Notes under the pieces: model-generated
What the model saw: only the letters and a program-made list of their open reading frames with translations
Database searches by the model: none
What the model was told of the DNA's origin: nothing
Assembly: GCA_964443535.1 (NCBI GenBank)
Contig: CAYUCQ010000003.1
Location: forward strand, 1-49,570
Source of the DNA: Candidatus Woesearchaeota archaeon
GTDB taxonomy: Archaea > Nanobdellota > Nanobdellia > Pacearchaeales > GW2011-AR1
Reading direction: 5' to 3'
Length of the DNA stretch: 49,570 nucleotides
Part shown: piece by piece, positions 1 to 49,570 of the stretch
Position numbering within the stretch: position 1 is the first letter of the stretch
Layout: every line of letters starts with the position of its first letter
Position numbers and translations under genes: made by a program

Positions 1-180
1 AAACTTCTTCTATCAGCTATTACACTCAGTTTCCCGAGATTATAGCTGGCTTGAGGGCAGGTTAGCTACGTGTTACTGAGCAGTTCGCCTTTCCCCTAAT
101 TCTTTCAAACTAAAGAAAATAACTTGCATGTCTTAGTGCAAACCAGATAGCCGCAGCCGCCAGCGGGATCAACTGGATTT
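1..180 (-). rRNA. rrs: 16S/SSU rRNA, 5'-terminal ~180 nt (gene runs off the left edge)
   Basis: Reverse complement of ~126-180 reads AAATCCAGTTGATCCCGCTGGCGGCTGCGGCTATCTGGTTTGCACTAAGACATGCAAG, the archaeal SSU 5' end. Reverse complement of 55-89 reads GGCGAACTGCTCAGTAACACGTAGCTAACCTGCCC, the conserved GTAACACGT block. Confidence 0.9.
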
Positions 181-417
181 AAATCTCAGTTGCCCTGACG
201 ACTGTTTCGCACTCGCCTCCAATGAATATTATTGAGTACTACAAATTATAACCTTGCTTGCATACATCATACCTTAATATGCAAACGTCGCTTTTGAATA
301 ATTAGCGACGACAATCATTAAGGCACTCATTACAGTTACCATTTTAACGAATGATTGAGAGAGTATATGATTTATAAAGGTTTCTGCGATGGTTTTTGTT
401 AAATTTAACGAGAGAAA

Positions 418-912
418 ATGATGTTATTTTTGACACATAAAAATAAATATTACGAGATTCATTTAATAGTATGTTTTATGGAAACGAAGATAGCAAGCAT
501 TTACATAAGGCAGGAAAGTGAATCAATGTCTCCTGCTTTTAAAAATAACTTTTCTGGAAAAAGGCCGGATTTTATGATATTAATTCCGCATTTTGGATTT
601 ATATTTGTTGATGTAAAATATAGAAAATTAAACCCTCCATATGATACATATCCGATAGATGTTGATGAAACAGTAAAATATTCTTCCTTGCAGAGAAAAT
701 TCAATCTTCAAATATGGTATGTTTTGTCAAATGAAGAATCTGCTTATAAAACTTGGTTTTGGATTCCTACATCTCAAGTATTAGAATCTGGCATCAAAAA
801 ATATACCTCTCCGAAGTCTGATGCAGAATTCTTTTCAGTACCAACAAGCCATTTTATTCAAATTGCAGATGACGATTCTTTGGAGAGACTATTTTCTAAA
901 TTATTTAAATGA
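418..912 (+). CDS. hypothetical protein, NERD-like / PD-(D/E)xK nuclease-fold candidate
   Basis: ORF track. RPDFMILIPHFGFIFVDVKYRK resembles the D...(D/E)xK core of NERD/restriction-endonuclease-fold proteins. A palindromic TTTATAAA box lies at 371-378. The internal Met at 478 is an alternative start. Confidence 0.45.
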   Translation: MMLFLTHKNKYYEIHLIVCFMETKIASIYIRQESESMSPAFKNNFSGKRPDFMILIPHFGFIFVDVKYRKLNPPYDTYPIDVDETVKYSSLQRKFNLQIWYVLSNEESAYKTWFWIPTSQVLESGIKKYTSPKSDAEFFSVPTSHFIQIADDDSLERLFSKLFK

Positions 913-916
913 GAAA

Positions 917-978
917 TTATTTAGGCTGCTCGAGAGTATCCCAATTTTCTATCAATTCTAAAACAGGAGGGTTTTTTG
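917..978 (-). pseudogene. relic copy of the 3' end of rps2 (last ~19 codons plus stop), left arm of a direct repeat
   Basis: Aligns gap-free with 2192-2253 at 57/62 positions (manual alignment). The minus strand still reads KNPPVLELIENWDTLEQPK*, versus KIPPVSEWIENWDTLEPPK* at the true rps2 end. There is no gene body upstream. Confidence 0.75.
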
Positions 979-998
979 GGATTTTTCGATTAGAACTC

Positions 999-1358
999 TT
1001 ACTTAGAAAATTCTCTAGTCCCATATAATATTTCTAAAATAGTTTTTAATTCGGATACTGTTTCTTTAGTGTATCCCATCTGCTTGTAAACTTGCTCTGT
1101 AAACCTATTTTTGCAATGTTCTCTATATTCATCTAAGGATAAGTATCCTCCTTGAGGCGTTTTAAGAAATATTTTTCTTTCGTTTCTCTTATTATACCTG
1201 ATTTGGTCTTCTAAACCTTCTCCATTCACGTCCTCTACACGAATATCTACTTTTTCGTTCATGTGATTTTGATAATTTCTATTAAGTAAAAATCCGCTAC
1301 CTGCAAAACCTGCAGCAATTGCTAATCCTGCAATTGTTTTGTAAATATGTTTTTTCAT
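999..1358 (-). CDS. hypothetical membrane-anchored protein
   Basis: ORF track. The N-terminal hydrophobic segment IAGLAIAAGFAGSGFLL looks like a signal anchor. No domain recognised. Confidence 0.5.
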   Translation of the reverse strand: MKKHIYKTIAGLAIAAGFAGSGFLLNRNYQNHMNEKVDIRVEDVNGEGLEDQIRYNKRNERKIFLKTPQGGYLSLDEYREHCKNRFTEQVYKQMGYTKETVSELKTILEILYGTREFSK

Positions 1359-1528
1359 AATTTCCTAAGAAATCATTAGTATTTAAATCTCTCGCTTTGT
1401 AGTCACTAATAAGTAACATTATTTTGGTCTTTGTTGCGTATTTTATTTAAGAGGCCCTGGTGAATGTTGGACATGTAATATATTTAATTAATACAAACAT
1501 TTAAATATATAAAAAATCTAAATAGATA

Positions 1529-1768
1529 ATGGCAATAATAACAATCAGTATTGACGATAATATAAATAATGAATTTAGAAAATTCGTAGAAAAAAAATTA
1601 GGAAAGGGAAAAGGCATACTAAAAAAAGCAATAATGGAAGCTATTAGGAAATGGATTGAAGAAGAAGAGCAGAAACAAATTGCAGAAAGACAAATAAAAT
1701 TAATGAAAGATGGAATAATCTCCCTTAAAGGATGGAAATTTAATAGGGAAGAGATACATGAAAGATGA
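1529..1768 (+). CDS. vapB: ribbon-helix-helix (CopG/VapB-type) antitoxin
   Basis: 79 aa. N-terminal beta-strand (IITISID) followed by two helices. Overlaps the downstream PIN gene by 11 nt. Confidence 0.7.
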   Translation: MAIITISIDDNINNEFRKFVEKKLGKGKGILKKAIMEAIRKWIEEEEQKQIAERQIKLMKDGIISLKGWKFNREEIHER

Positions 1769-2189
1769 AGAGCTTTTTTTATTAGACAGTAATGTGCTTA
1801 TTTATGCATATGATAAAAACGAGGACAAAAAAAGAGAAATAGCCTCTAATTTATTGTCTTCTTGCTTTAAAAAAGAAAGGAAGTTTGCTTTGACAAATCA
1901 AATTCTCGCGGAATTTAGCTCAATTTTTCTACAAAAAGGAAAGGGAGACATTAATTTTCTTAGATTAATTATTAATGATCTATTAAATTGTTTTGAATTT
2001 ATAAAATTAATATATAATGAAAAAACAATCCTTCAAGCACTAACTATTAAAGAGAAATTTAAAATTCCTTTTTGGGATTCTTTAATAATTGCAACTATGA
2101 AAGAAAACGGAATTTATAATATTTACACAGAAAATATAAAAGATTTTAATATATCTGGTATAAATGCAGTGAATCTTTTTGGAAAATAA
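1758..2189 (+). CDS. vapC: PIN-domain toxin (VapC-type ribonuclease)
   Basis: LLDSNVLIYAYD N-terminal acidic motif, FWDSLIIATMKENG and a C-terminal TENIKDF motif. Paired with the upstream small antitoxin. Confidence 0.8.
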   Translation: MKDEELFLLDSNVLIYAYDKNEDKKREIASNLLSSCFKKERKFALTNQILAEFSSIFLQKGKGDINFLRLIINDLLNCFEFIKLIYNEKTILQALTIKEKFKIPFWDSLIIATMKENGIYNIYTENIKDFNISGINAVNLFGK

Positions 2190-2191
2190 AT

Positions 2192-3013
2192 TTATTTAGG
2201 CGGCTCAAGAGTATCCCAATTTTCTATCCATTCTGAAACAGGAGGGATTTTTGCGTCAATTTTTCTTTTTTCTGTGTAAAGTTTTGCTAGCAGATAGAAA
2301 ATCATGCTAAGACTTTTTGCGCTTTTATTATTGCCTGGCAGGATTTGCGCTGTGCCTCTAATATAATTGTTAGTGTCGCATATTGCCAGAATTGGAATTC
2401 TTATTCTTTTTGCGTCGTTGAAAGCATTTTTATCTATCCATGGGTCGCAGACAAAAACAAGCTTTGTTTCTATGAAATCTGATAGATTAGGATTTGTCAA
2501 AATTCCTGCAGGATATTGCTTTGTGAATATGCGAATGCCTGTGGCTTTTGAGAATAACTCGAGAGCTTTCCAGCCAGCTTCTCTCTTGCAGACTACAATA
2601 ACATCTTCTGGAGCGTATTTTGAAAGAAATTCTGCTGATGCTCTTATCTTTTCATCTAAAAGAGAAGTATTGAAAACAGCTAGTCCATCTGCTCTTCTTT
2701 TGTAAACAAATGGCTTCATGTCAGGAGTTATTGCGCGTGTTCCTAAATGAATTGAAGATTTTAGATAATCTTCAATAGGAATTAAAGTTTCTGCTTTTTC
2801 TTCATCTGCCTCAATCTTTTTCTTTATGTTTATTTCTTTAGTCTCTGGCTCTATAATTGATTTCTCAAATTCTTTTGCCTTTTTCTTGAGAGCAGCTAAT
2901 TTTGATTTCTTGTCTTCATCTACGCTTTCCTCTTTCTTTGCTCTGGCTGGCTTTTTCTCTTCTAGCAACTCGCCTGCTTCTGCGCCTGTTTCTTCCTTTT
3001 TCTTGCGTGGCAT
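2192..3013 (-). CDS. rps2: ribosomal protein uS2 with ~75-aa Lys/Glu-rich N-terminal extension
   Basis: IHLGTR..., LVFVCDPWIDKNAFNDAKRIRIPILAICDTNN. Has the canonical archaeal neighbourhood (eno, rpoK). Confidence 0.9.
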   Translation of the reverse strand: MPRKKKEETGAEAGELLEEKKPARAKKEESVDEDKKSKLAALKKKAKEFEKSIIEPETKEINIKKKIEADEEKAETLIPIEDYLKSSIHLGTRAITPDMKPFVYKRRADGLAVFNTSLLDEKIRASAEFLSKYAPEDVIVVCKREAGWKALELFSKATGIRIFTKQYPAGILTNPNLSDFIETKLVFVCDPWIDKNAFNDAKRIRIPILAICDTNNYIRGTAQILPGNNKSAKSLSMIFYLLAKLYTEKRKIDAKIPPVSEWIENWDTLEPPK

Positions 3014-3072
3014 TTTTTTAGGAGATAGATGAGGTTTTTAAAGCTTGTTAATTCGGAGAATTTAACCCTTGT

Positions 3073-3095
3073 GAAAAATCTCATCGAGATTTTTC
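3073..3095. repeat. perfect 10-bp inverted repeat (GAAAAATCTC-atc-GAGATTTTTC) between divergent promoters
   Basis: Read directly. Lies between TATA-like boxes for rps2 (~3033-3045, minus) and the phosphatase gene (~3141-3152, plus). Confidence 0.6.
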
Positions 3096-3171
3096 CCGGG
3101 TCTCACACCCATATTCCAGTATTATCGTGGGCTTTGTGATCATTTTTAAAGAGCTTTGCCCTTAAATTATC

Positions 3172-3702
3172 ATGAAAGTATACTTTATGAGGCATGGTGA
3201 AAGCAATTATAATATTAAGGGGTTACTTAATAGCGATCCAAAAAAATTAGTTTATCTGACAAAACGCGGAAAAAAACAGGCCGAAGATATTGTTAAACAA
3301 TTAAAAAATGAAGATATAGAAATTATTTTTACATCTGAATTCTTAAGAGCAAAACAAACCGCAAATGTTATCAATAAATCTCTTAATATACCTATAAAAA
3401 TAGATAAGAGGATTAATGAAAGAAAGACTGGATTTGAAGGTAAACTAGAATCTGATTTTCAAAGATTAATTGAAAAAGATAAATTCAACCTGAAGCCAAA
3501 AGGCGGAGAGTCTTTTCAAGAGGAAAAAAATAGGGTTTTTTCTTTCTTAGAATATTTAAAGAAAACTAAATATGAGAATGTTTTAATTATATCGCATGGA
3601 GAACCTATAATGATATGTGCGGGTTATTTTAAAAAATTGAGCAATGAAGAGATATTAAATGTTAAGATTGATAATTGTGAGTTAATCAAATTTGAGATTT
3701 AA
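3172..3702 (+). CDS. histidine phosphatase family protein (phosphoglycerate-mutase-like)
   Basis: N-terminal MRHGES (RHG catalytic motif) and a distal ISHGEP histidine. Sits next to enolase. Confidence 0.75.
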   Translation: MKVYFMRHGESNYNIKGLLNSDPKKLVYLTKRGKKQAEDIVKQLKNEDIEIIFTSEFLRAKQTANVINKSLNIPIKIDKRINERKTGFEGKLESDFQRLIEKDKFNLKPKGGESFQEEKNRVFSFLEYLKKTKYENVLIISHGEPIMICAGYFKKLSNEEILNVKIDNCELIKFEI

Positions 3703-3743
3703 TAAAGACGAAAACTTAAAAACAAGAATTAATAATGATTATC

Positions 3744-4274
3744 ATGAAAGTATACTTTATGAGGCATGGGCAGACTAATTACAATGTGAGGGATTTATGC
3801 AATTACACTCCGACTAAGAAAATCTATCTTACTAAATTAGGAAAAAGCCAGGTTGAAAAAATAGCTGAAAAATTCAAGGATAAAAGATTAGGAGCTATAT
3901 TTGTTTCAGAGCTGTGGAGGACAAGGCAGACTGCTAGCATCATAAATAAATACTGCAATGCTTTGATAAAAGAAGATGCTCGAATAAATGACAGGAAAAC
4001 TGGCTTTGAAGGCATGCCTCATTCTGAATATCTTAAATTAGTTGAAAAAGATAAATTTAATATAAAACCTAAGGGTGGAGAATCTTTTCAAGAGCAAAAA
4101 AATAGGGTTTTTTCTTTCTTGAACGACTTGAAAAAAATAAAGTATAATATTGCTTTAGTCATAACGCATGAAGAGCCCATGAAAATTATTGAAGGCTACT
4201 TTAATGGCTTGAATGATGAGGAAATGTGGGAAATAAAAGTTCCTAATTGCTATTTGATTGAGTTTGAGATTTGA
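3744..4274 (+). CDS. histidine phosphatase family protein, tandem paralogue
   Basis: MKVYFMRHGQT and ITHEEP. I chose the Met at 3744 because 3740-3769 is identical to 3168-3197 of the first copy. The ORF track starts at 3735. Confidence 0.75.
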   Translation: MKVYFMRHGQTNYNVRDLCNYTPTKKIYLTKLGKSQVEKIAEKFKDKRLGAIFVSELWRTRQTASIINKYCNALIKEDARINDRKTGFEGMPHSEYLKLVEKDKFNIKPKGGESFQEQKNRVFSFLNDLKKIKYNIALVITHEEPMKIIEGYFNGLNDEEMWEIKVPNCYLIEFEI

Positions 4275-5383
4275 ATCAATCTATTTAGCTTGACTTGGCG
4301 CCATTTTGTTGCAATTCCGCATTTTATAAAATCTGCGCCAAAACCAACAGCGTAATCTGCCAGTGCGCTGTCAAGAGTTTCTCCAGAGCGATGCGATAAA
4401 ACTGTTTTAATATTGTGCTTCCTGCACATGCTGAATATTTCATTTAATTCTATTAATGAGCCGTTTTGATTTGGCTTTATTATCATTGCATTTATTGATT
4501 TATTTTTAATTGCTATTTTTAATCTTGAAATTTGAGTTGCTGTCAAATCGTCTCCTACAATTAGATGAGCTGCTGATTTTATTATATTTGAGAATCCCTT
4601 GAAATCCTCTTCCTGAAGAGGATCTTCTATATAAAATAAATTATATTTTTTTATCAAAGAATTTGCATAATGAATCTGTGCATTTCTATTGAGGGCTTTA
4701 TTTTTATAATGATAATCTGAATTTTTGTGAAATGTTGAAGCAGCGATATCAAGACCGATTTTTATGCCCTTGAATTTTTTTAGCGTCGATATAATTTCTT
4801 CATTTGAGAGAGAAGTCTGCCATGCGCCCTCGTCGTTTATTGAACTTGATTTTATATTATTTTTTAATTTGCCGTATATTTCCCTCATTAATTTTACATT
4901 TTCTTTTATGTTATTTCTTTGCGGAATGAGCAAAAATTCTTGGAATTCTGGAGAATTTTTATTATGAGAATGCAAGCCTCCGCCAATTGCATTTCCAACT
5001 GGAGTTGGAATTTTTTTTGCTTTGGGATTTATAATCTGCCATAATTCTTTTTTCTGCGAGATTGCAAGCGCTTTTAGAATTGAAGATTCTAATGCAAAAA
5101 GAGAATTTGCGCCAAATTGCCTTGCATTTTTTAACCTGAATTTCTTTATCAGAAAAGATTCTAATTTTTTCAAGTCGTGGAACAAATTTATTTCAAACGG
5201 AATTTTAAGAGAATTTATTTCCTTCACACTAGAGTTCAAATTTTTATTATATGAAGGAGTTTCATATTTTCCTGTTGATTTCCCGCTTGGAGATGAAGCT
5301 TTCTGCCCATTTATTGAAACTTCTATTGTTGGCTTATTGCGGGAATCCTTTATTGCGCGGGCAGAAATATTTTTTATAATCAT
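4250..5383 (-). CDS. eno: enolase (short, 377 aa)
   Basis: SRNKPTIEV, LDIAAS, IEDP, VGDDL, IKPNQNGS and SHRSGET motifs in the canonical order. Confidence 0.85.
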   Translation of the reverse strand: MIIKNISARAIKDSRNKPTIEVSINGQKASSPSGKSTGKYETPSYNKNLNSSVKEINSLKIPFEINLFHDLKKLESFLIKKFRLKNARQFGANSLFALESSILKALAISQKKELWQIINPKAKKIPTPVGNAIGGGLHSHNKNSPEFQEFLLIPQRNNIKENVKLMREIYGKLKNNIKSSSINDEGAWQTSLSNEEIISTLKKFKGIKIGLDIAASTFHKNSDYHYKNKALNRNAQIHYANSLIKKYNLFYIEDPLQEEDFKGFSNIIKSAAHLIVGDDLTATQISRLKIAIKNKSINAMIIKPNQNGSLIELNEIFSMCRKHNIKTVLSHRSGETLDSALADYAVGFGADFIKCGIATKWRQVKLNRLIQISNSIK

Positions 5384-5417
5384 ACTGAATTAAGTTATAA
5401 ATAGTATAAAAGAGTAT

Positions 5418-5792
5418 TTATTTGGCTATAAACTCCCAAAAATTAAGTTTTCCTTTATATGGAATTTCATTAATTCTTTCTGCATTTTCCAGAATAAATC
5501 CGTAATTGCCAAAATCTGCTGATGCTAAGTGTAAATTTTGATCTTTGCTAAAATCTTCCTTGCTTGAATAAAACTTAACTTCTTTTAAAATAGCCTTGCC
5601 AACAATACATCCAATAGGCAATTTATTAAATCCAAATTTTTTCATTGAATCTGCATCATTAGTTTTAGAAGCATGAATTAAAAATTGACCTCTGAATTTT
5701 GTATTCCATTTTCTCAATTCTATCTTTTTTCTGCCAGAAACCACTAATTCAGCAAATGGTTGTTTGAGAGTTAAAGCTTTCATATATTCCAA
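5418..5792 (-). CDS. ASCH (PUA-like) domain protein
   Basis: MKALTLKQPFAELVVSGRKKIELRKWNTKFRGQFLIHAS is the typical ASCH N-terminus. Confidence 0.7.
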   Translation of the reverse strand: MEYMKALTLKQPFAELVVSGRKKIELRKWNTKFRGQFLIHASKTNDADSMKKFGFNKLPIGCIVGKAILKEVKFYSSKEDFSKDQNLHLASADFGNYGFILENAERINEIPYKGKLNFWEFIAK

Positions 5793-5822
5793 AAAGAAAT
5801 TAGATTTTTAATAGTTGTTGTT

Positions 5823-6206
5823 TTAATGAGCTTCTTCAGAAGGTGCAGGCTCTTCGGCGACTATTTCTTCTTCTTCAACTAGACTGTATTCGTCTGGATT
5901 GGCAACTATTTCCTTTTCAACTTCTTTTGCTTTTTCTATCAATTCCTCGTCTGTAACTGTGTCTTCCTTAAGAGCTGCAAGCTTTTCTTTTCCTTTCTTA
6001 GGAGTTGGGCGGTGTATTGTTATTGGCAAAACGCCTGCTTCTAATTCTAATTCAGCTATTTGCAAGGCGTCGTATTTTATATCTTTTAATTTTTCATCAG
6101 AAATCTTCAAAAGCAGAGGAGCATCCATTGCTATTTGCAGGGCTCTTGCGCCTATAATACGGGCGATTTCGTATTTGGTAAATTTTTCTTTTTCTTGTGA
6201 TTTCAT
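5823..6206 (-). CDS. rpoK: RNA polymerase subunit Rpo6/K with ~60-aa acidic C-terminal tail
   Basis: KYEIARIIGARALQIAMDAP...LQIAELELEAGVLPITIHR core. Sits between the exosome genes and eno/rps2 as in other archaea. Confidence 0.85.
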   Translation of the reverse strand: MKSQEKEKFTKYEIARIIGARALQIAMDAPLLLKISDEKLKDIKYDALQIAELELEAGVLPITIHRPTPKKGKEKLAALKEDTVTDEELIEKAKEVEKEIVANPDEYSLVEEEEIVAEEPAPSEEAH

Positions 6207-6217
6207 AAGAAGATAGC

Positions 6218-7042
6218 TTAAATTAGCTTTTTAAGGTTTTCGTTGAGCTCATCAAACTTCTCAGGCATAATATCCATGATTTTATTTATTTCTTCCTGAG
6301 TAAATGTGTTTTTTCCTGCTTTTTGGCATGAGTTTATCATGTAGTGCTTGTTCCATTTTGATATGCCGAAAGTTATTCTAGAGCTGCATGCCTCTTCTTC
6401 CTCTCTTGATGGATCAATAATTACATTGTCGCCAAGCTTGTAAAAGCTCAATGATAATGGCGCTGTTTCTTTTGAAAGAGGCAAAGGATTCTTTCTGTTT
6501 GAATAATCTATATTTCCGTCTTTGTCTAAGGTAGGCATTTTTGCCATCTTGAGAGCAACAATTGCGGCAATAGTTGCTACGTCTATCAAATTGCCGTCGT
6601 CATTTATAGGATATATATCTACAAAAATATTCCAGACTTTTTCGCCAGGAGTTATTACTAATTTTGTAAAATCTATCATGCCAGATTCTCTTATTGCCCT
6701 GTCAACAAGCCTTCCCAGCTCTATTGCTTCAAAACTTGGAGGGCCTTGCTCAAATCTTGGAGAAGCTAATGGTAGGAATTCTGCAGTGCACATCAAATTT
6801 CCCTTATCAGGAGAATCTGGATATGGCTCTTCTGTTCCTAACTTGACGCCTACAACTATTTCTGTTTTTCCAAGTTTTATGCGAGCGCTTCCTTCTGCCT
6901 TGTTTGACACTTCATGAGAGATTTCTATCTTTCTTGAATCCATTAAACCTCTGCCGTCAAATCTCTTTCCCTGGCTAAGCAGTTTTGCCATGTATTCTTT
7001 AGTGATATTTGAAATTTCCATTTTATTCTCCTTTAATCGCAT
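6218..7042 (-). CDS. rrp42: exosome RNase PH-like subunit Rrp42
   Basis: GKRFDGRGLMDSRKIEI...AEGSARIKLGKTEIVVGVK. Follows rrp41. The Met at 7021 is an alternative start. Confidence 0.85.
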   Translation of the reverse strand: MRLKENKMEISNITKEYMAKLLSQGKRFDGRGLMDSRKIEISHEVSNKAEGSARIKLGKTEIVVGVKLGTEEPYPDSPDKGNLMCTAEFLPLASPRFEQGPPSFEAIELGRLVDRAIRESGMIDFTKLVITPGEKVWNIFVDIYPINDDGNLIDVATIAAIVALKMAKMPTLDKDGNIDYSNRKNPLPLSKETAPLSLSFYKLGDNVIIDPSREEEEACSSRITFGISKWNKHYMINSCQKAGKNTFTQEEINKIMDIMPEKFDELNENLKKLI

Positions 7043-7730
7043 CCTTTAGTGCTTTCTTTTGAACTTCATAGATTTCTTTGCAAGCGTCTGATGCTATCTT
7101 TAATATCTCTTTAACTTGGTCTGGCTGAATTTTTCCATCCATTTGTAAAAGAGAAAAGTCGTCTGTGTTGCCAAGTTTTGCAACTGCAAAGTCTGTTGCG
7201 CCCTCATTTATCTCGAAATCTTCTTCTTCTTTTGTCAAGTCTACAACAAAATCCTTGTCAAGCTTTCCTACTGCAACAGAGCATACTAAATCTTTCATAG
7301 GTATTCCTGCATGAGCTAGAGCCATTGAAGCAGCATTTATTCCTGCTGTTCTTGTTCCTGCATCTGCCTGTAAAATGTAAATCTGCACATCAATTACTGT
7401 ATTTGGAAATTCCTTCAAGTCTATAACTGGCTCTAATGCCCAGCCTGTGACTTTTGAGATTTCCTGAGAGCGTCTTGATGGACCTGGTTTTTTCCTGTCC
7501 TCTACTGAAAAACTAAGAAGATCGTAATTGCATCTTAATACTCCTGAAGAAGGATTTTGCATGTGCTGTGGATGCAATTTTCTCGGACCATAAACTGCAG
7601 CTATAGCAACTGTATTGCCGAATGCAAATAATGCAGAGCCGTCTGCATTAGGAATGACTCCAACTTTTGCAGTCATCTTTCTCAATTCATTGAATTTTCT
7701 TCCGTCTGAACGCTTGAATTCTTTTGTCAT
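7023..7730 (-). CDS. rrp41: exosome RNase PH subunit Rrp41
   Basis: RSDGRKFNELRKMTAKVGVIPNADGSALFAFGNTVAIAAVYGPR...DAGTRTAGINAASMAL. Confidence 0.9.
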   Translation of the reverse strand: MTKEFKRSDGRKFNELRKMTAKVGVIPNADGSALFAFGNTVAIAAVYGPRKLHPQHMQNPSSGVLRCNYDLLSFSVEDRKKPGPSRRSQEISKVTGWALEPVIDLKEFPNTVIDVQIYILQADAGTRTAGINAASMALAHAGIPMKDLVCSVAVGKLDKDFVVDLTKEEEDFEINEGATDFAVAKLGNTDDFSLLQMDGKIQPDQVKEILKIASDACKEIYEVQKKALKDAIKGE

Positions 7731-8440
7731 TTTCCTTCCTCAAACCATTGCTCTACTTTTTCTGTAAGACCTTCAATATGAACTTTATCTGCGATGAATT
7801 CAACTGCTTTTCTTGCTTTTATTTCAGCTTCTGTTGAAGGTCCTGCTATCCAAATCCAGCCATTCTGGCCAACTATTATGTCGCATCCTGTTTTGTCTTT
7901 TATTAAATTAATCATTGAGCCTTCCCTGCCTATTACTCTTGGAACTCTGCTGGGAATTATCCTGAATATGAAACCGCCTTCTAATTTTCCAAGCCCTTTT
8001 CCTTTCAAAGCCAAGTCAATTCCTTTGCTTTTTACTGACCATATCTTTGCAGCCAGTGCGTCGCCTATGCTCAGAAATTGGTCCATTTCGTTCTTGTTTA
8101 TGAATCTTGGAACTTCGTCAATTGGGAGAAATCCTGAAGACGCAGAATCTATGTCAACTAGCCAGCCATTGAATGTTATGTCTATTACACGGCCTATTAC
8201 GACATTGTTTCTTCTTGGGACAAATGCTCCAAAAACAGATATAACTCTGACGACACGGCCTGCTTCTTCTGACAAGCCAAATCTTGTAGCAATTATATCC
8301 TCTCCCTGCCTCTTAGTCCCTTCTCCTGGAAGATAGTCTTCTCCTTTGAGAATTATCTCGCCTGGAACAACGACTTTCCTTTTTGCAGGTATGCTAGAAT
8401 CCACTTCTATTAATTCTTCTTCGCTAATATCTTTCTTCAT
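7727..8440 (-). CDS. rrp4: exosome RNA-binding subunit Rrp4 (S1 + KH)
   Basis: S1-like GRVIDITFNGWLVDI and KH-like VIGREGSMINLIKDKTGCDIIVGQNGWIWI. I prefer the Met at 8440. The track start at 8497 adds 19 residues that look implausible. Confidence 0.85.
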   Translation of the reverse strand: MKKDISEEELIEVDSSIPAKRKVVVPGEIILKGEDYLPGEGTKRQGEDIIATRFGLSEEAGRVVRVISVFGAFVPRRNNVVIGRVIDITFNGWLVDIDSASSGFLPIDEVPRFINKNEMDQFLSIGDALAAKIWSVKSKGIDLALKGKGLGKLEGGFIFRIIPSRVPRVIGREGSMINLIKDKTGCDIIVGQNGWIWIAGPSTEAEIKARKAVEFIADKVHIEGLTEKVEQWFEEGK

Positions 8441-8619
8441 TATAATCGTAATAAAACAGAATAATGGTAATACACTTCTGTTTATCCTTTTTTTCAATAA
8501 ACTAATAATTTAATGGTTTAAAAAGGTTTCTATTTTTTATTTTTAATGAAAAAGCTTTTAAATTTGATAATTTGTTTAGTATATTAGTGGATAGAGGGCA
8601 AATCATTTTAAAGTTAGGC

Positions 8620-8961
8620 ATGGATTTTTTAGGCATTCCTGTAAGAACGGAATGTTATAGAGAGATTTGCAATGCTGCTTATCTTGCTCAAGAAATTGGC
8701 ATTCACCTCTCTAGTTTTGAACTATATTTAAATGAAAGAGGAGCATTTTCTCCAAGAAGGAAGATTGGACATGATATTTATTCTAATTTATTTGAAGAGG
8801 TAAGAGGAATAGAAAGAAATGGAGAAAGAAAGGAGATTATAGATGGTTGGATGCTTGATAAAAATACTCTAGAAAGACTTAAAGAACTAAGAGCAAAAAT
8901 TCAAAGATATGGGTTGCAAGAATTAATAAAAAAACATTATTCAGCCAATTCTTCGCTTTGA
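8620..8961 (+). CDS. hypothetical small protein, possible HTH
   Basis: ORF track (TTG at 8572); first ATG at 8620. AAYLAQEIGIHLSSFELYLN looks HTH-like. It is on the opposite strand inside the SBDS-rrp4 gap and overlaps the SBDS 3' end by 25 nt. Confidence 0.35.
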   Translation: MDFLGIPVRTECYREICNAAYLAQEIGIHLSSFELYLNERGAFSPRRKIGHDIYSNLFEEVRGIERNGERKEIIDGWMLDKNTLERLKELRAKIQRYGLQELIKKHYSANSSL

Positions 8962-9608
8962 ATTGCGCCGTGGCTGACTGAATTAATCTTTTCATAAAAA
9001 TCTATTAATATTCCCGGAGGAATATTCATTGTCACTTGGAGATCGCCGTTTGCAAGCCATTCTTCTTTTTCCTTGTAGCCCTTGAGAAGCCCGTAAACTT
9101 GGCCTGTAAATCTGGCAGGAACTGTTAATTTTATCTTTTTTGTTGCAATTTTTATTGGAATTATTTCCTTTAGCTTTTCCAATAAGTCAGGCATTTGCTG
9201 CTCTGCAGGACGGGCATCAAAGTTATAGTGGACTTGCTTGACAGCAGTAGTTAGCCTTTCTTCTGTGAATGGCCTTCCGTGCTGGTCAACTGCATTTCTT
9301 ATTATCATATTTATCACTTGCTTTATTTTCTTTTCCCTTTCTAAATCCCTGAACTCCTGCGTTTTTTGAACTTCTCCAGAAACTATTATTTTCTTTGCTA
9401 CTTCATAAGCATCTGTTGTGTTAAACGCTTCCTGCAAGTCTGAATTTGACGCCAAAGTGCCTTTTTTCAAATCATAATATATGTTTGGCGAGTCCATGGC
9501 AGAAACTATGTCTCCTTTTCCATTTTTCAATTTCAGCGCTTCGTCTAAGTCAACTTGAATCTCGTAGTGCTTGCCTTTTAATTTTATTCTTGCAGTTACT
9601 TTGGGCAT
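8937..9608 (-). CDS. SBDS-family ribosome maturation protein
   Basis: ARIKLKGKHYEIQVDLDEALKLKNGKGDI N-terminal FYSH-type motif. Canonical position upstream of rrp4. Confidence 0.85.
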   Translation of the reverse strand: MPKVTARIKLKGKHYEIQVDLDEALKLKNGKGDIVSAMDSPNIYYDLKKGTLASNSDLQEAFNTTDAYEVAKKIIVSGEVQKTQEFRDLEREKKIKQVINMIIRNAVDQHGRPFTEERLTTAVKQVHYNFDARPAEQQMPDLLEKLKEIIPIKIATKKIKLTVPARFTGQVYGLLKGYKEKEEWLANGDLQVTMNIPPGILIDFYEKINSVSHGAIQSEELAE

Positions 9609-9628
9609 CCTTTTTTCAGTTTTTGCAG

Positions 9629-9640
9629 TTATATAAATTT
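9629..9640 (-). promoter_or_regulatory. TATA-like box for the SBDS gene
   Basis: The minus strand reads AAATTTATAT about 25 nt upstream of the ATG at 9608, implying a near-leaderless transcript. Confidence 0.4.
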
Positions 9641-9664
9641 AATCGTCCTTGTGAATTTGCTCTT

Positions 9665-9741
9665 GTTCTATCACAAACTCTTTGTTTTTTTTACCTTGCA
9701 CTGAAGTGCAAGGCTTTCTTAGAGTTTGTGTGACAGAAAAC
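9665..9741. repeat. nested inverted repeat / long hairpin of ~77 nt
   Basis: The outer arms TCACAAACTCT (9671-9681) and AGAGTTTGTGTGA (9721-9733) pair with a 2-nt bulge. The inner perfect hairpin is CCTTGCAC-tgaa-GTGCAAGG (9694-9713). Confidence 0.6.
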
Positions 9742-9796
9742 AAAAGACTAAATTATCTCCAGTTTAGTAGCAAGATTTTGTTTTCTGTATAAAAAT

Positions 9797-9806
9797 GTTT
9801 AAATAG
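9797..9806 (+). promoter_or_regulatory. TATA-like box GTTTAAATAG for the giant gene
   Basis: Ends 21 nt before the ATG at 9827. The identical 10-mer with identical spacing precedes the AbrB antitoxin gene at 27751-27760. Confidence 0.45.
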
Positions 9807-9826
9807 CTCTTTTGAGTTGATTGACC

Positions 9827-12800
9827 ATGAAGAAAAAGGTGATTGGAAAGCGTGAAAAGAGGGCTTTTTTGAGAAGATTTTTATTTATTGGATTTGTTTT
9901 GCTTTTGATTGTTGCTCTTTTGTTTAATGTTTCAGATTTTATCATAGAAAAGTTCAATTATATTATTGCGCTGCAAAAAGCAAGACTTGGAATTGACATT
10001 AGCAAAAAAGCAGTCAGTTTTTCCCCATCCCCGGATTCTCCAATGGGAAGAGGCGAGCATCCAAGACTTCACATAACGCAGCAAAATATTGGAGAGATTA
10101 GAAATGTCATAAGCACGCAATATCAATCAGAATATCAAACATATATCAATGAAGTTATTTTAAGAGAAGATGATTCTAAATACACATTTGGAGATTCTGA
10201 TGCATCACATAATGTTTTCAGGGCTGCTGCAACTAGTATGGCTTTTGTTGGTTTAATGAACTTAACTCAAGGATTCAGTTACCCTGCTGGGAGCAATCCT
10301 GATCAATTAGGAAGAAGAGCTGCATTGAAATTGATAAGTGCTATGCAAGGAGGACAAACACATAATTATGATACTACGCTTACTTATGACTGGGCTTATG
10401 GTTATTTAACGCCGAGTGAAAGAAGCAATCTTATTACATTGGCTGTTGATGGAAGAGGAATACAGCAGAATGGCGGCGATGAGACTTTGAGAAATCCTTC
10501 TTCTTTTCCTTTTGATGCAATGTTCAGCAGCAAATACAAAGAAGGAGCATTTGCATGGTATGTTGCCTTGGCTTATTGGAATGATACGACAAATCCAACA
10601 GAGCAGAATTATCTTCAGCAGTCAATTAATACATTTCAAGGCATGATGCTTAACTATGGTTATTTGGATGCAATGAATACTGTAGGAGCAGAAGGTGGAG
10701 CAAGTGAGTGGGTTGGATATGCTACATGGCATGAAAGAACTCCTCTTATGAATATTGATGGATGGAGCACTGCTACAGGTGAAGACTACGTGAGAACACT
10801 AAAAGGCAATGTGAGCGGAGCATATTTCAAGAACTTTCCTGTCTTTGTATGGTATGCTGCTGATCCTCATAAATACCAAGGAACTCAATATACAGTTATA
10901 GCTGCAGGAGACTATGGACCTGAAGACACTTCAATTACAACTGATTTTGTAGAAAAAAGCAAATGGCTAAACTTCCTTGGCAAGCAAGGAGAATATGGCT
11001 CAACAACTGAAGCTGGCTTGATGAGACAATTTGAAACCAGATACGAAGTACCTTTAGGAGATGATATAAATGAACAGATATTTAGATTTTTGGGGCATAC
11101 AAGATCTTATAGCGCAGTTAATCCTGATGCTGTGTTGAATAAATCAAGATGGTTCAAGCATTTTGGGTCTTTTTATGCGAGAACAGGATTTTTAAGTTCT
11201 GCAGATACTGTATTTCAGGTTAATGACCCTCATTTTCTTTATTCTGCGAGAGACCATGGAAATTTTCCAGGATTCATGCTGGCAAAATATGGAGAGCTTG
11301 TGAATATAAGGCGAAATGGAAATCATAGGGGAACTGGAAACTTAAATAGTTATACTGGAGCTGAGCCTAATAATGTTGTTGACCTTGATTCTTATGAAAG
11401 ATCCAGACCTTATATACAATATCCAAGTGAACTTAAAAGCTCGCAAACAGGACAGGGAAATTATGATTTAGGAGGAATTGAACAAATAACTAAGAAAGAA
11501 AATGATTTTTATCATGTGCGAGTTAATAGAACAAAAAACTTTAATCCTGGAACTGTCAGCAATACAAGAGAATTTGTTTTTCTTCCTGGAAGCAATCCTT
11601 TAACAGACAGTGACTTTTTAGTTATTTACGAAAGGGCTAAAACTCCTTCAATAATCCCTGAATGGATTTATCATACTCCATGGGAGCCAGATGCTTTTGG
11701 TTATAGTTCTTCTCAAAGCCTTGCTTCTGGTTCTAAAATAGGAACAGGATATGATGGAAGCGGAATTATTGTTAGGGAGTTAAACAGTAAGGGAGATACA
11801 CAAGATGGTTATGATGGAGTTGGTGATTTCCAAGCAGGGCAGGGAGCGCATGGAGTTGCTTTTGCCAAGACATTATTGCCTGCTTCTGCGAGAGTTGAAG
11901 TCAGTAGAGTTGCTCAACCTGATAATGAAGTTTTGACAGAGCAAGTAGGACTTTCTCACAAGAGCATTAGATGGCAAGTGTCTGTTAAGCCGCAGACAGC
12001 AGACACTGATCATAAATTCCTTCACGTATTTCAGACAGCCGATGCAAATCTTCTTCCTGCAATGAGTGCGACTTCATTAATTGATACTCCTAATATGCAA
12101 GGAGGCTTTATGCAGAGAGAAAATCCTTCAAAGCCAAATTATGTTGTGCTATTTTCTAAGAATGAAGGAGTTTATGGGGGAGCTTTAACTTATAGTGTTG
12201 ATGGAAATGGATTGACAAAACATGTTATTACTGGATTAAAACCAGGAACTGCATATCAAATTATTGATAATGGCGCTGTTCTTGCAACTAAGACAACTGA
12301 AATTGATGTTGAGTTGTGGGATTATAAGGGAGTTGCGCAGAATGTTGCAACAGGAACCTTGTATTTTGAAAGCAATTTAGGAAGCTCGCACACATTTAGC
12401 ATAAGTGAAACAGCTGTTGCAGTTTATGTTGATAGCAACGCGGCTGTAGGAGGAGATGGCTCTTTTGCAAGTCCATTTAACACAATTCAAGAAGGATTAA
12501 ATGTTGCAACCGCTGGAATGACTGTTTTTGTAAGAGGAGATATATCTGGATATGGGAGAGTTTACAGCGAAACTCCTAATTTTGTTATTTCTGGAACTGT
12601 TGGAAATGAAGTTACATTGAGAAATTATCAGAATGAAAGAGTTGTAATAAGAACAGCAAGTGGAATTGGATTTGACCAGAATAATTTGATAATTGATGGA
12701 TTAATTTTTGACCATCTTAATGCTGCATCTGACTTTATCTCATGGACGGGAGATAACATTGTTTTAAGAAATTCTGAAATTAGAAATGGAAGCAGAGATG

Positions 12801-15800
12801 GAATTGAAATGGATGGATTTTCCAACGCAGTTATTTTCAACAATGTTATTCATGATTTTGTACTTCCAGCTTCTGATGCGCACTGTATTATAACAAATCC
12901 TAATGCATTACAGCCTAACCGCGGATTAAATCTATTGAATAATACAATTTATGATTGCTCTGGAGATGGAATACAATTGTTTGCCTCTTCTGGATGCTGC
13001 ATTCCTGACGCGGACTTCTCGGAAAATATATTGATAGAAGGCAACAAGTTTTACAATACTAATGATATAATTGCGAGAATTGGCAGCAATTTGCGTCCTG
13101 AAAATGCAATTGACTTGAAAGAAGGCAATGGTATTATTATTAGAAATAATGAAATGTATAATTATCCTTTCAATAAAGTTATAGTATCGCAGAAAAAACA
13201 CCAGAACATAACTATTGAAGGAAATCTTATTCATGATTCTGACAGGGCAGTTGAAATTAGGCAGGAAGGAGGAGGCTCGCCTTTAGATATCAAGATTCTT
13301 AGAAATTCCATATATAATATTAATGTGACTACAGCAGGCTATGCAATCAGATTTGACGGCGTGACAAATCTTGAAGTTTATCACAATACAATTGTTAATT
13401 CTCCTTTTGGCGGAATTGAAATGATTGGCGTTGCAACTACTAATGGCATTGTGAGAAATAATCTTGTTTATCAATCTGAAACTTCTTCACTTTCTGGAAG
13501 CAGTGTGGCTTCGCATAATGGATGGTTTAACAGCCCTTGCGGAGACTTATGCAATGCTTTGGACACAACTGGAACAGATCCATTATTTGTTTCATCTACA
13601 GATTTCCGTTTGTCAACAAGCCCTGCAAGCCCTGCTATTGATAAAGGCCTTAATCTTGGATTTTTATTTTCAGGACTTGCGCCTGATCTTGGAGCTTATG
13701 AATCAGGAGTAATTACTCCTCCAGCCTTATGCGGAAATAGTGTTATTAACAGCGGAGAAGAATGCGATGATGGAAATGCTATAGATGGAGATGGATGCAG
13801 TTCAATGTGCAGAGTATTCACGCGCTTTGCAGTTATTGGAGATTTCGGCTCTGCAGGACCAAATGAATTAGGAGTTGCTAATATGATTAAGAGCTGGAAC
13901 CCTGATCTTGTCCTTACAACTGGAGATAATAACTATCCTGCTGGAGCGCAATCAACAATTGACGCAAACATAGGACAATATTTCCAGGAATTTATCTCTC
14001 CATATACTGGAGCTTATGGCAGCGGCTCGGGAAGAGGAAATAGATTTTTCCCATCAATGGGAAATCACGAATGGGATAGTGCAGGAGCTGCGCCTTATCT
14101 TAATTATTTCAGCTTGCCTGGAAATGAAAGATATTATGACTTTACATTTGGCAATGTTCATTTCTTTTCAGTTGATAGCGACTCTAATGAGCCTGATGGA
14201 ACCTCAAGTTCATCTGTACAAGCTCAATGGCTGAACAATGCTTTATCAAGCTCTACATCTGCATTTAATATTGTTTATCTGCACCATGCACCTTATTCAT
14301 CTGGAGCAACTCATGGCTCAAATGCTTTCATGCAATGGCCATTTCAGCAATGGGGTGCAGACATAGTTTTGTCAGCGCATGATCATTTGTATGAGAGATT
14401 GAGCAGAAGCGGATTTAATTATATTGTCAATGGACTTGGAGGAAGAAGTATTTATACATTTGCAACTCCTTTGCCTGAAAGCGTTGTAAGATATAATGCA
14501 GATTATGGTGCAATGATTGTTGACGTTAACAGCACAACTGCATTATTTAGATTTGTGAACAGAAACAATGTTACAATTGATAGTTATTCTCTTCCTGCAA
14601 ATGCTGCATTTTGCACTGACAATGATAGCGACGGATATAATCTTGCAGGAACAGGATGCGGAGTAGTTGATTGCAATGACGGAAATGCAGGAATTAATCC
14701 AGGAATGACTGAAATTTGTGGAAATGGAATTGATGAAAATTGTGATCTAATAGACAGTGTATGTCCTGTTCCAGGATGCACTACAAGCTCTCTAACATGG
14801 CAAAATACTCCTCTTCCAAGCCAGACAGGATTATTTACAGTTACATTTAATTCAACTCCTAATAATGCAAACATGAATGGAGTTACTGGATTATCTTTGG
14901 GAAGTGCGAGTGATTACACTTATCTTGCAACTATTGTGAGATTTAATGAAACTGGATTCATAGATGCGCGCAATGGAAATGCTTATAGAGCTAATGGCTT
15001 AATACCATACAACGCTGGAACATTATATTCCTTTAGATTAGAGATTAATGTTCCTTTACGCACGTACAGTATTTTTGTAACTAGCGGAGGGGCTGAAGCA
15101 ACTTTGGGAACTAATTATGCCTTCAGGACAGAGCAAGCAAGCGTGAGCAGCTTGAATAATTGGGCATTATTTAGCGCTGCAGGAACACATAGCGTCTGCA
15201 ATTTGGAAATTTCTGCAGCTGCTGTGGGTTGCACAAATGCTGATAATGATAACTATAATGTTAGCGGTGCAGGATGCGGAGTAGTTGATTGTGATGATGG
15301 AAACAATGCAGTTTATCCTAATGCTCCTGAATTATGCGACGGAATAGACAATCAATGTTCTGGAAATCCTGGATTTGGAACTGTTGATGAAGGATGTGTG
15401 CAATGCACATTCATTAACGCATATTGGAATCAGAATAGCATTGTAGAAGGGCAGAGTGCAACATTAACTGCTATTTCAAACAGCTGCAGCAGCGGAGCAG
15501 TTGTTGAGATTAGTGTTTACGAAGAAGATGGAACATTAGTTGATGGAACAATAAGTTCTACATTAAGCGCAAATACTGCTGTTGCGACATGGGCTGTTGA
15601 ATATCTTGCTGGAAGAACAGGAATATTAGAATATTACTTTATTGCGAGATTGGCAAGCAATCCAAGCATAAATATAGACAGCAGAACTGGAAGCGGAAAT
15701 GACTGGCTGAATGTAACTCAAGCTGATTCAACTGCTCCCGTAAGATCAAATGGACAGCCTTCTGGAGTCTTGCCTATTGGAACAACTTCAGTTATAATTT

Positions 15801-17296
15801 CTATGACGACAAATGAAAATTCTATATGTAGATATTCTACTACAGCGGGAGTTGCTTATCTTTCAATGAGCGGAATATTATCTACAACTAATGGAATTTC
15901 ACATTCTGCAAATATTCCTGGCTTAGTTAATGGAAATAACTACAATTATTATGTCAAATGCAGAGATACAGTAGGCAATACAAATTCCAATGATTTCACA
16001 ATAAGCTTTAGTGTTAGCGCGCCTGTATGCGGAAATGGAATCACAGAAGGAAGCGAAGTTTGTGATGATAGCGCGTTAAACGGACAGCCGAATAGATGCA
16101 ATAGCTCATGCACTGGGATTACAACTGCTGTATGCGGAAATAATGTGCAGGAAACTGGAGAATCATGCGATGGTACAAGCGCACTATTATGCCCTGGATT
16201 GTGCCTGCTTGATTGTAGCTGCGGAGTTGCACTAGCTCCGACTGCGCAGATATTATCTCCATTAAATGGAAATAGCATAACTATTGCAAGCTTTGAAAAT
16301 GTTACAGATGTAAATATTAACTTCAATGTAGTTGGATTTAGCTTGGGCGGTAAGGGACAGAATCATATACATTTCCAGATGAGCGGCGTGCCTTCTTACA
16401 GCTTCAACGACGAGTTCATGTTCTATAATGGAGCAGACAATGTTGTAGAATTTAATTTGATAAGCGGACTAACTATTTATGCGACATGGGTAAATGCCAA
16501 TACGATTAGATTCAACAATATTCCTGTTGGAACTCATACATTGAACGCATATCTTGCTGATACTATCCACGCAGTTTTGAGCAATAGCGAAGCTCAAACA
16601 AATATAACTTTCAATGTTGAGAGAGCTGTGAGCCCTGGCTATTGCGGAGATGCTATATGCAACGCCAGTTTAGGAGAGACATGCAATAGCTGTTCAGTTG
16701 ATTGCGGAAGCTGCCCTCCTGCTCCAACTCCTCCAAGCGGCGGAGGCGGTGGTGGAGGCGGAGGCAGCAGCTCGGGAGTAAGAATAGAGTCTCCAGTAGC
16801 ACAGCCAATTGATGCGCAGAATATCCCTCTAGAATTGAGGAAAGTGCTATTAAGTGATGATGTGCAGTTTGTTGATGTAAATAACGGAGAAAACATAATA
16901 TTGGAAATTCCTGATACAGGAATATCTTACATAGTGTCATTTACGATAAACTCTGAAGGAATTATACTGAATGTGCTGAATGGAGGATATCCTCTTGAGC
17001 AAGAGGCAATAATAGATGTTGCGCTTGATGATAATAATGTTTATCTTGGAGTAACTGAGCAGAGCGAAGGAGAAGCTATAATTGCTCTTGGATTAGATGA
17101 AGAAAAATTCAGAACACAAGTTCAGAGACCAACAGCTAGAACACCCTTTGCTTATGTATTAATGGCAATCATCCTTATTTTAGCAGGAGTGATAATTGTG
17201 CTTATAATATTGTACAGCGCAACTGGAAAAAAGAAAAATCCTGCAAGCAGCTTCAAAGTTTTCGGGCAATCAAAAACGACAAATGTTTTTGCTTAG
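9827..17296 (+). CDS. giant (2489 aa) multi-domain, membrane-anchored surface protein
   Basis: The ORF track starts at TTG 9821; the first ATG is at 9827. Features seen, in order:
- N-terminal TM segment FLFIGFVLLLIVALLF.
- Parallel beta-helix repeats at ~12420-13700 (NNTIYDCSGDGIQL, IEGNKFYN, IRNNEMYN, IEGNLIHDS, LRNSIYN, VYHNTIVN, VRNNLVYQ).
- Purple-acid-phosphatase-type metallophosphoesterase motifs in order at ~13826-14590: GDFG, GDNNY, GNHE, LHHAPY, AHDHLYER.
- Three CGN-x-GE-x-CD cysteine repeats.
- Two DxDxDGY...DC-x-DG-x-INP cysteine motifs at ~14612-14745 and ~15230-15360.
- A poly-Gly run at 16739-16765.
- A C-terminal TM segment (17146-17215) followed by GKKK.
The N-terminal ~800 aa may be polysaccharide-lyase-like (heparinase II/III), but that is weak recall only. 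Confidence 0.8.
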   Translation: MKKKVIGKREKRAFLRRFLFIGFVLLLIVALLFNVSDFIIEKFNYIIALQKARLGIDISKKAVSFSPSPDSPMGRGEHPRLHITQQNIGEIRNVISTQYQSEYQTYINEVILREDDSKYTFGDSDASHNVFRAAATSMAFVGLMNLTQGFSYPAGSNPDQLGRRAALKLISAMQGGQTHNYDTTLTYDWAYGYLTPSERSNLITLAVDGRGIQQNGGDETLRNPSSFPFDAMFSSKYKEGAFAWYVALAYWNDTTNPTEQNYLQQSINTFQGMMLNYGYLDAMNTVGAEGGASEWVGYATWHERTPLMNIDGWSTATGEDYVRTLKGNVSGAYFKNFPVFVWYAADPHKYQGTQYTVIAAGDYGPEDTSITTDFVEKSKWLNFLGKQGEYGSTTEAGLMRQFETRYEVPLGDDINEQIFRFLGHTRSYSAVNPDAVLNKSRWFKHFGSFYARTGFLSSADTVFQVNDPHFLYSARDHGNFPGFMLAKYGELVNIRRNGNHRGTGNLNSYTGAEPNNVVDLDSYERSRPYIQYPSELKSSQTGQGNYDLGGIEQITKKENDFYHVRVNRTKNFNPGTVSNTREFVFLPGSNPLTDSDFLVIYERAKTPSIIPEWIYHTPWEPDAFGYSSSQSLASGSKIGTGYDGSGIIVRELNSKGDTQDGYDGVGDFQAGQGAHGVAFAKTLLPASARVEVSRVAQPDNEVLTEQVGLSHKSIRWQVSVKPQTADTDHKFLHVFQTADANLLPAMSATSLIDTPNMQGGFMQRENPSKPNYVVLFSKNEGVYGGALTYSVDGNGLTKHVITGLKPGTAYQIIDNGAVLATKTTEIDVELWDYKGVAQNVATGTLYFESNLGSSHTFSISETAVAVYVDSNAAVGGDGSFASPFNTIQEGLNVATAGMTVFVRGDISGYGRVYSETPNFVISGTVGNEVTLRNYQNERVVIRTASGIGFDQNNLIIDGLIFDHLNAASDFISWTGDNIVLRNSEIRNGSRDGIEMDGFSNAVIFNNVIHDFVLPASDAHCIITNPNALQPNRGLNLLNNTIYDCSGDGIQLFASSGCCIPDADFSENILIEGNKFYNTNDIIARIGSNLRPENAIDLKEGNGIIIRNNEMYNYPFNKVIVSQKKHQNITIEGNLIHDSDRAVEIRQEGGGSPLDIKILRNSIYNINVTTAGYAIRFDGVTNLEVYHNTIVNSPFGGIEMIGVATTNGIVRNNLVYQSETSSLSGSSVASHNGWFNSPCGDLCNALDTTGTDPLFVSSTDFRLSTSPASPAIDKGLNLGFLFSGLAPDLGAYESGVITPPALCGNSVINSGEECDDGNAIDGDGCSSMCRVFTRFAVIGDFGSAGPNELGVANMIKSWNPDLVLTTGDNNYPAGAQSTIDANIGQYFQEFISPYTGAYGSGSGRGNRFFPSMGNHEWDSAGAAPYLNYFSLPGNERYYDFTFGNVHFFSVDSDSNEPDGTSSSSVQAQWLNNALSSSTSAFNIVYLHHAPYSSGATHGSNAFMQWPFQQWGADIVLSAHDHLYERLSRSGFNYIVNGLGGRSIYTFATPLPESVVRYNADYGAMIVDVNSTTALFRFVNRNNVTIDSYSLPANAAFCTDNDSDGYNLAGTGCGVVDCNDGNAGINPGMTEICGNGIDENCDLIDSVCPVPGCTTSSLTWQNTPLPSQTGLFTVTFNSTPNNANMNGVTGLSLGSASDYTYLATIVRFNETGFIDARNGNAYRANGLIPYNAGTLYSFRLEINVPLRTYSIFVTSGGAEATLGTNYAFRTEQASVSSLNNWALFSAAGTHSVCNLEISAAAVGCTNADNDNYNVSGAGCGVVDCDDGNNAVYPNAPELCDGIDNQCSGNPGFGTVDEGCVQCTFINAYWNQNSIVEGQSATLTAISNSCSSGAVVEISVYEEDGTLVDGTISSTLSANTAVATWAVEYLAGRTGILEYYFIARLASNPSINIDSRTGSGNDWLNVTQADSTAPVRSNGQPSGVLPIGTTSVIISMTTNENSICRYSTTAGVAYLSMSGILSTTNGISHSANIPGLVNGNNYNYYVKCRDTVGNTNSNDFTISFSVSAPVCGNGITEGSEVCDDSALNGQPNRCNSSCTGITTAVCGNNVQETGESCDGTSALLCPGLCLLDCSCGVALAPTAQILSPLNGNSITIASFENVTDVNINFNVVGFSLGGKGQNHIHFQMSGVPSYSFNDEFMFYNGADNVVEFNLISGLTIYATWVNANTIRFNNIPVGTHTLNAYLADTIHAVLSNSEAQTNITFNVERAVSPGYCGDAICNASLGETCNSCSVDCGSCPPAPTPPSGGGGGGGGGSSSGVRIESPVAQPIDAQNIPLELRKVLLSDDVQFVDVNNGENIILEIPDTGISYIVSFTINSEGIILNVLNGGYPLEQEAIIDVALDDNNVYLGVTEQSEGEAIIALGLDEEKFRTQVQRPTARTPFAYVLMAIILILAGVIIVLIILYSATGKKKNPASSFKVFGQSKTTNVFA

Positions 17297-17356
17297 TGAG
17301 AATTTAGTAAAACTTAAATAGCCACTATTCTATAATTTTCTAAGGTAACTTCTAAA

Positions 17357-18082
17357 ATGGATATGCCAACAGAAATACAGCATCAGGCAATGGGCTATGA
17401 CAGAGCTGCAACTATGTTTTCTCCAGACGGGCATTTGCTGCAGGTAGAATATGCAGAGAAAGTAGTTAGATTTGGAAGCTCAAGCATTGGAATTGTCTGC
17501 AAGGATGGAGTTTTAATTGTTGCTGACAAGAGAATAAGAGACAAATTAATAGCAACTGAATCTTCACATAAAATATTTGAAGTTGACGAGCATATTATTG
17601 CCACTGCTGCCGGCTTGCTATCAGATGCGAGAGTTTTGGTTGATCAGGCGCAGATATTATCGCAGCAAAATAGAGTTACATATAATTCTCCAATAGATCC
17701 TGTAGCTGTTGTAAGGCTTATTGCAGACAGAAAGCAGCAATCAACGCAGTTTGGAGGCGTGAGGCCTTATGGCATTTCTATAATGCTTGGCGGAATAAGC
17801 AAGGGTGCAGGCCATTTGTATACTACAGATGTTACGGGAAATTATACTGCGTATAAGGCAAATGCAATAGGAGAAAACGATGAGAAAATAAAGGAAATTC
17901 TAAGGAGCGAGTATAAGGAAAGCATGAGTGTTGAAGAAGGAATAAAGTTCTCTATGAAAATATTCAAAGACTTGCTTGAGAAAAACTTTAACTTAGAAAG
18001 ATTTGAAATCGCATATATAAAGACTGGCGAGGAAAAACTTGTGAGACATCAAGGCGAAGCCTTGAAGAAGTATGTCAAGTAG
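17357..18082 (+). CDS. psmA: proteasome alpha subunit
   Basis: GYDRAATMFSPDGHLLQVEYA is the alpha-subunit signature. Confidence 0.9.
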   Translation: MDMPTEIQHQAMGYDRAATMFSPDGHLLQVEYAEKVVRFGSSSIGIVCKDGVLIVADKRIRDKLIATESSHKIFEVDEHIIATAAGLLSDARVLVDQAQILSQQNRVTYNSPIDPVAVVRLIADRKQQSTQFGGVRPYGISIMLGGISKGAGHLYTTDVTGNYTAYKANAIGENDEKIKEILRSEYKESMSVEEGIKFSMKIFKDLLEKNFNLERFEIAYIKTGEEKLVRHQGEALKKYVK

Positions 18083-18270
18083 ATTTTCTTGATTTCTTTA
18101 TTATTCCATGTATATCTTCTTCTTTAATGCCTTTTGTTTCTAATTTTTTTCTTCCTTCTTTTGAAGACATTTTTATCATTTCAATTACCATTTTTTTCTT
18201 CTATTTATTATTTTCTTATTGTGAGATATTATTGCCTATAATCTTTTTTAAACTGCCTTAAACTTTCTTT

Positions 18271-18798
18271 TTAAGGCAGTTTAAGCAGTTTTCTAAAGAG
18301 CGTTGAGAATATTATTGAGAAGACTAAATATGCCCAGAACCATGAGAAGAAGCCGAATATTTTAACTCCGTCAACGACTTCAAAATAATCTGAAAACCAT
18401 CTGAAAAATAATATTATTGGAATTGCAGTGTAAACTAATGGGCGGAGAGTTAAATTAAATGTTTTTGGAAGAAATTCAAACTGCTTTTTCTGCAGTTCCA
18501 TCAGCTTTTCTGGATGATCCCTGAATTTTTTCATTTCTTGTGATAATAGTTTCTGCTCCTGCTTTAGCTTTCTTAAAGTCTCGTTATCAACTGTATATTT
18601 TTGGACTATTGTCAGGCATAAAGAAATAATGCCTGTGATTGCCAGCATTCCCATGTTTATATTGTAATCTAAAAGCCTGCCTGCTGTTGGGTCTAAGATT
18701 AAATGCATTGTGTTTTTTATGAGAGGAAAAGAATCCCAAGAAAATGCTATAGCTAAGCTGATAATCATTATAAAAAATAGAACGCTTGTAGGCTTCAT
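18271..18798 (-). CDS. DUF106 / EMC3-Oxa1-YidC-like membrane insertase (Mj0480 family)
   Basis: TM helices flank a Lys/Glu-rich coiled coil (LRKLKQEQKLLSQEMKKFRDHPEKLMELQKKQ). Its position after secY matches MJ0478-MJ0480 synteny. Confidence 0.6.
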   Translation of the reverse strand: MKPTSVLFFIMIISLAIAFSWDSFPLIKNTMHLILDPTAGRLLDYNINMGMLAITGIISLCLTIVQKYTVDNETLRKLKQEQKLLSQEMKKFRDHPEKLMELQKKQFEFLPKTFNLTLRPLVYTAIPIILFFRWFSDYFEVVDGVKIFGFFSWFWAYLVFSIIFSTLFRKLLKLP

Positions 18799-18834
18799 AA
18801 AAGTTTTAAGATTAAGTTGTTTTTAAATGTTAAG

Positions 18835-20223
18835 CTATCCGCCGATAAACTTTCTCATTGCAGGATGCATGTCAACAGCGTGCTGCTGGGCAATGTCTGT
18901 GTAAAGCTTGTAAACTATCATGACTGCTAATAGAATAGAAGTTCCTGAAGTTAATGCGCCTATAAGGTCTGCAAATGAAGATAATGCACCTATGGCAAGG
19001 CCGCCCATTATTGTTAAAGGCATTATGTATCTTTTTAATATTGATTCTAGGACGCGAGGGTCTTTTCTAAAGCCAGGGATTTGCAAGCCCGATGATAGAA
19101 TATTCTTGGCTTGCGCTGATTCATCCATGCCTGAGGTCTTTACCCAAAATACTGCAAAGAGCGCTGAAAGAGCCATGTAAAATAATACGTGAGTGAGAGA
19201 TTGAAGCAAAAGTATTGAAGAGAAACTTCCTCTTATTATTGACTCTATCAGATTCGTGCTGCCTATCCAGAATGCAAATCCAGAGATTGGCTGGCCTTGC
19301 GAGAAACCGCCGAGAAAAGTCGGCCTGCCCAGCCAATTTTCTAATAAACCGCCAAAGAGCTGAATGTTTGCTGCAAGAGCAGCTACTAAAATAACTGGAA
19401 TTACTGAAGCATAAAAGAATTGCAATGGCCATTTCATGCTATAGCCACGAAGTCTTTCATAGCTTAATGGAATTTCTACTTTAAGATTTTGCGCCCAAAC
19501 AACTAAGAGGAAAATCAATACTGTTGAAACTATTGCTATGACTGCGGAATATAATTCTGTTGGTGCGCCATTCAAGATAGATTGAAGTATCACAAGTATT
19601 CTGCCTCCGCAAGGAGTGCCTGCAAAATCAAGAAGGCATATCTCGCCATTTGTGCCTATAAACTGGAATAGAGAAGTAAATAGTCTCCACGAAACTCCTG
19701 CTACTATGAATAGAGAAACTCCTGAACCAAATCCCCATTTTTGCGAGACTTCATCCATAAGCATTATTGCCAAGCCTCCTAAAACTAGCTGGAAAATAAC
19801 AATTCCTGTAAAGCCTGGCGAAGCTTCTATGCCTCCCATTAAGACATATACTACTGCCTCAAAGACTATGAAGAATAAAACTCCTAATTTTTGCAGTGCC
19901 TGGAACTTTTTCTTGCCCTCTGGAGTTTTTGTATCAATGTTCATGATGCCTGAACCAACTAAAAGCTGCAAGATTATTCCTGCCATGACAATAGGGCCTA
20001 TTCCAAGGCTGATAATGCTTCCAAAATCTGTTCCTAAGATAACCTCTAAGAATTCAAATCTTTCCAGAAAACCTCGGGAAACTCCGTAAAGAGAAATATT
20101 GGCAAGAAGGAAAAAACCAAGCATGATAAAGAGAGTCCATTTTAGCTTCTTATTAAAATCAAGCTTCTTTTCCGCAGGTTTTTGCACCTCTGGAAGATTG
20201 TATACAATTTCTCTTAAAACCAT
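18835..20223 (-). CDS. secY: preprotein translocase subunit SecY
   Basis: About 10 predicted TM segments and SLGIGPIVMAGIILQLL. Follows rpl15. Confidence 0.9.
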   Translation of the reverse strand: MVLREIVYNLPEVQKPAEKKLDFNKKLKWTLFIMLGFFLLANISLYGVSRGFLERFEFLEVILGTDFGSIISLGIGPIVMAGIILQLLVGSGIMNIDTKTPEGKKKFQALQKLGVLFFIVFEAVVYVLMGGIEASPGFTGIVIFQLVLGGLAIMLMDEVSQKWGFGSGVSLFIVAGVSWRLFTSLFQFIGTNGEICLLDFAGTPCGGRILVILQSILNGAPTELYSAVIAIVSTVLIFLLVVWAQNLKVEIPLSYERLRGYSMKWPLQFFYASVIPVILVAALAANIQLFGGLLENWLGRPTFLGGFSQGQPISGFAFWIGSTNLIESIIRGSFSSILLLQSLTHVLFYMALSALFAVFWVKTSGMDESAQAKNILSSGLQIPGFRKDPRVLESILKRYIMPLTIMGGLAIGALSSFADLIGALTSGTSILLAVMIVYKLYTDIAQQHAVDMHPAMRKFIGG

Positions 20224-20260
20224 AGTCTTTTTAGCAAAATAAAGTTTAAAAAGTTAAGGA

Positions 20261-20677
20261 TTAATTTTCGGTGATTATTTCTCCGCCTGACTTCTTAACT
20301 TTCTCTATTGCTGATTTTGAAGCTGCTGATGCCTGAATAACTAATTTTTTATTGACATCTCCATCGCCTAATATTTTGTATCCTTTAAGAGATATATTAA
20401 TTCCATCTTTTGAGAATGAATGGAGATTTTGCATTATTTGAGACAAGTTTATTGACTTTAATTTAACTCTTTGCTTTTTCCTTATTGCCTTGTCTTTTCC
20501 GAAATATTCATAAGGCAGGTTTAAAATTAATGATTTTCTTTGGTCGCCGCGCTTTCCTGTTCCCGCCATGCCTTTTCCTCCTCTATGGCCTGAACCTCTT
20601 GCTTTTTTCTTGAATCCTCTTCCGTGAGTGTGAGTGCCTCTAAATCTTGAGGATTTTCTTCTTCTTTTTAGCTTCAT
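20261..20677 (-). CDS. rpl15: ribosomal protein uL15
   Basis: RFRGTHTHGRGFKKKARGSGHRGGKGMAGTGKRGDQRK, plus operon position. Confidence 0.9.
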   Translation of the reverse strand: MKLKRRRKSSRFRGTHTHGRGFKKKARGSGHRGGKGMAGTGKRGDQRKSLILNLPYEYFGKDKAIRKKQRVKLKSINLSQIMQNLHSFSKDGINISLKGYKILGDGDVNKKLVIQASAASKSAIEKVKKSGGEIITEN

Positions 20678-21099
20678 TACAACATCCTCCTTATCAAATC
20701 ATTGATTTTATTCTTATTGTCGCCTAATACTGCTTTCTTTGTGACGCCGAAATGCTTCTTTGCATCAATGCCTCCTCTTGGCGGATGAAGCCTGAAAAAA
20801 GGCTTTATGTCCCATGATTCTGGCTTTTTCTTTTCAATCTGCTCTAATATTTTATCAACATGCATCTTTGCTGAAGAATCTTTGAGAATTGCTCTTTTTT
20901 CTATCAAGAGAGAAAGTGTTTCCTTGTTTATGTCTCCATATGCAACATGATTTCTTATTTTTTTTATCAGCTTCATGTGCTCGCTTGTTGGCTTGATAAG
21001 AACAAGTGCATATTTTCTTCTAAGCCTTGCTCTAAACAGCGCTTCCTGAATCTCTCCCAAGACTTCAACCATTCCTGAAATTCTTATTATTGCCAGCAT
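20677..21099 (-). CDS. rpl30: ribosomal protein uL30
   Basis: MLAIIRISGM...RLRRKYALVLIKPT. I chose the Met at 21099, directly after the rps5 stop (21101-21103). The track start at 21138 adds 13 unlikely residues. Confidence 0.9.
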   Translation of the reverse strand: MLAIIRISGMVEVLGEIQEALFRARLRRKYALVLIKPTSEHMKLIKKIRNHVAYGDINKETLSLLIEKRAILKDSSAKMHVDKILEQIEKKKPESWDIKPFFRLHPPRGGIDAKKHFGVTKKAVLGDNKNKINDLIRRML

Positions 21100-21100
21100 T

Positions 21101-21880
21101 TTAAGACACCATTTTCTTTGTTTTTTCCAAAGCATCAATGCACGCTTTTATCAAGTTAAAAGTTGTGCGAGTATCGCCAAATGTTTTTGCATAAACATCT
21201 CTTATTCCTGCTAATCTTAAAACTTTCTTGCATTCATCTGCAACTACAAGGCCTGTTCCTCTTGGAGCAGGTATTAATGTTATTCTTGAGCTTCCGCATT
21301 TTCCTTGAATCTTGAATGGAACTGTGTGCGGATCGCTTTTCAAGCTGTCTGTTGGATTTTCAAAGCCCCTTATTATCTTTATTACATTTAATTTTGCCTG
21401 CCTTATTGCTTTTTCTCTTGCTGGAAGTGTTTCTTTTGCACTGCCATAGCCTACGCCAACATGGCCGTTTTTATCGCCGACAACTGTCATTGTTGAGAAA
21501 GATAGAACATTTCCTTCCATTGTTTTTTTCTGAGTCTGCCTCCAGGCTCTTCTTTTTCCGCCTCCAAATTTGCCTTTTGCCTGTCCAATAAGAATTAATT
21601 CTGAATCAAGATCTAATAATGAATCAACAATTTCCGGCTCAAGTATTTTTCTTTCATGCTCTAATATTCTATCAATATCTTTTTCCTTGCCTGCCTTGAC
21701 TTTTCTTCCTAATTCTGTTCTTGGAACCCATGAAGCAAGCAAATCTTTTTTGTCTGGCTTTTCATATTCTCTTCTTCCATATCTGCCATGCTGTCTTTTT
21801 ACTTCGGTGATTTTCTCTATTTCTTCAGGAACTGCTTCAATTATTTCCTTTTGCTCGTTAACTGTGTTTTCTTCTGCCAT
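21101..21880 (-). CDS. rps5: ribosomal protein uS5
   Basis: FSTMTVVGDKNGHVGVGYGSAKETLPAREKAIRQAK, plus operon position. Confidence 0.9.
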   Translation of the reverse strand: MAEENTVNEQKEIIEAVPEEIEKITEVKRQHGRYGRREYEKPDKKDLLASWVPRTELGRKVKAGKEKDIDRILEHERKILEPEIVDSLLDLDSELILIGQAKGKFGGGKRRAWRQTQKKTMEGNVLSFSTMTVVGDKNGHVGVGYGSAKETLPAREKAIRQAKLNVIKIIRGFENPTDSLKSDPHTVPFKIQGKCGSSRITLIPAPRGTGLVVADECKKVLRLAGIRDVYAKTFGDTRTTFNLIKACIDALEKTKKMVS

Positions 21881-21881
21881 T

Positions 21882-22349
21882 TTATTTATGTTTGACTCTC
21901 TCTAGCATGCTTTTTAATTTTTCGTTTTTCTGCAAGTCAGATAGTGAAGGAAGTGATTCAGGATTATGCGGAATGCTTAAGCCTGCGTCTATTGCTCCTT
22001 TCAAGACAGCGTAAATTCTTGATTTTGCTACATTTCTGTTCAATCCTATGTCAAGAATTGCTGACTTGATTTTCTTTTCTGCTGCCAGCTTGCATAGTGT
22101 GAATCCTGTAAGATATGCTGCCTGCAAACTTTTAAGGCTTCCTTCTTTTTCTTTAGGCCAGCCTTTTCCAAGCAAATCTTTTGAGTTTATTCCAATAACT
22201 ACTTTGTCTTGAGCTTGAGCTGTTTCAACAATCTGGGCAATTATATACCTATTTGTCTTTCTTACAACAAGCCTTTTTTCTCCTGATTTCAGAAGAGCTA
22301 ATCTGGCCTTGTAATCTGTCTTTGCTTGTAATCTTCTTTGTCGTTTCAC
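21882..22349 (-). CDS. rpl18: ribosomal protein uL18
   Basis: RRLQAKTDYKARLALLKSGEKRLVVRKTNRYIIAQIV. Confidence 0.9.
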   Translation of the reverse strand: MKRQRRLQAKTDYKARLALLKSGEKRLVVRKTNRYIIAQIVETAQAQDKVVIGINSKDLLGKGWPKEKEGSLKSLQAAYLTGFTLCKLAAEKKIKSAILDIGLNRNVAKSRIYAVLKGAIDAGLSIPHNPESLPSLSDLQKNEKLKSMLERVKHK

Positions 22350-22750
22350 TTTGTCTCCTTAAGCTTTTCTTTTAATTGAGCGAGATTCCTGTATATTCCT
22401 GCTCTTATTTCTTTTCTTATGCTAATGAAATTCTCTCTTGAAAGAGCTCCTTCTCTTTTAAGAGGAGCAATATGCTTTCTCAATTTTCTTGTAAGAGTCA
22501 TGTAATTCAATTTCTTGTCAATTATATTTTTTCTTCTTGAGCCAAACATTCTTCTTGTTCTTCTTTTCTGAAGTGTTCTTCTTCCTCTGATTTCATTTAT
22601 TATGATTGCGCCGTTTGAATGCAAATCAATAATATCCTGCTTTGTAATTGCTTCTTTTATTTCATTTAGCTGATTGATATTGAATGAAATTCTATTTTTT
22701 CCTACGCCTAATGTTCTTGCAGCTAATTCTTTTTTCTTGTTTAATTTCAT
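22346..22750 (-). CDS. rpl19e: ribosomal protein eL19
   Basis: KKELAARTLGVGKNRISFN...RGRRTLQKRRTRR. 4-nt overlaps with both neighbours. Confidence 0.9.
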   Translation of the reverse strand: MKLNKKKELAARTLGVGKNRISFNINQLNEIKEAITKQDIIDLHSNGAIIINEIRGRRTLQKRRTRRMFGSRRKNIIDKKLNYMTLTRKLRKHIAPLKREGALSRENFISIRKEIRAGIYRNLAQLKEKLKETK

Positions 22751-23079
22751 TTCTTTGACTCCTTTATGTTTAGAATTTTAATGTTCATTTCCTGCGCTTT
22801 CTTTATAATTTCCATTTTCTTTTTTGCTCCAAGCCTGCTTGCTATTATGACTGGAACTTTTTTAGTAAGGTGCTTCAAATCATTCATGTTATTGATTAAT
22901 ACTCTTTCCATGACTTTTTGAGACTTGTAGCCTATGCTTGGCGAGATGGGGTAGCCTTTCCTTTTTTTCCTCATCTTGCTGTGCCTTCCTTTGGCTTTTC
23001 TCCATTTCTGCAATTTCTTTCTGTTCTTGCCGAGCTTCAAATGCCTCATGTAATCCTGCCTTATGAATTTCGGAGTCAT
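22747..23079 (-). CDS. rpl32e: ribosomal protein eL32
   Basis: FIRQDYMRHLKLGKNRKKLQKWRKAKGRHSKMRKKRKGYP. Confidence 0.9.
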   Translation of the reverse strand: MTPKFIRQDYMRHLKLGKNRKKLQKWRKAKGRHSKMRKKRKGYPISPSIGYKSQKVMERVLINNMNDLKHLTKKVPVIIASRLGAKKKMEIIKKAQEMNIKILNIKESKK

Positions 23080-23618
23080 ATTTCCCTCTCTGGCTTATCT
23101 GTTATGTAGATGCCGTCTTGAAAGACTCTTCTGTCTCTTGCCCTTATTCTTGTAGCAAATTCAAAATTAGCAGCTGTCTGGCCTGCTGCTTCCTTGTCAA
23201 AAGAAGATATTGTTATAATCTGCCCTTTTATCTGAACATCTACATTTGGAAGAACTTTTGCATATCTCGGGGTTTTTTCTCCAAGAAAATTATTGACTGT
23301 TAATTTTTGCGTATCTAATTTGAGAGTCATTGGAAAGTGCACGTTGCAGGCTTCAAGCTTGTAAACGAATTTTTTATTTAATCCCTGAAAAATGTTAGCA
23401 GCATGTTTTATAAAAGAATTTATGACTTTTCTTTCTTTTCTGCTTGCTCTTTTGCATGAAAAATGCACTGAATCTTTTTCAACAGAAACTTCTATGCCTG
23501 GAGCGCTTATTTTTTTTGACAGCTCTGCAGAACCTTTTGTGCAGTGCAGGACTTTATTTTCATATTTGCAGCTAAAGCCAGATGGAATTTCTATTTTTTC
23601 TTTTATTTCTTTCTTCAT
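23076..23618 (-). CDS. rpl6: ribosomal protein uL6
   Basis: Operon position and two-domain L6-like sequence (VEKDSVHF..., VQIKGQIITISSFDKEAAGQTAANFE). Confidence 0.85.
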   Translation of the reverse strand: MKKEIKEKIEIPSGFSCKYENKVLHCTKGSAELSKKISAPGIEVSVEKDSVHFSCKRASRKERKVINSFIKHAANIFQGLNKKFVYKLEACNVHFPMTLKLDTQKLTVNNFLGEKTPRYAKVLPNVDVQIKGQIITISSFDKEAAGQTAANFEFATRIRARDRRVFQDGIYITDKPEREI

Positions 23619-23992
23619 TAAAACATGTAAGCTATCAAGCTTCCTCCCAAATTTTTCTCCTTGGCAGTTTGATTTGTCATCAAGCCGCGTGATGTTGAGA
23701 CTATAATCATTCCTAATCCTTTTGCAGGAAGATAACGCTTCTCGTATTTCTCAATTTCCTGAACAGTTACATTGTATCTTGGCTTTATTGCATTGCATTC
23801 ATTCAGCTTGCCAATTTCTATTTTAAGTGTTTTCTTTCCGTGCTTGTAATCCTTGATATAGCCCTTTAATTTTGCAAGAGCAAGAACAGAAATAAGCAAT
23901 CTTGAGCTGTAATTGACTTCCAAGTCTGACTGCCTTGAGCGCTTTGCATTCATTATTTGATTTAGCACGTCTGCTACGATATCTTGTGACAT
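23618..23992 (-). CDS. rps8: ribosomal protein uS8
   Basis: DIVADVLNQIMNAKRSRQ...GMIIVSTSRGLMT...GGSLIAYMF. Confidence 0.9.
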   Translation of the reverse strand: MSQDIVADVLNQIMNAKRSRQSDLEVNYSSRLLISVLALAKLKGYIKDYKHGKKTLKIEIGKLNECNAIKPRYNVTVQEIEKYEKRYLPAKGLGMIIVSTSRGLMTNQTAKEKNLGGSLIAYMF

Positions 23993-23993
23993 T

Positions 23994-24233
23994 TTAGCTG
24001 TATTTTTTGAAGCCGATTTCTTCTGCTATCTCGCGGAAGCATTGGCGGCACATATTTAGATCATACTGGCTTAGATGCGCGCCAAACCTGCCGCATCTTT
24101 CGCATTTCTTTCTTGCTATTCCTGTAGACCTGTCTTTAGGCTTGCAATATTTCAAGAATCTTTGCAGGATTACTGGTTTGTTTTTTAACTGCCTCGCTAA
24201 TTTGTTCCAATCACTTGCTGTCATCTTAAACAA
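23994..24233 (-). CDS. rps14: ribosomal protein uS14 (zinc-ribbon type)
   Basis: CERCGR...CRQCFRE CxxC pairs. The Met at 24224 is an alternative start. Confidence 0.85.
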   Translation of the reverse strand: MFKMTASDWNKLARQLKNKPVILQRFLKYCKPKDRSTGIARKKCERCGRFGAHLSQYDLNMCRQCFREIAEEIGFKKYS

Positions 24234-24738
24234 ACTGCGTCTGGAAATTGCTTTCCATAAATTTAATTATTTCTTCCTGCGAAACATTATGCCTTGAAGG
24301 GAGTTTTCCTGATTTTATCTTTTTCAGCTTGACTCGGACGCCTGGGCGTGAAAAAACTATTGTGACATTCAAGCCGCGAATTCCTATGTCTCTTTGATAT
24401 TCAATGCCTGGAATTTCTATGTATTCTTCAATTCCAAAAGAAAAATTATTTATTGATACCTGCTCTTTTCCTAAAATATTTCCAACAGCTGCCAGAAGCC
24501 TTTTTAGCAGCTCTGCTGCAGCTTCATCACGCAAAGTTATTCTTGTTCCTACTTCCAAGCCTGGGCGGACATTAAAATTAGGTATTCTTTTTTTTGAGGC
24601 TATTATCTGAGCTTTTTTTCCAGATATTATTTCCAATAACTTCGTTGCTTTCACCAAATCTTTGTCAGTAGCGCCACAGCTAATTACGACTTTGCTAATG
24701 CTTATTCTTTCCATTGGATTAAGTGTTTGCTGCATCAT
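24226..24738 (-). CDS. rpl5: ribosomal protein uL5
   Basis: NPMERISISKVVISCG...GIEYQRDIGIRGLNVTIV. Confidence 0.9.
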   Translation of the reverse strand: MMQQTLNPMERISISKVVISCGATDKDLVKATKLLEIISGKKAQIIASKKRIPNFNVRPGLEVGTRITLRDEAAAELLKRLLAAVGNILGKEQVSINNFSFGIEEYIEIPGIEYQRDIGIRGLNVTIVFSRPGVRVKLKKIKSGKLPSRHNVSQEEIIKFMESNFQTQFV

Positions 24739-25358
24739 TCTACTATCACCTGACTTTGGTCTAATGAAACTAATTTTTCATTATCTAGAGAAATGCCTAA
24801 ATTTCTTGCGTTTTTTGAATTTATCTTTCCTTTCTGTCCTATATATTTTCCAGAAATTATCATTGCTTCTTTTCCTTTTTCAAGAGCCACGTGCTTCTTT
24901 ATTTTTCCTGCAGAATCAAGATATACAGAATCTCCAACTTGAATATTTTCTTTTGATATTAAATTTGAGCCGTCATGAAAATTTAATTGAATAGAATTTT
25001 TTTTAACCAGTTTTTTATTTATCACCTTGCAGAGCCTTATGCTCTTGTCTTTTGCTTCTTCTAATGTGAACTTTCCTGTTGGAAGCAAAGACAGCTTATA
25101 TGACTTGCCTGCTTCTAGGATATTGAAAAGAGAAACGCTTTCTCTTTGATCTTTAATAACGCGCCCGTTTATTTTCAGCATTTTTTGGATAATCATTTTT
25201 TTTACTTCGCTTGCTGTATGCGCAAGATGAAGCATGTCTCTTACTGCGATAACAACTGGAAGAGAATTGCTGACATTTGACAAAGCCCTTGCTATGTACT
25301 TTGTTCCTTTTCTCGGAATTGGCAACTTTTTCATTGCGCTTTGTCTTTTTACATGCAT
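24735..25358 (-). CDS. rps4e: ribosomal protein eS4
   Basis: MHVKRQSAMKKLPIPRKGTKYIA..., plus a C-terminal KOW-like segment. Confidence 0.9.
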   Translation of the reverse strand: MHVKRQSAMKKLPIPRKGTKYIARALSNVSNSLPVVIAVRDMLHLAHTASEVKKMIIQKMLKINGRVIKDQRESVSLFNILEAGKSYKLSLLPTGKFTLEEAKDKSIRLCKVINKKLVKKNSIQLNFHDGSNLISKENIQVGDSVYLDSAGKIKKHVALEKGKEAMIISGKYIGQKGKINSKNARNLGISLDNEKLVSLDQSQVIVE

Positions 25359-25389
25359 TTTAGTCCTATCAAGTTGAAGGAAAAATGAG

Positions 25390-25403
25390 GCTTATAAATA
25401 TTT
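25390..25403 (-). promoter_or_regulatory. TATA-like box upstream of rps4e (candidate internal promoter)
   Basis: The minus strand reads ATATTTATAAGCC about 33 nt upstream of the rps4e ATG at 25358, just downstream of the inserted islet. Confidence 0.35.
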
Positions 25404-25483
25404 GCTTGAGTTGTTATTTAGAAGAATATATCTTCTTTAGTGCTTTTATTAAATTAGAGGTAGTCGTCCAATAAGCCCTAATT

Positions 25484-25882
25484 TTATCCTAATTTATTCT
25501 CTATTACACTCTTTAGCTTTTGAATTACTTCTTTAAAAGAATTTTCGTTTCTATTGAGATGGGAGTATTCAACAAAAAAACCCTCATAAGCTATCCTATT
25601 TCTTAAAATTCTCAAATCATCTAAAATATATATCTCATTCTGATTAAATTCTCTATGTCTTTCTTTTATATAATCAATTAAATCTTTATGGCTTAAAGTT
25701 TTATATCCATCAAGCAGGAGTATTGCTGTGATAAGCTCTTTTATTATTTCATAATAATCTGAAATAATCAGCGCCGCCATTTTTTCCCTATTTTGCATCT
25801 TAATTCTTTCTTCTATTAAAGAAGTCATCTTAAGTATGCTTTTTGCTTTCTCTTTGTCTTTGCTGATTTTTATAAGCTCCAT
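25484..25882 (-). CDS. HEPN-domain protein (toxin partner of the MNT)
   Basis: 132-aa helical protein 1 nt downstream of the nucleotidyltransferase gene. Has LRILRNRIAYEG where HEPN proteins carry R-x4-6-H; here Tyr replaces the His. Confidence 0.65.
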   Translation of the reverse strand: MELIKISKDKEKAKSILKMTSLIEERIKMQNREKMAALIISDYYEIIKELITAILLLDGYKTLSHKDLIDYIKERHREFNQNEIYILDDLRILRNRIAYEGFFVEYSHLNRNENSFKEVIQKLKSVIENKLG

Positions 25883-25883
25883 T

Positions 25884-26408
25884 TTAAAATATTTTTATAT
25901 ATCCTTTAAGCATAATGCCGTTGAGAATATTATTTTTAAGCTCATTATTAAGCTTATGAAAATTTTCTTCAAAAAATAAAGTTATTCTTCTATTTAATGA
26001 TTTTTCGTATTTTTCAAGGTCCAATCTTTTCTTGGGCGCCTGAACAAAAATATCTATATCGCTCTCTTCAATATCTTCGCCTTTGGATGCCGAGCCAAAC
26101 ATTATTATTGCATCAGGCATGCAATTGTCATAAATATAATCCAATAAACCTTCCTGGTAAATCCTTGAAATTATGTTGAATTTTTTATAGAACCTGAACA
26201 ATTTGTTATCTCTATTAGCTCTAAATGTTGGATATAAGCCATTTTTTTCCTTCAAGATAAATCCTTCAGTTAATAAAGCTTTTAAATGGGCTATTGTAGA
26301 AGGCTGTGATAGTTTAACTGCCCTGGACATTTCCCTCATATGAAAATTCTTTTGAGGAAAATTAAAAAATTCCTGCAAAATTTTATATCTGATATAATTT
26401 TGTAGCAT
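25884..26408 (-). CDS. winged-helix + minimal nucleotidyltransferase (MNT) fusion
   Basis: MFGSASKGEDIEESDIDIFV is the GS-x9-11-D-x-D pol-beta NTase motif. N-terminal wHTH: MSRAVKLSQPSTIAHLKALLTEGFILKE. Confidence 0.8.
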   Translation of the reverse strand: MLQNYIRYKILQEFFNFPQKNFHMREMSRAVKLSQPSTIAHLKALLTEGFILKEKNGLYPTFRANRDNKLFRFYKKFNIISRIYQEGLLDYIYDNCMPDAIIMFGSASKGEDIEESDIDIFVQAPKKRLDLEKYEKSLNRRITLFFEENFHKLNNELKNNILNGIMLKGYIKIF

Positions 26409-26430
26409 ATGCTATTATATTATAGCAAGA

Positions 26431-26442
26431 GGTATTTAAATC
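26431..26442 (-). promoter_or_regulatory. TATA-like box for the MNT-HEPN operon
   Basis: The minus strand reads GATTTAAATACCTCT about 25 nt upstream of the ATG at 26408. It shares the 12-mer TTAAATACCTCT with the 249-aa gene promoter. Confidence 0.4.
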
Positions 26443-26541
26443 TTTCTATACGGCAAGTTATGCAAATTAAGTTTTATTTGAATATATCTTTTTTGTCTTG
26501 CCTTCTCTTGCTTTTCTCCATGCTAAAATCAAATTGCTTAA

Positions 26542-26711
26542 ATTATAGATTTCAGGATAGATATTATTAATTTCCATATTATGAATGTCTTAGGAGCAAG
26601 GGCTATTCCAGACGCGTAACCGTTCCTGTTATCATCATGGTAGCTGCCATTGAAGTTAAGCCTGTTGTCGTTCCAGTTCCTGTCGTCAAGCGCGCCAATT
26701 ATGTAGCCAAT
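26542..26711 (-). pseudogene. decayed fragment homologous to the 3' end of the 249-aa gene
   Basis: 26608-26700 aligns gap-free (~75% by eye) with 26923-27015. The fragment reads IGALDDRNWNDNRLNFNGSYHDDNRNGYASG versus ISALGDRVWYGYGLDFGGSYRVVGRYGCASG. It is bounded by an in-frame stop at 26712-26714 and has no start codon. Confidence 0.6.
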
Positions 26712-26882
26712 TTACCAATTGGGCTTTTCAGCTTCACTGAAATTCCTCGCAAGGAATTTCTGTATTTCATGGCTTTAAAATAAATAAAATAATGCCTTAG
26801 TAAATTGGCGTGTAGCCCTAGCTCATAGGCATTGCCTCACTAAGACAAAATATAATAGAATATAGAATTAATAAATTATTGC

Positions 26883-26908
26883 AAAAAATTTTGCGAGTGC
26901 TTCGCACT
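26883..26908 (-). terminator. hairpin plus U6 after the 249-aa gene
   Basis: The minus strand reads AGUGC-GAA-GCACU, then CGCAAAA, then UUUUUU, starting at the stop codon. Confidence 0.35.
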
Positions 26909-27656
26909 AAACTACGACTACCCCAGACGCGCAACCGTACCTGCCAACAACACGGTAGCTGCCACCGAAGTCAAGCCCGTAGCCGTACCAGACCCTGTCG
27001 CCAAGCGCGGATATTGTTTGAATAGGCTTATTATCAGTATTTACAATCCAAGAACGAGGCTCTTTAATTGGAAAATATTTTGATTGGGAAACTTCTGCCA
27101 AATTTCTTGCGCCATTTTCTTCACAACTTGCGATTATAAATCCGTCATTTGCAAATTCTTCTGCAGTCATTTCTCCATCTTTATATGACTTTCTTGGAGC
27201 AAAGCTGACTTTTCCATCTTCACTAAATCTTACTCCATTTTCTAATCTTCTTCCGCCTTTTAATGCTTTTTCTAATTCTCCTATGTCTAATTCTTTAGAT
27301 ATTCCAACGCCTTTTTCATCATAAACAACGAAAACACCGTGGCTTGATTCATATTCTTCTGGAACCCATAAGTTTCTTTGGAAAATCCAAAGATATTTTT
27401 GCTTCATTATTTCATCTCTTAATTCAACAGCTTCTGGCTCTTTTTGAAAATCTTCTGGACCACAATAAACTGCTTTAAGTAAATATGATGTTTTCTCTCC
27501 GTTTGGAAGAGACATTCTTACAGGATGATTTAATATCTCTTTCGCAGCACCTTTGTAATTATTAGGTCTTATGAAAGGATGGACAAATGCTATATTTTCG
27601 CCTACATCAATTTCTGTGACTTGTTTTTTAATAGTCGGAATATATTGATTTTTCAT
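26907..27656 (-). CDS. hypothetical protein (orphan, 249 aa)
   Basis: ORF track with its own TATA-like box. No motif I recognise. The last ~35 codons are markedly more GC-rich than the rest. Confidence 0.6.
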   Translation of the reverse strand: MKNQYIPTIKKQVTEIDVGENIAFVHPFIRPNNYKGAAKEILNHPVRMSLPNGEKTSYLLKAVYCGPEDFQKEPEAVELRDEIMKQKYLWIFQRNLWVPEEYESSHGVFVVYDEKGVGISKELDIGELEKALKGGRRLENGVRFSEDGKVSFAPRKSYKDGEMTAEEFANDGFIIASCEENGARNLAEVSQSKYFPIKEPRSWIVNTDNKPIQTISALGDRVWYGYGLDFGGSYRVVGRYGCASGVVVV

Positions 27657-27675
27657 GATTTTATTAAAGAGGAGA

Positions 27676-27687
27676 GGTATTTAAGCT
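27676..27687 (-). promoter_or_regulatory. TATA-like box for the 249-aa gene
   Basis: The minus strand reads GCTTAAATACCTCT about 22 nt upstream of the ATG at 27656. Confidence 0.4.
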
Positions 27688-27727
27688 TTTCTATTTGTTA
27701 CTATTATATAGTTATTTTATCTCTATA

Positions 27728-27770
27728 TTCCTACATGAGTGTAGGAAAAAGTTTAAATAGTTTGTAGGAA
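27728..27770 (+). promoter_or_regulatory. candidate operator/promoter of the AbrB-PIN operon
   Basis: Inverted repeat TTCCTACA-tgag-TGTAGGAA at 27728-27747. TATA-like GTTTAAATAG at 27751-27760. A third half-site TGTAGGAA at 27763-27770. ATG at 27781. Confidence 0.5.
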
Positions 27771-27780
27771 TTGATATATT

Positions 27781-28035
27781 ATGATAATAAGAAGGCAATT
27801 GGGAGTGAAAGGACAGGTAGTTATACCTAAGGATATTCGGAAAATTCTCGGCTTGGAAACAGGAGAAGAGGTAGTTTTTGAAGTTGTAAATGATGAAGTT
27901 AGGATAAAAAGAGAGGAAGATGTTAACAAAATTGTTGATGACTTTTTCGATGTGCCTGGAAAGAAGAAAAAACAAAGTTCAATAAAAGAAATAAAAAAGA
28001 TTATTTATGAACAATATGATGAAGAAATACCTTGA
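27781..28035 (+). CDS. vapB: AbrB/SpoVT-family antitoxin
   Basis: GVKGQVVIPKDIRKILGLETGEEVVFEV is the swapped-hairpin AbrB motif. Overlaps the PIN gene. Confidence 0.8.
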   Translation: MIIRRQLGVKGQVVIPKDIRKILGLETGEEVVFEVVNDEVRIKREEDVNKIVDDFFDVPGKKKKQSSIKEIKKIIYEQYDEEIP

Positions 28036-28426
28036 CTCTAATGTTTTCCTTTATCCTTTACTATACGAAGATGATAAAGCAAGGGCTGCAAAAGAAATAG
28101 TGCGTGATTTTGTAAGCAAGAAATTTTTGGCTTATACTTCTGTACTTACTTGGGATGAATTTGTTTATATATTAAAAAGAGAGAGAGGAAAGGAGATAGC
28201 TGAAGCAGAAAGTGATAAATTTCTGAAACTTCCTAATCTTTTATTTTTAGATATTAAAAAATCCTTATTATTTAAAGCACAAGAATTAATAAAAAATTAT
28301 AATTTAAAACCAAGGGATGCGATTCATGCTGCGAGCGCTATTGTGAATGATATAAATGAAATTATTTCAGATGAAGAAGATTTTGACAAAATAAAAGAAA
28401 TTAAAAGAATAGGGCTGTCTATTTAG
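28007..28426 (+). CDS. vapC: PIN-domain toxin (VapC-type)
   Basis: YLDSNVFLYPL, TSVLTWDEF, PRDAIHAASAI and a C-terminal SDEEDFDKI motif. The 3' end overlaps the rpl24 3' end by 8 nt. Confidence 0.8.
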   Translation: MNNMMKKYLDSNVFLYPLLYEDDKARAAKEIVRDFVSKKFLAYTSVLTWDEFVYILKRERGKEIAEAESDKFLKLPNLLFLDIKKSLLFKAQELIKNYNLKPRDAIHAASAIVNDINEIISDEEDFDKIKEIKRIGLSI

Positions 28427-28841
28427 CTTCTTTAGGAGCAGTTTTTTCTTTGCCTCTGTTAACTGCCGTGAGTCTATGCTTGTCTTCTAAATTCAATGAT
28501 TGGATTTGAAGCTTGCTTGGATGGAAATAAACATTCACTTTTGAGCCGTCTTTTTTTGTCCTGTAAATGTTTTCCAGAATCACGCGGTTTCTTTTTAAAT
28601 TTACAGAAGTTACTTTTGCTTTTTTCTTCTTGAAAGCGCCCCTCATTACAAGAACTTCATCGCCTTTTCTTATTGGAAGAGAGTTCTTCTTGTGCTTTTC
28701 CTTTAGAGGTTTTGATAAAGGAGAGCCAAGGAATTTGTGCTTTGTGTGCAATGGAGCGTTTGCTATGTATTTTCTTTGCTTCCTTGGAAGCTTGCTTGAA
28801 AGCCAGTGCGTGGAGAATTTATTTTTCATGTTATAGTACAA
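28419..28841 (-). CDS. rpl24: ribosomal protein uL24
   Basis: PRKQRKYIANAPLH...IRKGDEVLVMRGAFKKKKAKVTSV (KOW). The Met at 28829 is an alternative start. Confidence 0.9.
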   Translation of the reverse strand: MYYNMKNKFSTHWLSSKLPRKQRKYIANAPLHTKHKFLGSPLSKPLKEKHKKNSLPIRKGDEVLVMRGAFKKKKAKVTSVNLKRNRVILENIYRTKKDGSKVNVYFHPSKLQIQSLNLEDKHRLTAVNRGKEKTAPKEAK

Positions 28842-29232
28842 ATTGCGCGATTTTAGCTACTGAAGGCCAGCGTTCCTGGACTTCTCTTGCAACAGGGCCT
28901 CTTATTTGCGTGCCTTTTGGATTGCCCTTGTCATCTTTTAGAAGAGCTACTGCATTATCTTCAAAGCATACTCTTTCGCCTGTTTTTCTTCTGTATGGCT
29001 TTTTTTGCCTTATAATTACTGCGTCAAAAACAACGCCTTTCATGTCAGGCTTTCCCTGCCTTACTGAAACTTTTACCCAGTCTGATAGTTTTGCAAATTG
29101 CTGTCTGCCTTTTTTTGTCTTTCCGTGCTTGACAGAAGTTATTTTTACTATTCTTGCCCCGCTATTGTCTGATGCTATAACATAGCTGCCTATGTTCAAT
29201 CCTCGTGTTGCTCTTGCATTTATTGCCTTCAT
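28831..29232 (-). CDS. rpl14: ribosomal protein uL14
   Basis: IGSYVIASDNSGARIVKITSV...AVIIRQKKPYRR. Confidence 0.9.
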   Translation of the reverse strand: MKAINARATRGLNIGSYVIASDNSGARIVKITSVKHGKTKKGRQQFAKLSDWVKVSVRQGKPDMKGVVFDAVIIRQKKPYRRKTGERVCFEDNAVALLKDDKGNPKGTQIRGPVAREVQERWPSVAKIAQFVL

Positions 29233-29525
29233 TTTTCCTTCTCCTTTACCTTTTCAATAACTAAGAAATGGATAATCTTGCTTAAAGGCCTGCATTCCTG
29301 AATTTTTATTAAATCTCCTATTTCAATGTTCATGTTTTCGGGCAGGCGCGCGTGAAGCTTTGTTTTTTTCCTGTAATAACGTTCGTATTTTGGAACATAA
29401 ATAGTTCTTTCAAATTCTACTACTACGCGAGTTGGGAATTTCTTTATTACGTGGCCTTTGAAAACTCTCCCTCGCACAGCTATATTTGCTGTTTTTCTCT
29501 TTCCTTCTTCTGCTGTTTTTGTCAT
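29229..29525 (-). CDS. rps17: ribosomal protein uS17
   Basis: GRVFKGHVIKKFPTRVVVEFERTIYVPKYERYYRKKTKLHARLP. Confidence 0.9.
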   Translation of the reverse strand: MTKTAEEGKRKTANIAVRGRVFKGHVIKKFPTRVVVEFERTIYVPKYERYYRKKTKLHARLPENMNIEIGDLIKIQECRPLSKIIHFLVIEKVKEKEK

Positions 29526-29565
29526 GTTCCTCTAGCACTTTTTCTCTTTTTACCTTTGTGTAGGG

Positions 29566-29865
29566 TTAATCGCTTATGGAGTCTGCAGAAAAGCCTAAGC
29601 TTATCAGGACAGGCTTTACCTGTCTTTTGTGTTCTCCTTGAAGTTCTATGACACCATTCTTGATGGTGCCACCACAGGCAAGCTTTTCCTTTAGCGCCTT
29701 TGCGATTGCCTTTATGTCCAAGCGCTTGCTTAGGCCGCTAACCAGAGTTATGATTTTGCCATAACGTCTCTTGTCTATTGATACCTTGATGTGCTGCTCC
29801 TTCTTTGCGATTTCTTCAAACACATCTGATTCGGTAGGTAAACCGAAATTGGGATCTATGTCCAT
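29566..29865 (-). CDS. sui1: translation initiation factor SUI1/aIF1
   Basis: IKVSIDKRRYGKIITLVSGL...LKEKLACGGTIKNGVIELQGEHKRQVKPVLISLGF. Confidence 0.85.
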   Translation of the reverse strand: MDIDPNFGLPTESDVFEEIAKKEQHIKVSIDKRRYGKIITLVSGLSKRLDIKAIAKALKEKLACGGTIKNGVIELQGEHKRQVKPVLISLGFSADSISD

Positions 29866-29869
29866 TTGT

Positions 29870-30067
29870 TTATTTCTTTGTTTTCAACTTTTTTGAGTTG
29901 AAATATGTAATTAAGCGTGCAATAGCCCTTTTAATTTCTTTGGTTTTTGCATTTGACTTGTTTGCTGTAACATAAGCCTTTGTAAGAGAGAATTTCAAAT
30001 CTTTCAGCTTTTCTTCTAAATCTTTGTCGCTCATTTTCTCTATGTCTTTATATCTTAGCAAGGTCAT
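29870..30067 (-). CDS. rpl29: ribosomal protein uL29
   Basis: 65-aa helical protein between rps3 and sui1 (LRYKDIEKMSDKDLEEKLKDLKFSL). Confidence 0.85.
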   Translation of the reverse strand: MTLLRYKDIEKMSDKDLEEKLKDLKFSLTKAYVTANKSNAKTKEIKRAIARLITYFNSKKLKTKK

Positions 30068-30768
30068 TGTTTCTCCTTAGATTTTTTCTTAATAATTTTT
30101 ATTTTTTCAACTTTTGGCTTTGGAAAGTCTAATTCTTGCTCAAAAACTTTGATTTTTGCCCTAAGAGCATCGTCTACAATTATTCTATCGTGAATATGCG
30201 CATCTGGCTGGAGAATGCTGACGCTGATTCCTACTACTCCGCCCATTGTAGTTGCCTGTGCCTGCGCTCTGTTAACTACTTTTGAAGGCTCTCCTGTTTT
30301 CTTCAAATAGCCTTGGCTAAATCTCCATGAGCGAGCCCTGTCGCTTGGAAGCTTTCCTGCTAATACTATTTCTGTTCCTAGAGCGCCTGCTCTTATTATT
30401 TCCTGAAGCATTTTATATGCAATTACCTTGAATTTCAAAGCTCCGCGCCTTTCCAATAAAAGAGCTATTTCATCTGCAACTAATTGGGCATCCAGCTTTG
30501 ATTCGGTTATTTCTTTTATTTCAATATGAGGATTGTCAAGCTTGAATTTCTTTTTCAAAGTTCTTGTAAGGCTGTCTATTTTTTCTCCTCTTCTTCCTAT
30601 AACTAATCCTGGCTTGCTTGTTGCTATGACTATTTTTTCTCCTATTGGAGTATATTCAATTGAAACATTGCTTATTCTTCCCTTGCCAAGCTCGTGCTTG
30701 ATGTATTCTTTTACTCCGAATTCTTCTTTCTTGAACACTACGAATTTTTTAGCTTCCATATATAACAC
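30064..30768 (-). CDS. rps3: ribosomal protein uS3
   Basis: KH domain: ISNVSIEYTPIGEKIVIATSKPGLVIGRRGEKI. Confidence 0.9.
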   Translation of the reverse strand: MLYMEAKKFVVFKKEEFGVKEYIKHELGKGRISNVSIEYTPIGEKIVIATSKPGLVIGRRGEKIDSLTRTLKKKFKLDNPHIEIKEITESKLDAQLVADEIALLLERRGALKFKVIAYKMLQEIIRAGALGTEIVLAGKLPSDRARSWRFSQGYLKKTGEPSKVVNRAQAQATTMGGVVGISVSILQPDAHIHDRIIVDDALRAKIKVFEQELDFPKPKVEKIKIIKKKSKEKQ

Positions 30769-30807
30769 CTCCAGCGGGTTTTCTATAAGTTTCCAGCAAC
30801 CACGTCA

Positions 30808-31389
30808 TCATTCTTCTACCACTTCATTTAATTTAATTAATACATTTGCTCTTTTTGCTTTTCTGCCTTCGCGCCTTAAAGGGCGTGAAGCCCAATTTGC
30901 TGAAGCGAAAATTATTCTTGCTTTTTCTATGTCAAGATTATTTACTAGAGCGTTTCCTCTTAATCCTCTTAAAAGTTTTATAAATAATTTTGATGCGTTT
31001 ATAGGATATCTTCCCGACATTATCTTTCCTTTTCTGTGAGGGATTTCTCCCTTGAATGGAACTGCTCTTTTTAATTTGATTACATCTTCTAAATCAGATA
31101 TAGCTTTGTCAACTGGCTTGTTTTTTATGAAATTGCAGATATACATGCAATGCTTCTTTGATGCATGCATGCCAAGCCCTCTTGCTATTGCTTCTTCTTT
31201 CTTTTTTTCAACAACTTTCTTCTGTTCTTTTTTAACTTCTACTTTATCTTTGACTGCTTCATGAACATGCTCGTGAGCATGGTCATGTCCTTCATGCTTG
31301 TGCTCGTCTTTGCTAGGTATTTGATTTGCATGGACGTGCCCAATATGTGTGTCTTTCTTTTCTACTTCTGAATGTGTTTGTGCTGTCAT
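30808..31389 (-). CDS. rpl22: ribosomal protein uL22 with histidine-rich N-terminal extension
   Basis: Core: ASKKHCMYICNFIKNKPVDKAISDLEDVIKLKRAVPF. Residues 6-43 contain 11 His. The ATG lies 1 nt after the rps19 stop. Confidence 0.85.
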   Translation of the reverse strand: MTAQTHSEVEKKDTHIGHVHANQIPSKDEHKHEGHDHAHEHVHEAVKDKVEVKKEQKKVVEKKKEEAIARGLGMHASKKHCMYICNFIKNKPVDKAISDLEDVIKLKRAVPFKGEIPHRKGKIMSGRYPINASKLFIKLLRGLRGNALVNNLDIEKARIIFASANWASRPLRREGRKAKRANVLIKLNEVVEE

Positions 31390-31390
31390 T

Positions 31391-31804
31391 TTACTTCTTC
31401 AATGCGCGGCTGCCTTTTGTTGCTCCTATTCCTGCAGCTCCGTGCGCTACTTTAGATCGTGTGAATGAAAATTCTCCAAGTCTATGCCCCATCATTTCAG
31501 CCATTATTCCTACATCTTGGAATATCTTGCCGTTGTGAATTCCTATTGTCAAACCAACAAGCTTTGGAACTATAATCATATCTCTTTGATGCGTTCTTAT
31601 TCTCTTGCCCATTGCTATTTTCTTCTCGCATCTTTTTATGAATTTCTCTATTTTTTCAAAGTTCTTTAAGATAGTTCTGCGGCTTCTTGATTTCAAGAAT
31701 TTTGCAGATTCCCTGACGTCCAGAGTTTTAAGATATTCAAGAGTTTTGCCCCTATAGCGATATTCTTTCTTTGTTGTGTCAATTCTTATTCTTCTTTTAG
31801 CCAT
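31391..31804 (-). CDS. rps19: ribosomal protein uS19
   Basis: IRTHQRDMIIVPKLVGLTIGIHNGKIFQDVGIMAEMMGHRLGEFSFTR. Confidence 0.9.
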   Translation of the reverse strand: MAKRRIRIDTTKKEYRYRGKTLEYLKTLDVRESAKFLKSRSRRTILKNFEKIEKFIKRCEKKIAMGKRIRTHQRDMIIVPKLVGLTIGIHNGKIFQDVGIMAEMMGHRLGEFSFTRSKVAHGAAGIGATKGSRALKK

Positions 31805-31805
31805 T

Positions 31806-32087
31806 TTAAATCTGCTCTCCTAATTCTTTTAGTATTTCTATTAATTTTGGCACTGAAAAAAACCTTAAATCTAGAGGAAAGAGAACTCCTTGTTCATTAA
31901 CTTGATAATCTCCTATAACCATATATTTTCTTTTAACTATTGTTAAAACATCTCTAGCAAAGAAATGACTATCTTCTCTTTCACCTAAGTATTGCATTTC
32001 TGCATCATTTCCTATACTTCTCATTCTGTAGGTTTCTCCTTGGATTAATTTTGGCCTTCTCTCCATTATTTCTATTCCTTCTGTCAT
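31806..32087 (-). CDS. hypothetical 93-aa protein embedded between rpl2 and rps19
   Basis: ORF track. Its ATG shares one base with the rpl2 TAA (TAATG), and its stop lies 1 nt before the rps19 ATG. No recognisable motif. Confidence 0.6.
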   Translation of the reverse strand: MTEGIEIMERRPKLIQGETYRMRSIGNDAEMQYLGEREDSHFFARDVLTIVKRKYMVIGDYQVNEQGVLFPLDLRFFSVPKLIEILKELGEQI

Positions 32088-32782
32088 TATTTACTCCTTC
32101 CTGTTCTCTTTGGCCTTATGTGACCTACTCTTGCTCCTGCAGGAGCGTTTCTCTTTGCTATCTTTTGCTTGATTCTCTTTCCTCTTCCAGAACCAAATGG
32201 ATGATCTACTGCATTCATCTTAACTGCAGAAGTTCTCGGCCATAGCTTGTTTCTTGCCTTCATCTTGTAGAATCTTTTTCCTGCTGTTATGAAAGGCTTT
32301 AAGTTCATTCCAGAGCCTGCTATTTCGCCTATTGTTGCACGGCAATCTCCGCTTAAGATTAATTCTTTCTTGCTTGGCGTCAATATTGATATTTTATTAT
32401 GAGGATATTGCTTGAAAACAGCTGCTGATACGCCTGCAGCTCTTATCATTTTTCCGCCGTCTCCAGGATTGTTTTCTATGTTGTATATTTTTGTTGAAGG
32501 AGGAATGTCTTTCAGCATTAATATGTTTCCTGCTTGTATAGGGCCTGGTATTGAAATTTCCTGGCCTTTGCATGCGCCATTGAATGCTGGATTGTAGAAT
32601 ATTTCGTTATTGACAATTATTTTTAATAACGGAGAAGAATGTCCTGCAGAGTGGAAGATGTCCATTATCTGCGCCTTGCCTTCCTGCATTGGATAGCCGA
32701 TTCTATGCCTGTAAGCTGCGCTTCTTACTCTATAGGCTGGCCCGCCCTTTCCCCTTGCCTGTGAAATTATTCTTTTTCCCAT
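32087..32782 (-). CDS. rpl2: ribosomal protein uL2
   Basis: GRIISQARGKGGPAYR...NAVDHPFGSGRGKRI. Confidence 0.9.
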   Translation of the reverse strand: MGKRIISQARGKGGPAYRVRSAAYRHRIGYPMQEGKAQIMDIFHSAGHSSPLLKIIVNNEIFYNPAFNGACKGQEISIPGPIQAGNILMLKDIPPSTKIYNIENNPGDGGKMIRAAGVSAAVFKQYPHNKISILTPSKKELILSGDCRATIGEIAGSGMNLKPFITAGKRFYKMKARNKLWPRTSAVKMNAVDHPFGSGRGKRIKQKIAKRNAPAGARVGHIRPKRTGRSK

Positions 32783-32783
32783 T

Positions 32784-33026
32784 TTATATCATTCCCAGCT
32801 TAGTTGCAACATCAATTGCAGGATTTTTTTTATTTAATTTGACGTAAGCATATTTCTTGTTTCCCATTATGTGCGTCCTGACTTTTTCCACTTTAACAGA
32901 GAATAGCTTTTCAGTCTCTTGTTTTATATCTTCCTTTCTAAACTTTCTTTCTGTTTCAAATATCAAAGTATTGTCTATCTCTATCATCTTTACTGCTTTT
33001 TCTGATGTTATTGGCTTGAGTATCAT
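32784..33026 (-). CDS. rpl23: ribosomal protein uL23
   Basis: ILKPITSEKAVKMIEIDNTLIFETERKFRKEDIKQETEKLFSVKVEKV. Confidence 0.9.
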   Translation of the reverse strand: MILKPITSEKAVKMIEIDNTLIFETERKFRKEDIKQETEKLFSVKVEKVRTHIMGNKKYAYVKLNKKNPAIDVATKLGMI

Positions 33027-33643
33027 TTTGCTAAATATGCTGGAACTTTAAATTGTGAATATTCTGGGAATAATGGCTTTCCATGAACGAGGCGAGAAAA
33101 ACATTCTGCAGTTAATTTGCAATCTTCCAAAGCATTGTGTTTTTTTCTATTATCTTTCATGCCGCAGAACTCCAATATATTTGACAATCCCATATCGCTG
33201 TGGTCATCTTTTATAAGGAATTTTCCATGAATTTCTTTATATTTTTCTTGTGCATATGTATGCAAGTCAAAAGATCTATGATGAAATGGAATTTTGCCTA
33301 ATCCATATTTACCTGCTTTTATATTAATTATTCCTAAATCAAATGCTGGATTTTGACAGATGCAATTTTTTATTGCCTTTAAATTTTTAACATAATTAAA
33401 GAAATTTTGAATTAATTTCTTTTGTGATTGCTTTCTTTTATCACGGAAATCTTCGTCTTTTAATCCTGTAATCTCGTATACTGTATGTTTATCGCCAGGA
33501 ATATTAACAATCTGGTCTTCATTATCTATTCTTGCTTCTTCTAAGAAAGTATTTTGAGGATTCTCAAATTCTAAAGCTCCTATTTGCCAAATTCCTGATT
33601 TATAAAAATCTGTTCCCCTTGTTTCAATGTCTAAAACTATCAT
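33023..33643 (-). CDS. DEDDh-type 3'-5' exonuclease (DnaQ/RNase T-like) embedded between rpl4 and rpl23
   Basis: ExoI VLDIETRG, ExoII NPAFDLGII, ExoIII KHNALEDCKLTAECFSRL (H-x4-D). ATGA-type 4-nt overlaps at both ends. Confidence 0.75.
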   Translation of the reverse strand: MIVLDIETRGTDFYKSGIWQIGALEFENPQNTFLEEARIDNEDQIVNIPGDKHTVYEITGLKDEDFRDKRKQSQKKLIQNFFNYVKNLKAIKNCICQNPAFDLGIINIKAGKYGLGKIPFHHRSFDLHTYAQEKYKEIHGKFLIKDDHSDMGLSNILEFCGMKDNRKKHNALEDCKLTAECFSRLVHGKPLFPEYSQFKVPAYLAK

Positions 33644-34413
33644 TTCAATTCTCCCAATGCTTTTTGAGTGTAAACTGCTAATCTGCCAAGAGGATATAAA
33701 TCTTTTATGTTCAGTTCGTTTGTTTTTCTGACATCAATTCCCTTGACTTTCATATTTTCGTCTTTTGCTATGACAAGCAAAAGACCTGCGTTTGACTTGT
33801 ATTTCCTGCCTCTTGATTTCCCTTTTCCTGCTCTTACTGATTTATTCTTCAATAACAATTCAAAATTTTCCTTGAAAATTAATTTTATTGCATTGAAAAA
33901 ATCTTTTGTTTTTATCTTGTCTAATTTTGATTCCAAGATTACTGGAAGTTTTACATGCAGCTTGTTCAAAGTTGAATATCTTTTTATTATTGAAGATTCG
34001 TGGGCAGTAGATGCCAATGCAGAATGCATTGCCATGAGCATTTCTTTCTTATTGATTTTCTTTATCTGGCTGTTTAGTTTTGGCGGATGAGCTCTTCTTC
34101 CTCCTCTTACGCTTGCAACTTCAGCTCCGACCCAGAAGAACTGCGTTCCCCTGCGCCACATTGTTTTTCTTGGAATTCTTGATATTCCTTTTCCATAATG
34201 CCCTTTCCAGTCATGTCTTTTGTGGGAAATTTTTCCTGAAGCAGCATGCCTTTTTCCAGCTTCTTTGTATGGAGCATATGGATGAATGCTGTTCAGTCTT
34301 TCTGCTTCATAATATTTCTGAACAATATCTTCTCTAATATTTGAATTAAATATTTCTGGAATTTCTATTTCTCCTGCTTCTTCTCCCTTGATATTGTATA
34401 ATTTTGCTTTCAT
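33640..34413 (-). CDS. rpl4: ribosomal protein uL4
   Basis: PYKEAGKRHAASGKISHKRHDWKGHYGKGISRIPR...VRGGRRAHPPK. Confidence 0.9.
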   Translation of the reverse strand: MKAKLYNIKGEEAGEIEIPEIFNSNIREDIVQKYYEAERLNSIHPYAPYKEAGKRHAASGKISHKRHDWKGHYGKGISRIPRKTMWRRGTQFFWVGAEVASVRGGRRAHPPKLNSQIKKINKKEMLMAMHSALASTAHESSIIKRYSTLNKLHVKLPVILESKLDKIKTKDFFNAIKLIFKENFELLLKNKSVRAGKGKSRGRKYKSNAGLLLVIAKDENMKVKGIDVRKTNELNIKDLYPLGRLAVYTQKALGELK

Positions 34414-35363
34414 TTTGTTATCAGCTCCATGAATTCATATTTCTTTTTTGCTTGATATCTAGTTGGCCTGAAAGGAGAAGTGAGCAATATTTGTCTTTTT
34501 GGAGGGCCTTGAATAGAACCTTTGATTATCATGTAAGAAGTTTTTATTTTTCCGTAATGCTTGAAACCAGAACTTGGATTGATGTTTTTTTCGCTGATGT
34601 TTCCTGAAGCGACAATTAAATTGTTATATTGCAGTCTTGTGAAGAAGCCTAACTGCCCCATCATTGGTGTTCTAAATGTAACGTGAGCAGGATGCCATGG
34701 ACCAAGGCTTCCTGGGCGCCTTATTCCTTTTTCTGATTTGTGCTGCTTTAGTGTAATTCCAAATCTTTTTACAGGACCTTGAGTTCCTTTGCCTGTTGTG
34801 ACTGCTCTTGCGTCTAAAATATTTGATTTTAGTAAACTAGATAGAGACATCTCCTTATTTATCAGTGATTTTACAAACTCTAGCTTGTTTTTTGCATTTA
34901 TTCCTAATTCTGCCAAATCAGGCGTCTTTTTTATAGAAGTCTGCTTTGGAATTGAATAAACTATAATTCTCAAATCGTCGTAACTTGGGGGAACTTTATC
35001 AAGAGTTGAAAGCTGTTTTGGAACTTTCAGCTTTTTCTTTAATTCTTTGTCATTTGAAACTATCAAGTCCTTTATTACCTTGCCGTCCTTGTAAAATCTT
35101 ACTGAGAAAATCTTCATGCTTGGAATTTCAAGTATAGTAACTGGAATTGTTATTTTCTTTCCTAATGTCATTGATTTGTCAGTAGAATCCTTTACAACTG
35201 CTGTTGCCATTCCGACTTTATATGCTATAAATCCTAAAATGCCGTCAGAATCAGAAGTTATTCTTTTAAGAGGCTCCCAGTTTACACTAGGCAGGAGCTT
35301 AGATGCTCTCTTTCTCGGATAAAACTGCAAGCTTCCAAATCTTGGACGTGATATTTTTGACAT
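34410..35363 (-). CDS. rpl3: ribosomal protein uL3
   Basis: RPRFGSLQFYPRKRA...VTTGKGTQGPVKRFG...PGSLGPWHPAHV. First gene of the cluster. Confidence 0.9.
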   Translation of the reverse strand: MSKISRPRFGSLQFYPRKRASKLLPSVNWEPLKRITSDSDGILGFIAYKVGMATAVVKDSTDKSMTLGKKITIPVTILEIPSMKIFSVRFYKDGKVIKDLIVSNDKELKKKLKVPKQLSTLDKVPPSYDDLRIIVYSIPKQTSIKKTPDLAELGINAKNKLEFVKSLINKEMSLSSLLKSNILDARAVTTGKGTQGPVKRFGITLKQHKSEKGIRRPGSLGPWHPAHVTFRTPMMGQLGFFTRLQYNNLIVASGNISEKNINPSSGFKHYGKIKTSYMIIKGSIQGPPKRQILLTSPFRPTRYQAKKKYEFMELITK

Positions 35364-35551
35364 TTCCTATTATTGATTCCATTTTCTCCAGGTGTAACTC
35401 TACCTTTATATTTATCTTCTAAACCGCGAATACATTCTACTATATTCTTTTATTTCAGAGAAAGAGAGGTTTTTAAAGGTTTTCGTGGGGTGAGGACACA
35501 TATAAAACTATTTTAGAAAAGGGTTAAAAAGATGCTTTTTCTGTAAAATCT

Positions 35552-36157
35552 ATGGAAAAAGAAATTAAGATAACTAAAAAGCAATTAATGAAAATTGCAG
35601 ATTATAAATCAAAGCCTCTTCCGAAGTATAGCTCGTCTATAATAAATTTGTTAAATAGATGGGCTAAAGGAACAGCGTCAAAAGTTGTTGGGCAAATGTC
35701 TGATTTAATACAAGAATGCCCCTATAAAGATTATGAAAAGTGGAGAGAATGGTATCTTAAAAAATACCCTAATTCTTTGGATAATGCTATAAAATTGATT
35801 ATGTCTAAACTAAAAGAAGTCGCTAAGACATTTGAAAATATTGATGAAAACATAGTTAGAACTTGGGTAGAGGATTTAGTAATTGATAAGAGTTTTTGGG
35901 GTTTGAAGATACAAGAGGCGATTATAGCAAGATTAAAAGAGATAACTAATAAAAAATGTAGATTGGCTACGAAAGAGGAAGAGAATAAAGGCATTGATGG
36001 TTTTATTGAAGATTTACCAATTCAAATAAAACCCTCTTCTTATAAAATTGCTTCAAATGTAAAAACTGAGAAACTTAGAGCCAAAACCGTTTATTATGAA
36101 AAGGATGAAAACGGAGATTATATCATAAATTTAAACGAAATCTCAAATTTGTTTTAA
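35552..36157 (+). CDS. putative type II restriction endonuclease
   Basis: 201-aa ORF convergent with the methyltransferase and overlapping it by 15 nt. GIDGFIEDLPIQIKP fits a D...(E/Q)xK nuclease core. The family is not identified with certainty. Confidence 0.5.
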   Translation: MEKEIKITKKQLMKIADYKSKPLPKYSSSIINLLNRWAKGTASKVVGQMSDLIQECPYKDYEKWREWYLKKYPNSLDNAIKLIMSKLKEVAKTFENIDENIVRTWVEDLVIDKSFWGLKIQEAIIARLKEITNKKCRLATKEEENKGIDGFIEDLPIQIKPSSYKIASNVKTEKLRAKTVYYEKDENGDYIINLNEISNLF

Positions 36158-37195
36158 TAAGCTATAATCTATTTCAAATAGATTTTCTTCTATTTGCTTT
36201 ATTTCTTTTAATTCGGGTATTGATATTTTTATTTCTTGTAAAGTAACAACTGGAAAACTATAATTTTTATTTAGATATTTATGTTCCCCTTTTAATTCTG
36301 CTCTTTCCTTCATAAATTCGCTATGTCTTTTTAATCTATCTTTGATACGCTCATTTGCTATCTCTTTAAAATTTTTTATTCTTACTTCTATAATCTCTTT
36401 AAAATTGGCATCTATTTCGTAGCCGATGCTATTTCTTCCAGAAGCAATAGCTCCCAGTATTGTTGTTCCTGTTCCTAGAAATGGGTCTAAAATAGTATCG
36501 TCTTGTACAGAAAACATATTCACCAGCCTATAAGCTAATTCTATAGGATACGCTGCGCTTCTTTCCCTGATCTTAGTGTAGTTTAATTTCTGAAAGACTC
36601 CATTAATGTCTTTCCATTTATCAGAAAACCAGATGTTTCTTTCTTCCCAAAAGAAAGCACTTCTCTGCCTATTTAATTTTTCTTCAGGTTTATTAAATTC
36701 TCTTTTATCTCCTTTTCTTAAAATTAAAATATGCTCATGTTCTAAAGTTACATAGGCTCCAACAGGCAACATACCAGAACCCATAAACTTATCTGGTTTG
36801 TTAGTTTCTTTTATCCAAAGAATATGGGGCAACGCATGAAAGCCAAGACTTAAACAATAGTTTAATATTCTTGCATGATTAGTATAAATTCTAAATTTTC
36901 CATTTAAACTTCTTGTAGCATCGCCAATATTTATACAAGCAATGCCTCCAACTTTTAAAACTCTATAAACCTCTTTCCAAACTTTGTCCATCTCTTTATG
37001 CATTAGTTCAAAAGCTTTTTCTCCATTAAACTCCTTTAGCGCATGATTTATATCTAAGTTCTGTAAAGAAAACATTTCATCCCACATTTCAATCATGGGA
37101 TAAGGTGGAGAAGTGATCATTAAATTTACACTTTCAGCTTTAATCTCTTTCATCTCTCTTGCATCACTATAAAATATTTTATGTTCTGTTTTCAT
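36143..37195 (-). CDS. DNA methyltransferase, beta-class (likely N4-cytosine)
   Basis: Motif IV ITSPPYP lies near the N-terminus and motif I DPFLGTGTT near the C-terminus. The order IV...I indicates the beta class. SPPY is typical of m4C enzymes. Confidence 0.8.
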   Translation of the reverse strand: MKTEHKIFYSDAREMKEIKAESVNLMITSPPYPMIEMWDEMFSLQNLDINHALKEFNGEKAFELMHKEMDKVWKEVYRVLKVGGIACINIGDATRSLNGKFRIYTNHARILNYCLSLGFHALPHILWIKETNKPDKFMGSGMLPVGAYVTLEHEHILILRKGDKREFNKPEEKLNRQRSAFFWEERNIWFSDKWKDINGVFQKLNYTKIRERSAAYPIELAYRLVNMFSVQDDTILDPFLGTGTTILGAIASGRNSIGYEIDANFKEIIEVRIKNFKEIANERIKDRLKRHSEFMKERAELKGEHKYLNKNYSFPVVTLQEIKISIPELKEIKQIEENLFEIDYSLLKQI

Positions 37196-37239
37196 TTTTC
37201 CTCTTTAATTTTAATTGTTTTACTACCAAAAATATTATT

Positions 37240-37464
37240 TTAAGAGCCCTCTAAATAATACTTGTATAAACTTCCTTCCTTCTGCCTTTGGATTTGTCCT
37301 CTTCTTAATAAATAAAGTAGATTCACTCTAATATCTTGCAGTTTAAAGTTATATCCTTGTTTTACTTTAAGTTCTTTCTGTAAATCTTCAGCAATTCGTG
37401 GTGTTCTTAAAAAGTTGCTCAAATCCATAATTTTTTTAGAAATACTGTTCTTCATTTTACTCAT
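37240..37464 (-). CDS. small winged-helix DNA-binding protein
   Basis: 74 aa. The pattern TPRIAEDLQKEL...VNLLYLLRRGQIQRQKEGSLYKYYL looks like wHTH. Lies upstream of the methyltransferase on the same strand. Confidence 0.5.
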   Translation of the reverse strand: MSKMKNSISKKIMDLSNFLRTPRIAEDLQKELKVKQGYNFKLQDIRVNLLYLLRRGQIQRQKEGSLYKYYLEGS

Positions 37465-37870
37465 CTCCTTTCATTTTTATATTTTCATTCTTAAAATCAT
37501 TTAAAAATCTTTCAATAAATAAAATATTCTTGGCTCTGATATTTTTGTCGTCGATCTTTTCTGCAAAATTCTCTCTTAGCATATCGCTAAGCCTTGAGGC
37601 AAAAACTTTATCTTTTAAACCTGAGTAGGCTTTTAATTCTTCGCGAGTAATTTCTCGTGGTATAGAAGAGTCTGCTGCATTGGCGACAAATCTAGCACTT
37701 AAAATAAATTTCAAAATCTTTCTACCAGAGAGATTTTTTGAAACAATGACCTGCCCATTTTTAGTGATCTTGCATGATGAGCTAAGTTTTAAAATTAAAT
37801 CAGATAATTTTGTTTTTGAATATTCTTCTTCGTTTACAATCCATTCTTTTTTAATTTTTTCGAAATCCAT
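37457..37870 (-). CDS. hypothetical protein, possible wHTH
   Basis: 137 aa. 8-nt overlap with the 74-aa gene. ITREELKAYSGLKDKVFASRLSDMLRENFAEK looks HTH-like. Confidence 0.45.
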   Translation of the reverse strand: MDFEKIKKEWIVNEEEYSKTKLSDLILKLSSSCKITKNGQVIVSKNLSGRKILKFILSARFVANAADSSIPREITREELKAYSGLKDKVFASRLSDMLRENFAEKIDDKNIRAKNILFIERFLNDFKNENIKMKGDE

Positions 37871-37881
37871 ATATGTATTTG

Positions 37882-37959
37882 TATGGTGTCATATATAAAC
37901 ATTATTGTGGTGCAAAATATATTTTAATTGTGGTATAAATATTACTAAATCTTATGGTA
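37882..37959. repeat. four direct T(A/G)TGGT(G/A) repeats with 23-24 bp spacing, each followed by an A/T-rich TATA-like stretch
   Basis: TATGGTG at 37882, TGTGGTG at 37906, TGTGGTA at 37929, TATGGTA at 37953. They lie in the promoter region of the 137-aa/74-aa/methyltransferase operon. Confidence 0.6.
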
Positions 37960-38688
37960 TCAATCATCCTGTTCAATTCTCGGCGCCAGAACAAAAGAAA
38001 GCATCACGTTTCCAGTTGGGAAATCCAACCGCAAAGGATGGTTATTTGAGAATGAGAGCTGGGCGCGGTTTGAGATTTTTGCGCCTTTTGCGAACTTGTT
38101 CATATACTCTAGGGAGAATCTTGCTGTGCTGTTTGCAGAATGTATTTCTGCTTCATCTGATGAAAATTCTATCCTTGCTGAATGCAGGCCAAAGGCTTCA
38201 ACTATGAACTTTGTAGGTTCTGCGACAAATGTGCAGGCGTCTGAAACAATAGAGCAGTCTTCCAATACTTCTACTAATGAATCTGAATTCAGCTTTATTA
38301 CTGAATTAAATTCCCAATTGGGCATTTCTTTTTCATCCATGTCTATCTCTAAAAGAGCGAGACTAAAATCGCGCTTTACCCTGTCATGTATGCTTAGTTT
38401 TAGCATATTATCCTGCTTTTGCAGAGTTAGAGAGCTGCCTGGCTTGCATCTCCTTAAAACTGCCTTTAAATTATCTAAATTTACTCCTAAAACTTCTGGT
38501 TTATCTAGACTATACTCGGAAAACAAGTCTGAAGGCATCTTGAAATGGACCATTGCTACATTTGCAGGGTCTACTGCTGTAAGGGAAAGCCCTTCTTTTG
38601 TGACTTTAATCTTTACTTCTGTCACAAGCTCTGAAATAATTGAGACTATATCTGAAAAAAGTTTTGGGCTTTCTAATCTTAATAACAT
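37960..38688 (-). CDS. pcn: DNA polymerase sliding clamp PCNA
   Basis: LFSDIVSIISELVTEVKIKVTKEGLSLTAVDPANVAMVHFKMPSDLF, 242 aa, two-domain layout. Confidence 0.85.
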   Translation of the reverse strand: MLLRLESPKLFSDIVSIISELVTEVKIKVTKEGLSLTAVDPANVAMVHFKMPSDLFSEYSLDKPEVLGVNLDNLKAVLRRCKPGSSLTLQKQDNMLKLSIHDRVKRDFSLALLEIDMDEKEMPNWEFNSVIKLNSDSLVEVLEDCSIVSDACTFVAEPTKFIVEAFGLHSARIEFSSDEAEIHSANSTARFSLEYMNKFAKGAKISNRAQLSFSNNHPLRLDFPTGNVMLSFVLAPRIEQDD

Positions 38689-38789
38689 GAGATTTTGAGA
38701 TTATTTTTATTTTTAAGTATTGTTGTGTTAAGAAATGAAGCTTAAATCAACATAATAAAAGATTTAATATGGACAATTCTTGAAATTCA

Positions 38790-40301
38790 ATGGAGAATAA
38801 AGAGAGCAGAGTAAGAAAGATAACTGCAATATATTATTCTAATCCTAAAGTTCAGGAAGCTATCTTGAATTTTTCAAAGAATAGAGAGGTTGTGCCTAAA
38901 TATTTTGAGCAGTTTGGAAAAAGGCCTGACAGCATACAATACAATTCAGACATAATGGGGCTTGTTAAAAACGGCGCAACAAGCTTTCACGCATCTGAAG
39001 AAATATGGACAGATCCCTTGCAGATTAATTCAGAGATGAGTTCTGATGAATTAAATAATTTAAGGAGAGGATGGGACTTGCTTATTGATATTGATTCACC
39101 TTATCTTGATCTTTCTAAAGAAGCGGTCAAGCTGATATTAAAGCTATTCAAGGAATATAAAATAAAGAATTATAAGATTAAATTCAGCGGCAGCAAAGGA
39201 TTTCATATTATAATTTCAGAGAAGGCTTTTCCAAGAGAGCATGAAGGAAAATTAATGAATGAATCTTTTCCTTCATGGCCAAGAGCTATAACTGAATTCA
39301 TTTTTGATAAAATCAAGCCTGAATTCAGGAAAATGGCTGGCAAGATTGCTAGCTTTAGCCAAGTTGAGAAAGACGACACTATAAGAATAGTCTGCAAAAA
39401 CTGCAATGATATTGCATTAAAAGGAGAGCTTGTCAAGCTAAAATGCCCTGTGTGCAATCTTGAAATTGAAAGAAGAGACATAAAAAAGAGCAAGAGAAGG
39501 CTGCAATGCCTGAATGAAAAGTGCGCAGGTGTTTTGGAAGTTTTAGAATCTATAGACTATTATTATTGCAAGAACTGCAAAGATCTTAACAACGACAAAA
39601 TCCCTCTTTCTTCAAATAAATATCCTGGTATGTTTGAAGAAATAAGAGGAGAGCTTGCTGAAGATTATGCAAAGCTTGACCTTGTCTTGGTTGCACCAAG
39701 GCATTTATTCAGAATGCCGTATTCCCTGCACGAGAAAACTGCATTGGCAAGTGTTGTTCTTGAGGAAAGCGAAATTGATGGATTTGAGCCTGCAAGAGAT
39801 GCTGATCCTTTGCGAGTTGCAGTCAGAGATTTTCTTCCTAATAATGAAAAAGATGAAGGAAAAAGATTATTGGAAGATGCTCTGCAATGGAAAAAACAGC
39901 AGCTAGGAAGCGAGGAGCAGAAAGTCAAGCGCAATTATGAAAAAATTGATGTGAAAGGTGTAAATGAAAGCATGTTTCCAAAACCAATAAAAAAATTATT
40001 AATGGGCTTGAAAGACGGAAAAAAGAGAGGGTTGTTTATTCTTTTAACGTTTTTAAAAAGCTTGAATTTTCCTCCGGATTATATAAATAATAAAATAAGG
40101 GAATGGAACAAGTTGAACGAACCGCCTTTGAAAGAAGGATATGTGAAAAGCCAAATAGAATGGCATTTGAAGCAAAAAAAACAAATTCTGCCTCCTAATT
40201 ACAATAACGACAGCTTTTACAAAGACCTTGGCTTGTTAGACGAAAAGCCAAATGTCAAGAATCCGATTGTGGAAGTTTTAAGAAAAGTTAGAAGAGCGTA
40301 G
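38790..40301 (+). CDS. priS: archaeo-eukaryotic primase catalytic subunit (PriS) with zinc ribbons and a C-terminal PriL-CTD/PriX-like helical module
   Basis: LLIDIDSPY (DxD), FSGSKGFHIII, LFRMPYSLHEKT. Zinc ribbons: CKNC...CPVC and CLNEKC...CKNC. The tail MFPKPIKKLLMGLKDGKKRGLFILLTFLKSLNF resembles the FPPC...R...LFLK motif of PriL. Confidence 0.8.
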   Translation: MENKESRVRKITAIYYSNPKVQEAILNFSKNREVVPKYFEQFGKRPDSIQYNSDIMGLVKNGATSFHASEEIWTDPLQINSEMSSDELNNLRRGWDLLIDIDSPYLDLSKEAVKLILKLFKEYKIKNYKIKFSGSKGFHIIISEKAFPREHEGKLMNESFPSWPRAITEFIFDKIKPEFRKMAGKIASFSQVEKDDTIRIVCKNCNDIALKGELVKLKCPVCNLEIERRDIKKSKRRLQCLNEKCAGVLEVLESIDYYYCKNCKDLNNDKIPLSSNKYPGMFEEIRGELAEDYAKLDLVLVAPRHLFRMPYSLHEKTALASVVLEESEIDGFEPARDADPLRVAVRDFLPNNEKDEGKRLLEDALQWKKQQLGSEEQKVKRNYEKIDVKGVNESMFPKPIKKLLMGLKDGKKRGLFILLTFLKSLNFPPDYINNKIREWNKLNEPPLKEGYVKSQIEWHLKQKKQILPPNYNNDSFYKDLGLLDEKPNVKNPIVEVLRKVRRA

Positions 40302-40348
40302 TAGTTTCTAAAGAGAATGTTTTTAAATCGCTCATGCTTAGAAATTAG

Positions 40349-42166
40349 ATGAAAAAGAGAGCAGGAATTTTACTAGTTATATTCTCAATATTATTTGTTT
40401 TAGCAATTGTTCTTGGAGAGGCGCAAAGTGGCAATGTTTCTGATTCAGACGAACCGACTGATAAAGTTGAAAAAGCTTACCAATGCCTGCGTGATCAAGT
40501 CAAGGATAAAAGCACATTTTCTTTACAAGACGCTGTGTTTGCCACGCTTGCGCTGGGATCTGACAGCAAGCTTTCTGATAAAATAGAGCAGGAGAAAAGA
40601 GATAGTGAATCATGCTGGCCTAAAACAGGATGCACGATAAAAGACAGCGCGCAAGTATTGCTTGCTTATGAGAGATCTGGAAAGAACAGAAATAGCGTCA
40701 AGGACTGGCTTTTGTCAAAATCAGGCAATGCGCAAGACTTGACATGGTATTTGGAAATTGACATTCAAAATCATGCCAGCTCTGAATGCACTTTGCAGCA
40801 TGATGCTCAAAAGACAAAAGTCAGGATAAAAGAAGACATGAAAATTGATGGAAATCCTGGATCATGCCTTGAAGTTTCTTATGGAGGATATTGGCTTAAA
40901 ATCAGGGAGCAATGCCTTGACAAAGAATTTACAATTTCCTGCGACAAAGATTTCATAACAGCTCTTGTTTATCAGAAAAGAACAGGGGGAACAGTATTTG
41001 TTTCTTCTGAAACTCATTCCAGCGCTTCTTTGGGAACAACAAATGAAAAAGTTGAATCAAAGTGCTTCTTGGCTGGAGGAAAGTGTGATTATGAAGGCAC
41101 ACTTTGGGCAGCTGTTGCATTGGATAAGATAAAAGAAGATTCTTCTGCTTATCTTCCTTATCTAGTTGCTTTAGCTGAAGACAATCAGCGCTATCTGCCT
41201 TCTGCTTTCTTGTTCATACTTGCTGGGGGAGATGACAATTATGCAGAGCTTGCGCAAAAGCAGAAATTAGGGCAATATTGGGAAGTTATTGGAAGTTCTT
41301 ACAATAGATTTTACGACACTGCGCTTGCATTGCTTGCGCTTTCTGGAACAGGCTCTGGAGAAGCTGAAAATGCTAAAAACTATTTATTAAGTGTTCAGAC
41401 AAGAGAAGGATGCTGGAATAATAACAATATCAGAGATACTGGATTTATATTATATTCTGCCTGGCAGAAAGCAGGCAGTTCAGGAGGCGGAGGAGAGGCA
41501 TTTTGCGAGTCAGCAGGACATTTTTGCGAAGCTGCAAATGAATGCCTGAATTCAGGAGGAACTATTTTAGAAGGATTTAGCTGCACAAATTTTAGATCAT
41601 CTTGCTGCACAGTAAGAGTTCAGGATGTTACATGCGCTCAAAAGAGAGGGCTTATTTGCGCCTCAAGCCAGACATGCACTGGAACAATAGAGCAATCAGC
41701 AGACGGAAGCTGCTGCGTCAGTGGAGCTTGCGAAGATTTGCCTAGTGTAAACTTATGCGCTATTTCTGAAGGAACTTGCAAGACAAGCTGTTCAAGCGGC
41801 GAGGATGAAATAGATGAAAGCTGCCCTGATTTTGGAGATGTGTGCTGCAGGCAGGCTGAAGAAGCGCCTGAATTAGGAATTTCTTGGATATGGATTACAA
41901 TATTAATAGTTCTTGTAATTCTTGTTATTTTAGCGATAATTTACAGGCATAAGCTTCAGATTTGGTGGCATAGCAGAAGAAGAGGAAGAGAGCCATCATT
42001 GAGCGCGAGAAGGCCTCCAGGATATCCTGGAATGGGAATGATGCCAAGGCCAATGCAAAGATACGCTTCTCGCGGACCAGCTGTAAGGACAACAAGAGGC
42101 GCAAGGTCAGAGGGAGACAGAGAATTAGAAGAAACAATGAAGAAATTAAAAGAGATGAGCAAATAA
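40349..42166 (+). CDS. type I membrane surface protein: alpha/alpha-toroid (prenyltransferase/terpene-cyclase-like) repeats plus three Cys-rich modules
   Basis: Signal peptide. Repeats such as DSAQVLLAYERSG, YDTALALLALSGTG and NIRDTGFILYSAW. Cys modules at ~41500-41850. TM segment ISWIWITILIVLVILVILAIIY. Arg-rich cytoplasmic tail. Confidence 0.65.
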   Translation: MKKRAGILLVIFSILFVLAIVLGEAQSGNVSDSDEPTDKVEKAYQCLRDQVKDKSTFSLQDAVFATLALGSDSKLSDKIEQEKRDSESCWPKTGCTIKDSAQVLLAYERSGKNRNSVKDWLLSKSGNAQDLTWYLEIDIQNHASSECTLQHDAQKTKVRIKEDMKIDGNPGSCLEVSYGGYWLKIREQCLDKEFTISCDKDFITALVYQKRTGGTVFVSSETHSSASLGTTNEKVESKCFLAGGKCDYEGTLWAAVALDKIKEDSSAYLPYLVALAEDNQRYLPSAFLFILAGGDDNYAELAQKQKLGQYWEVIGSSYNRFYDTALALLALSGTGSGEAENAKNYLLSVQTREGCWNNNNIRDTGFILYSAWQKAGSSGGGGEAFCESAGHFCEAANECLNSGGTILEGFSCTNFRSSCCTVRVQDVTCAQKRGLICASSQTCTGTIEQSADGSCCVSGACEDLPSVNLCAISEGTCKTSCSSGEDEIDESCPDFGDVCCRQAEEAPELGISWIWITILIVLVILVILAIIYRHKLQIWWHSRRRGREPSLSARRPPGYPGMGMMPRPMQRYASRGPAVRTTRGARSEGDRELEETMKKLKEMSK

Positions 42167-42544
42167 TCGTGAGACATGAAACATATTAGAAAGAGTGGGT
42201 GGAAAGAGTTTTTTAGATCTACGAAATGAAAAATAGTTGCTTCTATAATTATCTTGATGATATATCCTTATAGCTCAAATTCTCAGTTCTGCTTTAGCAA
42301 CTTGTAGATGTTCTGGCGAAGGATTTGATAATTGTAAAGATTATTATTTATTTACTATATTAAAGCCGTCTTGTCATTGTAGTTGCATTCCATTAAGTGA
42401 ATTATACTTGAATTATTTTTGGTTTTTGATAGTCCCTCTTATTATTATATACTTAATTATCTCTATTGTTAAAAAATTTATTAAATAACTTATCTTTAGC
42501 CATTACATATAATATATAAAGATAGATTATTAGAAATTAATAAA

Positions 42545-43765
42545 ATGAAAAAGAGAGTTATTTGGATAACATTTTGGGCAATTTTTTTAGTCTTTCTAAT
42601 CAACAGCGTTAGTGCTATTTCAACAAACTTGAAGGCAGAATATGAAAGGGGCGAGAGCATCATCATTGAGATTCAGGGCAGCATCCTTGAGCCAATTGAT
42701 TCTTCAGATGTTGAATTCTTGAGAGGGCATGTTTCTGTGCCTCTTGAATATAACTTGAGGATAATTTCTGGAAGATATTTTCTTTGGGCTATTGCGCCGC
42801 AAAATGCAAATAATTACACTCTTGTAATAAATAATGTTGCAACATCTTCTGGCGGAAAAGTTACAAGAGAGTCTTTTAGGCAGAATTTTTCTGTTAATGG
42901 AAATTTGACAGATTATAGCATAAAGCCAGGATTTATTTTCACAAATCAAGATTTCACTATTTCTGTGCAATTAAATGAAGATTCTCAAAAGACAATAAAC
43001 ACTAGTTTTCCTAGTGAAAGAGATATTGTTCTAAAGCCTGAAAAAAATGATGTTAAATTTTCCATAAATAGTGTTAATGGAAGCGGATTTGTAGATATAA
43101 AAATAGGCAAATATACATTGCCTGCATATATTATTTCTGAAGCTAAAATAACTCCTTTTGAGATAAATCCAAAGCGCATTGATGGAATTGCGCTTTCTGG
43201 TAAGGCTATAGCTTATCCTTTTCAAATCATAAATCTTGAAGATAAAAAAGTTGATGTGAGCATAGAATATCAAAAAGATTTATTCTCTATTGAGAAAGAT
43301 TTTATCTCCCTAAATCCTAAAGCTGCTGTGGAGTTGAATATCAGCCTTATTGGAGAGATTGATGAAACAATCAAAAAGCAGGGCTTGAATAATAGTATTT
43401 TTATCAAGTCAGGCAGTTTTTCTGCAGAACTGCCTATTGCAATAATATTTACAGAAGATGAAGGTGAGGTTGAAACACCTTATCTTGATGAATATGAAGA
43501 ATTAGTTTATTGCCCTCAACTTGGGGGAATTGTCTGCACTGCTGGCGAAGTTTGCAGTGGAGAGATTAGAACAAGCCTTGATGGAGCTTGCTGCATTGGA
43601 AGCTGCGGAAATCAAACAGACAGCAGCTACAAGCCTTGGGTAGGATATACAATAGCAGGAGTATTATTTGTAGTAATTTTATTCATATTCTGGAGATATA
43701 AAAAGACAAAGGGCAAGAGCGAGTTTGGAAAGAGAGTTGAAGATGCAGAAGAGAAGTTGAAGTGA
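42545..43765 (+). CDS. type I membrane surface protein with juxtamembrane Cys-rich module
   Basis: Signal peptide FWAIFLVFLINSVSA. Cys module CPQLGGIVCTAGEVCSGEIRTSLDGACCIGSCG at ~43509-43610. TM segment VGYTIAGVLFVVILFIFW. Confidence 0.65.
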   Translation: MKKRVIWITFWAIFLVFLINSVSAISTNLKAEYERGESIIIEIQGSILEPIDSSDVEFLRGHVSVPLEYNLRIISGRYFLWAIAPQNANNYTLVINNVATSSGGKVTRESFRQNFSVNGNLTDYSIKPGFIFTNQDFTISVQLNEDSQKTINTSFPSERDIVLKPEKNDVKFSINSVNGSGFVDIKIGKYTLPAYIISEAKITPFEINPKRIDGIALSGKAIAYPFQIINLEDKKVDVSIEYQKDLFSIEKDFISLNPKAAVELNISLIGEIDETIKKQGLNNSIFIKSGSFSAELPIAIIFTEDEGEVETPYLDEYEELVYCPQLGGIVCTAGEVCSGEIRTSLDGACCIGSCGNQTDSSYKPWVGYTIAGVLFVVILFIFWRYKKTKGKSEFGKRVEDAEEKLK

Positions 43766-44269
43766 TTATTTTTTCTTTGATTTACCTTTTTTCTTGGCTT
43801 CTTTCTTTGGAACTTTTGTTTCTACTTGAGCTTGGGCATCTGGCTGCTTGAAAAGATGGGGTGCAACTTCATAGAGCTTTTTTGTGATTATCTCTTTTTC
43901 AACAAGAGCTTTCTTTGTTATTGCATCATAATCATGCAGTCTTTGGATTAACCTGTTTCCTAATTCATTTAAATCTATATTTCCCATTGCTATCTTCTCT
44001 GGATGAATTATTTCTATATGCGCAGGCATATAGGCGAATAAGACGCCGAAATAATCATTTAGCGATTCTAATTCTAGAGCTAGTTCGGTAAATGAAGTGA
44101 ATAAGTCTTTTGAGCTTTCAACAGGTATTGGCTCGTGATTAGTTTTCTCAAGAATTTTTACTCCTTTTTCAGCGCCTAGCTTATTAATTAATAAATTTAG
44201 CGCTTCGCTTACATGCTCTTTGGGACGCCCAAGAATTTCCAGAACCATGTTTGCCTGCATGCTTACCAT
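43766..44269 (-). CDS. hypothetical protein with Lys-rich C-terminal tail
   Basis: ORF track only. No motif recognised. Confidence 0.45.
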   Translation of the reverse strand: MVSMQANMVLEILGRPKEHVSEALNLLINKLGAEKGVKILEKTNHEPIPVESSKDLFTSFTELALELESLNDYFGVLFAYMPAHIEIIHPEKIAMGNIDLNELGNRLIQRLHDYDAITKKALVEKEIITKKLYEVAPHLFKQPDAQAQVETKVPKKEAKKKGKSKKK

Positions 44270-44313
44270 AGAATTTTATAATATTATTGCTTTTAAATAT
44301 TGTGTCAAGATTG

Positions 44314-44988
44314 TCAAAGTCTTTTAAAAGAGAGCAAAACTATTATTGCTATGCAGAGAGCTATAAATCCATAAAGAATCCAATTTCTAAAGGATTGCTG
44401 CTTTGTTTCGTAAACTTGGCTTATTTTTTGTGAGGGTTTTGCCTTTAAGACTATTTTTTCTTGAACTAACTCTGGAGTTGAATTTAACTGGACTTGTTGA
44501 GGAGCTATTTTTTCTTCTTTGAGGGGCTTGACTTTAACATCTTCTTTTTCATCTTCCTCTTCGTCTTTTGAATTCTTGGTTTCTTGCTTTTCTTCTTGTT
44601 CTTCTTCTGGCTCTTCTTCAACTTGATTTGCGACTATTGGCTTGCATACTGGAGCAGAAGCTTGGCTTCCTTTTCTTAATCTTGCGCATATATCCCAGTT
44701 ACCTGCTTTTGTAATTTTTAGATTAAATTCTAATTGAGCTGGAAATGCCTCTTTTACATAATAATAAGAGCTCTGCCAGTCATTGCTGTTGTAAATCTGG
44801 GAAATTGTTTTTGAATCTGCGTCTTCAACAAATATCTTTACATCGTGAATTTCCTCGCTATCTGCGCTTATTGAAGCCTTGAATTCTTCATTCATATCAA
44901 CTGAATCAGGAGCAGATAACTGCAGCTCAAGGGCAGATATTAGCGGAAAGAGGAAAAGAGAAAGCAGGCTAATAGCCATAAATCTCAT
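44314..44988 (-). CDS. acidic type I membrane surface protein
   Basis: I chose the Met at 44988 (MRFMAISLLSLFLFPLISA signal peptide). Acidic EEEPEEEQEEKQE stretch. C-terminal TM segment ILYGFIALCIAIIVLLSF. Confidence 0.55.
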   Translation of the reverse strand: MRFMAISLLSLFLFPLISALELQLSAPDSVDMNEEFKASISADSEEIHDVKIFVEDADSKTISQIYNSNDWQSSYYYVKEAFPAQLEFNLKITKAGNWDICARLRKGSQASAPVCKPIVANQVEEEPEEEQEEKQETKNSKDEEEDEKEDVKVKPLKEEKIAPQQVQLNSTPELVQEKIVLKAKPSQKISQVYETKQQSFRNWILYGFIALCIAIIVLLSFKRL

Positions 44989-45706
44989 AATGCGCGAGCT
45001 TTCCTTCTTTGTCAAATATGTATAATGTGTCTCTGTCATTGTTCCAGACATTTGTTTTTGCGCCCCAAAATATGTCTGTGGCATTGTCTTTTCCTGCTAC
45101 AGTATGGAGCATTACCTCTTTTATCTGCAGTTCTTTAAATTTATAATATTTTGTACTCTCGTCTTTTAGCAGAAAACCTGACGTATCAAGAGCACATTTA
45201 TTTATTATTGTGACTTTTTCGTTTTCTTTATCTATATCTGATTCAAAGCAATCTGAAAATTCTGATTTTTCCCATATTCCTTTCCCGTTCTTTATTGCTT
45301 CTGCTTCTGCCTTTGCAAAATCTCTAAGCTCTGATTCTTCAACTAAAAACTTTGATGCAAAACCTTGCCTTACTAATTCAAGATTTATGTAATCTGGACT
45401 GTAAACTCTACCTAATACTCTTCCGTATCTTTCTGTTCCCATTATTTCTAATTCTATAGACTTGTTAAGAAATTGATTTAGATAGCTTATTGCTAATTCA
45501 TAATTAATAGTATTTTTTTCAGGAGTATTGATATTTGAGAGTCTTATTATTCTTCCGTCTTCAAGCTGAAAAGTATCTCCATCAATAACGCGGGAAACTA
45601 CTACTTGCTCTCTTGCTAGAGAAAATTGAGACTTAAATGCGAGAAAATTTGCAGCTATTAATATTGTTATTATAACTGCAAATATTAGGGCGTGTTTTCT
45701 TTCCAT
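44969..45706 (-). CDS. membrane-anchored staphylococcal-nuclease (SNase) homologue fused to a lamin-tail-like domain
   Basis: N-terminal TM segment ALIFAVIITILIAANFLA. SNase motifs VIDGDTFQLEDGRIIRLSNINTPE and RYGRVLGRVY. The C-terminal VTIINKC...GFLLKDES...WNNDRDTLYIFDKEGK resembles LTD. Confidence 0.75.
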   Translation of the reverse strand: MERKHALIFAVIITILIAANFLAFKSQFSLAREQVVVSRVIDGDTFQLEDGRIIRLSNINTPEKNTINYELAISYLNQFLNKSIELEIMGTERYGRVLGRVYSPDYINLELVRQGFASKFLVEESELRDFAKAEAEAIKNGKGIWEKSEFSDCFESDIDKENEKVTIINKCALDTSGFLLKDESTKYYKFKELQIKEVMLHTVAGKDNATDIFWGAKTNVWNNDRDTLYIFDKEGKLAHYEIYGY

Positions 45707-46180
45707 TTATAATTTCAATATCTTCTTTTGTGCGCTTATAGAGTTGTAGAATTTTTCTATGTTCTCGTGATTTAAGACTAGCGTTGACGTGTTAATATTT
45801 GGATGAAATCCTGCAGATTCTGCATCCCATAATTCCTTATCTATTATCAAGCATGTGTTTTTTGCGTAAATCATGCCAAACAAGGAAACACTTCCCGGAG
45901 TAAGATTTAGCTCTTTTTTCAGCTCTTCGATGGATGCGAAATGAAGTTCTTTTGCTCCTAATTTTTCTTTCATGAGCCTTGTGTTCAATCTTTTTTCTGC
46001 TAAAAGAACTATAAGATAAAAGCTGCCTTTTTCGTCTTTAAGGAAAAGACATTTGGTGTGCTTGCCTGGAATTTCTATTTTTATTGAGCTTGATTGTGAT
46101 ACTGTAAAAACCGCAGGATGCTCATAAGATTTGTATTGAATATTGTACTTGTTTAAATACCGCCTTAGTTTTTCGTCCAT
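45707..46180 (-). CDS. YbaK/ProX-type aminoacyl-tRNA deacylase domain protein
   Basis: HTKCLFLKDEKGSFYLIVLLAEKRLNTRLMKEKLGAKELHFASIEELKKELNLTPGSVSLFG. Confidence 0.6.
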   Translation of the reverse strand: MDEKLRRYLNKYNIQYKSYEHPAVFTVSQSSSIKIEIPGKHTKCLFLKDEKGSFYLIVLLAEKRLNTRLMKEKLGAKELHFASIEELKKELNLTPGSVSLFGMIYAKNTCLIIDKELWDAESAGFHPNINTSTLVLNHENIEKFYNSISAQKKILKL

Positions 46181-46271
46181 CTATGTTTTCTGCAATTAAG
46201 CTTATTATATTTTTCTGCTAGAAGCGAATAATTTATATAATACAATGGGATAAAAAGCTTGAAAGAAAAAA

Positions 46272-46511
46272 ATGGCTAAGAAAATTGTTGTCTTTGGAAC
46301 GACTGTGTGTCCGTGGTGCCAGAAAACAAGGGAATTTTTAAGCTCACACAAGATAAAATATACAGACATAAATGTTGGGGAGAATAAAAAAGCACTTGAT
46401 GAAATGGTTAAAAAATCTGGACAAATGGGAGTTCCTGTCATTGATATTGACGGAAAAATAGTAGTTGGGTTTGACGAGCCTAAACTAAAGAAAATTTTGA
46501 AGATAAAATGA
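46272..46511 (+). CDS. glutaredoxin/NrdH-like small redoxin
   Basis: CPWC active site and GVPVIDIDGKIVVGFD. 79 aa. Confidence 0.8.
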   Translation: MAKKIVVFGTTVCPWCQKTREFLSSHKIKYTDINVGENKKALDEMVKKSGQMGVPVIDIDGKIVVGFDEPKLKKILKIK

Positions 46512-46583
46512 TGGCCTTTTCTTATTATATGATTATTATACTATACAAATCTTTAAAATAATGGCACATCTCTTATAAAAAGA

Positions 46584-46940
46584 ATGTTTTGGAAAAAATT
46601 CAATCAGAGATTACTTTTAATTAAACAAGGAGAAAAATCACACTATCAGCTTTGGGATGAAAATACATTGCAAAATTCATTTCGTGGGAAATTTGGTTGT
46701 TATATTGCCATAGGTTTTGGTAATACAATAGATGATCTAATTGAAGGTATAAACGAGAGAGGTATTGATCTTTCATCATATAAATTTATCTCAACATTGC
46801 CAACACCCCATGCTAGTTTAAATGATGTAGGTGGAACTTTTCCTGTAATTGTAGAAGAAATAATTGATTTTCAAAGAAAGTATATAAGAAGAAATCAAGA
46901 AAAATTAACTTACCAGAAATCAGTTGGAGTAAAGAATTGA
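46584..46940 (+). CDS. hypothetical protein
   Basis: ORF track only. Confidence 0.4.
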   Translation: MFWKKFNQRLLLIKQGEKSHYQLWDENTLQNSFRGKFGCYIAIGFGNTIDDLIEGINERGIDLSSYKFISTLPTPHASLNDVGGTFPVIVEEIIDFQRKYIRRNQEKLTYQKSVGVKN

Positions 46941-47023
46941 AATTCAATACAATTTTTTCTAATAAAATATCTATTCAATTCTTTTAACGAATAATTTATA
47001 TAGAGATTTTTATTAAGAGATTT

Positions 47024-47995
47024 ATGACTAAAGAAAAAAGCAAAAAAGAGAATTATGACTTTATTATTTTGGGAGCAGGTGTTGCTGGTCTGGCAGCAGC
47101 AATGTATGGAGCAAGGCTTGGACTGAAGACATTGTGCCTTGGCGCTTCGCACGGAACTGAATTGCCTATTGGAGGAGTTATTACGACAACAAATGTTGTT
47201 GAAAACTATCCTGGCTTTATTCGTTTAACCGGAACAGAGCTTTCTGACAAAATTAAAGACCACGCGCTGTCTTACGAGCTTGTCAAGATAAAAGAAGAAA
47301 AAGTTGAGCATATTGAAAAGAAAAAAGATATTTTTGCTGTTAGAACGTCTAAGGCAGAATATGAAGGAAAAACTATTTTATTTGCGACAGGCACTAAATG
47401 GAAAAAATTAGAAGTGCCTGGAAGCAAGGAATTTGAAAATAAAGGAGTTGCTTATTGCGCTCTTTGCGACGCAGTATTATTTAGAAATAAGATAGTGGCT
47501 GTTGTTGGAGGATCTGATTCTTCTGCAAAAGAAGCTTTAGTGCTGGCAGAACATGCAAAGAAAGTTTACATAATTTACAGAGGAGAGCAAATCCGCCCAG
47601 AACCTGTTAACATGGAGAGAGTAAAATCAAATAAAAAAATAGAAGTCATAACAAAAACAAATGTTATTGAAGTCAAAGGTAGCCAGTTTGTTGAATCAGT
47701 TATTTTAGACAGGGAGCATAACAAAAGCAAGGAATTGAAGCTAGATGGTGTTTTTGTTGCAATAGGGCATATTGCATTGTCTGAAGTTGCTGGAAAGCTT
47801 GGGGTAAAGCTGAATGAAAAAGGAGAAATAATAATTGACCATAAAACTTCTGAAACAAGCATGAAAGGAGTTTATGCTGCAGGAGATGTTGCTGACAAGC
47901 CATTTAAGCAGGCAATTACAGGAGTTGCAGAAGGATGCACTGCTGCTTATTCTGCGTTTGAATATATTACAAAGGACAAAGTCAAGGCTAATTAA
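47024..47995 (+). CDS. trxB: thioredoxin reductase
   Basis: DFIILGAGVAGLAAAMY (FAD), CALCDA redox centre, VVGGSDSSAKEA (NAD(P)H), AAGDVAD. Confidence 0.85.
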   Translation: MTKEKSKKENYDFIILGAGVAGLAAAMYGARLGLKTLCLGASHGTELPIGGVITTTNVVENYPGFIRLTGTELSDKIKDHALSYELVKIKEEKVEHIEKKKDIFAVRTSKAEYEGKTILFATGTKWKKLEVPGSKEFENKGVAYCALCDAVLFRNKIVAVVGGSDSSAKEALVLAEHAKKVYIIYRGEQIRPEPVNMERVKSNKKIEVITKTNVIEVKGSQFVESVILDREHNKSKELKLDGVFVAIGHIALSEVAGKLGVKLNEKGEIIIDHKTSETSMKGVYAAGDVADKPFKQAITGVAEGCTAAYSAFEYITKDKVKAN

Positions 47996-48032
47996 CGAAA
48001 AGATTAATAAAGAGCTAGAATCTTGTCATATT

Positions 48033-49451
48033 ATGAAAGAAAGAATTGTTTTGGCATTGATTTTATCAATTTTTGTAATATCCCTTGTATCTGCTGAACA
48101 AAATATTTATTTGTCTAGTGATGATCCAAAACAAGATGTTTCTATTGAAGGAGAGTCTTATTCTTTAGAATTAGTATCTGCGACTGATAATGTGGCAGTC
48201 ATAAAAGTATCTCAGACTAAAGAGATTGGCGAAACTTATTCGGAGAATATAAACGGCATAAAGATACGTTTAGTTCGAGCGGACGAAACGAATCTTAAAT
48301 TGTCTACACAAATAAAAGTTATAATGAAAGAAGGATCATATATTAATTTGGATTCTAACGATGCAAAGAAAGAAATTGATATTGATGGAAAGACGTACAT
48401 AATAGAATTGGTTTCTGCTAGTGATACAAGTGCGACTATAAAAGTTAGTGATAATCAAGGTAATAGCGAGACTAAAGAGGTTGGAGAGTCTTATTCTGAG
48501 AATATTAATGGGATTTTAATTGATTTAATTAGGGCGGATGAGACGAATCTTAAATTGTCTACTTCTATTATAGTTAAGGAAATCTCAGAAATTGCAGAAT
48601 TAGATTCATTAGAATTAGTTAAAAAAGAGATTTTAGCAGGTAATGAACCTTATCTTATAGAATTGGTTTCTGCATCAGATAGTTCTGGAAATTTTAAAGT
48701 TTCACAGATGAAAGAAATTGCTGAAGGGAGTTCTAAGAAACTCGCTGGTTTAGATATTAAAGTTATAAATACTGATGAAAATAATTTTAAACTGTCTGCT
48801 TCTATTGTTATAGGCTCTTCAGAAATAGAAAAAGATGAGGAAGTAAAGAAAGAACAAAATCAATATAGTGAGCAAAAAATTAGCCTAAACAGCGAGAGTC
48901 CTAGTGCGGGATTTATTGTAAATAAAAATAATTATAAAATTGAATTAATTTCTGCATCAGACAGTTCTGCAACTTTAAAAGTTGTTAATAATGAAGGCAA
49001 GAGTGAAACTAAAGAAATTGCTGAATTAACTAAAGGAGAGATAAATGGCGTAAAGATTAAAGTTGTTGAGACTGAAGAGATGAATTTGAAATTAAGTGTT
49101 TTACTGATAGTATATGGGGTCTCTGAAAAAGAAGACGATGACGATTTGAATGATAAAGAAGAAAAAGAGGATGATGATGACGAAGATGAATTTGAGGATA
49201 ATGATAAGGATGATGAAATTGCTGTTTGCAATGGATGTTCATTAGAAGATAAATGCTATCCATTAGGATATAGAAAAGATGGAAAATTCTGCTCTGAAAA
49301 CAAGGAATTTAGTGTTCAGCTAGAAGTTGGAATTGCCTGCGAGAACAATTTTGAATGCTCAAGTAATGTTTGCGCTTCTGGCGAGTGTATTGACGCTGGT
49401 TTGATTAGAAGAATATTAAACTGGTTCAAGAGATTATTTGGCTCTAATTAA
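48033..49451 (+). CDS. secreted repeat protein (4 tandem ~75-80 aa modules, acidic linker, Cys-rich C-terminus)
   Basis: True start MKERIVLALILSIFVISLVSA at 48033; the track start at 47874 overlaps trxB. Repeats of the form Y-x-(I/L)EL(V/I)SA(S/T)D...KV...NG..I......NLKLS. Then a DDDD/E linker and CNGC...CASGEC. Confidence 0.7.
   Translation: MKERIVLALILSIFVISLVSAEQNIYLSSDDPKQDVSIEGESYSLELVSATDNVAVIKVSQTKEIGETYSENINGIKIRLVRADETNLKLSTQIKVIMKEGSYINLDSNDAKKEIDIDGKTYIIELVSASDTSATIKVSDNQGNSETKEVGESYSENINGILIDLIRADETNLKLSTSIIVKEISEIAELDSLELVKKEILAGNEPYLIELVSASDSSGNFKVSQMKEIAEGSSKKLAGLDIKVINTDENNFKLSASIVIGSSEIEKDEEVKKEQNQYSEQKISLNSESPSAGFIVNKNNYKIELISASDSSATLKVVNNEGKSETKEIAELTKGEINGVKIKVVETEEMNLKLSVLLIVYGVSEKEDDDDLNDKEEKEDDDDEDEFEDNDKDDEIAVCNGCSLEDKCYPLGYRKDGKFCSENKEFSVQLEVGIACENNFECSSNVCASGECIDAGLIRRILNWFKRLFGSN
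48102..49110 (+). repeat. four in-frame tandem coding repeats (~240-290 nt period)
   Basis: Example: GCGGACGAAACGAATCTTAAATTGTCTAC (near 48283) versus GCGGATGAGACGAATCTTAAATTGTCTAC (near 48533). The peptide-level repeats are listed in the CDS entry. Confidence 0.75.
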
Positions 49452-49526
49452 AGACCGGGTTGATTGGAAAAATTCAGCTATTTTCTTCTTAATGCTTTTT
49501 TGAACTTAGGTATCTTGTGACATCCT

Positions 49527-49546
49527 CCTCGCACTAAAGTGCGAGG
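49527..49546. repeat. perfect 8-bp hairpin CCTCGCAC-taaa-GTGCGAGG
   Basis: Read directly. Lies ~75 nt after the repeat-protein stop and after T-runs. It has the same CCTYGCAC-N4-GTGCRAGG form as 9694-9713. Confidence 0.5.
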
Positions 49547-49570
49547 CGTCCTAGTCGCTTACTGATTTTC

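Follow-up and report, generated by a model that had tools for sequence, protein, structure and literature searches.

Relic of the rps2 3' end beside a putative vapBC-like module in the 16S–rps2 gap of a Woesearchaeota archaeon

Genes and borders of the 16S–rps2 island

The locus lies at the left end of a 49,570-nt stretch of DNA from Candidatus Woesearchaeota archaeon (contig CAYUCQ010000003.1), which is herein called the window. Its conserved left border is the 5' end of an archaeal 16S rRNA gene on the minus strand (positions 1–179; Rfam RF01959, 97.8 bits, model positions 1–168), and the same 16S flank adjoins the island in the relatives G001–G006, G009, L049, L050, and L081. The right border is formed by rps2 (2192–3013, minus strand), the essential gene of ribosomal protein uS2. 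It encodes 273 amino acids, matches the Pfam family Ribosomal_S2 (E 1.2e-14), and has orthologues in 38 of 41 relatives.

Next to the 16S border lies orf164 (418–912, plus strand; likely true start at 478), which encodes a conserved DPANN protein and is the ancestral convergent neighbour of rps2. It has 248 homologues at E ≤ 1e-30, with alignments starting from about residue 22, and adjoins the 16S 5' flank in 8 of the 16 family loci. The backbone with orf164 beside the 16S gene is considered ancestral because this arrangement is conserved across many genera. Searches of Pfam, NCBIfam, PDB sequences, and PDB profiles gave no match that would tell its function, and the AlphaFold model (mean pLDDT 54) is too poor for a fold search. 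A PDF...D-V-K motif may tentatively suggest a putative PD-(D/E)xK nuclease.

Between orf164 and rps2, the island holds a left copy of the rps2 3' end (914–978, minus strand), a junction spacer (979–998, read directly from the sequence), orf119 (999–1358, minus strand), and an RHH-PIN gene pair, followed by the right copy of the rps2 3' end (2189–2253, minus strand). The first-pass annotation had described this interval as a single 1.2-kb vapBC cassette, containing a membrane-anchored 119-aa open reading frame (ORF) and an RHH-PIN pair. The 119-aa ORF with its hydrophobic N terminus and the PIN domain (by Pfam) were recovered, whereas the RHH assignment is putative, and the single cassette has to be divided into the lineage-specific orf119 and a discrete RHH-PIN module with a history of its own.

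orf119 encodes a small protein with a hydrophobic N terminus, as seen in the sequence, and no family match. Among 5.8 billion proteins, one homologue was found (95% identity; contig L054 of a sister strain), and orf119, known only from its own strain cluster, is a passenger gene. In G001 and G002, its slot is taken by an unrelated 81-aa ORF and a 135-aa HTH ORF. As the first-pass annotation had also stated for integrases and transposases, the ORF list and Pfam reveal no integrase, recombinase, transposase, or other mobility gene in 914–2253. Terminal inverted repeats at 979 and 2190 are likewise absent. A transposon or insertion sequence was rejected on these grounds—no transposase, no terminal inverted repeats—and because the duplication is long and variable.

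The RHH-PIN module begins with an operator-like palindrome and the promoter region (1478–1528, plus strand; inverted repeat at 1478–1510). The palindrome has the consensus ATATATTTAAAT-N9-ATTTAAATATAT and is conserved in 7/7 copies of the module. It is followed by a gene for a 79-aa putative RHH-type antitoxin (VapB-like; 1529–1768, plus strand), which overlaps the toxin gene by 11 nt according to the ORF list. This protein shows 89–95% amino acid identity in other carriers, no Pfam match above the cut-off, and no PDB match; its size, its position, and a weak NikR-type RHH-like match (E 0.038) point to an RHH fold. The second gene (1758–2189, plus strand) encodes a 143-aa predicted toxin with a PIN domain (VapC-like; Pfam PF01850, E 7.5e-08), in which the acidic active-site residues D10, E52, D107, and E125/D129 are present. 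Its stop codon lies 2 nt from that of rps2. With a PIN toxin, a small upstream overlapping gene, and a palindromic operator-like site, the module fits a predicted type II VapBC system. A second PIN pair in the window adjoins rpl24, and no relic of the rpl24 tail is found there.

Two copies of the rps2 3' end

A repeat search of the window aligned 914–978 with 2189–2253 over 65 nt, 59 of which are identical (91%). For 917–978 and 2192–2253, a direct count gave 57 equal positions out of 62, the same number as in the first-pass annotation. Its further descriptions hold as well: the right copy is the real end of rps2, contiguous with the 273-aa uS2 ORF, and the left copy is a minus-strand tail without a gene body, reading ...KNPPVLELIENWDTLEQPK and a stop codon. 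The search of the whole 609-kb genome for further copies, which had been proposed as a check, gave exactly these two (E 7.7e-30 and 1.2e-20), and a chance origin of the repeat is thereby excluded.

The left copy consists of the last 19 codons and the stop codon of rps2 (917–978), followed by 3 nt past the stop. At each site where the copies differ, the right copy has the conserved state; hence, all five differences are derived in the left copy, and four of them are nonsynonymous (P to Q, W to L, S to L, and I to N). Therefore, no difference existed between the two copies when the event took place; the left one has decayed since and is now 8% diverged. It matches the right copy of its own genome at 57/62 positions and any other tail at 48/62 at most. 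The left copy is thus a pseudogene fragment of the rps2 3' end, and this relic, though clear, is a rather ordinary scar of recombination.

When 763 ORF ends of the genome were scanned with 40-mers for other gene-end relics, with shuffled partners as a control, rps2 alone stood out. The next match is a tandem paralogue pair, and another one is a DGR VR/TR pair. A DGR TR/VR origin of the rps2 repeat itself was rejected, since its mismatches (A/T, T/G, G/A, A/C, A/G, and T/A) are not adenine-specific. The window contains a true DGR pair at 26608/26923, in which 17/17 mismatches are adenine-specific.

At the inner end of the relic, the duplicated segment closes with bases (in the right copy, GGGATTTTTG) that recur immediately in the spacer as GGATTTTT, which is possibly a junctional microhomology; a clean microhomology join was not seen at this junction. 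A homology between the spacer (979–998) and the edge of the G002 island next to the 16S gene was considered and discarded, as it amounts to an 8-mer and is not significant.

The arrangement is covered by contigs from other assemblies. L079 (99.3% identical to window positions 1–1697) covers orf164, the left copy, orf119, and the RHH gene, and L073 (99.9% to positions 1031–3763) covers orf119, the RHH and PIN genes, the right copy, and rps2. L054 (97.7%) from the sister strain holds the inner junction of the left copy. Whole copies are letter-identical to the window in every covering contig, the left one in L079 and the right one in L073–L078.

Empty sites and recombination at the 16S–rps2 gap

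An empty site with orf164 directly convergent on rps2 had been predicted from the sequence alone. Such sites exist in two relatives, G005 and L081, where orf164 directly faces an intact rps2 and the tail is single-copy. Window positions 498–978 are colinear with L081 534–1013 (80%), and the alignment stops exactly at the inner end of the relic, position 978. Herein, the relic aligns colinearly with the genuine rps2 tails of both L081 and G005, and the orf164 stop lies 4 nt from the relic, which is the same spacing as in the empty sites. A second copy of the rps2 tail is absent from 30 other relatives with or without the module, of which 9 belong to the genus or to its nearest neighbour and 21 to the wider family or order. 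Relatives that lack the cassette and still carry both copies, which would have spoken against an insertion, were looked for and not seen among these 30. The earlier proposal of an insertion at the rps2 3' end with duplication or regeneration of the target is, hence, supported by the empty sites and by the lack of a second tail elsewhere. All six contigs with an identical rps2 protein carry the module (6/6); neither a donor-type allele (orf119–vapBC–rps2 without the relic) nor an empty site in the same strain was found.

The gene content of the 16S–rps2 gap differs in nearly every congener, and toxin–antitoxin (TA) modules are over-represented in it. In G003, the same gap contains a large serine recombinase (Resolvase and Recombinase domains) with another PIN pair. 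No tRNA or ncRNA attachment sites were found in the islands of the relatives. Two strains that are otherwise 99.3% identical differ in a 67-nt patch of orf164 by 11 mostly third-position changes, and a comparison of G001 with G002 shows rps2 to be mosaic. Because of this patch and this mosaic, the 16S–rps2 spot is judged to be a site of active recombination with diverged DNA.

Spread and ends of the RHH-PIN module

The copies of the module in seven contigs share 86–92% identity, no matter how distant the hosts are. Compared with G001/G002, the module is 88–95% identical, and the identity drops to about 77% at the rps2 stop. Its dS is 0.30–0.55 versus 1.4–1.5 for rps2 and 1.1 for eno, i.e., about 3-fold lower than that of the flanking genes. 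Among the PIN homologues, a tight clade shares at least 83% amino acid identity, and the next ones follow after a gap, at 52% or less. Since the identity ignores host distance, the dS is low, and the PIN clade is tight, the module has, by these sequence measures, an evolutionary history apart from its flanks and is mobile among lineages.

It is a discrete unit of ~0.71 kb, reaching from the operator palindrome to the toxin stop codon. When the seven copies are compared in pairs, the homology starts 49 to 54 nt ahead of the RHH ATG in 19 of the 21 pairs; it reaches further left only in the close host pairs G001/G002 (−59) and L049/L050 (−140). The breakpoints at the right end vary by several nucleotides (+652 versus +659). 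In at least three host lineages—the own genome, G001/G002, L049, and probably L087—the module abuts the rps2 stop with a spacing of 0 to 2 nt, and the adjoining rps2 tails are host-like, meaning that they diverge like the host and not like the module.

A second locus, at which the module has the same ends, lies between a DUF3810-like gene and proS in L083/L084. This site is empty in the own genome (C1 61200–61387). The target is unrelated to rps2, and there is no long duplication. A 10-mer of the rps2 tail (TTATTTAGGC) to the left of the module at the proS locus was dismissed as native intergenic sequence, since it is present in the empty site too.

At rps2, the length of the tail duplication differs between lineages: 62 nt here, 32 nt in L049, and none in G001/G002. 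The 32-nt relic of L049 (91%) is independent and located directly at the left end of the module. L050 contains a 114-nt repeat made of 32 nt of the rps2 tail and 82 nt of the start of the neighbouring orf128 and its upstream region, arranged as j-t-V-M-j-t, for which no single generating event was found. In L087, the module and a 19-nt fragment of the rps2 tail lie beside a different gene, provided that this contig is not chimeric. Searches of IMG/VR and PLSDB gave no virus or plasmid copy of the module.

Origin of the arrangement

The preferred reading, to which we assign a probability of about 60%, is that host recombination and repair joined the segment 979–2190 into the rps2 tail and stranded the relic, be it by an illegitimate or homology-facilitated route or by an equivalent of long target duplication. 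Host-mediated recombination of this kind is favoured because the duplications vary, the second target is unrelated, and a recombinase is absent. What is established is that the site was empty in the ancestral state, that the window is colinear with an empty-site relative, that the relic has decayed, and that the module has a separate history and a second locus. In the ancestor, orf164 and rps2 would have been tightly convergent and 4 to 5 nt apart. The 1.21-kb segment 979–2190, consisting of orf119 and the RHH-PIN module, would then have been joined 62 nt inside rps2, probably by the recombination and repair of the host itself rather than by an element-encoded or dedicated integrase. By this join, the final 62 nt of rps2, either the original ones or a duplicate, would have been left behind as the left copy. 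rps2 stayed intact because a full copy of the gene end now lies to the right of the insert, and in a compact genome, the only survivors would be events that regenerate the gene end. A likely route would be recombination between two alleles of the 16S–rps2 island from the same species, one of the orf164 type and one of the orf119–vapBC type; insertion with long target duplication would be an equivalent alternative. As a selfish addiction unit, the TA module would spread between related Woesearchaeota and probably stabilize whatever arrangement it enters.

The constant left end of the module (−49 to −54) and its stop spacing of 0 to 2 nt are not obviously remade by random illegitimate joins. This hints that the mechanism is more specific or that strong selection has trimmed the module down to its functional unit. 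A bolder reading would see the RHH-PIN unit as a recombinase-less mobile cassette with defined ends, which spreads in DPANN via host recombination and repair, prefers the stops of convergent essential genes, and makes long and variable gene-end duplications. We regard this as a tentative and rather unlikely generalization.

Unlikely, too, is site-specific integration in trans, in which the rps2 3' end would be attB, the interval a decayed or non-autonomous CIME-like element, and the two tail copies attL and attR, made by a tyrosine or serine recombinase that is encoded elsewhere. The first-pass annotation had noted a likeness to att sites and had named a decayed or trans-mobilized element as one possibility. 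Direct repeats of a gene 3' end around an insert are the classical signature of such integration. The junction of module and rps2 stop in at least three lineages with host-like tails looks as if it were recreated each time, the second lineage with a tail relic directly at the left module end fits as well, and so do the sharply defined module ends and the serine recombinase beside another PIN pair in the G003 gap. However, an att element would have the same target and the same repeat extent, whereas the repeats measure 62, 32, and 0 nt, the insert content differs between events, and the target upstream of proS (L084) is unrelated and without a long repeat. The relic corresponds to the own right copy plus decay and not to a hybrid of host and element, and the right-end breakpoints of the module differ. 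Recombinases are scarce: the interval has no integrase, and the genome (85% complete) contains one tyrosine-recombinase (Xer-like) fragment on C11 and no serine recombinase or resolvase. To our knowledge, serine recombinases do not create such repeats. The lack of viral and plasmid copies in the databases searched also disfavours an element of this kind.

Two further scenarios are quite improbable. In the first one, a cycle without any recombinase, homologous recombination between the tail copies would free a circle of the insert and one tail, which would re-enter naive relatives by a single crossover in the rps2 tail; the repeat would then be a vehicle and not a passive scar. The architecture allows this, the module is demonstrably mobile among lineages, and the module of L087 with its tail fragment would agree with it if the contig is not chimeric. 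However, each relic is nearest to the tail of its own host and not to a module-borne version, the tails beside the module diverge as the host does, and repeats of 62 nt (92%) or 32 nt (91%) are a poor substrate for recombination. The copies in G001/G002 and at the proS locus have no repeat, and the relic is decaying instead of being conserved.

The second scenario, with a similarly poor chance, is an in situ rearrangement without import. Herein, vapBC and orf164 would both be ancestral, and the tail would have been copied by tandem duplication and deletion or by template switching during replication. The identity of the copies at the event agrees with this, and the L050 repeat, which is hard to obtain from a simple insertion, suggests local steps of duplication and deletion. 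It would, however, take several steps, one of them a precise deletion after which the stop codon of orf164 would lie 4 nt away from the relic, just like at the empty sites. In addition, the relic is young (8%) compared with the divergence of the module from G001/G002 (about 10–11% under selection, dS 0.3–0.55) and with that of the hosts, and no relative has orf164 and vapBC together without the relic.

Last, an assembly artefact, i.e., a chimeric join of two strain variants via a shared 21-mer, is effectively refuted. Several short contigs of other assemblies do end within or close to the repeat, with L054 beginning at window position 961 and L073 reaching no further than about the 3' end of orf119. 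The junctions are, however, bridged in three independent metagenome assemblies. L079, which comes from another sample, reads through the entire left copy into unique sequence at either side. The left copy carries five private substitutions and continues into unique sequence, and its inner junction is confirmed by L054 from a strain that differs by 2.3%.

Implications for compact archaeal genomes

The locus is an unusually well-documented case of natural gene gain in the ultra-small DPANN genome of a groundwater archaeon, as it is backed by three independent assemblies, empty sites in two relatives, a further relic of independent origin, and another locus with the module. Here, a compact genome took in an accessory gene and a selfish TA module at the very end of the essential rps2, which remained undamaged, and no integrase is visible. 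In this genus, the 16S–rps2 gap is a hypervariable island that collects TA modules. If general, the finding bears on how DPANN and CPR-type genomes with few mobile-element enzymes acquire genes. Should the reading as a recombinase-less cassette be true, it would describe a general and so far undescribed route by which TA modules and small genes dragged along enter streamlined archaea.

Comparison with known systems

Hypervariable regions next to rRNA genes are known from SAR11, where a flexible island lies between conserved core flanks. The 16S–rps2 gap resembles them by its variable content, the over-representation of TA modules, and recombination tracts in the flanks. In contrast, the island described here is tiny (0.2–3.5 kb) and contains explicit gene-end relics.

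Integrase-bearing elements regenerate the 3' end of their target gene, as tRNA-gene integrators do and as e14 and phage 21 do in icd of E. coli. CIMEs are integrase-less derivatives of such gene-end integrating elements. An intact gene end by the insert and a displaced partial copy at its far side are common to these systems and the locus studied here, and CIMEs share the lack of an integrase. The differences are that duplication lengths vary by lineage, that the same module occurs at an unrelated target, that the relic is no element-type variant, and that no cognate integrase was found.

Homology-facilitated illegitimate recombination (HFIR) is described for bacteria with natural transformation and for conjugation of E. 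coli (PMC3240628). It is not known to have been demonstrated in archaea of this group. One conserved anchor (the 16S rRNA gene or rps2) and one illegitimate join would give the present product without an element-encoded enzyme. A clean microhomology is, however, lacking here, and the constant module ends are not predicted by random joins.

The closest likeness is to insertion with long target duplication of restriction–modification (R-M) gene complexes, as reportedly described by Nobusato et al. in 2000. Both involve a small addiction-type module without a mobility gene and direct repeats of more than 30 bp (62–65 nt here), which are single-copy at the empty site of relatives and unique in the genome. 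In both, the repeat length varies by event, and some of the repeats overlap the 3' end of a neighbouring gene. [quoted passage not shown] The "uncharacterised way" of TA movement, which the first-pass annotation had suggested as one possibility, thus has a counterpart of matching kind (PMC2853133). The locus would extend insertion with long target duplication from bacterial R-M units to TA modules and to archaea. It differs in its cargo, which is a type II TA pair with a small ORF instead of an R-M system, and since this cargo has no DNA-cutting enzyme, a staggered break made by the cargo itself does not come into question. It differs as well in its host, a DPANN archaeon, and in its duplicated target, which is where the coding sequence of the essential rps2 ends.

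The duplicated rps2 3′ end

The source assembly is an archaeal MAG of 609 kb in 47 contigs (85% complete), of which the window is contig C3. It begins with the 5′ end of the 16S rRNA gene (1–179, minus strand), which is followed by orf164 (418–912, plus), the left repeat copy (914–978), orf119 (999–1358, minus), a 79-aa ORF with a putative RHH antitoxin fold (1529–1768, plus) that overlaps the PIN-domain ORF (1758–2189, plus), and rps2 (2192–3013, minus). Beyond rps2 lie two histidine-phosphatase paralogues and then enolase. This tandem phosphatase region (3126–4179) exists as a strain variant in contig L074, which matches 3259–4179 and 1870–3126 with a different 79-nt link, suggesting that the paralogues recombined with each other.

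The 62-bp duplicate of the rps2 3′ end reported in the first-pass annotation is real: 57 of 62 positions are identical between 917–978 and 2192–2253 on recounting, and 59 of 65 between 914–978 and 2189–2253 in a repeat search. The whole 609-kb MAG contains these two copies and no others. An assembly artefact is ruled out by three contigs crossing the junctions. L079, from another sample (99.3% identical to 1–1697), spans the entire left copy from orf164 to orf119 and the RHH ORF; L073 (99.9% to 1031–3763) spans the right copy; and L054, from a strain diverged by 2.3%, has the inner junction of the left copy. Wherever a contig covers either copy whole, that copy is letter-identical to the window.

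The empty site that had been predicted, with orf164 convergent on rps2, is found twice, in the relative G005 and in metagenome contig L081. Herein, the 16S flank is followed by orf164 and an intact, directly convergent rps2, the stop codons being 4–5 nt apart. Positions 534–1013 of L081 are colinear with 498–978 of the window (80%), and the alignment stops exactly at the end of the left copy. orf164 is a member of a DPANN protein family that is both large and well conserved (248 matches at E ≤ 1e-30), and in many genera it neighbours the 16S 5′ flank; hence, the 16S–orf164–rps2 backbone is ancestral.

The left copy matches the tail of any other lineage at 48 of 62 positions at most, and all of these tails are 2–5 positions nearer to the right copy, so that all five left-copy differences are derived. 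Four of the five are non-synonymous (P→Q, W→L, S→L, and I→N), each at a conserved position. Thus, the copies started out identical, and the left one decayed after the event. Relatives with or without the module were also checked for both copies: a second rps2 tail occurs in 0 of 30, of which 9 are other genomes from the genus or its nearest neighbour and 21 are more distant members of the family or order. The left copy is a relic of the gene end, stranded by insertion, and it may secondarily act as an oligo-T terminator for orf164 (GGGTTTTTTGGGATTTTT). In a 40-mer scan of the 763 ORF ends of this genome, no gene other than rps2 stands out with such a relic. The empty sites, the colinearity, and the derived left-copy changes support the earlier proposal that DNA inserted at the rps2 3′ end with target duplication.

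A discrete module within a composite interval

The interval between the copies had been described as a single 1.2-kb vapBC cassette. The RHH–PIN pair is indeed present, but the interval is composite, with orf119 separate from a discrete module. orf119 has one homologue among 5.8 billion proteins, in a sister strain, and its slot is occupied by unrelated genes in the relatives G001 (81-aa ORF) and G002 (135-aa HTH protein).

The RHH–PIN pair itself is a discrete module. Seven copies (window, G001, G002, and the relatives' contigs L049, L050, L084, and L087) were compared in 21 pairs. In 19 of them, homology starts 49–54 nt upstream of the antitoxin ATG, coinciding with a conserved palindrome, ATATATTTAAAT-N9-ATTTAAATATAT; wherever contexts differ, it stops at +652 to +659 (toxin stop at +661). 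Against G001 and G002, module identity is 88–95% and falls to ~77% exactly at the rps2 stop; dS is 0.30–0.55 for the two module genes; rps2 stands at 1.4–1.5 and enolase at 1.1, and the phosphatase is saturated. Module identity is 86–92% in all pairs irrespective of host distance, being lower than rps2 identity in close host pairs and higher in distant ones. The PIN homologues form a tight clade (≥83% amino acid identity), the next ones reaching ≤52%. Sharp ends, low dS, host-independent identity, and the tight PIN clade together give the module a separate and more recent history.

In L083/L084 (GCA_964610585.1, a Woesearchaeota MAG, and two Logan assemblies), the same 710 nt, 87.9% identical and ungapped, are also found with a DUF3810-like gene on one side and proS on the other. 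In the window's own genome, these genes are adjacent and the site is empty (contig C1, 61200–61387). The L083/L084 locus shows no evident long duplication. The PIN stop codon of the copy there is changed, making the protein five residues longer.

The 16S–rps2 gap across relatives

The gap is a hypervariable, TA-collecting island. It holds orf164 only in G005 and L081, an 81-aa ORF and the module in G001, an HTH ORF and the module in G002, a 116-aa ORF in G004, and almost nothing in G006 and G009. L049 contains two membrane proteins, an RHH–MazF pair, and the module, and L050 the module with four other small genes. In G003, the gap (L035, 6538–8040 and neighbours) contains a large serine recombinase (500 aa, Resolvase and Recombinase domains), an AbrB–PIN pair, and a DDE transposase fragment.

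L049 carries a 32-nt relic of its own lineage's rps2 tail (29/32) immediately left of the module, with the MazF stop 4 nt from this relic. In L050, the same 32 nt sit inside a 114-nt direct repeat (94%; 1591–1704 and 3945–4059) composed of the first 50 nt of orf128, the gene now adjoining rps2, its upstream region, and the rps2 tail; the repeat brackets vapBC and the four small genes. No derivation of this gene order from a single insertion was found. Since the duplication is built from the lineage's own tail, it is independent of that in the window and constitutes a second event of different length. Non-coding DNA of ~400 nt by the L050 16S flank includes several strong hairpins (1270–1440, e.g., ctgcggcttaaaagccgcag) without Rfam or tRNA match. 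No rps2-tail relic is found in G001 or G002. In L087 (1697–1878), a 19-nt rps2 tail fragment of G005 type comes after the module, and the GC content then jumps abruptly to 53%; the GC-rich ORF there, which is M16-peptidase-like, takes its last codons from the fragment. The module may have carried part of a gene end along, or else this contig, at 3× coverage, is chimeric.

Timing and recombination

The relic differs from the live rps2 tail by 8%, consistent with essentially neutral decay on one side. The hosts (window versus G001/G002) differ at dS above 1 and the module copies at 0.3–0.55; the likely order is host divergence, module spread, and then the relic-making event. Identity of the copies at the event implies either same-species partner DNA, whereby an orf119–vapBC–rps2 allele would have recombined with an orf164–rps2 allele, or a target duplicated by the mechanism itself. 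No polymorphic empty site is seen, as all six contigs with identical rps2 protein have the module. At 774–840, within orf164 and 80–140 nt from the relic, 11 mostly third-position substitutions in 67 nt separate the window from L079, the strains being otherwise 99.3% identical; this patch resembles a short tract imported by recombination. The rps2 genes of G001 and G002 are 100% identical over ~200 nt (window-equivalent 2558–2757) and 80–92% elsewhere, which points to recent inter-lineage recombination inside rps2.

Other elements in the window

An 87-nt pair (26608–26694 and 26923–27009) shows 17 differences, all of them adenine in the 26608 copy (minus strand) versus G or T in the other; it is a classical DGR template/variable repeat pair. 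The variable copy forms the 3′ end of a 249-aa ORF (26907–27656), and the two copies flank an RT-16 RNA (Rfam; 26698–26845). In 25.5–29.5 kb, no ORF of at least 80 aa for a reverse transcriptase is visible. A second PIN pair (27781–28426 and 28419–28841; AbrB/SpoVT-like, 84 aa, and PIN, 139 aa) interrupts a ribosomal protein operon, converging on rpl24 with an 8-nt overlap of its 3′ end. It has a 68%-identical paralogue on contig C26, and no rpl24 tail relic was found beside it. Judged from its sequence, a HEPN-like (132 aa) and nucleotidyltransferase/HTH (174 aa) pair at 25484–26408 would be a further likely TA module; the window would then hold at least three.

Mechanism of insertion

The favoured reading, equivalent to "insertion with long target duplication," is host-mediated illegitimate or homology-facilitated recombination, for which the two borders of the island, the 16S rRNA gene and rps2, would offer excellent homology anchors. 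In a genome with 4–5 nt convergent spacing, only insertions regenerating the gene end would survive, which by itself can account for the apparent gene-end targeting. The reading is favoured because duplication lengths vary (62, 32, and 0), the second target, the proS locus, is unrelated, right-end breakpoints lie several nucleotides apart, and recombination of diverged DNA is seen at the locus (774–840 patch and mosaic rps2). Moreover, the interval contains no recombinase, and the 85%-complete genome has no serine recombinase and one tyrosine-recombinase fragment only. The variable lengths, the unrelated target, and the lacking recombinase likewise disfavour the att/integrase part of the att-like insertion first proposed, of which insertion with duplication stands.

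Site-specific integration in trans at the rps2 tail is accordingly unlikely, but it is retained, since random joins do not naturally predict the module's constant left end, the module repeatedly sits 0–2 nt from the rps2 stop beside host-type tails, and the G003 serine recombinase shows that true integrative elements use the gap too. A "portable gene-end circle" cycle is likewise retained, as more doubtful still.

Host-mediated recombination has precedents. Insertion with long target duplication is described for restriction-modification addiction modules, with repeats of >30 bp and variable length, no mobility genes, and some repeats overlapping gene 3′ ends (PMC2853133); homology-facilitated illegitimate recombination is described in PMC3240628. 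Hence, the movement of the TA genes, previously thought to be possibly uncharacterised, matches a known kind. It differs from the restriction-modification events in that the cargo is TA-bearing and the host archaeal: the rps2 case is an archaeal, TA-bearing instance of an already known kind of event.

Follow-up and report, generated by a model that had tools for sequence, protein, structure and literature searches.

A probable diversity-generating retroelement cassette with a truncated reverse transcriptase at the rpl24-rps4e junction of a Woesearchaeota archaeon

Results

Organization of the gap between rpl24 and rps4e

The window is the whole analysed stretch of 49,570 nt from Candidatus Woesearchaeota archaeon, and searches were confined to it where so stated. 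Its ribosomal-protein superoperon runs on the minus strand from rpl3 (34410-35363) to secY (18835-20223). A first-pass annotation had reported that almost all junctions in this run are overlaps or shorter than 45 nt, and the ordinary junctions are indeed either overlaps or short spacers of at most 40 nt, the biggest being 40, 39 and 37 nt. The 3.06-kb opening that it described at rpl24/rps4e was also confirmed, as a gap of 3060 nt (25359-28418) between the rpl24 stop (28419) and the rps4e start (25358). As shown in Table 1, a wHTH-MNT gene, a HEPN gene, a 249-aa ORF, a copy of the 3' end of that ORF and an AbrB-PIN pair were found where the annotation had placed them. However, the words "orphan" for the 249-aa gene and "decayed" for the copy did not stand.

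Table 1. Features in and beside the opened junction, in the order of superoperon transcription (positions counted from the first nucleotide of the window)
Feature	Position	Strand	Remarks
rpl24 (uL24)	28419-28841	-	Pfam Ribosomal_L26 5e-23; upstream flank of insertion
PIN toxin	28007-28426	+	Pfam PIN 1.7e-20, 74.2 bits
AbrB/MazE-type antitoxin	27781-28035	+	Pfam MazE_antitoxin 4e-9, 36.7 bits
DGR variable-protein gene, 249 aa	26907-27656	-	Scaffold conserved; last ~30 residues hypervariable among homologues
Variable region (VR), 3' end of variable-protein gene	26918-27009	-	92-nt ungapped match to TR
GC-rich hairpin GTGC-GAA-GCAC	26897-26907	-	Starts at last stop-codon base; T-run next
TTTATTAA box (candidate TATA box)	26868-26875	-	~30 nt upstream of RT-16 5' end; invariant in 9/9 aligned loci
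RT-16 RNA (Rfam RF03019), structured 5' domain of DGR template RNA	26698-26845	-	70.8 bits, E 3e-10
Template repeat (TR)	26603-26694	-	29 adenines; 7 AAY codons, 22 variable codons
Post-TR segment UAGCCCUUGCUCCUAAGAC	26587-26605	-	Complementary to RT-16 5' segments 26846-26840 and 26824-26813
DGR reverse-transcriptase stub	26467-26577	-	36 codons + stop; homologous to intact RTs as far as 26482
Mobile wHTH-MNT + HEPN module	25479-26449	-	Homology limits vs L046, L047
wHTH-MNT	25884-26408	-	Pfam Polbeta/NTP_transf_2; PADLOC PDC-M05A E 1.5e-13
HEPN	25484-25882	-	PADLOC PDC-M05B E 3.9e-5 (weak); fold evidence clear
Conserved 36-nt block with TTTATAAG (25398-25391)	25372-25407	-	<=2 mismatches in L001, L013
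rps4e (eS4)	24735-25358	-	Pfam Ribosomal_S4e 3e-15; downstream flank of insertion

The repeated 3' end is a template/variable repeat pair

The 3' end of the 249-aa gene (VR, 27009-26918) was aligned with its downstream copy (TR, 26694-26603) over 92 nt without gaps, and 19 mismatches were found. All 19 fell on adenines of the TR (13 A>G and 6 A>T), whereas none of the 63 non-adenine positions differed; the chance of all mismatches falling on A is about 3e-10. Differences confined to adenines were also found between TR and VR in nine related loci. A repeat that differs from its gene at adenines alone is not the product of random decay. The VR stops 8 nt short of the stop codon, and 223 nt separate it from the downstream TR, which is not part of any long ORF. 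The adenines of the TR are placed mainly in AAY codons. No substitution of an adenine in the TR can create a stop codon, and its diversity potential is about 10^15.8 protein variants. Neither a second TR nor a second VR was found in the 49.6-kb window. At the level of sequence, these results indicate that the VR has been rewritten from the neighbouring TR by mutagenic retrohoming.

A conserved GC(G/T)TCTGG element at the end of the repeat is a candidate IMH-like homing signal. The stem of the adjacent hairpin (26907-26897) shows compensating changes across loci (GTGGC/GCCAC, GCGCC/GGCGC and TCCC/GGGA), and an alternative, overlapping 5-bp stem that precedes the T-run (TGCGA/TCGCA, 26906-26892) was listed as terminator-like. 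The hairpin may serve as a homing-target hairpin and/or a terminator.

The 249-aa product resembles an AvpA-like variable protein

The 249-aa gene is not an orphan, since it has 24 close homologues and its family comprises 723 clusters at 50% identity in a profile search. The homologues adjoin RVT_1 reverse-transcriptase (RT) genes, and their alignment showed a conserved scaffold with a variable C-terminus. It had been proposed as a candidate toxin-antitoxin (TA) or defence component. Instead, the RT genes beside its homologues and the TR/VR pair mark it as the variable protein of a diversity-generating retroelement (DGR). Homologues outside the narrow clade described below are labelled Pacearchaeota.

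Structure prediction, which the first-pass annotation had suggested as a check, gave an AF2 model with a pLDDT of 81.8 and a pTM of 0.84, in which the VR part has low confidence (pLDDT <50, residues 234-249). Foldseek against the PDB returned one significant match, 5ioo_A (AvpA; E 2.3e-4, prob 1.0), which was modest (TM 0.42-0.48, rmsd 9.6), and a profile search of PDB sequences gave no significant match, so that AvpA was undetectable by sequence. Two motifs, GVFVVY and A(S/F)GV, are similar to GxxVVVY and RFxGV of AvpA (PMC5006420). The model and its modest match suggest that the 249-aa product is a candidate AvpA-like variable protein of the C-type-lectin fold.

The TR is preceded by RT-16 RNA and followed by a truncated RT gene

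The RT-16 motif (Rfam RF03019) was described by Weinberg et al. 2017 (PMC5737381), where RT-10 alone was tied to a DGR and the other RT motifs were a matter of speculation. The covariance match in the window covers model positions 1-158 of 158 and exceeds the gathering score of 50, and RT-16 was present in 11 of the 11 related loci scanned. As expected of this motif, it adjoins the RT gene in relatives. Beyond that description, it abuts the 5' end of the TR in every locus with an identified TR, window included, and its 5' part is complementary to a segment 3' of the TR. The MFE fold (z -3.95) contains the resulting helix. In 9 distinct loci, pairing holds for 94% of cells, five pairs are changed on both sides, and the covariation score was reached by none of 500 shuffles. 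This candidate long-range helix with UAGCCCUUGCUCCUAAGAC would close the RNA around the TR. The TR would be transcribed within a structured RNA of RT-16 plus TR, with the TTTATTAA box as its candidate TATA box. In a working DGR, the RT would copy this RNA while misincorporating opposite template adenines, and the cDNA would replace the VR.

The RT itself is reduced to a stub at the position of the RT start codon in relatives. Residues 1-32 of the RT of locus L001 matched it in tblastn with 62.5% identity (E 2e-8). The surviving part is about the first 32 codons (26577-26482), with a blastn breakpoint at 26482/26483, and a tblastn search of the 49.6-kb window detected no RT beyond it. Since only RT codons 1-32 are left, the window cassette is incomplete and RT-less. 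Full-length RTs were found in L001, L002 and L003, where a conserved -1 frame break splits them. No ORF for an Avd/HRDC-type accessory protein lies between target gene and RT in the window, L001, L002 or L003. An Avd-like gene thus appears to be absent family-wide, which sets the family apart from the Bordetella type and is not a sign of decay.

These results suggest that the core of the gap is very probably a DGR cassette of DPANN-archaeal type (variable-protein gene, RT-16/TR template RNA and RT stub), later invaded by two TA-like modules. The locus had been read as an addiction or defence islet.

Two TA-like modules are probably later additions

Both TA-like pairs that had been claimed are recognizable by domain and predicted fold, activity aside. 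The wHTH-MNT/HEPN pair resembles MNT-HEPN systems (MntA-HepT, type VII), with a nucleotidyltransferase of the GSx10DxD type (GSASKGEDIEESDIDIF) encoded beside a HEPN-fold protein. The MNT protein differs from MntA in having an N-terminal wHTH, for which the Pfam match was sub-threshold, and its NCBIfam MntA score of 25.5 bits is below the cut-off of 60. The AF2 model of the HEPN protein had a pLDDT of 96. Its top Foldseek match was the AF_0298 HEPN protein (2hsb, TM 0.69), and HEPN toxins from MNT-HEPN pairs came next. However, the catalytic Rx4-6H motif was not found in it: the sequence reads R94-N-R-I-A-Y99, and this Tyr is invariant in 32 homologues, none with His. RNase activity is uncertain because Tyr takes the place of the His.

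The same pair of 174-aa and 132-aa proteins was found in unrelated contexts (L046 and L047), and the HEPN protein has at least 575 homologues, those listed being 65-92% identical. The GC content of the module is 28-30%, compared to about 36% in its flanks, and its limits fall inside the gap left by the lost RT. Recurrence, limits and low GC together argue that the module is mobile, and the sequence comparison indicates that it took the place of the RT. The module has a TATA box of its own (26439-26433), and the palindrome TGCTATAATATAATAGCA is located at the start codon.

The AbrB and PIN genes overlap by 29 nt, a layout that, from sequence, is like that of VapBC (type II), in which the gene of an AbrB-fold antitoxin overlaps that of a PIN-domain protein. 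By eye, the PIN acidic residues (D10, E51, D103 and D122) are where expected. The pair lies in an inserted block (about 27718-28464) with no counterpart in L001, where the cassette begins within about 6 nt after rpl24. The VapBC pair beside the L002 cassette is not its orthologue.

We considered whether the TA modules act in partnership with the DGR, perhaps by stabilizing the cassette or regulating it through the wHTH of MNT. Two TA-like pairs do adjoin the cassette in the window, as do MazE-PIN in L002 and UPF0175-DUF3368 in L006, and an exact 12-mer, TTAAATACCTCT, is common to the MNT and variable-protein promoters. It occurs exactly at 26428-26439 and 27673-27684 on the minus strand, about 20-30 nt upstream of each start codon. 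This much of the first-pass annotation was reproduced, but the sharing is not specific to the two genes. Allowing at most one mismatch gives 4 sites, where 0.74 are expected, and the two extra sites precede a 2491-aa ORF and rpl3. The 12-mer is therefore a local promoter consensus rather than a link between MNT and the 249-aa gene, and MNT-HEPN promoters in other genomes lack it. Moreover, the TA pairs beside the cassettes come from distinct, non-orthologous families, none was found in L001, L003 or L013, MNT-HEPN occurs in many non-DGR contexts, and in the window it destroyed the RT. A functional partnership is very unlikely on this evidence.

The cassette occupies the same junction in two related genomes

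Comparison with related genomes bore out that inserted DNA splits the junction, but the insertion is not peculiar to the window: in two related DPANN genomes (L001 and L013) the variable protein and TR also lie between rpl24 and rps4e. The L001 cassette has a full-length RT, and in L013 the RT is internally deleted. Content inherited across the lineage was, by the first-pass annotation's own account, evidence against its reading, and part of the content is so shared. In 11 slightly more distant relatives (metagenome loci) rpl24 is adjacent to rps4e; for the seven of these measured, the spacing ranges from a 32-nt overlap to a 1-nt gap.

The earlier reading was a TA or defence islet within an essential operon, of which the 249-aa protein would be an uncharacterised component and the repeat a decaying duplication. 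In its favour, two TA-like pairs are truly present, MNT-HEPN matches the PADLOC candidate system PDC-M05, and the related cassettes of L002 and L006 likewise have TA modules at their flanks. This reading is contradicted by the adenine-only differences between gene and repeat and by the TA-free cassettes at the same junction in L001 and L013, and the 249-aa gene, repeat and RT stub form a textbook DGR; we consider it extremely improbable. The TA pairs are best read as secondary, variable additions to the DGR cassette.

The TTTATAAG box that had been noted upstream of rps4e does end 33 nt before the ATG, and it lies within a conserved 36-nt block. This block was absent from the 11 relatives without an insert. 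Its limitation to the three insert-bearing genomes supports the earlier proposal of a newly gained internal promoter, and the block is a candidate for such a promoter, serving rps4e together with the distal operon half.

From the shared site and shared promoter block we infer a single ancestral insertion. The cassette would have entered the junction in the ancestor of a narrow clade, consisting of the window and two MAGs labelled Woesearchaeota, and the new promoter block would then have taken charge of rps4e and the distal operon half. Later, the AbrB-PIN pair may have landed between rpl24 and the variable-protein promoter, and the mobile wHTH-MNT/HEPN module may have replaced the RT from codon ~33 to its end.

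Comparison with known DGRs

DGRs with AvpA-like variable proteins have been described in DPANN/Nanoarchaeota (Paul et al. 2015, as cited in PMC5758913), and the AvpA structure is available (PDB 5IOO, Handa et al. 2016, PMC5006420). The window cassette shares with them a single-domain variable protein of ~250 aa with a predicted C-type-lectin fold, a short VR rich in AAY-templated codons, an ultra-small archaeal host, a TR between target gene and RT, and no visible Avd-like gene. It differs in its RT stub and in its location within a ribosomal-protein superoperon. In addition, 46 residues follow the VR in AvpA, whereas here the VR is placed at the extreme C-terminus and the hairpin falls beyond the ORF. 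The locus is a degenerate member of this known kind, at an unusual but lineage-conserved site.

The reference system, the DGR of Bordetella phage BPP-1 (mtd-avd-TR-brt), likewise shows adenine-specific transfer from TR to VR, a VR at the 3' end of a gene whose product has the C-type-lectin fold (a predicted fold in the window), a GC-rich element and a hairpin that follow the VR, and a structured RNA beside the TR. However, that RNA is 3' of the TR in BPP-1 (Sp/RT-10 region, PMC5737381) and RT-16 is 5' of it; the window cassette also lacks avd and a full RT and is chromosomal, not phage-borne.

Present activity of the cassette

With its RT truncated, the locus would be unable to mutagenise itself. 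It may be a dead relic, with no other DGR RT in the genome, a fixed variable protein, and a TR and RT-16 awaiting decay; we give this somewhat less than an even chance. The window holds no RT beyond the stub, and the position syntenic to the second-cassette site of a sister genome is empty in it. RT loss or damage recurs among related cassettes (a stub in L010, the internal deletion in L013), L012 has lost its TR, and the variable protein P0015 of an RT-less relative is sequence-identical on 23 contigs. On the other hand, TR and VR show no non-A difference, the RT-16 score is within the 57.6-75.4 bits of copies beside full-length RTs, and the TATA box and the 36-codon reading frame of the stub are intact, which argues for a very recent loss or for constraint that continues.

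Both sister genomes carry RT-less or RT-dead cassettes alongside one full-length RT, at the junction or elsewhere, and service in trans appears to happen in both. DGRs with remote targets are documented (PMC5758913). This sister-genome arrangement, the TRs of L002 and L013, which are identical across the 87-90 nt aligned to their VRs, and the intact TR, RT-16, TATA box and VR hairpin of the window make trans service plausible. We lean slightly towards the view that an RT encoded at another place in the genome still serves the cassette. As in the trans-acting DGRs of Treponema denticola and others (survey PMC5758913), target genes here lack an adjacent RT, and the sister genomes pair one full-length RT with several variable-protein genes. 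The putative arrangement differs from these in that the RT-less unit of the window retains its own TR and RT-16, rather than a VR alone.

Gene Content of the rpl24/rps4e Gap

The ribosomal superoperon runs on the minus strand from rpl3 to secY, and all its other junctions overlap or are at most 40 nt long; the rpl24/rps4e junction is opened by 3060 nt. We checked the layout using an ORF map and domain scans, which bore out the 3.06-kb opening reported in the first-pass annotation and placed five genes within it. The wHTH-nucleotidyltransferase (MNT) and HEPN pair and the AbrB-PIN pair described there are both real. That annotation had read the insert as a toxin-antitoxin (TA) or defence islet. 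That reading is partly supported: the TA pairs and the split operon stand, but the core of the insert is a diversity-generating retroelement (DGR) cassette, conserved at this site. A specific mechanism now stands in place of the earlier "orphan gene in a TA islet".

Features of the rpl24/rps4e gap and of other regions of the window
Feature	Coordinates	Strand
PIN-domain gene adjoining rps2	1758-2189	+
One-mismatch promoter 12-mer	9799-9810	
2491-aa ORF	9821-17296	+
secY	18835-20223	-
rps4e	24735-25358	-
Candidate promoter block, 36 nt	25407-25372	
HEPN-like protein, 132 aa	25484-25882	-
wHTH-nucleotidyltransferase (MNT), 174 aa	25884-26408	-
Reverse transcriptase (RT) stub	26577-26482	
Template repeat (TR)	26694-26603	
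RT-16 RNA	26845-26698	-
Variable region (VR)	27009-26918	
249-aa ORF (DGR variable protein)	26907-27656	-
AbrB-type antitoxin	27781-28035	+
PIN-domain protein	28007-28426	+
rpl24	28419-28841	-
SUI1	29566-29865	-
93-aa ORF	31806-32087	-
DEDD/RNase_T-type exonuclease	33023-33643	-
rpl3	34410-35363	-
MjaI-type restriction endonuclease	35552-36157	+
N6/N4 DNA methylase	36143-37195	-
SNase-like gene	44969-45706	-
tRNA_edit-domain gene	45707-46180	-

An Adenine-Specific VR/TR Pair

Coding-strand alignment of the 3' end of the 249-aa gene with a downstream copy gave an ungapped match of 92 nt with 19 mismatches. All 19 lie among the 29 adenines of the downstream copy (13 A>G, 6 A>T) and none at the 63 non-A positions; the chance of such an adenine-only pattern is approximately 3e-10. 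This is the defining DGR signature: the downstream copy is the TR, and the gene end is the VR. The copy had been described as decayed, a reading that was ruled out because every difference falls at a TR adenine. These results show that the VR was copied from the window's TR, or from an identical TR, by adenine-specific mutagenesis. Read in frame, the TR contains seven AAY codons, no adenine substitution in it yields a stop codon, and approximately 10^15.8 protein variants are possible. The window holds one VR and one TR; a scan of it found no second VR, second TR or variable-protein paralogue.

The adenine-biased pattern also holds in nine related loci, with the TR approximately 290-600 nt downstream of the VR. 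Fixed substitutions were strongly biased in every locus compared (the window and L001-L030). A>G was commonest in most, followed by A>T, and A>C was nearly absent (0-1 per locus). The bias could come from RT misincorporation or from selection for Gly/Val/Tyr-rich binding sites. Directly after the variable-protein stop codon lies a GC-rich hairpin (GTGC-GAA-GCAC) followed by a T-run, and its stem shows compensating changes across loci (GTGGC/GCCAC, GCGCC/GGCGC, TCCC/GGGA). The sigma-70 promoter scan is not applicable to an archaeon, and the hairpin list alone was used.

The Variable Protein

Searches of Pfam, NCBIfam and PADLOC gave no match to the 249-aa protein. It is nevertheless not the orphan it had been called: when 1.84 billion representative proteins were searched with a profile, 723 homologous clusters were recovered at E <= 1e-3, nearly all of 230-260 aa. 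Homologues are labelled Pacearchaeota in the sources naming them, and in the first two genomes examined a homologue lay approximately 300 nt upstream of an RT gene. In an alignment of 23 homologues, the scaffold was well conserved and the last ~30 residues were hypervariable.

An AF2 model built on the homologue alignment reached pLDDT 81.8 and pTM 0.84, with low confidence over the VR. Its single significant PDB match was 5ioo_A (E 2.3e-4, prob 1.0, TM 0.42-0.48), which is AvpA, the Nanoarchaeota DGR variable protein with a C-type-lectin fold. Searching PDB sequences with a profile of the family alignment gave nothing significant and did not recover 5ioo, and Foldseek against viral predicted structures found nothing. 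The GVFVVY and A(S/F)GV motifs are similar to GxxVVVY and RFxGV of AvpA (PMC5006420). DGRs are abundant and diverse in DPANN archaea, with AvpA-like proteins as typical targets (PMC5758913, PMC5006420, PMC8144416). The window locus is a degenerate member of this known type. It places a predicted hypermutable ligand-binding protein within the most highly conserved operon of a tiny archaeal symbiont.

The Template RNA

Rfam identified a full-length RT-16 (RF03019; 70.8 bits against a gathering score of 50) that ends 4 nt before the TR. RT-16 was found in 11 of 11 related loci scanned, directly 5' of the TR wherever a TR was identified. Approximately 30 nt upstream of its start, a TTTATTAA box is invariant in 9/9 loci, consistent with a candidate dedicated promoter for the template RNA. 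An RNA made of RT-16 and the TR would be the mutagenic template. We found no paper linking RT-16 to a DGR, and PMC5737381 tied only RT-10 to one. Through the related loci, this orphan Rfam motif gains a concrete function: it forms the 5' domain of the template RNAs of DPANN DGRs.

In the MFE fold of 26850-26570, which was unusually stable (z -3.95), two 5' segments of RT-16 (26846-26840 and 26824-26813) pair with the sequence directly following the TR (26605-26587). Across nine distinct loci, pairing holds in 94% of cells in this helix, against 27-54% in slid controls; both sides change in five pairs, and the covariation score was reached by 0/500 shuffles. The long-range helix competes with the Rfam P1 hairpin. 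The related loci suggest a long-range helix by which the TR would sit within a closed RNA; we treat it as a lead because the nine-locus alignment was assembled by hand around the proposed helix. Complementarity between the 5' portion of RT-16 and the sequence right after the TR was also seen at the same places in 10 related loci, with compensating changes.

Loss and Frame Breaks of the Reverse Transcriptase

A tblastn search with the neighbours' RTs detected residues 1-32 only (62.5% identity, E 2e-8), in a stub ORF that reads MEINNIYPEIYNLSNLILAWRKAREGKTKKIYSNKT and then a stop, and no other RT in the 49.6-kb window. These matches show that the local RT has been destroyed. The window and L010, a related locus with a second cassette, both still have RT stubs of about the same length. 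Retention of the stub as a part of the template RNA was considered and rejected; the covarying helix that would close the RNA stops 10 nt short of the RT start codon.

The related loci also revealed a conserved RT frame break. In the three closest DGRs, L001 (9073-10106), L002 (9077-10101) and L003 (3251-4311), the RT gene shifts frame by -1 within an (AG)n tract that immediately precedes the GMPLGNLTSQ motif. These tracts read (AG)7, (AG)5(CG)3 and (AG)7, respectively, and a tract shorter by one AG unit would join the two frames. In these loci, strong purifying selection acts on both halves of the RT (dN/dS 0.08-0.26). More distant RTs (L028-L030) are encoded in one frame and have no (AG)n tract. 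Programmed frameshifting, repeat-length phase variation and a two-part RT are all possibilities.

Synteny and Locus History

In blastn comparisons, window 27717-26483 aligned at ~80% identity with 7941-9167 of L001, a relative with the cassette at the same junction. The aligned region comprises the promoter, variable-protein gene, spacer, RT-16, TR and first ~95 nt of the RT gene. Past 26483, homology returns only in the 36-nt promoter block; the interval up to 25407 holds the rest of the RT in L001 and the MNT-HEPN genes in the window. The left edge of homology stayed at 27713-27717 against four genomic contexts; therefore the cassette behaves as a discrete unit.

Among species-representative genomes, only two of 21 variable-protein loci are situated at the rpl24/rps4e junction, and both belong to the genomes most closely related to the window. 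At this junction, L001/L015 carries a full-length RT split by the conserved -1 frame break, and L013/L017 carries an RT with an internal deletion. In all 11 metagenome loci with rps4e at 54-68% identity, rpl24 is directly beside rps4e, and the spacing in the seven measured ranges from a 32-nt overlap to 1 nt. Since these relatives have the genes adjacent, and the insert and its promoter block occur in three genomes only, the insertion is derived and specific to a narrow clade.

A TTTATAAG box ends 33 nt before the rps4e ATG, at the position first described. The promoter block containing it is 97% identical to L001 and was found only in the three insert-bearing genomes. The insertion would have brought this candidate promoter for the distal half of the operon. 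Given a new promoter, 3 kb of inserted DNA can be accommodated at a translationally coupled rpl24/rps4e junction. Transcripts are predicted to begin at about 25365-25370 for rps4e and about 26846 for the RT-16/TR RNA, and to be leaderless for the variable protein (27656), MNT (26408) and AbrB (27781). The MNT and 249-aa genes share the 12-mer TTAAATACCTCT 20-30 nt ahead of their start codons, as had been noticed, and these are its only two exact copies. A specific link between these two genes was rejected: one-mismatch copies also precede the 2491-aa ORF and rpl3, so that the 12-mer fits a local promoter consensus, and it is missing from MNT modules elsewhere.

Window 42545-47995 is syntenic with L010 of a sister genome, in which a second cassette (5467-9428) lies between the tRNA_edit-domain and SNase-like genes and comprises a variable protein, RT-16, TR, a 44-codon RT stub and an AAA ATPase. 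The two flanking genes abut at 45706/45707 in the window. By this comparison, cassettes are gained or lost between close relatives.

The papers searched held no description of a lineage-conserved DGR site inside a ribosomal superoperon, an RT replaced by an MNT-HEPN module, RT-16 consistently at the TR 5' end, or the conserved -1 frame break in the L001, L002 and L003 RT genes. An unusual DGR target that has a ribosomal S3 domain has been reported (PMC5758913).

The MNT-HEPN and AbrB-PIN Modules

By sequence, the HEPN assignment was weak (PADLOC PDC-M05B, E 3.9e-5). A fold search was needed because phmmer against PDB found nothing useful for this protein. The AF2 model (pLDDT 96) matched the AF_0298 HEPN protein (2hsb, TM 0.69) and then HEPN toxins of MNT-HEPN pairs, making the assignment firm by predicted fold. 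At the His position of the Rx4-6H motif, an invariant Tyr is found (R94-N-R-I-A-Y99).

The same 174-aa and 132-aa pair, one base apart, occurs in unrelated contexts in the loci L046 and L047. Homology to these copies extends over window 26449-25479 and takes in a TATA box. It also takes in a conserved palindrome (TGCTA-N8-TAGCA) lying across the MNT start codon, a possible operator for the wHTH. The HEPN protein belongs to a very large, highly conserved DPANN family with more than 575 homologues; those listed show 65-92% identity, exceeding that of the window's rps4e to any relative (70% at best). GC content is 28-30% in the block against ~36% around it. By these results, the pair is a discrete mobile module. 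The locus is a clear natural example of DGR breakdown, in which a mobile MNT-HEPN knocks out the RT and leaves the template RNA intact.

The AbrB-PIN block (28464-27718) has no counterpart in L001, where the cassette lies within a few bases of rpl24. A MazE-PIN pair stands at the left edge of the L002 cassette. Arrival of VapBC with the cassette from an L002-like context was rejected, as the two VapBC pairs are not orthologous.

Present State of the Cassette

The cassette may be a frozen relic that is no longer diversified, as the lack of an RT in 49.6 kb and the recurrent RT loss among related cassettes would suggest. Against this, each of the two sister genomes combines one full-length RT with RT-less or RT-dead cassettes, and over the 87-90 nt that align with their VRs the L002 and L013 TRs are identical. 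The window shows no damage to its TR, RT-16, TATA box, hairpin or stub reading frame. DGRs with remote targets are established (PMC5758913). We lean slightly toward the cassette still being served in trans by an RT elsewhere in the genome.

A more tentative proposal, which we consider rather unlikely, is that the variable-protein gene and RT-16/TR RNA form a self-contained satellite module that functions without its own RT. Copying would carry such a module to new sites, among them the ribosomal superoperon, and it would rely on one RT elsewhere in the genome, to which the RT-16/post-TR helix would present the TR inside a closed RNA. In this clade, the (AG)n frame break might act as an on/off or low-level switch of the RT, and the TA insertion would have removed only a redundant RT copy.

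Other related loci look like stages of cassette decay. The variable protein P0015 of an RT-less cassette (L006-L009) is sequence-identical on 23 contigs (14 by an earlier cluster count). Of the contigs shown, four are from different assemblies, and the identity suggests a frozen VR. L012 (6830-6974) keeps a marginal RT-16 (51.2 bits) and has lost its TR.

Other Genes of the Window

Other operon junctions also hold additional non-ribosomal genes. Between rpl4 and rpl23 is the DEDD/RNase_T-type exonuclease, which L001 and L013 share; the 93-aa ORF between rpl2 and rps19 has no family match, and SUI1 lies between rpl29 and rps17. The relatives have further small unannotated ORFs at other junctions. 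Directly upstream of rpl3, the endonuclease and methylase are an apparent type II restriction-modification pair. The PIN-domain gene beside rps2 was detected by Pfam (E 7.5e-8), and TA-type genes seem common in this small genome. The 2491-aa ORF, whose start is preceded by the one-mismatch 12-mer, contains beta-helix, metallophosphatase and MopE-type metal-binding motifs.

Follow-up and report, generated by a model that had tools for sequence, protein, structure and literature searches.

What is a gene for a nuclease doing inside a run of ribosomal protein genes, and does its position reveal what it does? The window, by which we mean the whole stretch of 49,570 nucleotides that was analyzed, derives from a 0.6-Mb Pacearchaeota-like DPANN MAG that is 85% complete. 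On its minus strand, at 33023..33643, a 206-aa open reading frame with an ATG start lies between rpl4 and rpl23 and is assigned to the DEDDh class of the DnaQ/RNase T superfamily. The exonuclease is an ordinary kind of protein and its location is the point of interest. In phylogeny and binning, L3-L4-L23-L2 is treated as a block of markers that hardly varies, and the function of a gene is widely guessed from its neighbors. Full-text searches of the literature found no account of this gene or of the L4-EXO-L23 arrangement. The original prediction, which was made from the letters of the window, held that the product may be a lineage-specific nuclease, associated with the ribosome or trimming the 3′ ends of rRNA or tRNA and perhaps compensating for lost processing enzymes, or else a selfish insertion tolerated in the operon.

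The exonuclease gene is joined to its neighbors by overlapping codons

The neighbors were identified with Pfam. Upstream, also on the minus strand, is rpl4 (uL4; 33640..34413; Ribosomal_L4, E = 1.5e-22), and downstream on the same strand is rpl23 (uL23; 32784..33026; Ribosomal_L23, E = 2.4e-12); L3 is at 34410..35363 and L2 at 32087..32782. At both ends of the exonuclease gene the predicted 4-nt overlap is present as described. The stop codon of rpl4 (TGA) and the start codon of the exonuclease (ATG) share the ATGA at 33640..33643 on the minus strand, and the stop codon of the exonuclease and the start of rpl23 share another, on the same strand, at 33023..33026; on the plus strand each is read from the sequence as TCAT. 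There is no intergenic space and no visible promoter belonging to the gene. Overlaps of 4 nt are frequent across the operon and occur likewise at L3/L4, S3/L29 and S17/L14, and those of the exonuclease gene are normal operon style with nothing peculiar to it. Co-transcription and coupled translation are the natural reading of this arrangement, as had been proposed. The exonuclease would be made from the L3-operon transcript, and at each ATGA overlap the ribosomes may restart, passing from L4 to the exonuclease and from the exonuclease to L23.

The product is predicted to be a catalytically intact exonuclease

The three motifs named in the original prediction proved real, and are conserved in 94-96 of 96 homologues. 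All are encoded on the minus strand. The ExoI motif, D5-I6-E7 (33623..33631), has D5 and E7 in 94 of the 96, the remaining two being truncated at the N terminus. The catalytic Asp of ExoII, D102 in the sequence NPAFD (33338..33340), is invariant (96/96). In the ExoIII motif, H169-N-A-L-E-D174 (33122..33139), H169 is found in all 96 and D174 in 94, with Gly only in two distant paralogues; H169 is the "h" of DEDDh and stands five residues before D174, the fourth acidic residue. The Pfam profile PF00929 (RNase_T) covers the exonuclease over its whole length, 1-164 of 164, with E = 3e-12 and 47.8 bits against a cut-off of 24, and the genome has no other PF00929 gene. A match to PF16473 (Rv2179c-like 3′-5′ exoribonuclease) is marginal, at 28.4 bits against 27, and falls on the same residues as the far stronger PF00929 match. 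From these features the gene product is predicted to be a catalytically intact, active-looking, stand-alone DEDDh 3′-to-5′ exonuclease.

It is less easily placed among the characterized enzymes. In NCBIfam all the matches to epsilon, PolC and RNase T models are sub-threshold. The RNase T equivalog TIGR01298 scores 21.2 bits against a cut-off of 246.2, the DNA polymerase III epsilon models NF004316 and TIGR01406 score 35.3 against 196 and 31.6 against 222.7, and no Orn model is among the NCBIfam matches. The C-terminal extension by which epsilon-type proteins bind polymerase alpha is absent, the match spanning positions 4-173 of a profile of 234 and the protein ending about 20 residues past ExoIII. 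Comparisons by profile gave the lowest E-values for the DnaQ domain of S. thermophilus (8h18; 2e-15) and the PolC exonuclease (2p1j; 4e-15), then Cas2-DEDDh and Cap18, and further down RNase T (7e-8) and epsilon (4e-6). The Orn structures are the weakest of the DEDDh groups compared, with E = 1.6e-3 to 7e-3, or about 1e-3. The exonuclease also matches the PHROG family "DNA polymerase exonuclease subunit" (3e-22) and the PADLOC DEDDh model, which is CRISPR-associated (5e-18). A fusion or adjacency to cas1/cas2 is absent; the neighbors in the window are ribosomal protein genes, and no cas-like neighbor was seen in the contexts examined.

Modelled as a single chain with AF2 (pLDDT 93.6, pTM 0.89), the exonuclease has a predicted RNase H-like alpha/beta fold. 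Foldseek returned 177 PDB matches at E ≤ 0.001, and the top-ranked among the matches listed are DEDDh enzymes. RNase T came first (TM 0.65-0.67), practically tied with a DnaQ domain, Cap18 and epsilon (TM 0.62-0.67). The family comprises 698 proteins in a word-based search, and 221 clusters at E ≤ 1e-30 when 1.84 billion representatives were searched in full by profile. Its members are almost all stand-alone proteins of about 200 aa, and the homologues are labelled Nanoarchaeota, Pacearchaeota or Woesearchaeota. The exonuclease is a generic member of its superfamily and the orthologue of no characterized enzyme, and its sequence and fold do not decide whether it acts on DNA or RNA. A candidate PCNA-binding motif in the stretch Q-K-K-L-I-Q-N-F-F was dropped, as it is out of register and lies within a core helix.

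The L4-EXO-L23 arrangement recurs, and is repeatedly lost

A homologue is present in 20 of the 61 relatives. Together with a scan of GTDB species genomes, these relatives gave 97 copies, of which 54 have the order L4-EXO-L23 and 43 (~45%) are elsewhere. The same insertion is thus found in relatives, a point on which the original prediction had called for a check, and it recurs in 46 distinct related genomes. Among these the -4 overlap is kept at the L4/exonuclease junction in 29 and at the exonuclease/L23 junction in 35. The outcome that was to count against the original prediction, absence of the gene from this position in all relatives together with inactivated DEDD residues, did not occur: many relatives have the gene at this position, and the DEDD set is complete. 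The gene is nevertheless no canonical member of the archaeal L3-L4-L23-L2 operon, as it is lacking at this slot in many relatives of the lineage. Thirty relatives without an operon copy were checked, and nearly all have an intact L4|L23 junction, the two genes being separated mostly by no more than about 35 bp. The same is true of most genomes in which the copy lies elsewhere. We conclude that in Pacearchaeota-like DPANN archaea the exonuclease gene is accessory.

On a species tree built from L3, L4, L23 and L2, the window falls in a group with three further operon carriers (support 97-99), and sister lineages of the same genus are without the gene. Over well-supported branches of this tree, the "in operon" state changes at least 12 times. 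The loss of the gene can be seen in one congener (G004), which retains a 52-codon, in-frame relic with the first 14 residues fused to the last ~35. Both ATGA overlaps are kept in the relic, and ExoII and the catalytic His are gone. The relic is direct evidence of loss by deletion, and suggests that a genome can do without the enzyme while still keeping the coupled frame. An independent insertion of the window's copy is unsupported, since an AU test did not reject a single clade for the operon copies of the genus (p = 0.07) and the species tree puts the window among operon carriers. We also considered two clean paralogue lineages, an operon type and a Gins type. This was rejected, as the gene tree is too poorly resolved and the operon holds both a long form with a 12-aa insert before the catalytic His (30 copies) and the short form without it (24 copies), to which the window's gene belongs.

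The gene occupies other sites, many of them among translation genes

About half of the distinct contexts in which the exonuclease occurs are translation-related seams. In addition to L4|L23, it is found between S17 and L14 (a second, divergent copy in one genome), between L32e and L19e, between aIF2alpha and Nop10 (a 66%-identical homologue), and, with a RecJ/GAN-like DHH gene upstream of it, between S27e and aIF2alpha (about five loci). It lies directly upstream of Gins51 in 19 listed genome loci and one metagenome contig; in seven loci its neighbors are an HTH gene and a NifS-like gene, one on each side. The archaeal alternative sites fall in the PCNA-PriS-Gins / L44e-S27e-aIF2alpha-Nop10 supercluster that was described by Berthon et al. 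2008 (PMC2643942), near the RecJ/GAN gene. The latter has itself been reported to be encoded with ribosomal protein genes (Makarova et al. 2012; PMC3307487). From these two reports it follows that a replication nuclease inside a translation cluster has archaeal precedent.

One copy, 50% identical, is bacterial. It is in a genome labelled Patescibacteria (CPR), and its locus carries a bacterial-type 23S rRNA (2548 bits) and 5S rRNA. The gene order is 5S, LigD 3′-phosphoesterase, exonuclease, uracil-DNA glycosylase, two ORFs without family matches and Fpg, so that the LigD 3′-phosphoesterase gene alone separates the exonuclease from the 23S-5S rRNA genes, which are ~580 bp upstream. Another neighbor of the exonuclease is a TIGR00375-like gene, presumably of the endonuclease Q family; it shows no phyletic correlation with the exonuclease (13/15 against 33/46).

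The seams of the operon carry many unrelated passengers

The L4|L23 junction is not the only permissive one. We surveyed about 103 distinct genomes for inserts of at least 200 bp, and found them at the L3|L4 seam in 27 genomes, at L23|L2 in 36 and at L2|S19 in 10. The inserts other than the exonuclease are orphans that form blastp clusters of one to four. With iterated HMM searches some of these orphans join into two very divergent small families, which occur at three or four different seams. The load can be heavy, as in one relative (G003) with inserts at five seams from L3 to S3, and it varies, since two relatives (G001 and G002) differ in which orphan occupies which seam. In G001 the exonuclease has a 101-aa ORF on one side and a lipoprotein-like ORF of 501 aa on the other, both attached through 4-nt overlaps.

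The window itself holds a second passenger, a 93-aa orphan ORF between rpl2 and rps19 (31806..32087, minus strand), with a GC3 of 0.181. It has no match in Pfam, NCBIfam, PADLOC or PHROG, and a search of 5.8 billion proteins returned nothing but itself. Iterated HMM searches link it to six ORFs at L2|S19, L23|L2 and L22|S3, a small and very divergent family in the relatives. Its structure model (pLDDT 59.9) is too poor for a fold search. The operon region of the window genome also contains R-M, TA and DGR remnants. The marker block, as these data indicate, is not rigid in one large DPANN group. Such a habit of inserting genes at seams could reveal how minimal genomes acquire new genes and express them without promoters of their own.

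The exonuclease is under purifying selection and may have been exchanged between lineages

Pairwise dN/dS of the exonuclease is 0.05-0.27 (11 pairs). By this measure it is a selected gene with a predicted function, a working gene and not junk. Several observations bear on its history. Among 406 long ORFs (mean GC3 0.287, SD 0.044), the window's copy, at 0.198, ranks in the bottom 3%. When G001 and G002, which are very closely related, are compared, their L3, L4, L23, L2 and S19 genes have dN of 0.03-0.06 and dS of 0.30-0.59, and the lower dS of ribosomal protein genes could reflect codon constraint, which would weaken an argument for allele exchange. Their exonucleases, at the same site, have dN of 0.24 and dS of 0.94, and just one of the two has the 12-residue insert before the catalytic His. 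Over all operon pairs, exonuclease identity tracks ribosomal protein identity loosely (Spearman rho = 0.56). Taken together, the divergent alleles, the low GC3 and the loose tracking suggest replacement of alleles between lineages. They fall short of proof, and the AU test, in which a single clade for the operon copies of the genus was not rejected (p = 0.07), counts against a firmer reading.

Marks of a mobile element around the gene were sought and not found: there is no integrase or transposase and there are no flanking repeats, apart from short AT-rich chance matches. The two junctions share 6 nt only, AAATGA, and a junction duplication was looked for and not seen. A viral origin was also considered and set aside, the relatives on viral contigs being merely 24-29% identical.

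Position and function of the exonuclease

The proposal that the enzyme compensates for lost processing enzymes is not supported. Genes for the exosome subunits Rrp41 and Rrp42 are in the window, at 6533-7688, and in 59 of the 61 relatives regardless of the presence of the exonuclease, and compensation for a lost exosome was therefore rejected. Replacement of a missing proofreading activity was rejected as well. PolB has intact, recognizable Exo I-III-like motifs and PolD (DP2) is present, so that there is no proofreading gap to fill. With the exosome, PolB and PolD all in place, nothing obvious is being compensated.

We must then ask what the enzyme does where it is kept. It may be an RNase T-like factor in ribosome biogenesis or RNA 3′-end trimming, specific to this lineage and co-made with the ribosomal proteins, that would trim 23S rRNA, 5S rRNA or tRNA. 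We know of no enzymes that finish archaeal rRNA 3′ ends, and if the exonuclease did so, it would help to answer a standing question about how archaeal ribosomes mature, although the optional distribution of the gene argues against it. The idea draws on the five translation seams at which the gene occurs (L4|L23, S17|L14, L32e|L19e, S27e|aIF2alpha and aIF2alpha|Nop10), on the full-length alignment of the top Foldseek matches with RNase T, and on the score of the exoribonuclease family PF16473, just over its cut-off. The position of the CPR copy close downstream of 23S-5S could indicate a link to ribosome biogenesis, and we also counted in its favor a distant paralogue near genes that, from reading their sequences, we take to resemble L31e and Cbf5. 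Against it is the fact that about two thirds of the relatives are without the gene and that it has decayed in a congener, which is unexpected for a core maturation step, and the exosome is present in the window and in nearly all relatives. The same seams hold unrelated orphans, a lipoprotein-like gene and the TA and DGR remnants; since unrelated genes are found there, position is weak evidence of function. Moreover, the best sequence profiles are those of DNA-acting domains, and 19 loci are beside Gins51 and one is among DNA-repair genes. The optional distribution, the decay in the congener and the ~45% of copies that lie elsewhere weaken the originally proposed ribosome or rRNA role, and we regard a dedicated role of this kind as rather unlikely, though an RNase T-like action on RNA is a serious competitor of the reading preferred below.

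An Orn-like role, in which the enzyme would recycle short DNA or RNA fragments to mononucleotides with its expression tied to growth through the ribosomal operon, appears improbable. A DPANN organism would depend on salvage, and the exonuclease is a stand-alone enzyme of ~200 aa with no extra domains, the sole PF00929 gene in its genome, with a weak but real profile match to the Orn structures (1e-3). Its optional distribution would fit redundancy with the DHH-family nucleases, which are present. That similarity is, however, the weakest among the DEDDh groups compared, and nucleotide-salvage genes were not seen among the neighbors examined. Somewhat less probable again, and in our view very unlikely, is a selfish or conflict cassette that is merely tolerated in the operon, whether a mobile gene without benefit or a nuclease of defence or counter-defence. 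Such a gene would be expected, like the exonuclease, to be patchily distributed and to relocate, to have an atypically low GC3, to differ strongly between close genomes and to turn up in another domain; the best PADLOC match is a CRISPR-associated DEDDh, Cap18 of CBASS is among the closest structures, and R-M, TA and DGR remnants are in the operon region of the same genome. These points must be set against the low dN/dS and the invariant catalytic residues, the lack of flanking repeats, integrase or transposase at junctions that share AAATGA only, the distance of the viral relatives (24-29% identity) and the lack of adjoining defence partner genes in the contexts examined. Of the original suggestion of a selfish insertion, what stands is that the gene is an accessory passenger in an insertion-prone operon; the purifying selection on it (dN/dS 0.05-0.27) does not agree with selfishness.

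A broader proposal, which we offer tentatively as possible if on balance doubtful, is that the exonuclease is one cargo of an undescribed process of gene exchange in ultra-small archaea. The seams of the most conserved operons (ribosomal proteins, aIF2alpha-Nop10, Gins) would then be the main hot spots for accessory genes. Recombination within the conserved genes on either side would pass cassettes from lineage to lineage, only those that preserve stop/start coupling would be fixed, and the exchange would extend even to CPR bacteria that co-occur with these archaea. On this view the exonuclease would be no resident gene but a "public good" cassette shared by many, and more common than any other.

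Our preferred reading, to which as a whole we give about even chances, is that of an accessory, operon-expressed exonuclease placed by permissive seams, with a role at DNA 3′ ends as the favored function. The many unrelated orphans at the seams of the ribosomal operon indicate that the location is most likely a permissive, highly expressed landing site, and the position of the gene probably reflects its mode of expression rather than its function. The placement at L4|L23 would reflect which sites in a tiny genome can take up an accessory gene and express it, and the seams of housekeeping operons would carry many unrelated passengers with a fast turnover. Where present, the exonuclease is kept by purifying selection, and it has repeatedly been lost or moved between seams and has probably been exchanged between lineages. 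As for its substrate, we lean toward the processing of DNA 3′ ends because the best profile matches are DNA-acting DEDDh domains, because of the adjacency to Gins51, the nearby RecJ/GAN-like gene and the repair-gene neighbors in CPR, and because an optional gene is more readily understood as one for repair than as one for a core step in rRNA maturation. With low certainty, the enzyme may remove single nucleotides from free single-stranded 3′ ends by two-metal catalysis, and its main use might be the clean-up of DNA 3′ ends in repair or replication. It may act on RNA too, as RNase T acts on both. The case carries a caution for inferring function from ribosomal neighbors, since such "guilt by association" can mislead: one and the same gene occurs at five or more seams, next to replication genes, and in one bacterium with repair genes around it.

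Comparison with known systems

One comparison is with RNase T (Rnt of E. coli and P. aeruginosa; 3ngy, 2f96). Both are stand-alone DEDDh proteins of ~200 aa with the D-E-D-H-D set, and in Foldseek RNase T is the top match and aligns end to end (TM 0.65-0.67, E about 3e-9). The two differ in that identity is only 20-24% and the exonuclease reaches 21 bits against an equivalog cut-off of 246. RNase T trims the 3′ ends of RNA and DNA; it is a gammaproteobacterial, core enzyme of tRNA and rRNA maturation, whereas the exonuclease is archaeal and optional. RNase T is also a homodimer in which basic nucleic-acid-binding patches act across subunits. DnaQ-type domains (8h18 of S. thermophilus DGCC 7710, 2p1j of T. 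maritima PolC, 8fyc of Cas2-DEDDh and 1j53 of E. coli Pol III epsilon) give the best profile matches (2e-15 to 4e-6) and share the ExoIII form H-x-A-L-x-D-A with the exonuclease. Unlike them, it has no fused polymerase, Cas2 or other domain and no epsilon-like C-terminal tail, is far under the NCBIfam equivalog cut-offs (35 bits against 196-222), and has no cas genes or Pol III partner nearby.

With respect to position, the nearest parallels are the archaeal GAN/RecJ(Cdc45) nuclease, encoded with the ribosomal protein genes S15 and S3Ae (PMC3307487), and the PCNA-PriS-Gins supercluster (PMC3307487, PMC2643942). In both, replication genes sit in translation clusters, and in relatives of the window the exonuclease is inside or beside these same clusters. 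The folds of the two nucleases are unrelated (DHH for GAN/RecJ, DEDDh for the exonuclease), and associations of the GAN/RecJ type are ancient and nearly universal in archaea, whereas that of the exonuclease is unstable and does not extend beyond a subgroup of DPANN. A further parallel is with horizontal-transfer hot spots between core genes and with phage "morons".

In hot spots and "morons", varying accessory genes lie between conserved, co-directional core genes. The seams described here are like them in that their content differs between close relatives. They are unlike them in that mobility machinery is not visible, that the inserts are joined to their neighbors by stop/start overlaps, and that the core genes in question form the most conserved operon known.

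Insertions at the seams of the ribosomal protein operon

Across the L3-to-S3 block of the relatives (loci L021-L161), orphan ORFs were found at many of the seams between neighboring genes. Of approximately 100 genomes, 36 carry orphan genes at the L23|L2 seam, 27 at L3|L4 and 10 at L2|S19; examples lie in a single locus, L049, at 2854-3225, 4835-5152, 5854-6189 and 7237-7593. In one genome (G003) five seams hold inserts, and one very divergent orphan family with 21 members occurs at four different seams. At the L23|L2 seam of another genome (G009; loci L004 and L033) there is a 195-aa ORF with an H-D…D pattern, which by eye looks like an HD-domain phosphohydrolase.

The window has an orphan of its own, a 93-aa ORF at 31806-32087 (minus strand) between rpl2 and rps19, with a GC3 of 0.181. 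It gave no family match, and no relative was detected in 5.8 billion proteins. An iterated HMM search connected it to six ORFs of the relatives, located at the L2|S19, L23|L2 and L22|S3 seams, which have in common the start K-L-x-x-G-x-x-Y and the end I-L-x-E-L-G-E-Q-I. The AF2 prediction for the window ORF, a poor model (pLDDT 59.9), is beta-rich with a C-terminal helix.

In G081 (L158 10-2641) the order is L3-L23-L2-L4-S19, with rpl4 shifted to the L2|S19 seam, and its sister genomes (L157 and L159) retain the usual order.

A remnant, extra copies and flanking genes of the exonuclease

In G001 (locus L030) the exonuclease is flanked within the operon by a 101-aa ORF (3274-3579) on one side and a 501-aa ORF (4205-5710), with a lipoprotein-like signal (…LGSGCS), on the other. 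Each overlaps its neighbors by 4 nt, and both are missing from a close relative, G002. In G004 the L4|L23 seam holds an in-frame exonuclease remnant of 52 codons (L103 1334-1500; the same in L019), in which the N-terminal 14 residues are joined to the C-terminal 35 or so, and both ends of which keep the ATGA overlaps.

The genome of L065 carries two divergent exonuclease copies (1-186 and 4001-4606) in the same ribosomal operon, the long form, with the 12-aa insert before the catalytic His, at L4|L23 and the short form at S17|L14; each copy ends in a AAAATGAA junction. Among the family's representative proteins, P0122 (399 aa) and P0130 (386 aa) have roughly double the normal length, with two or three matched stretches; they may be tandem exonuclease duplications or fusions.

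Other genes in the window and a bacterial copy

Window positions 35552-37195, with PCNA on one side and the start of the L3 operon on the other, hold a convergent gene pair: a restriction endonuclease of the MjaI type (RE_MjaI in Pfam, 3e-54) and an N6/N4 DNA methylase (GC3 0.222). Two adjoining RNase PH-domain genes (exosome Rrp41/Rrp42) lie at 6533-7688 on the minus strand.

An exonuclease with 50% identity is also encoded on a contig labelled Patescibacteria (JAKLDG010000001.1; L076 25-8035), in a genome whose 23S rRNA is of bacterial type. There it follows 23S-5S and a LigD 3'-phosphoesterase gene and precedes a UDG gene, with Fpg further along. This looks like a transfer between CPR bacteria and DPANN archaea.
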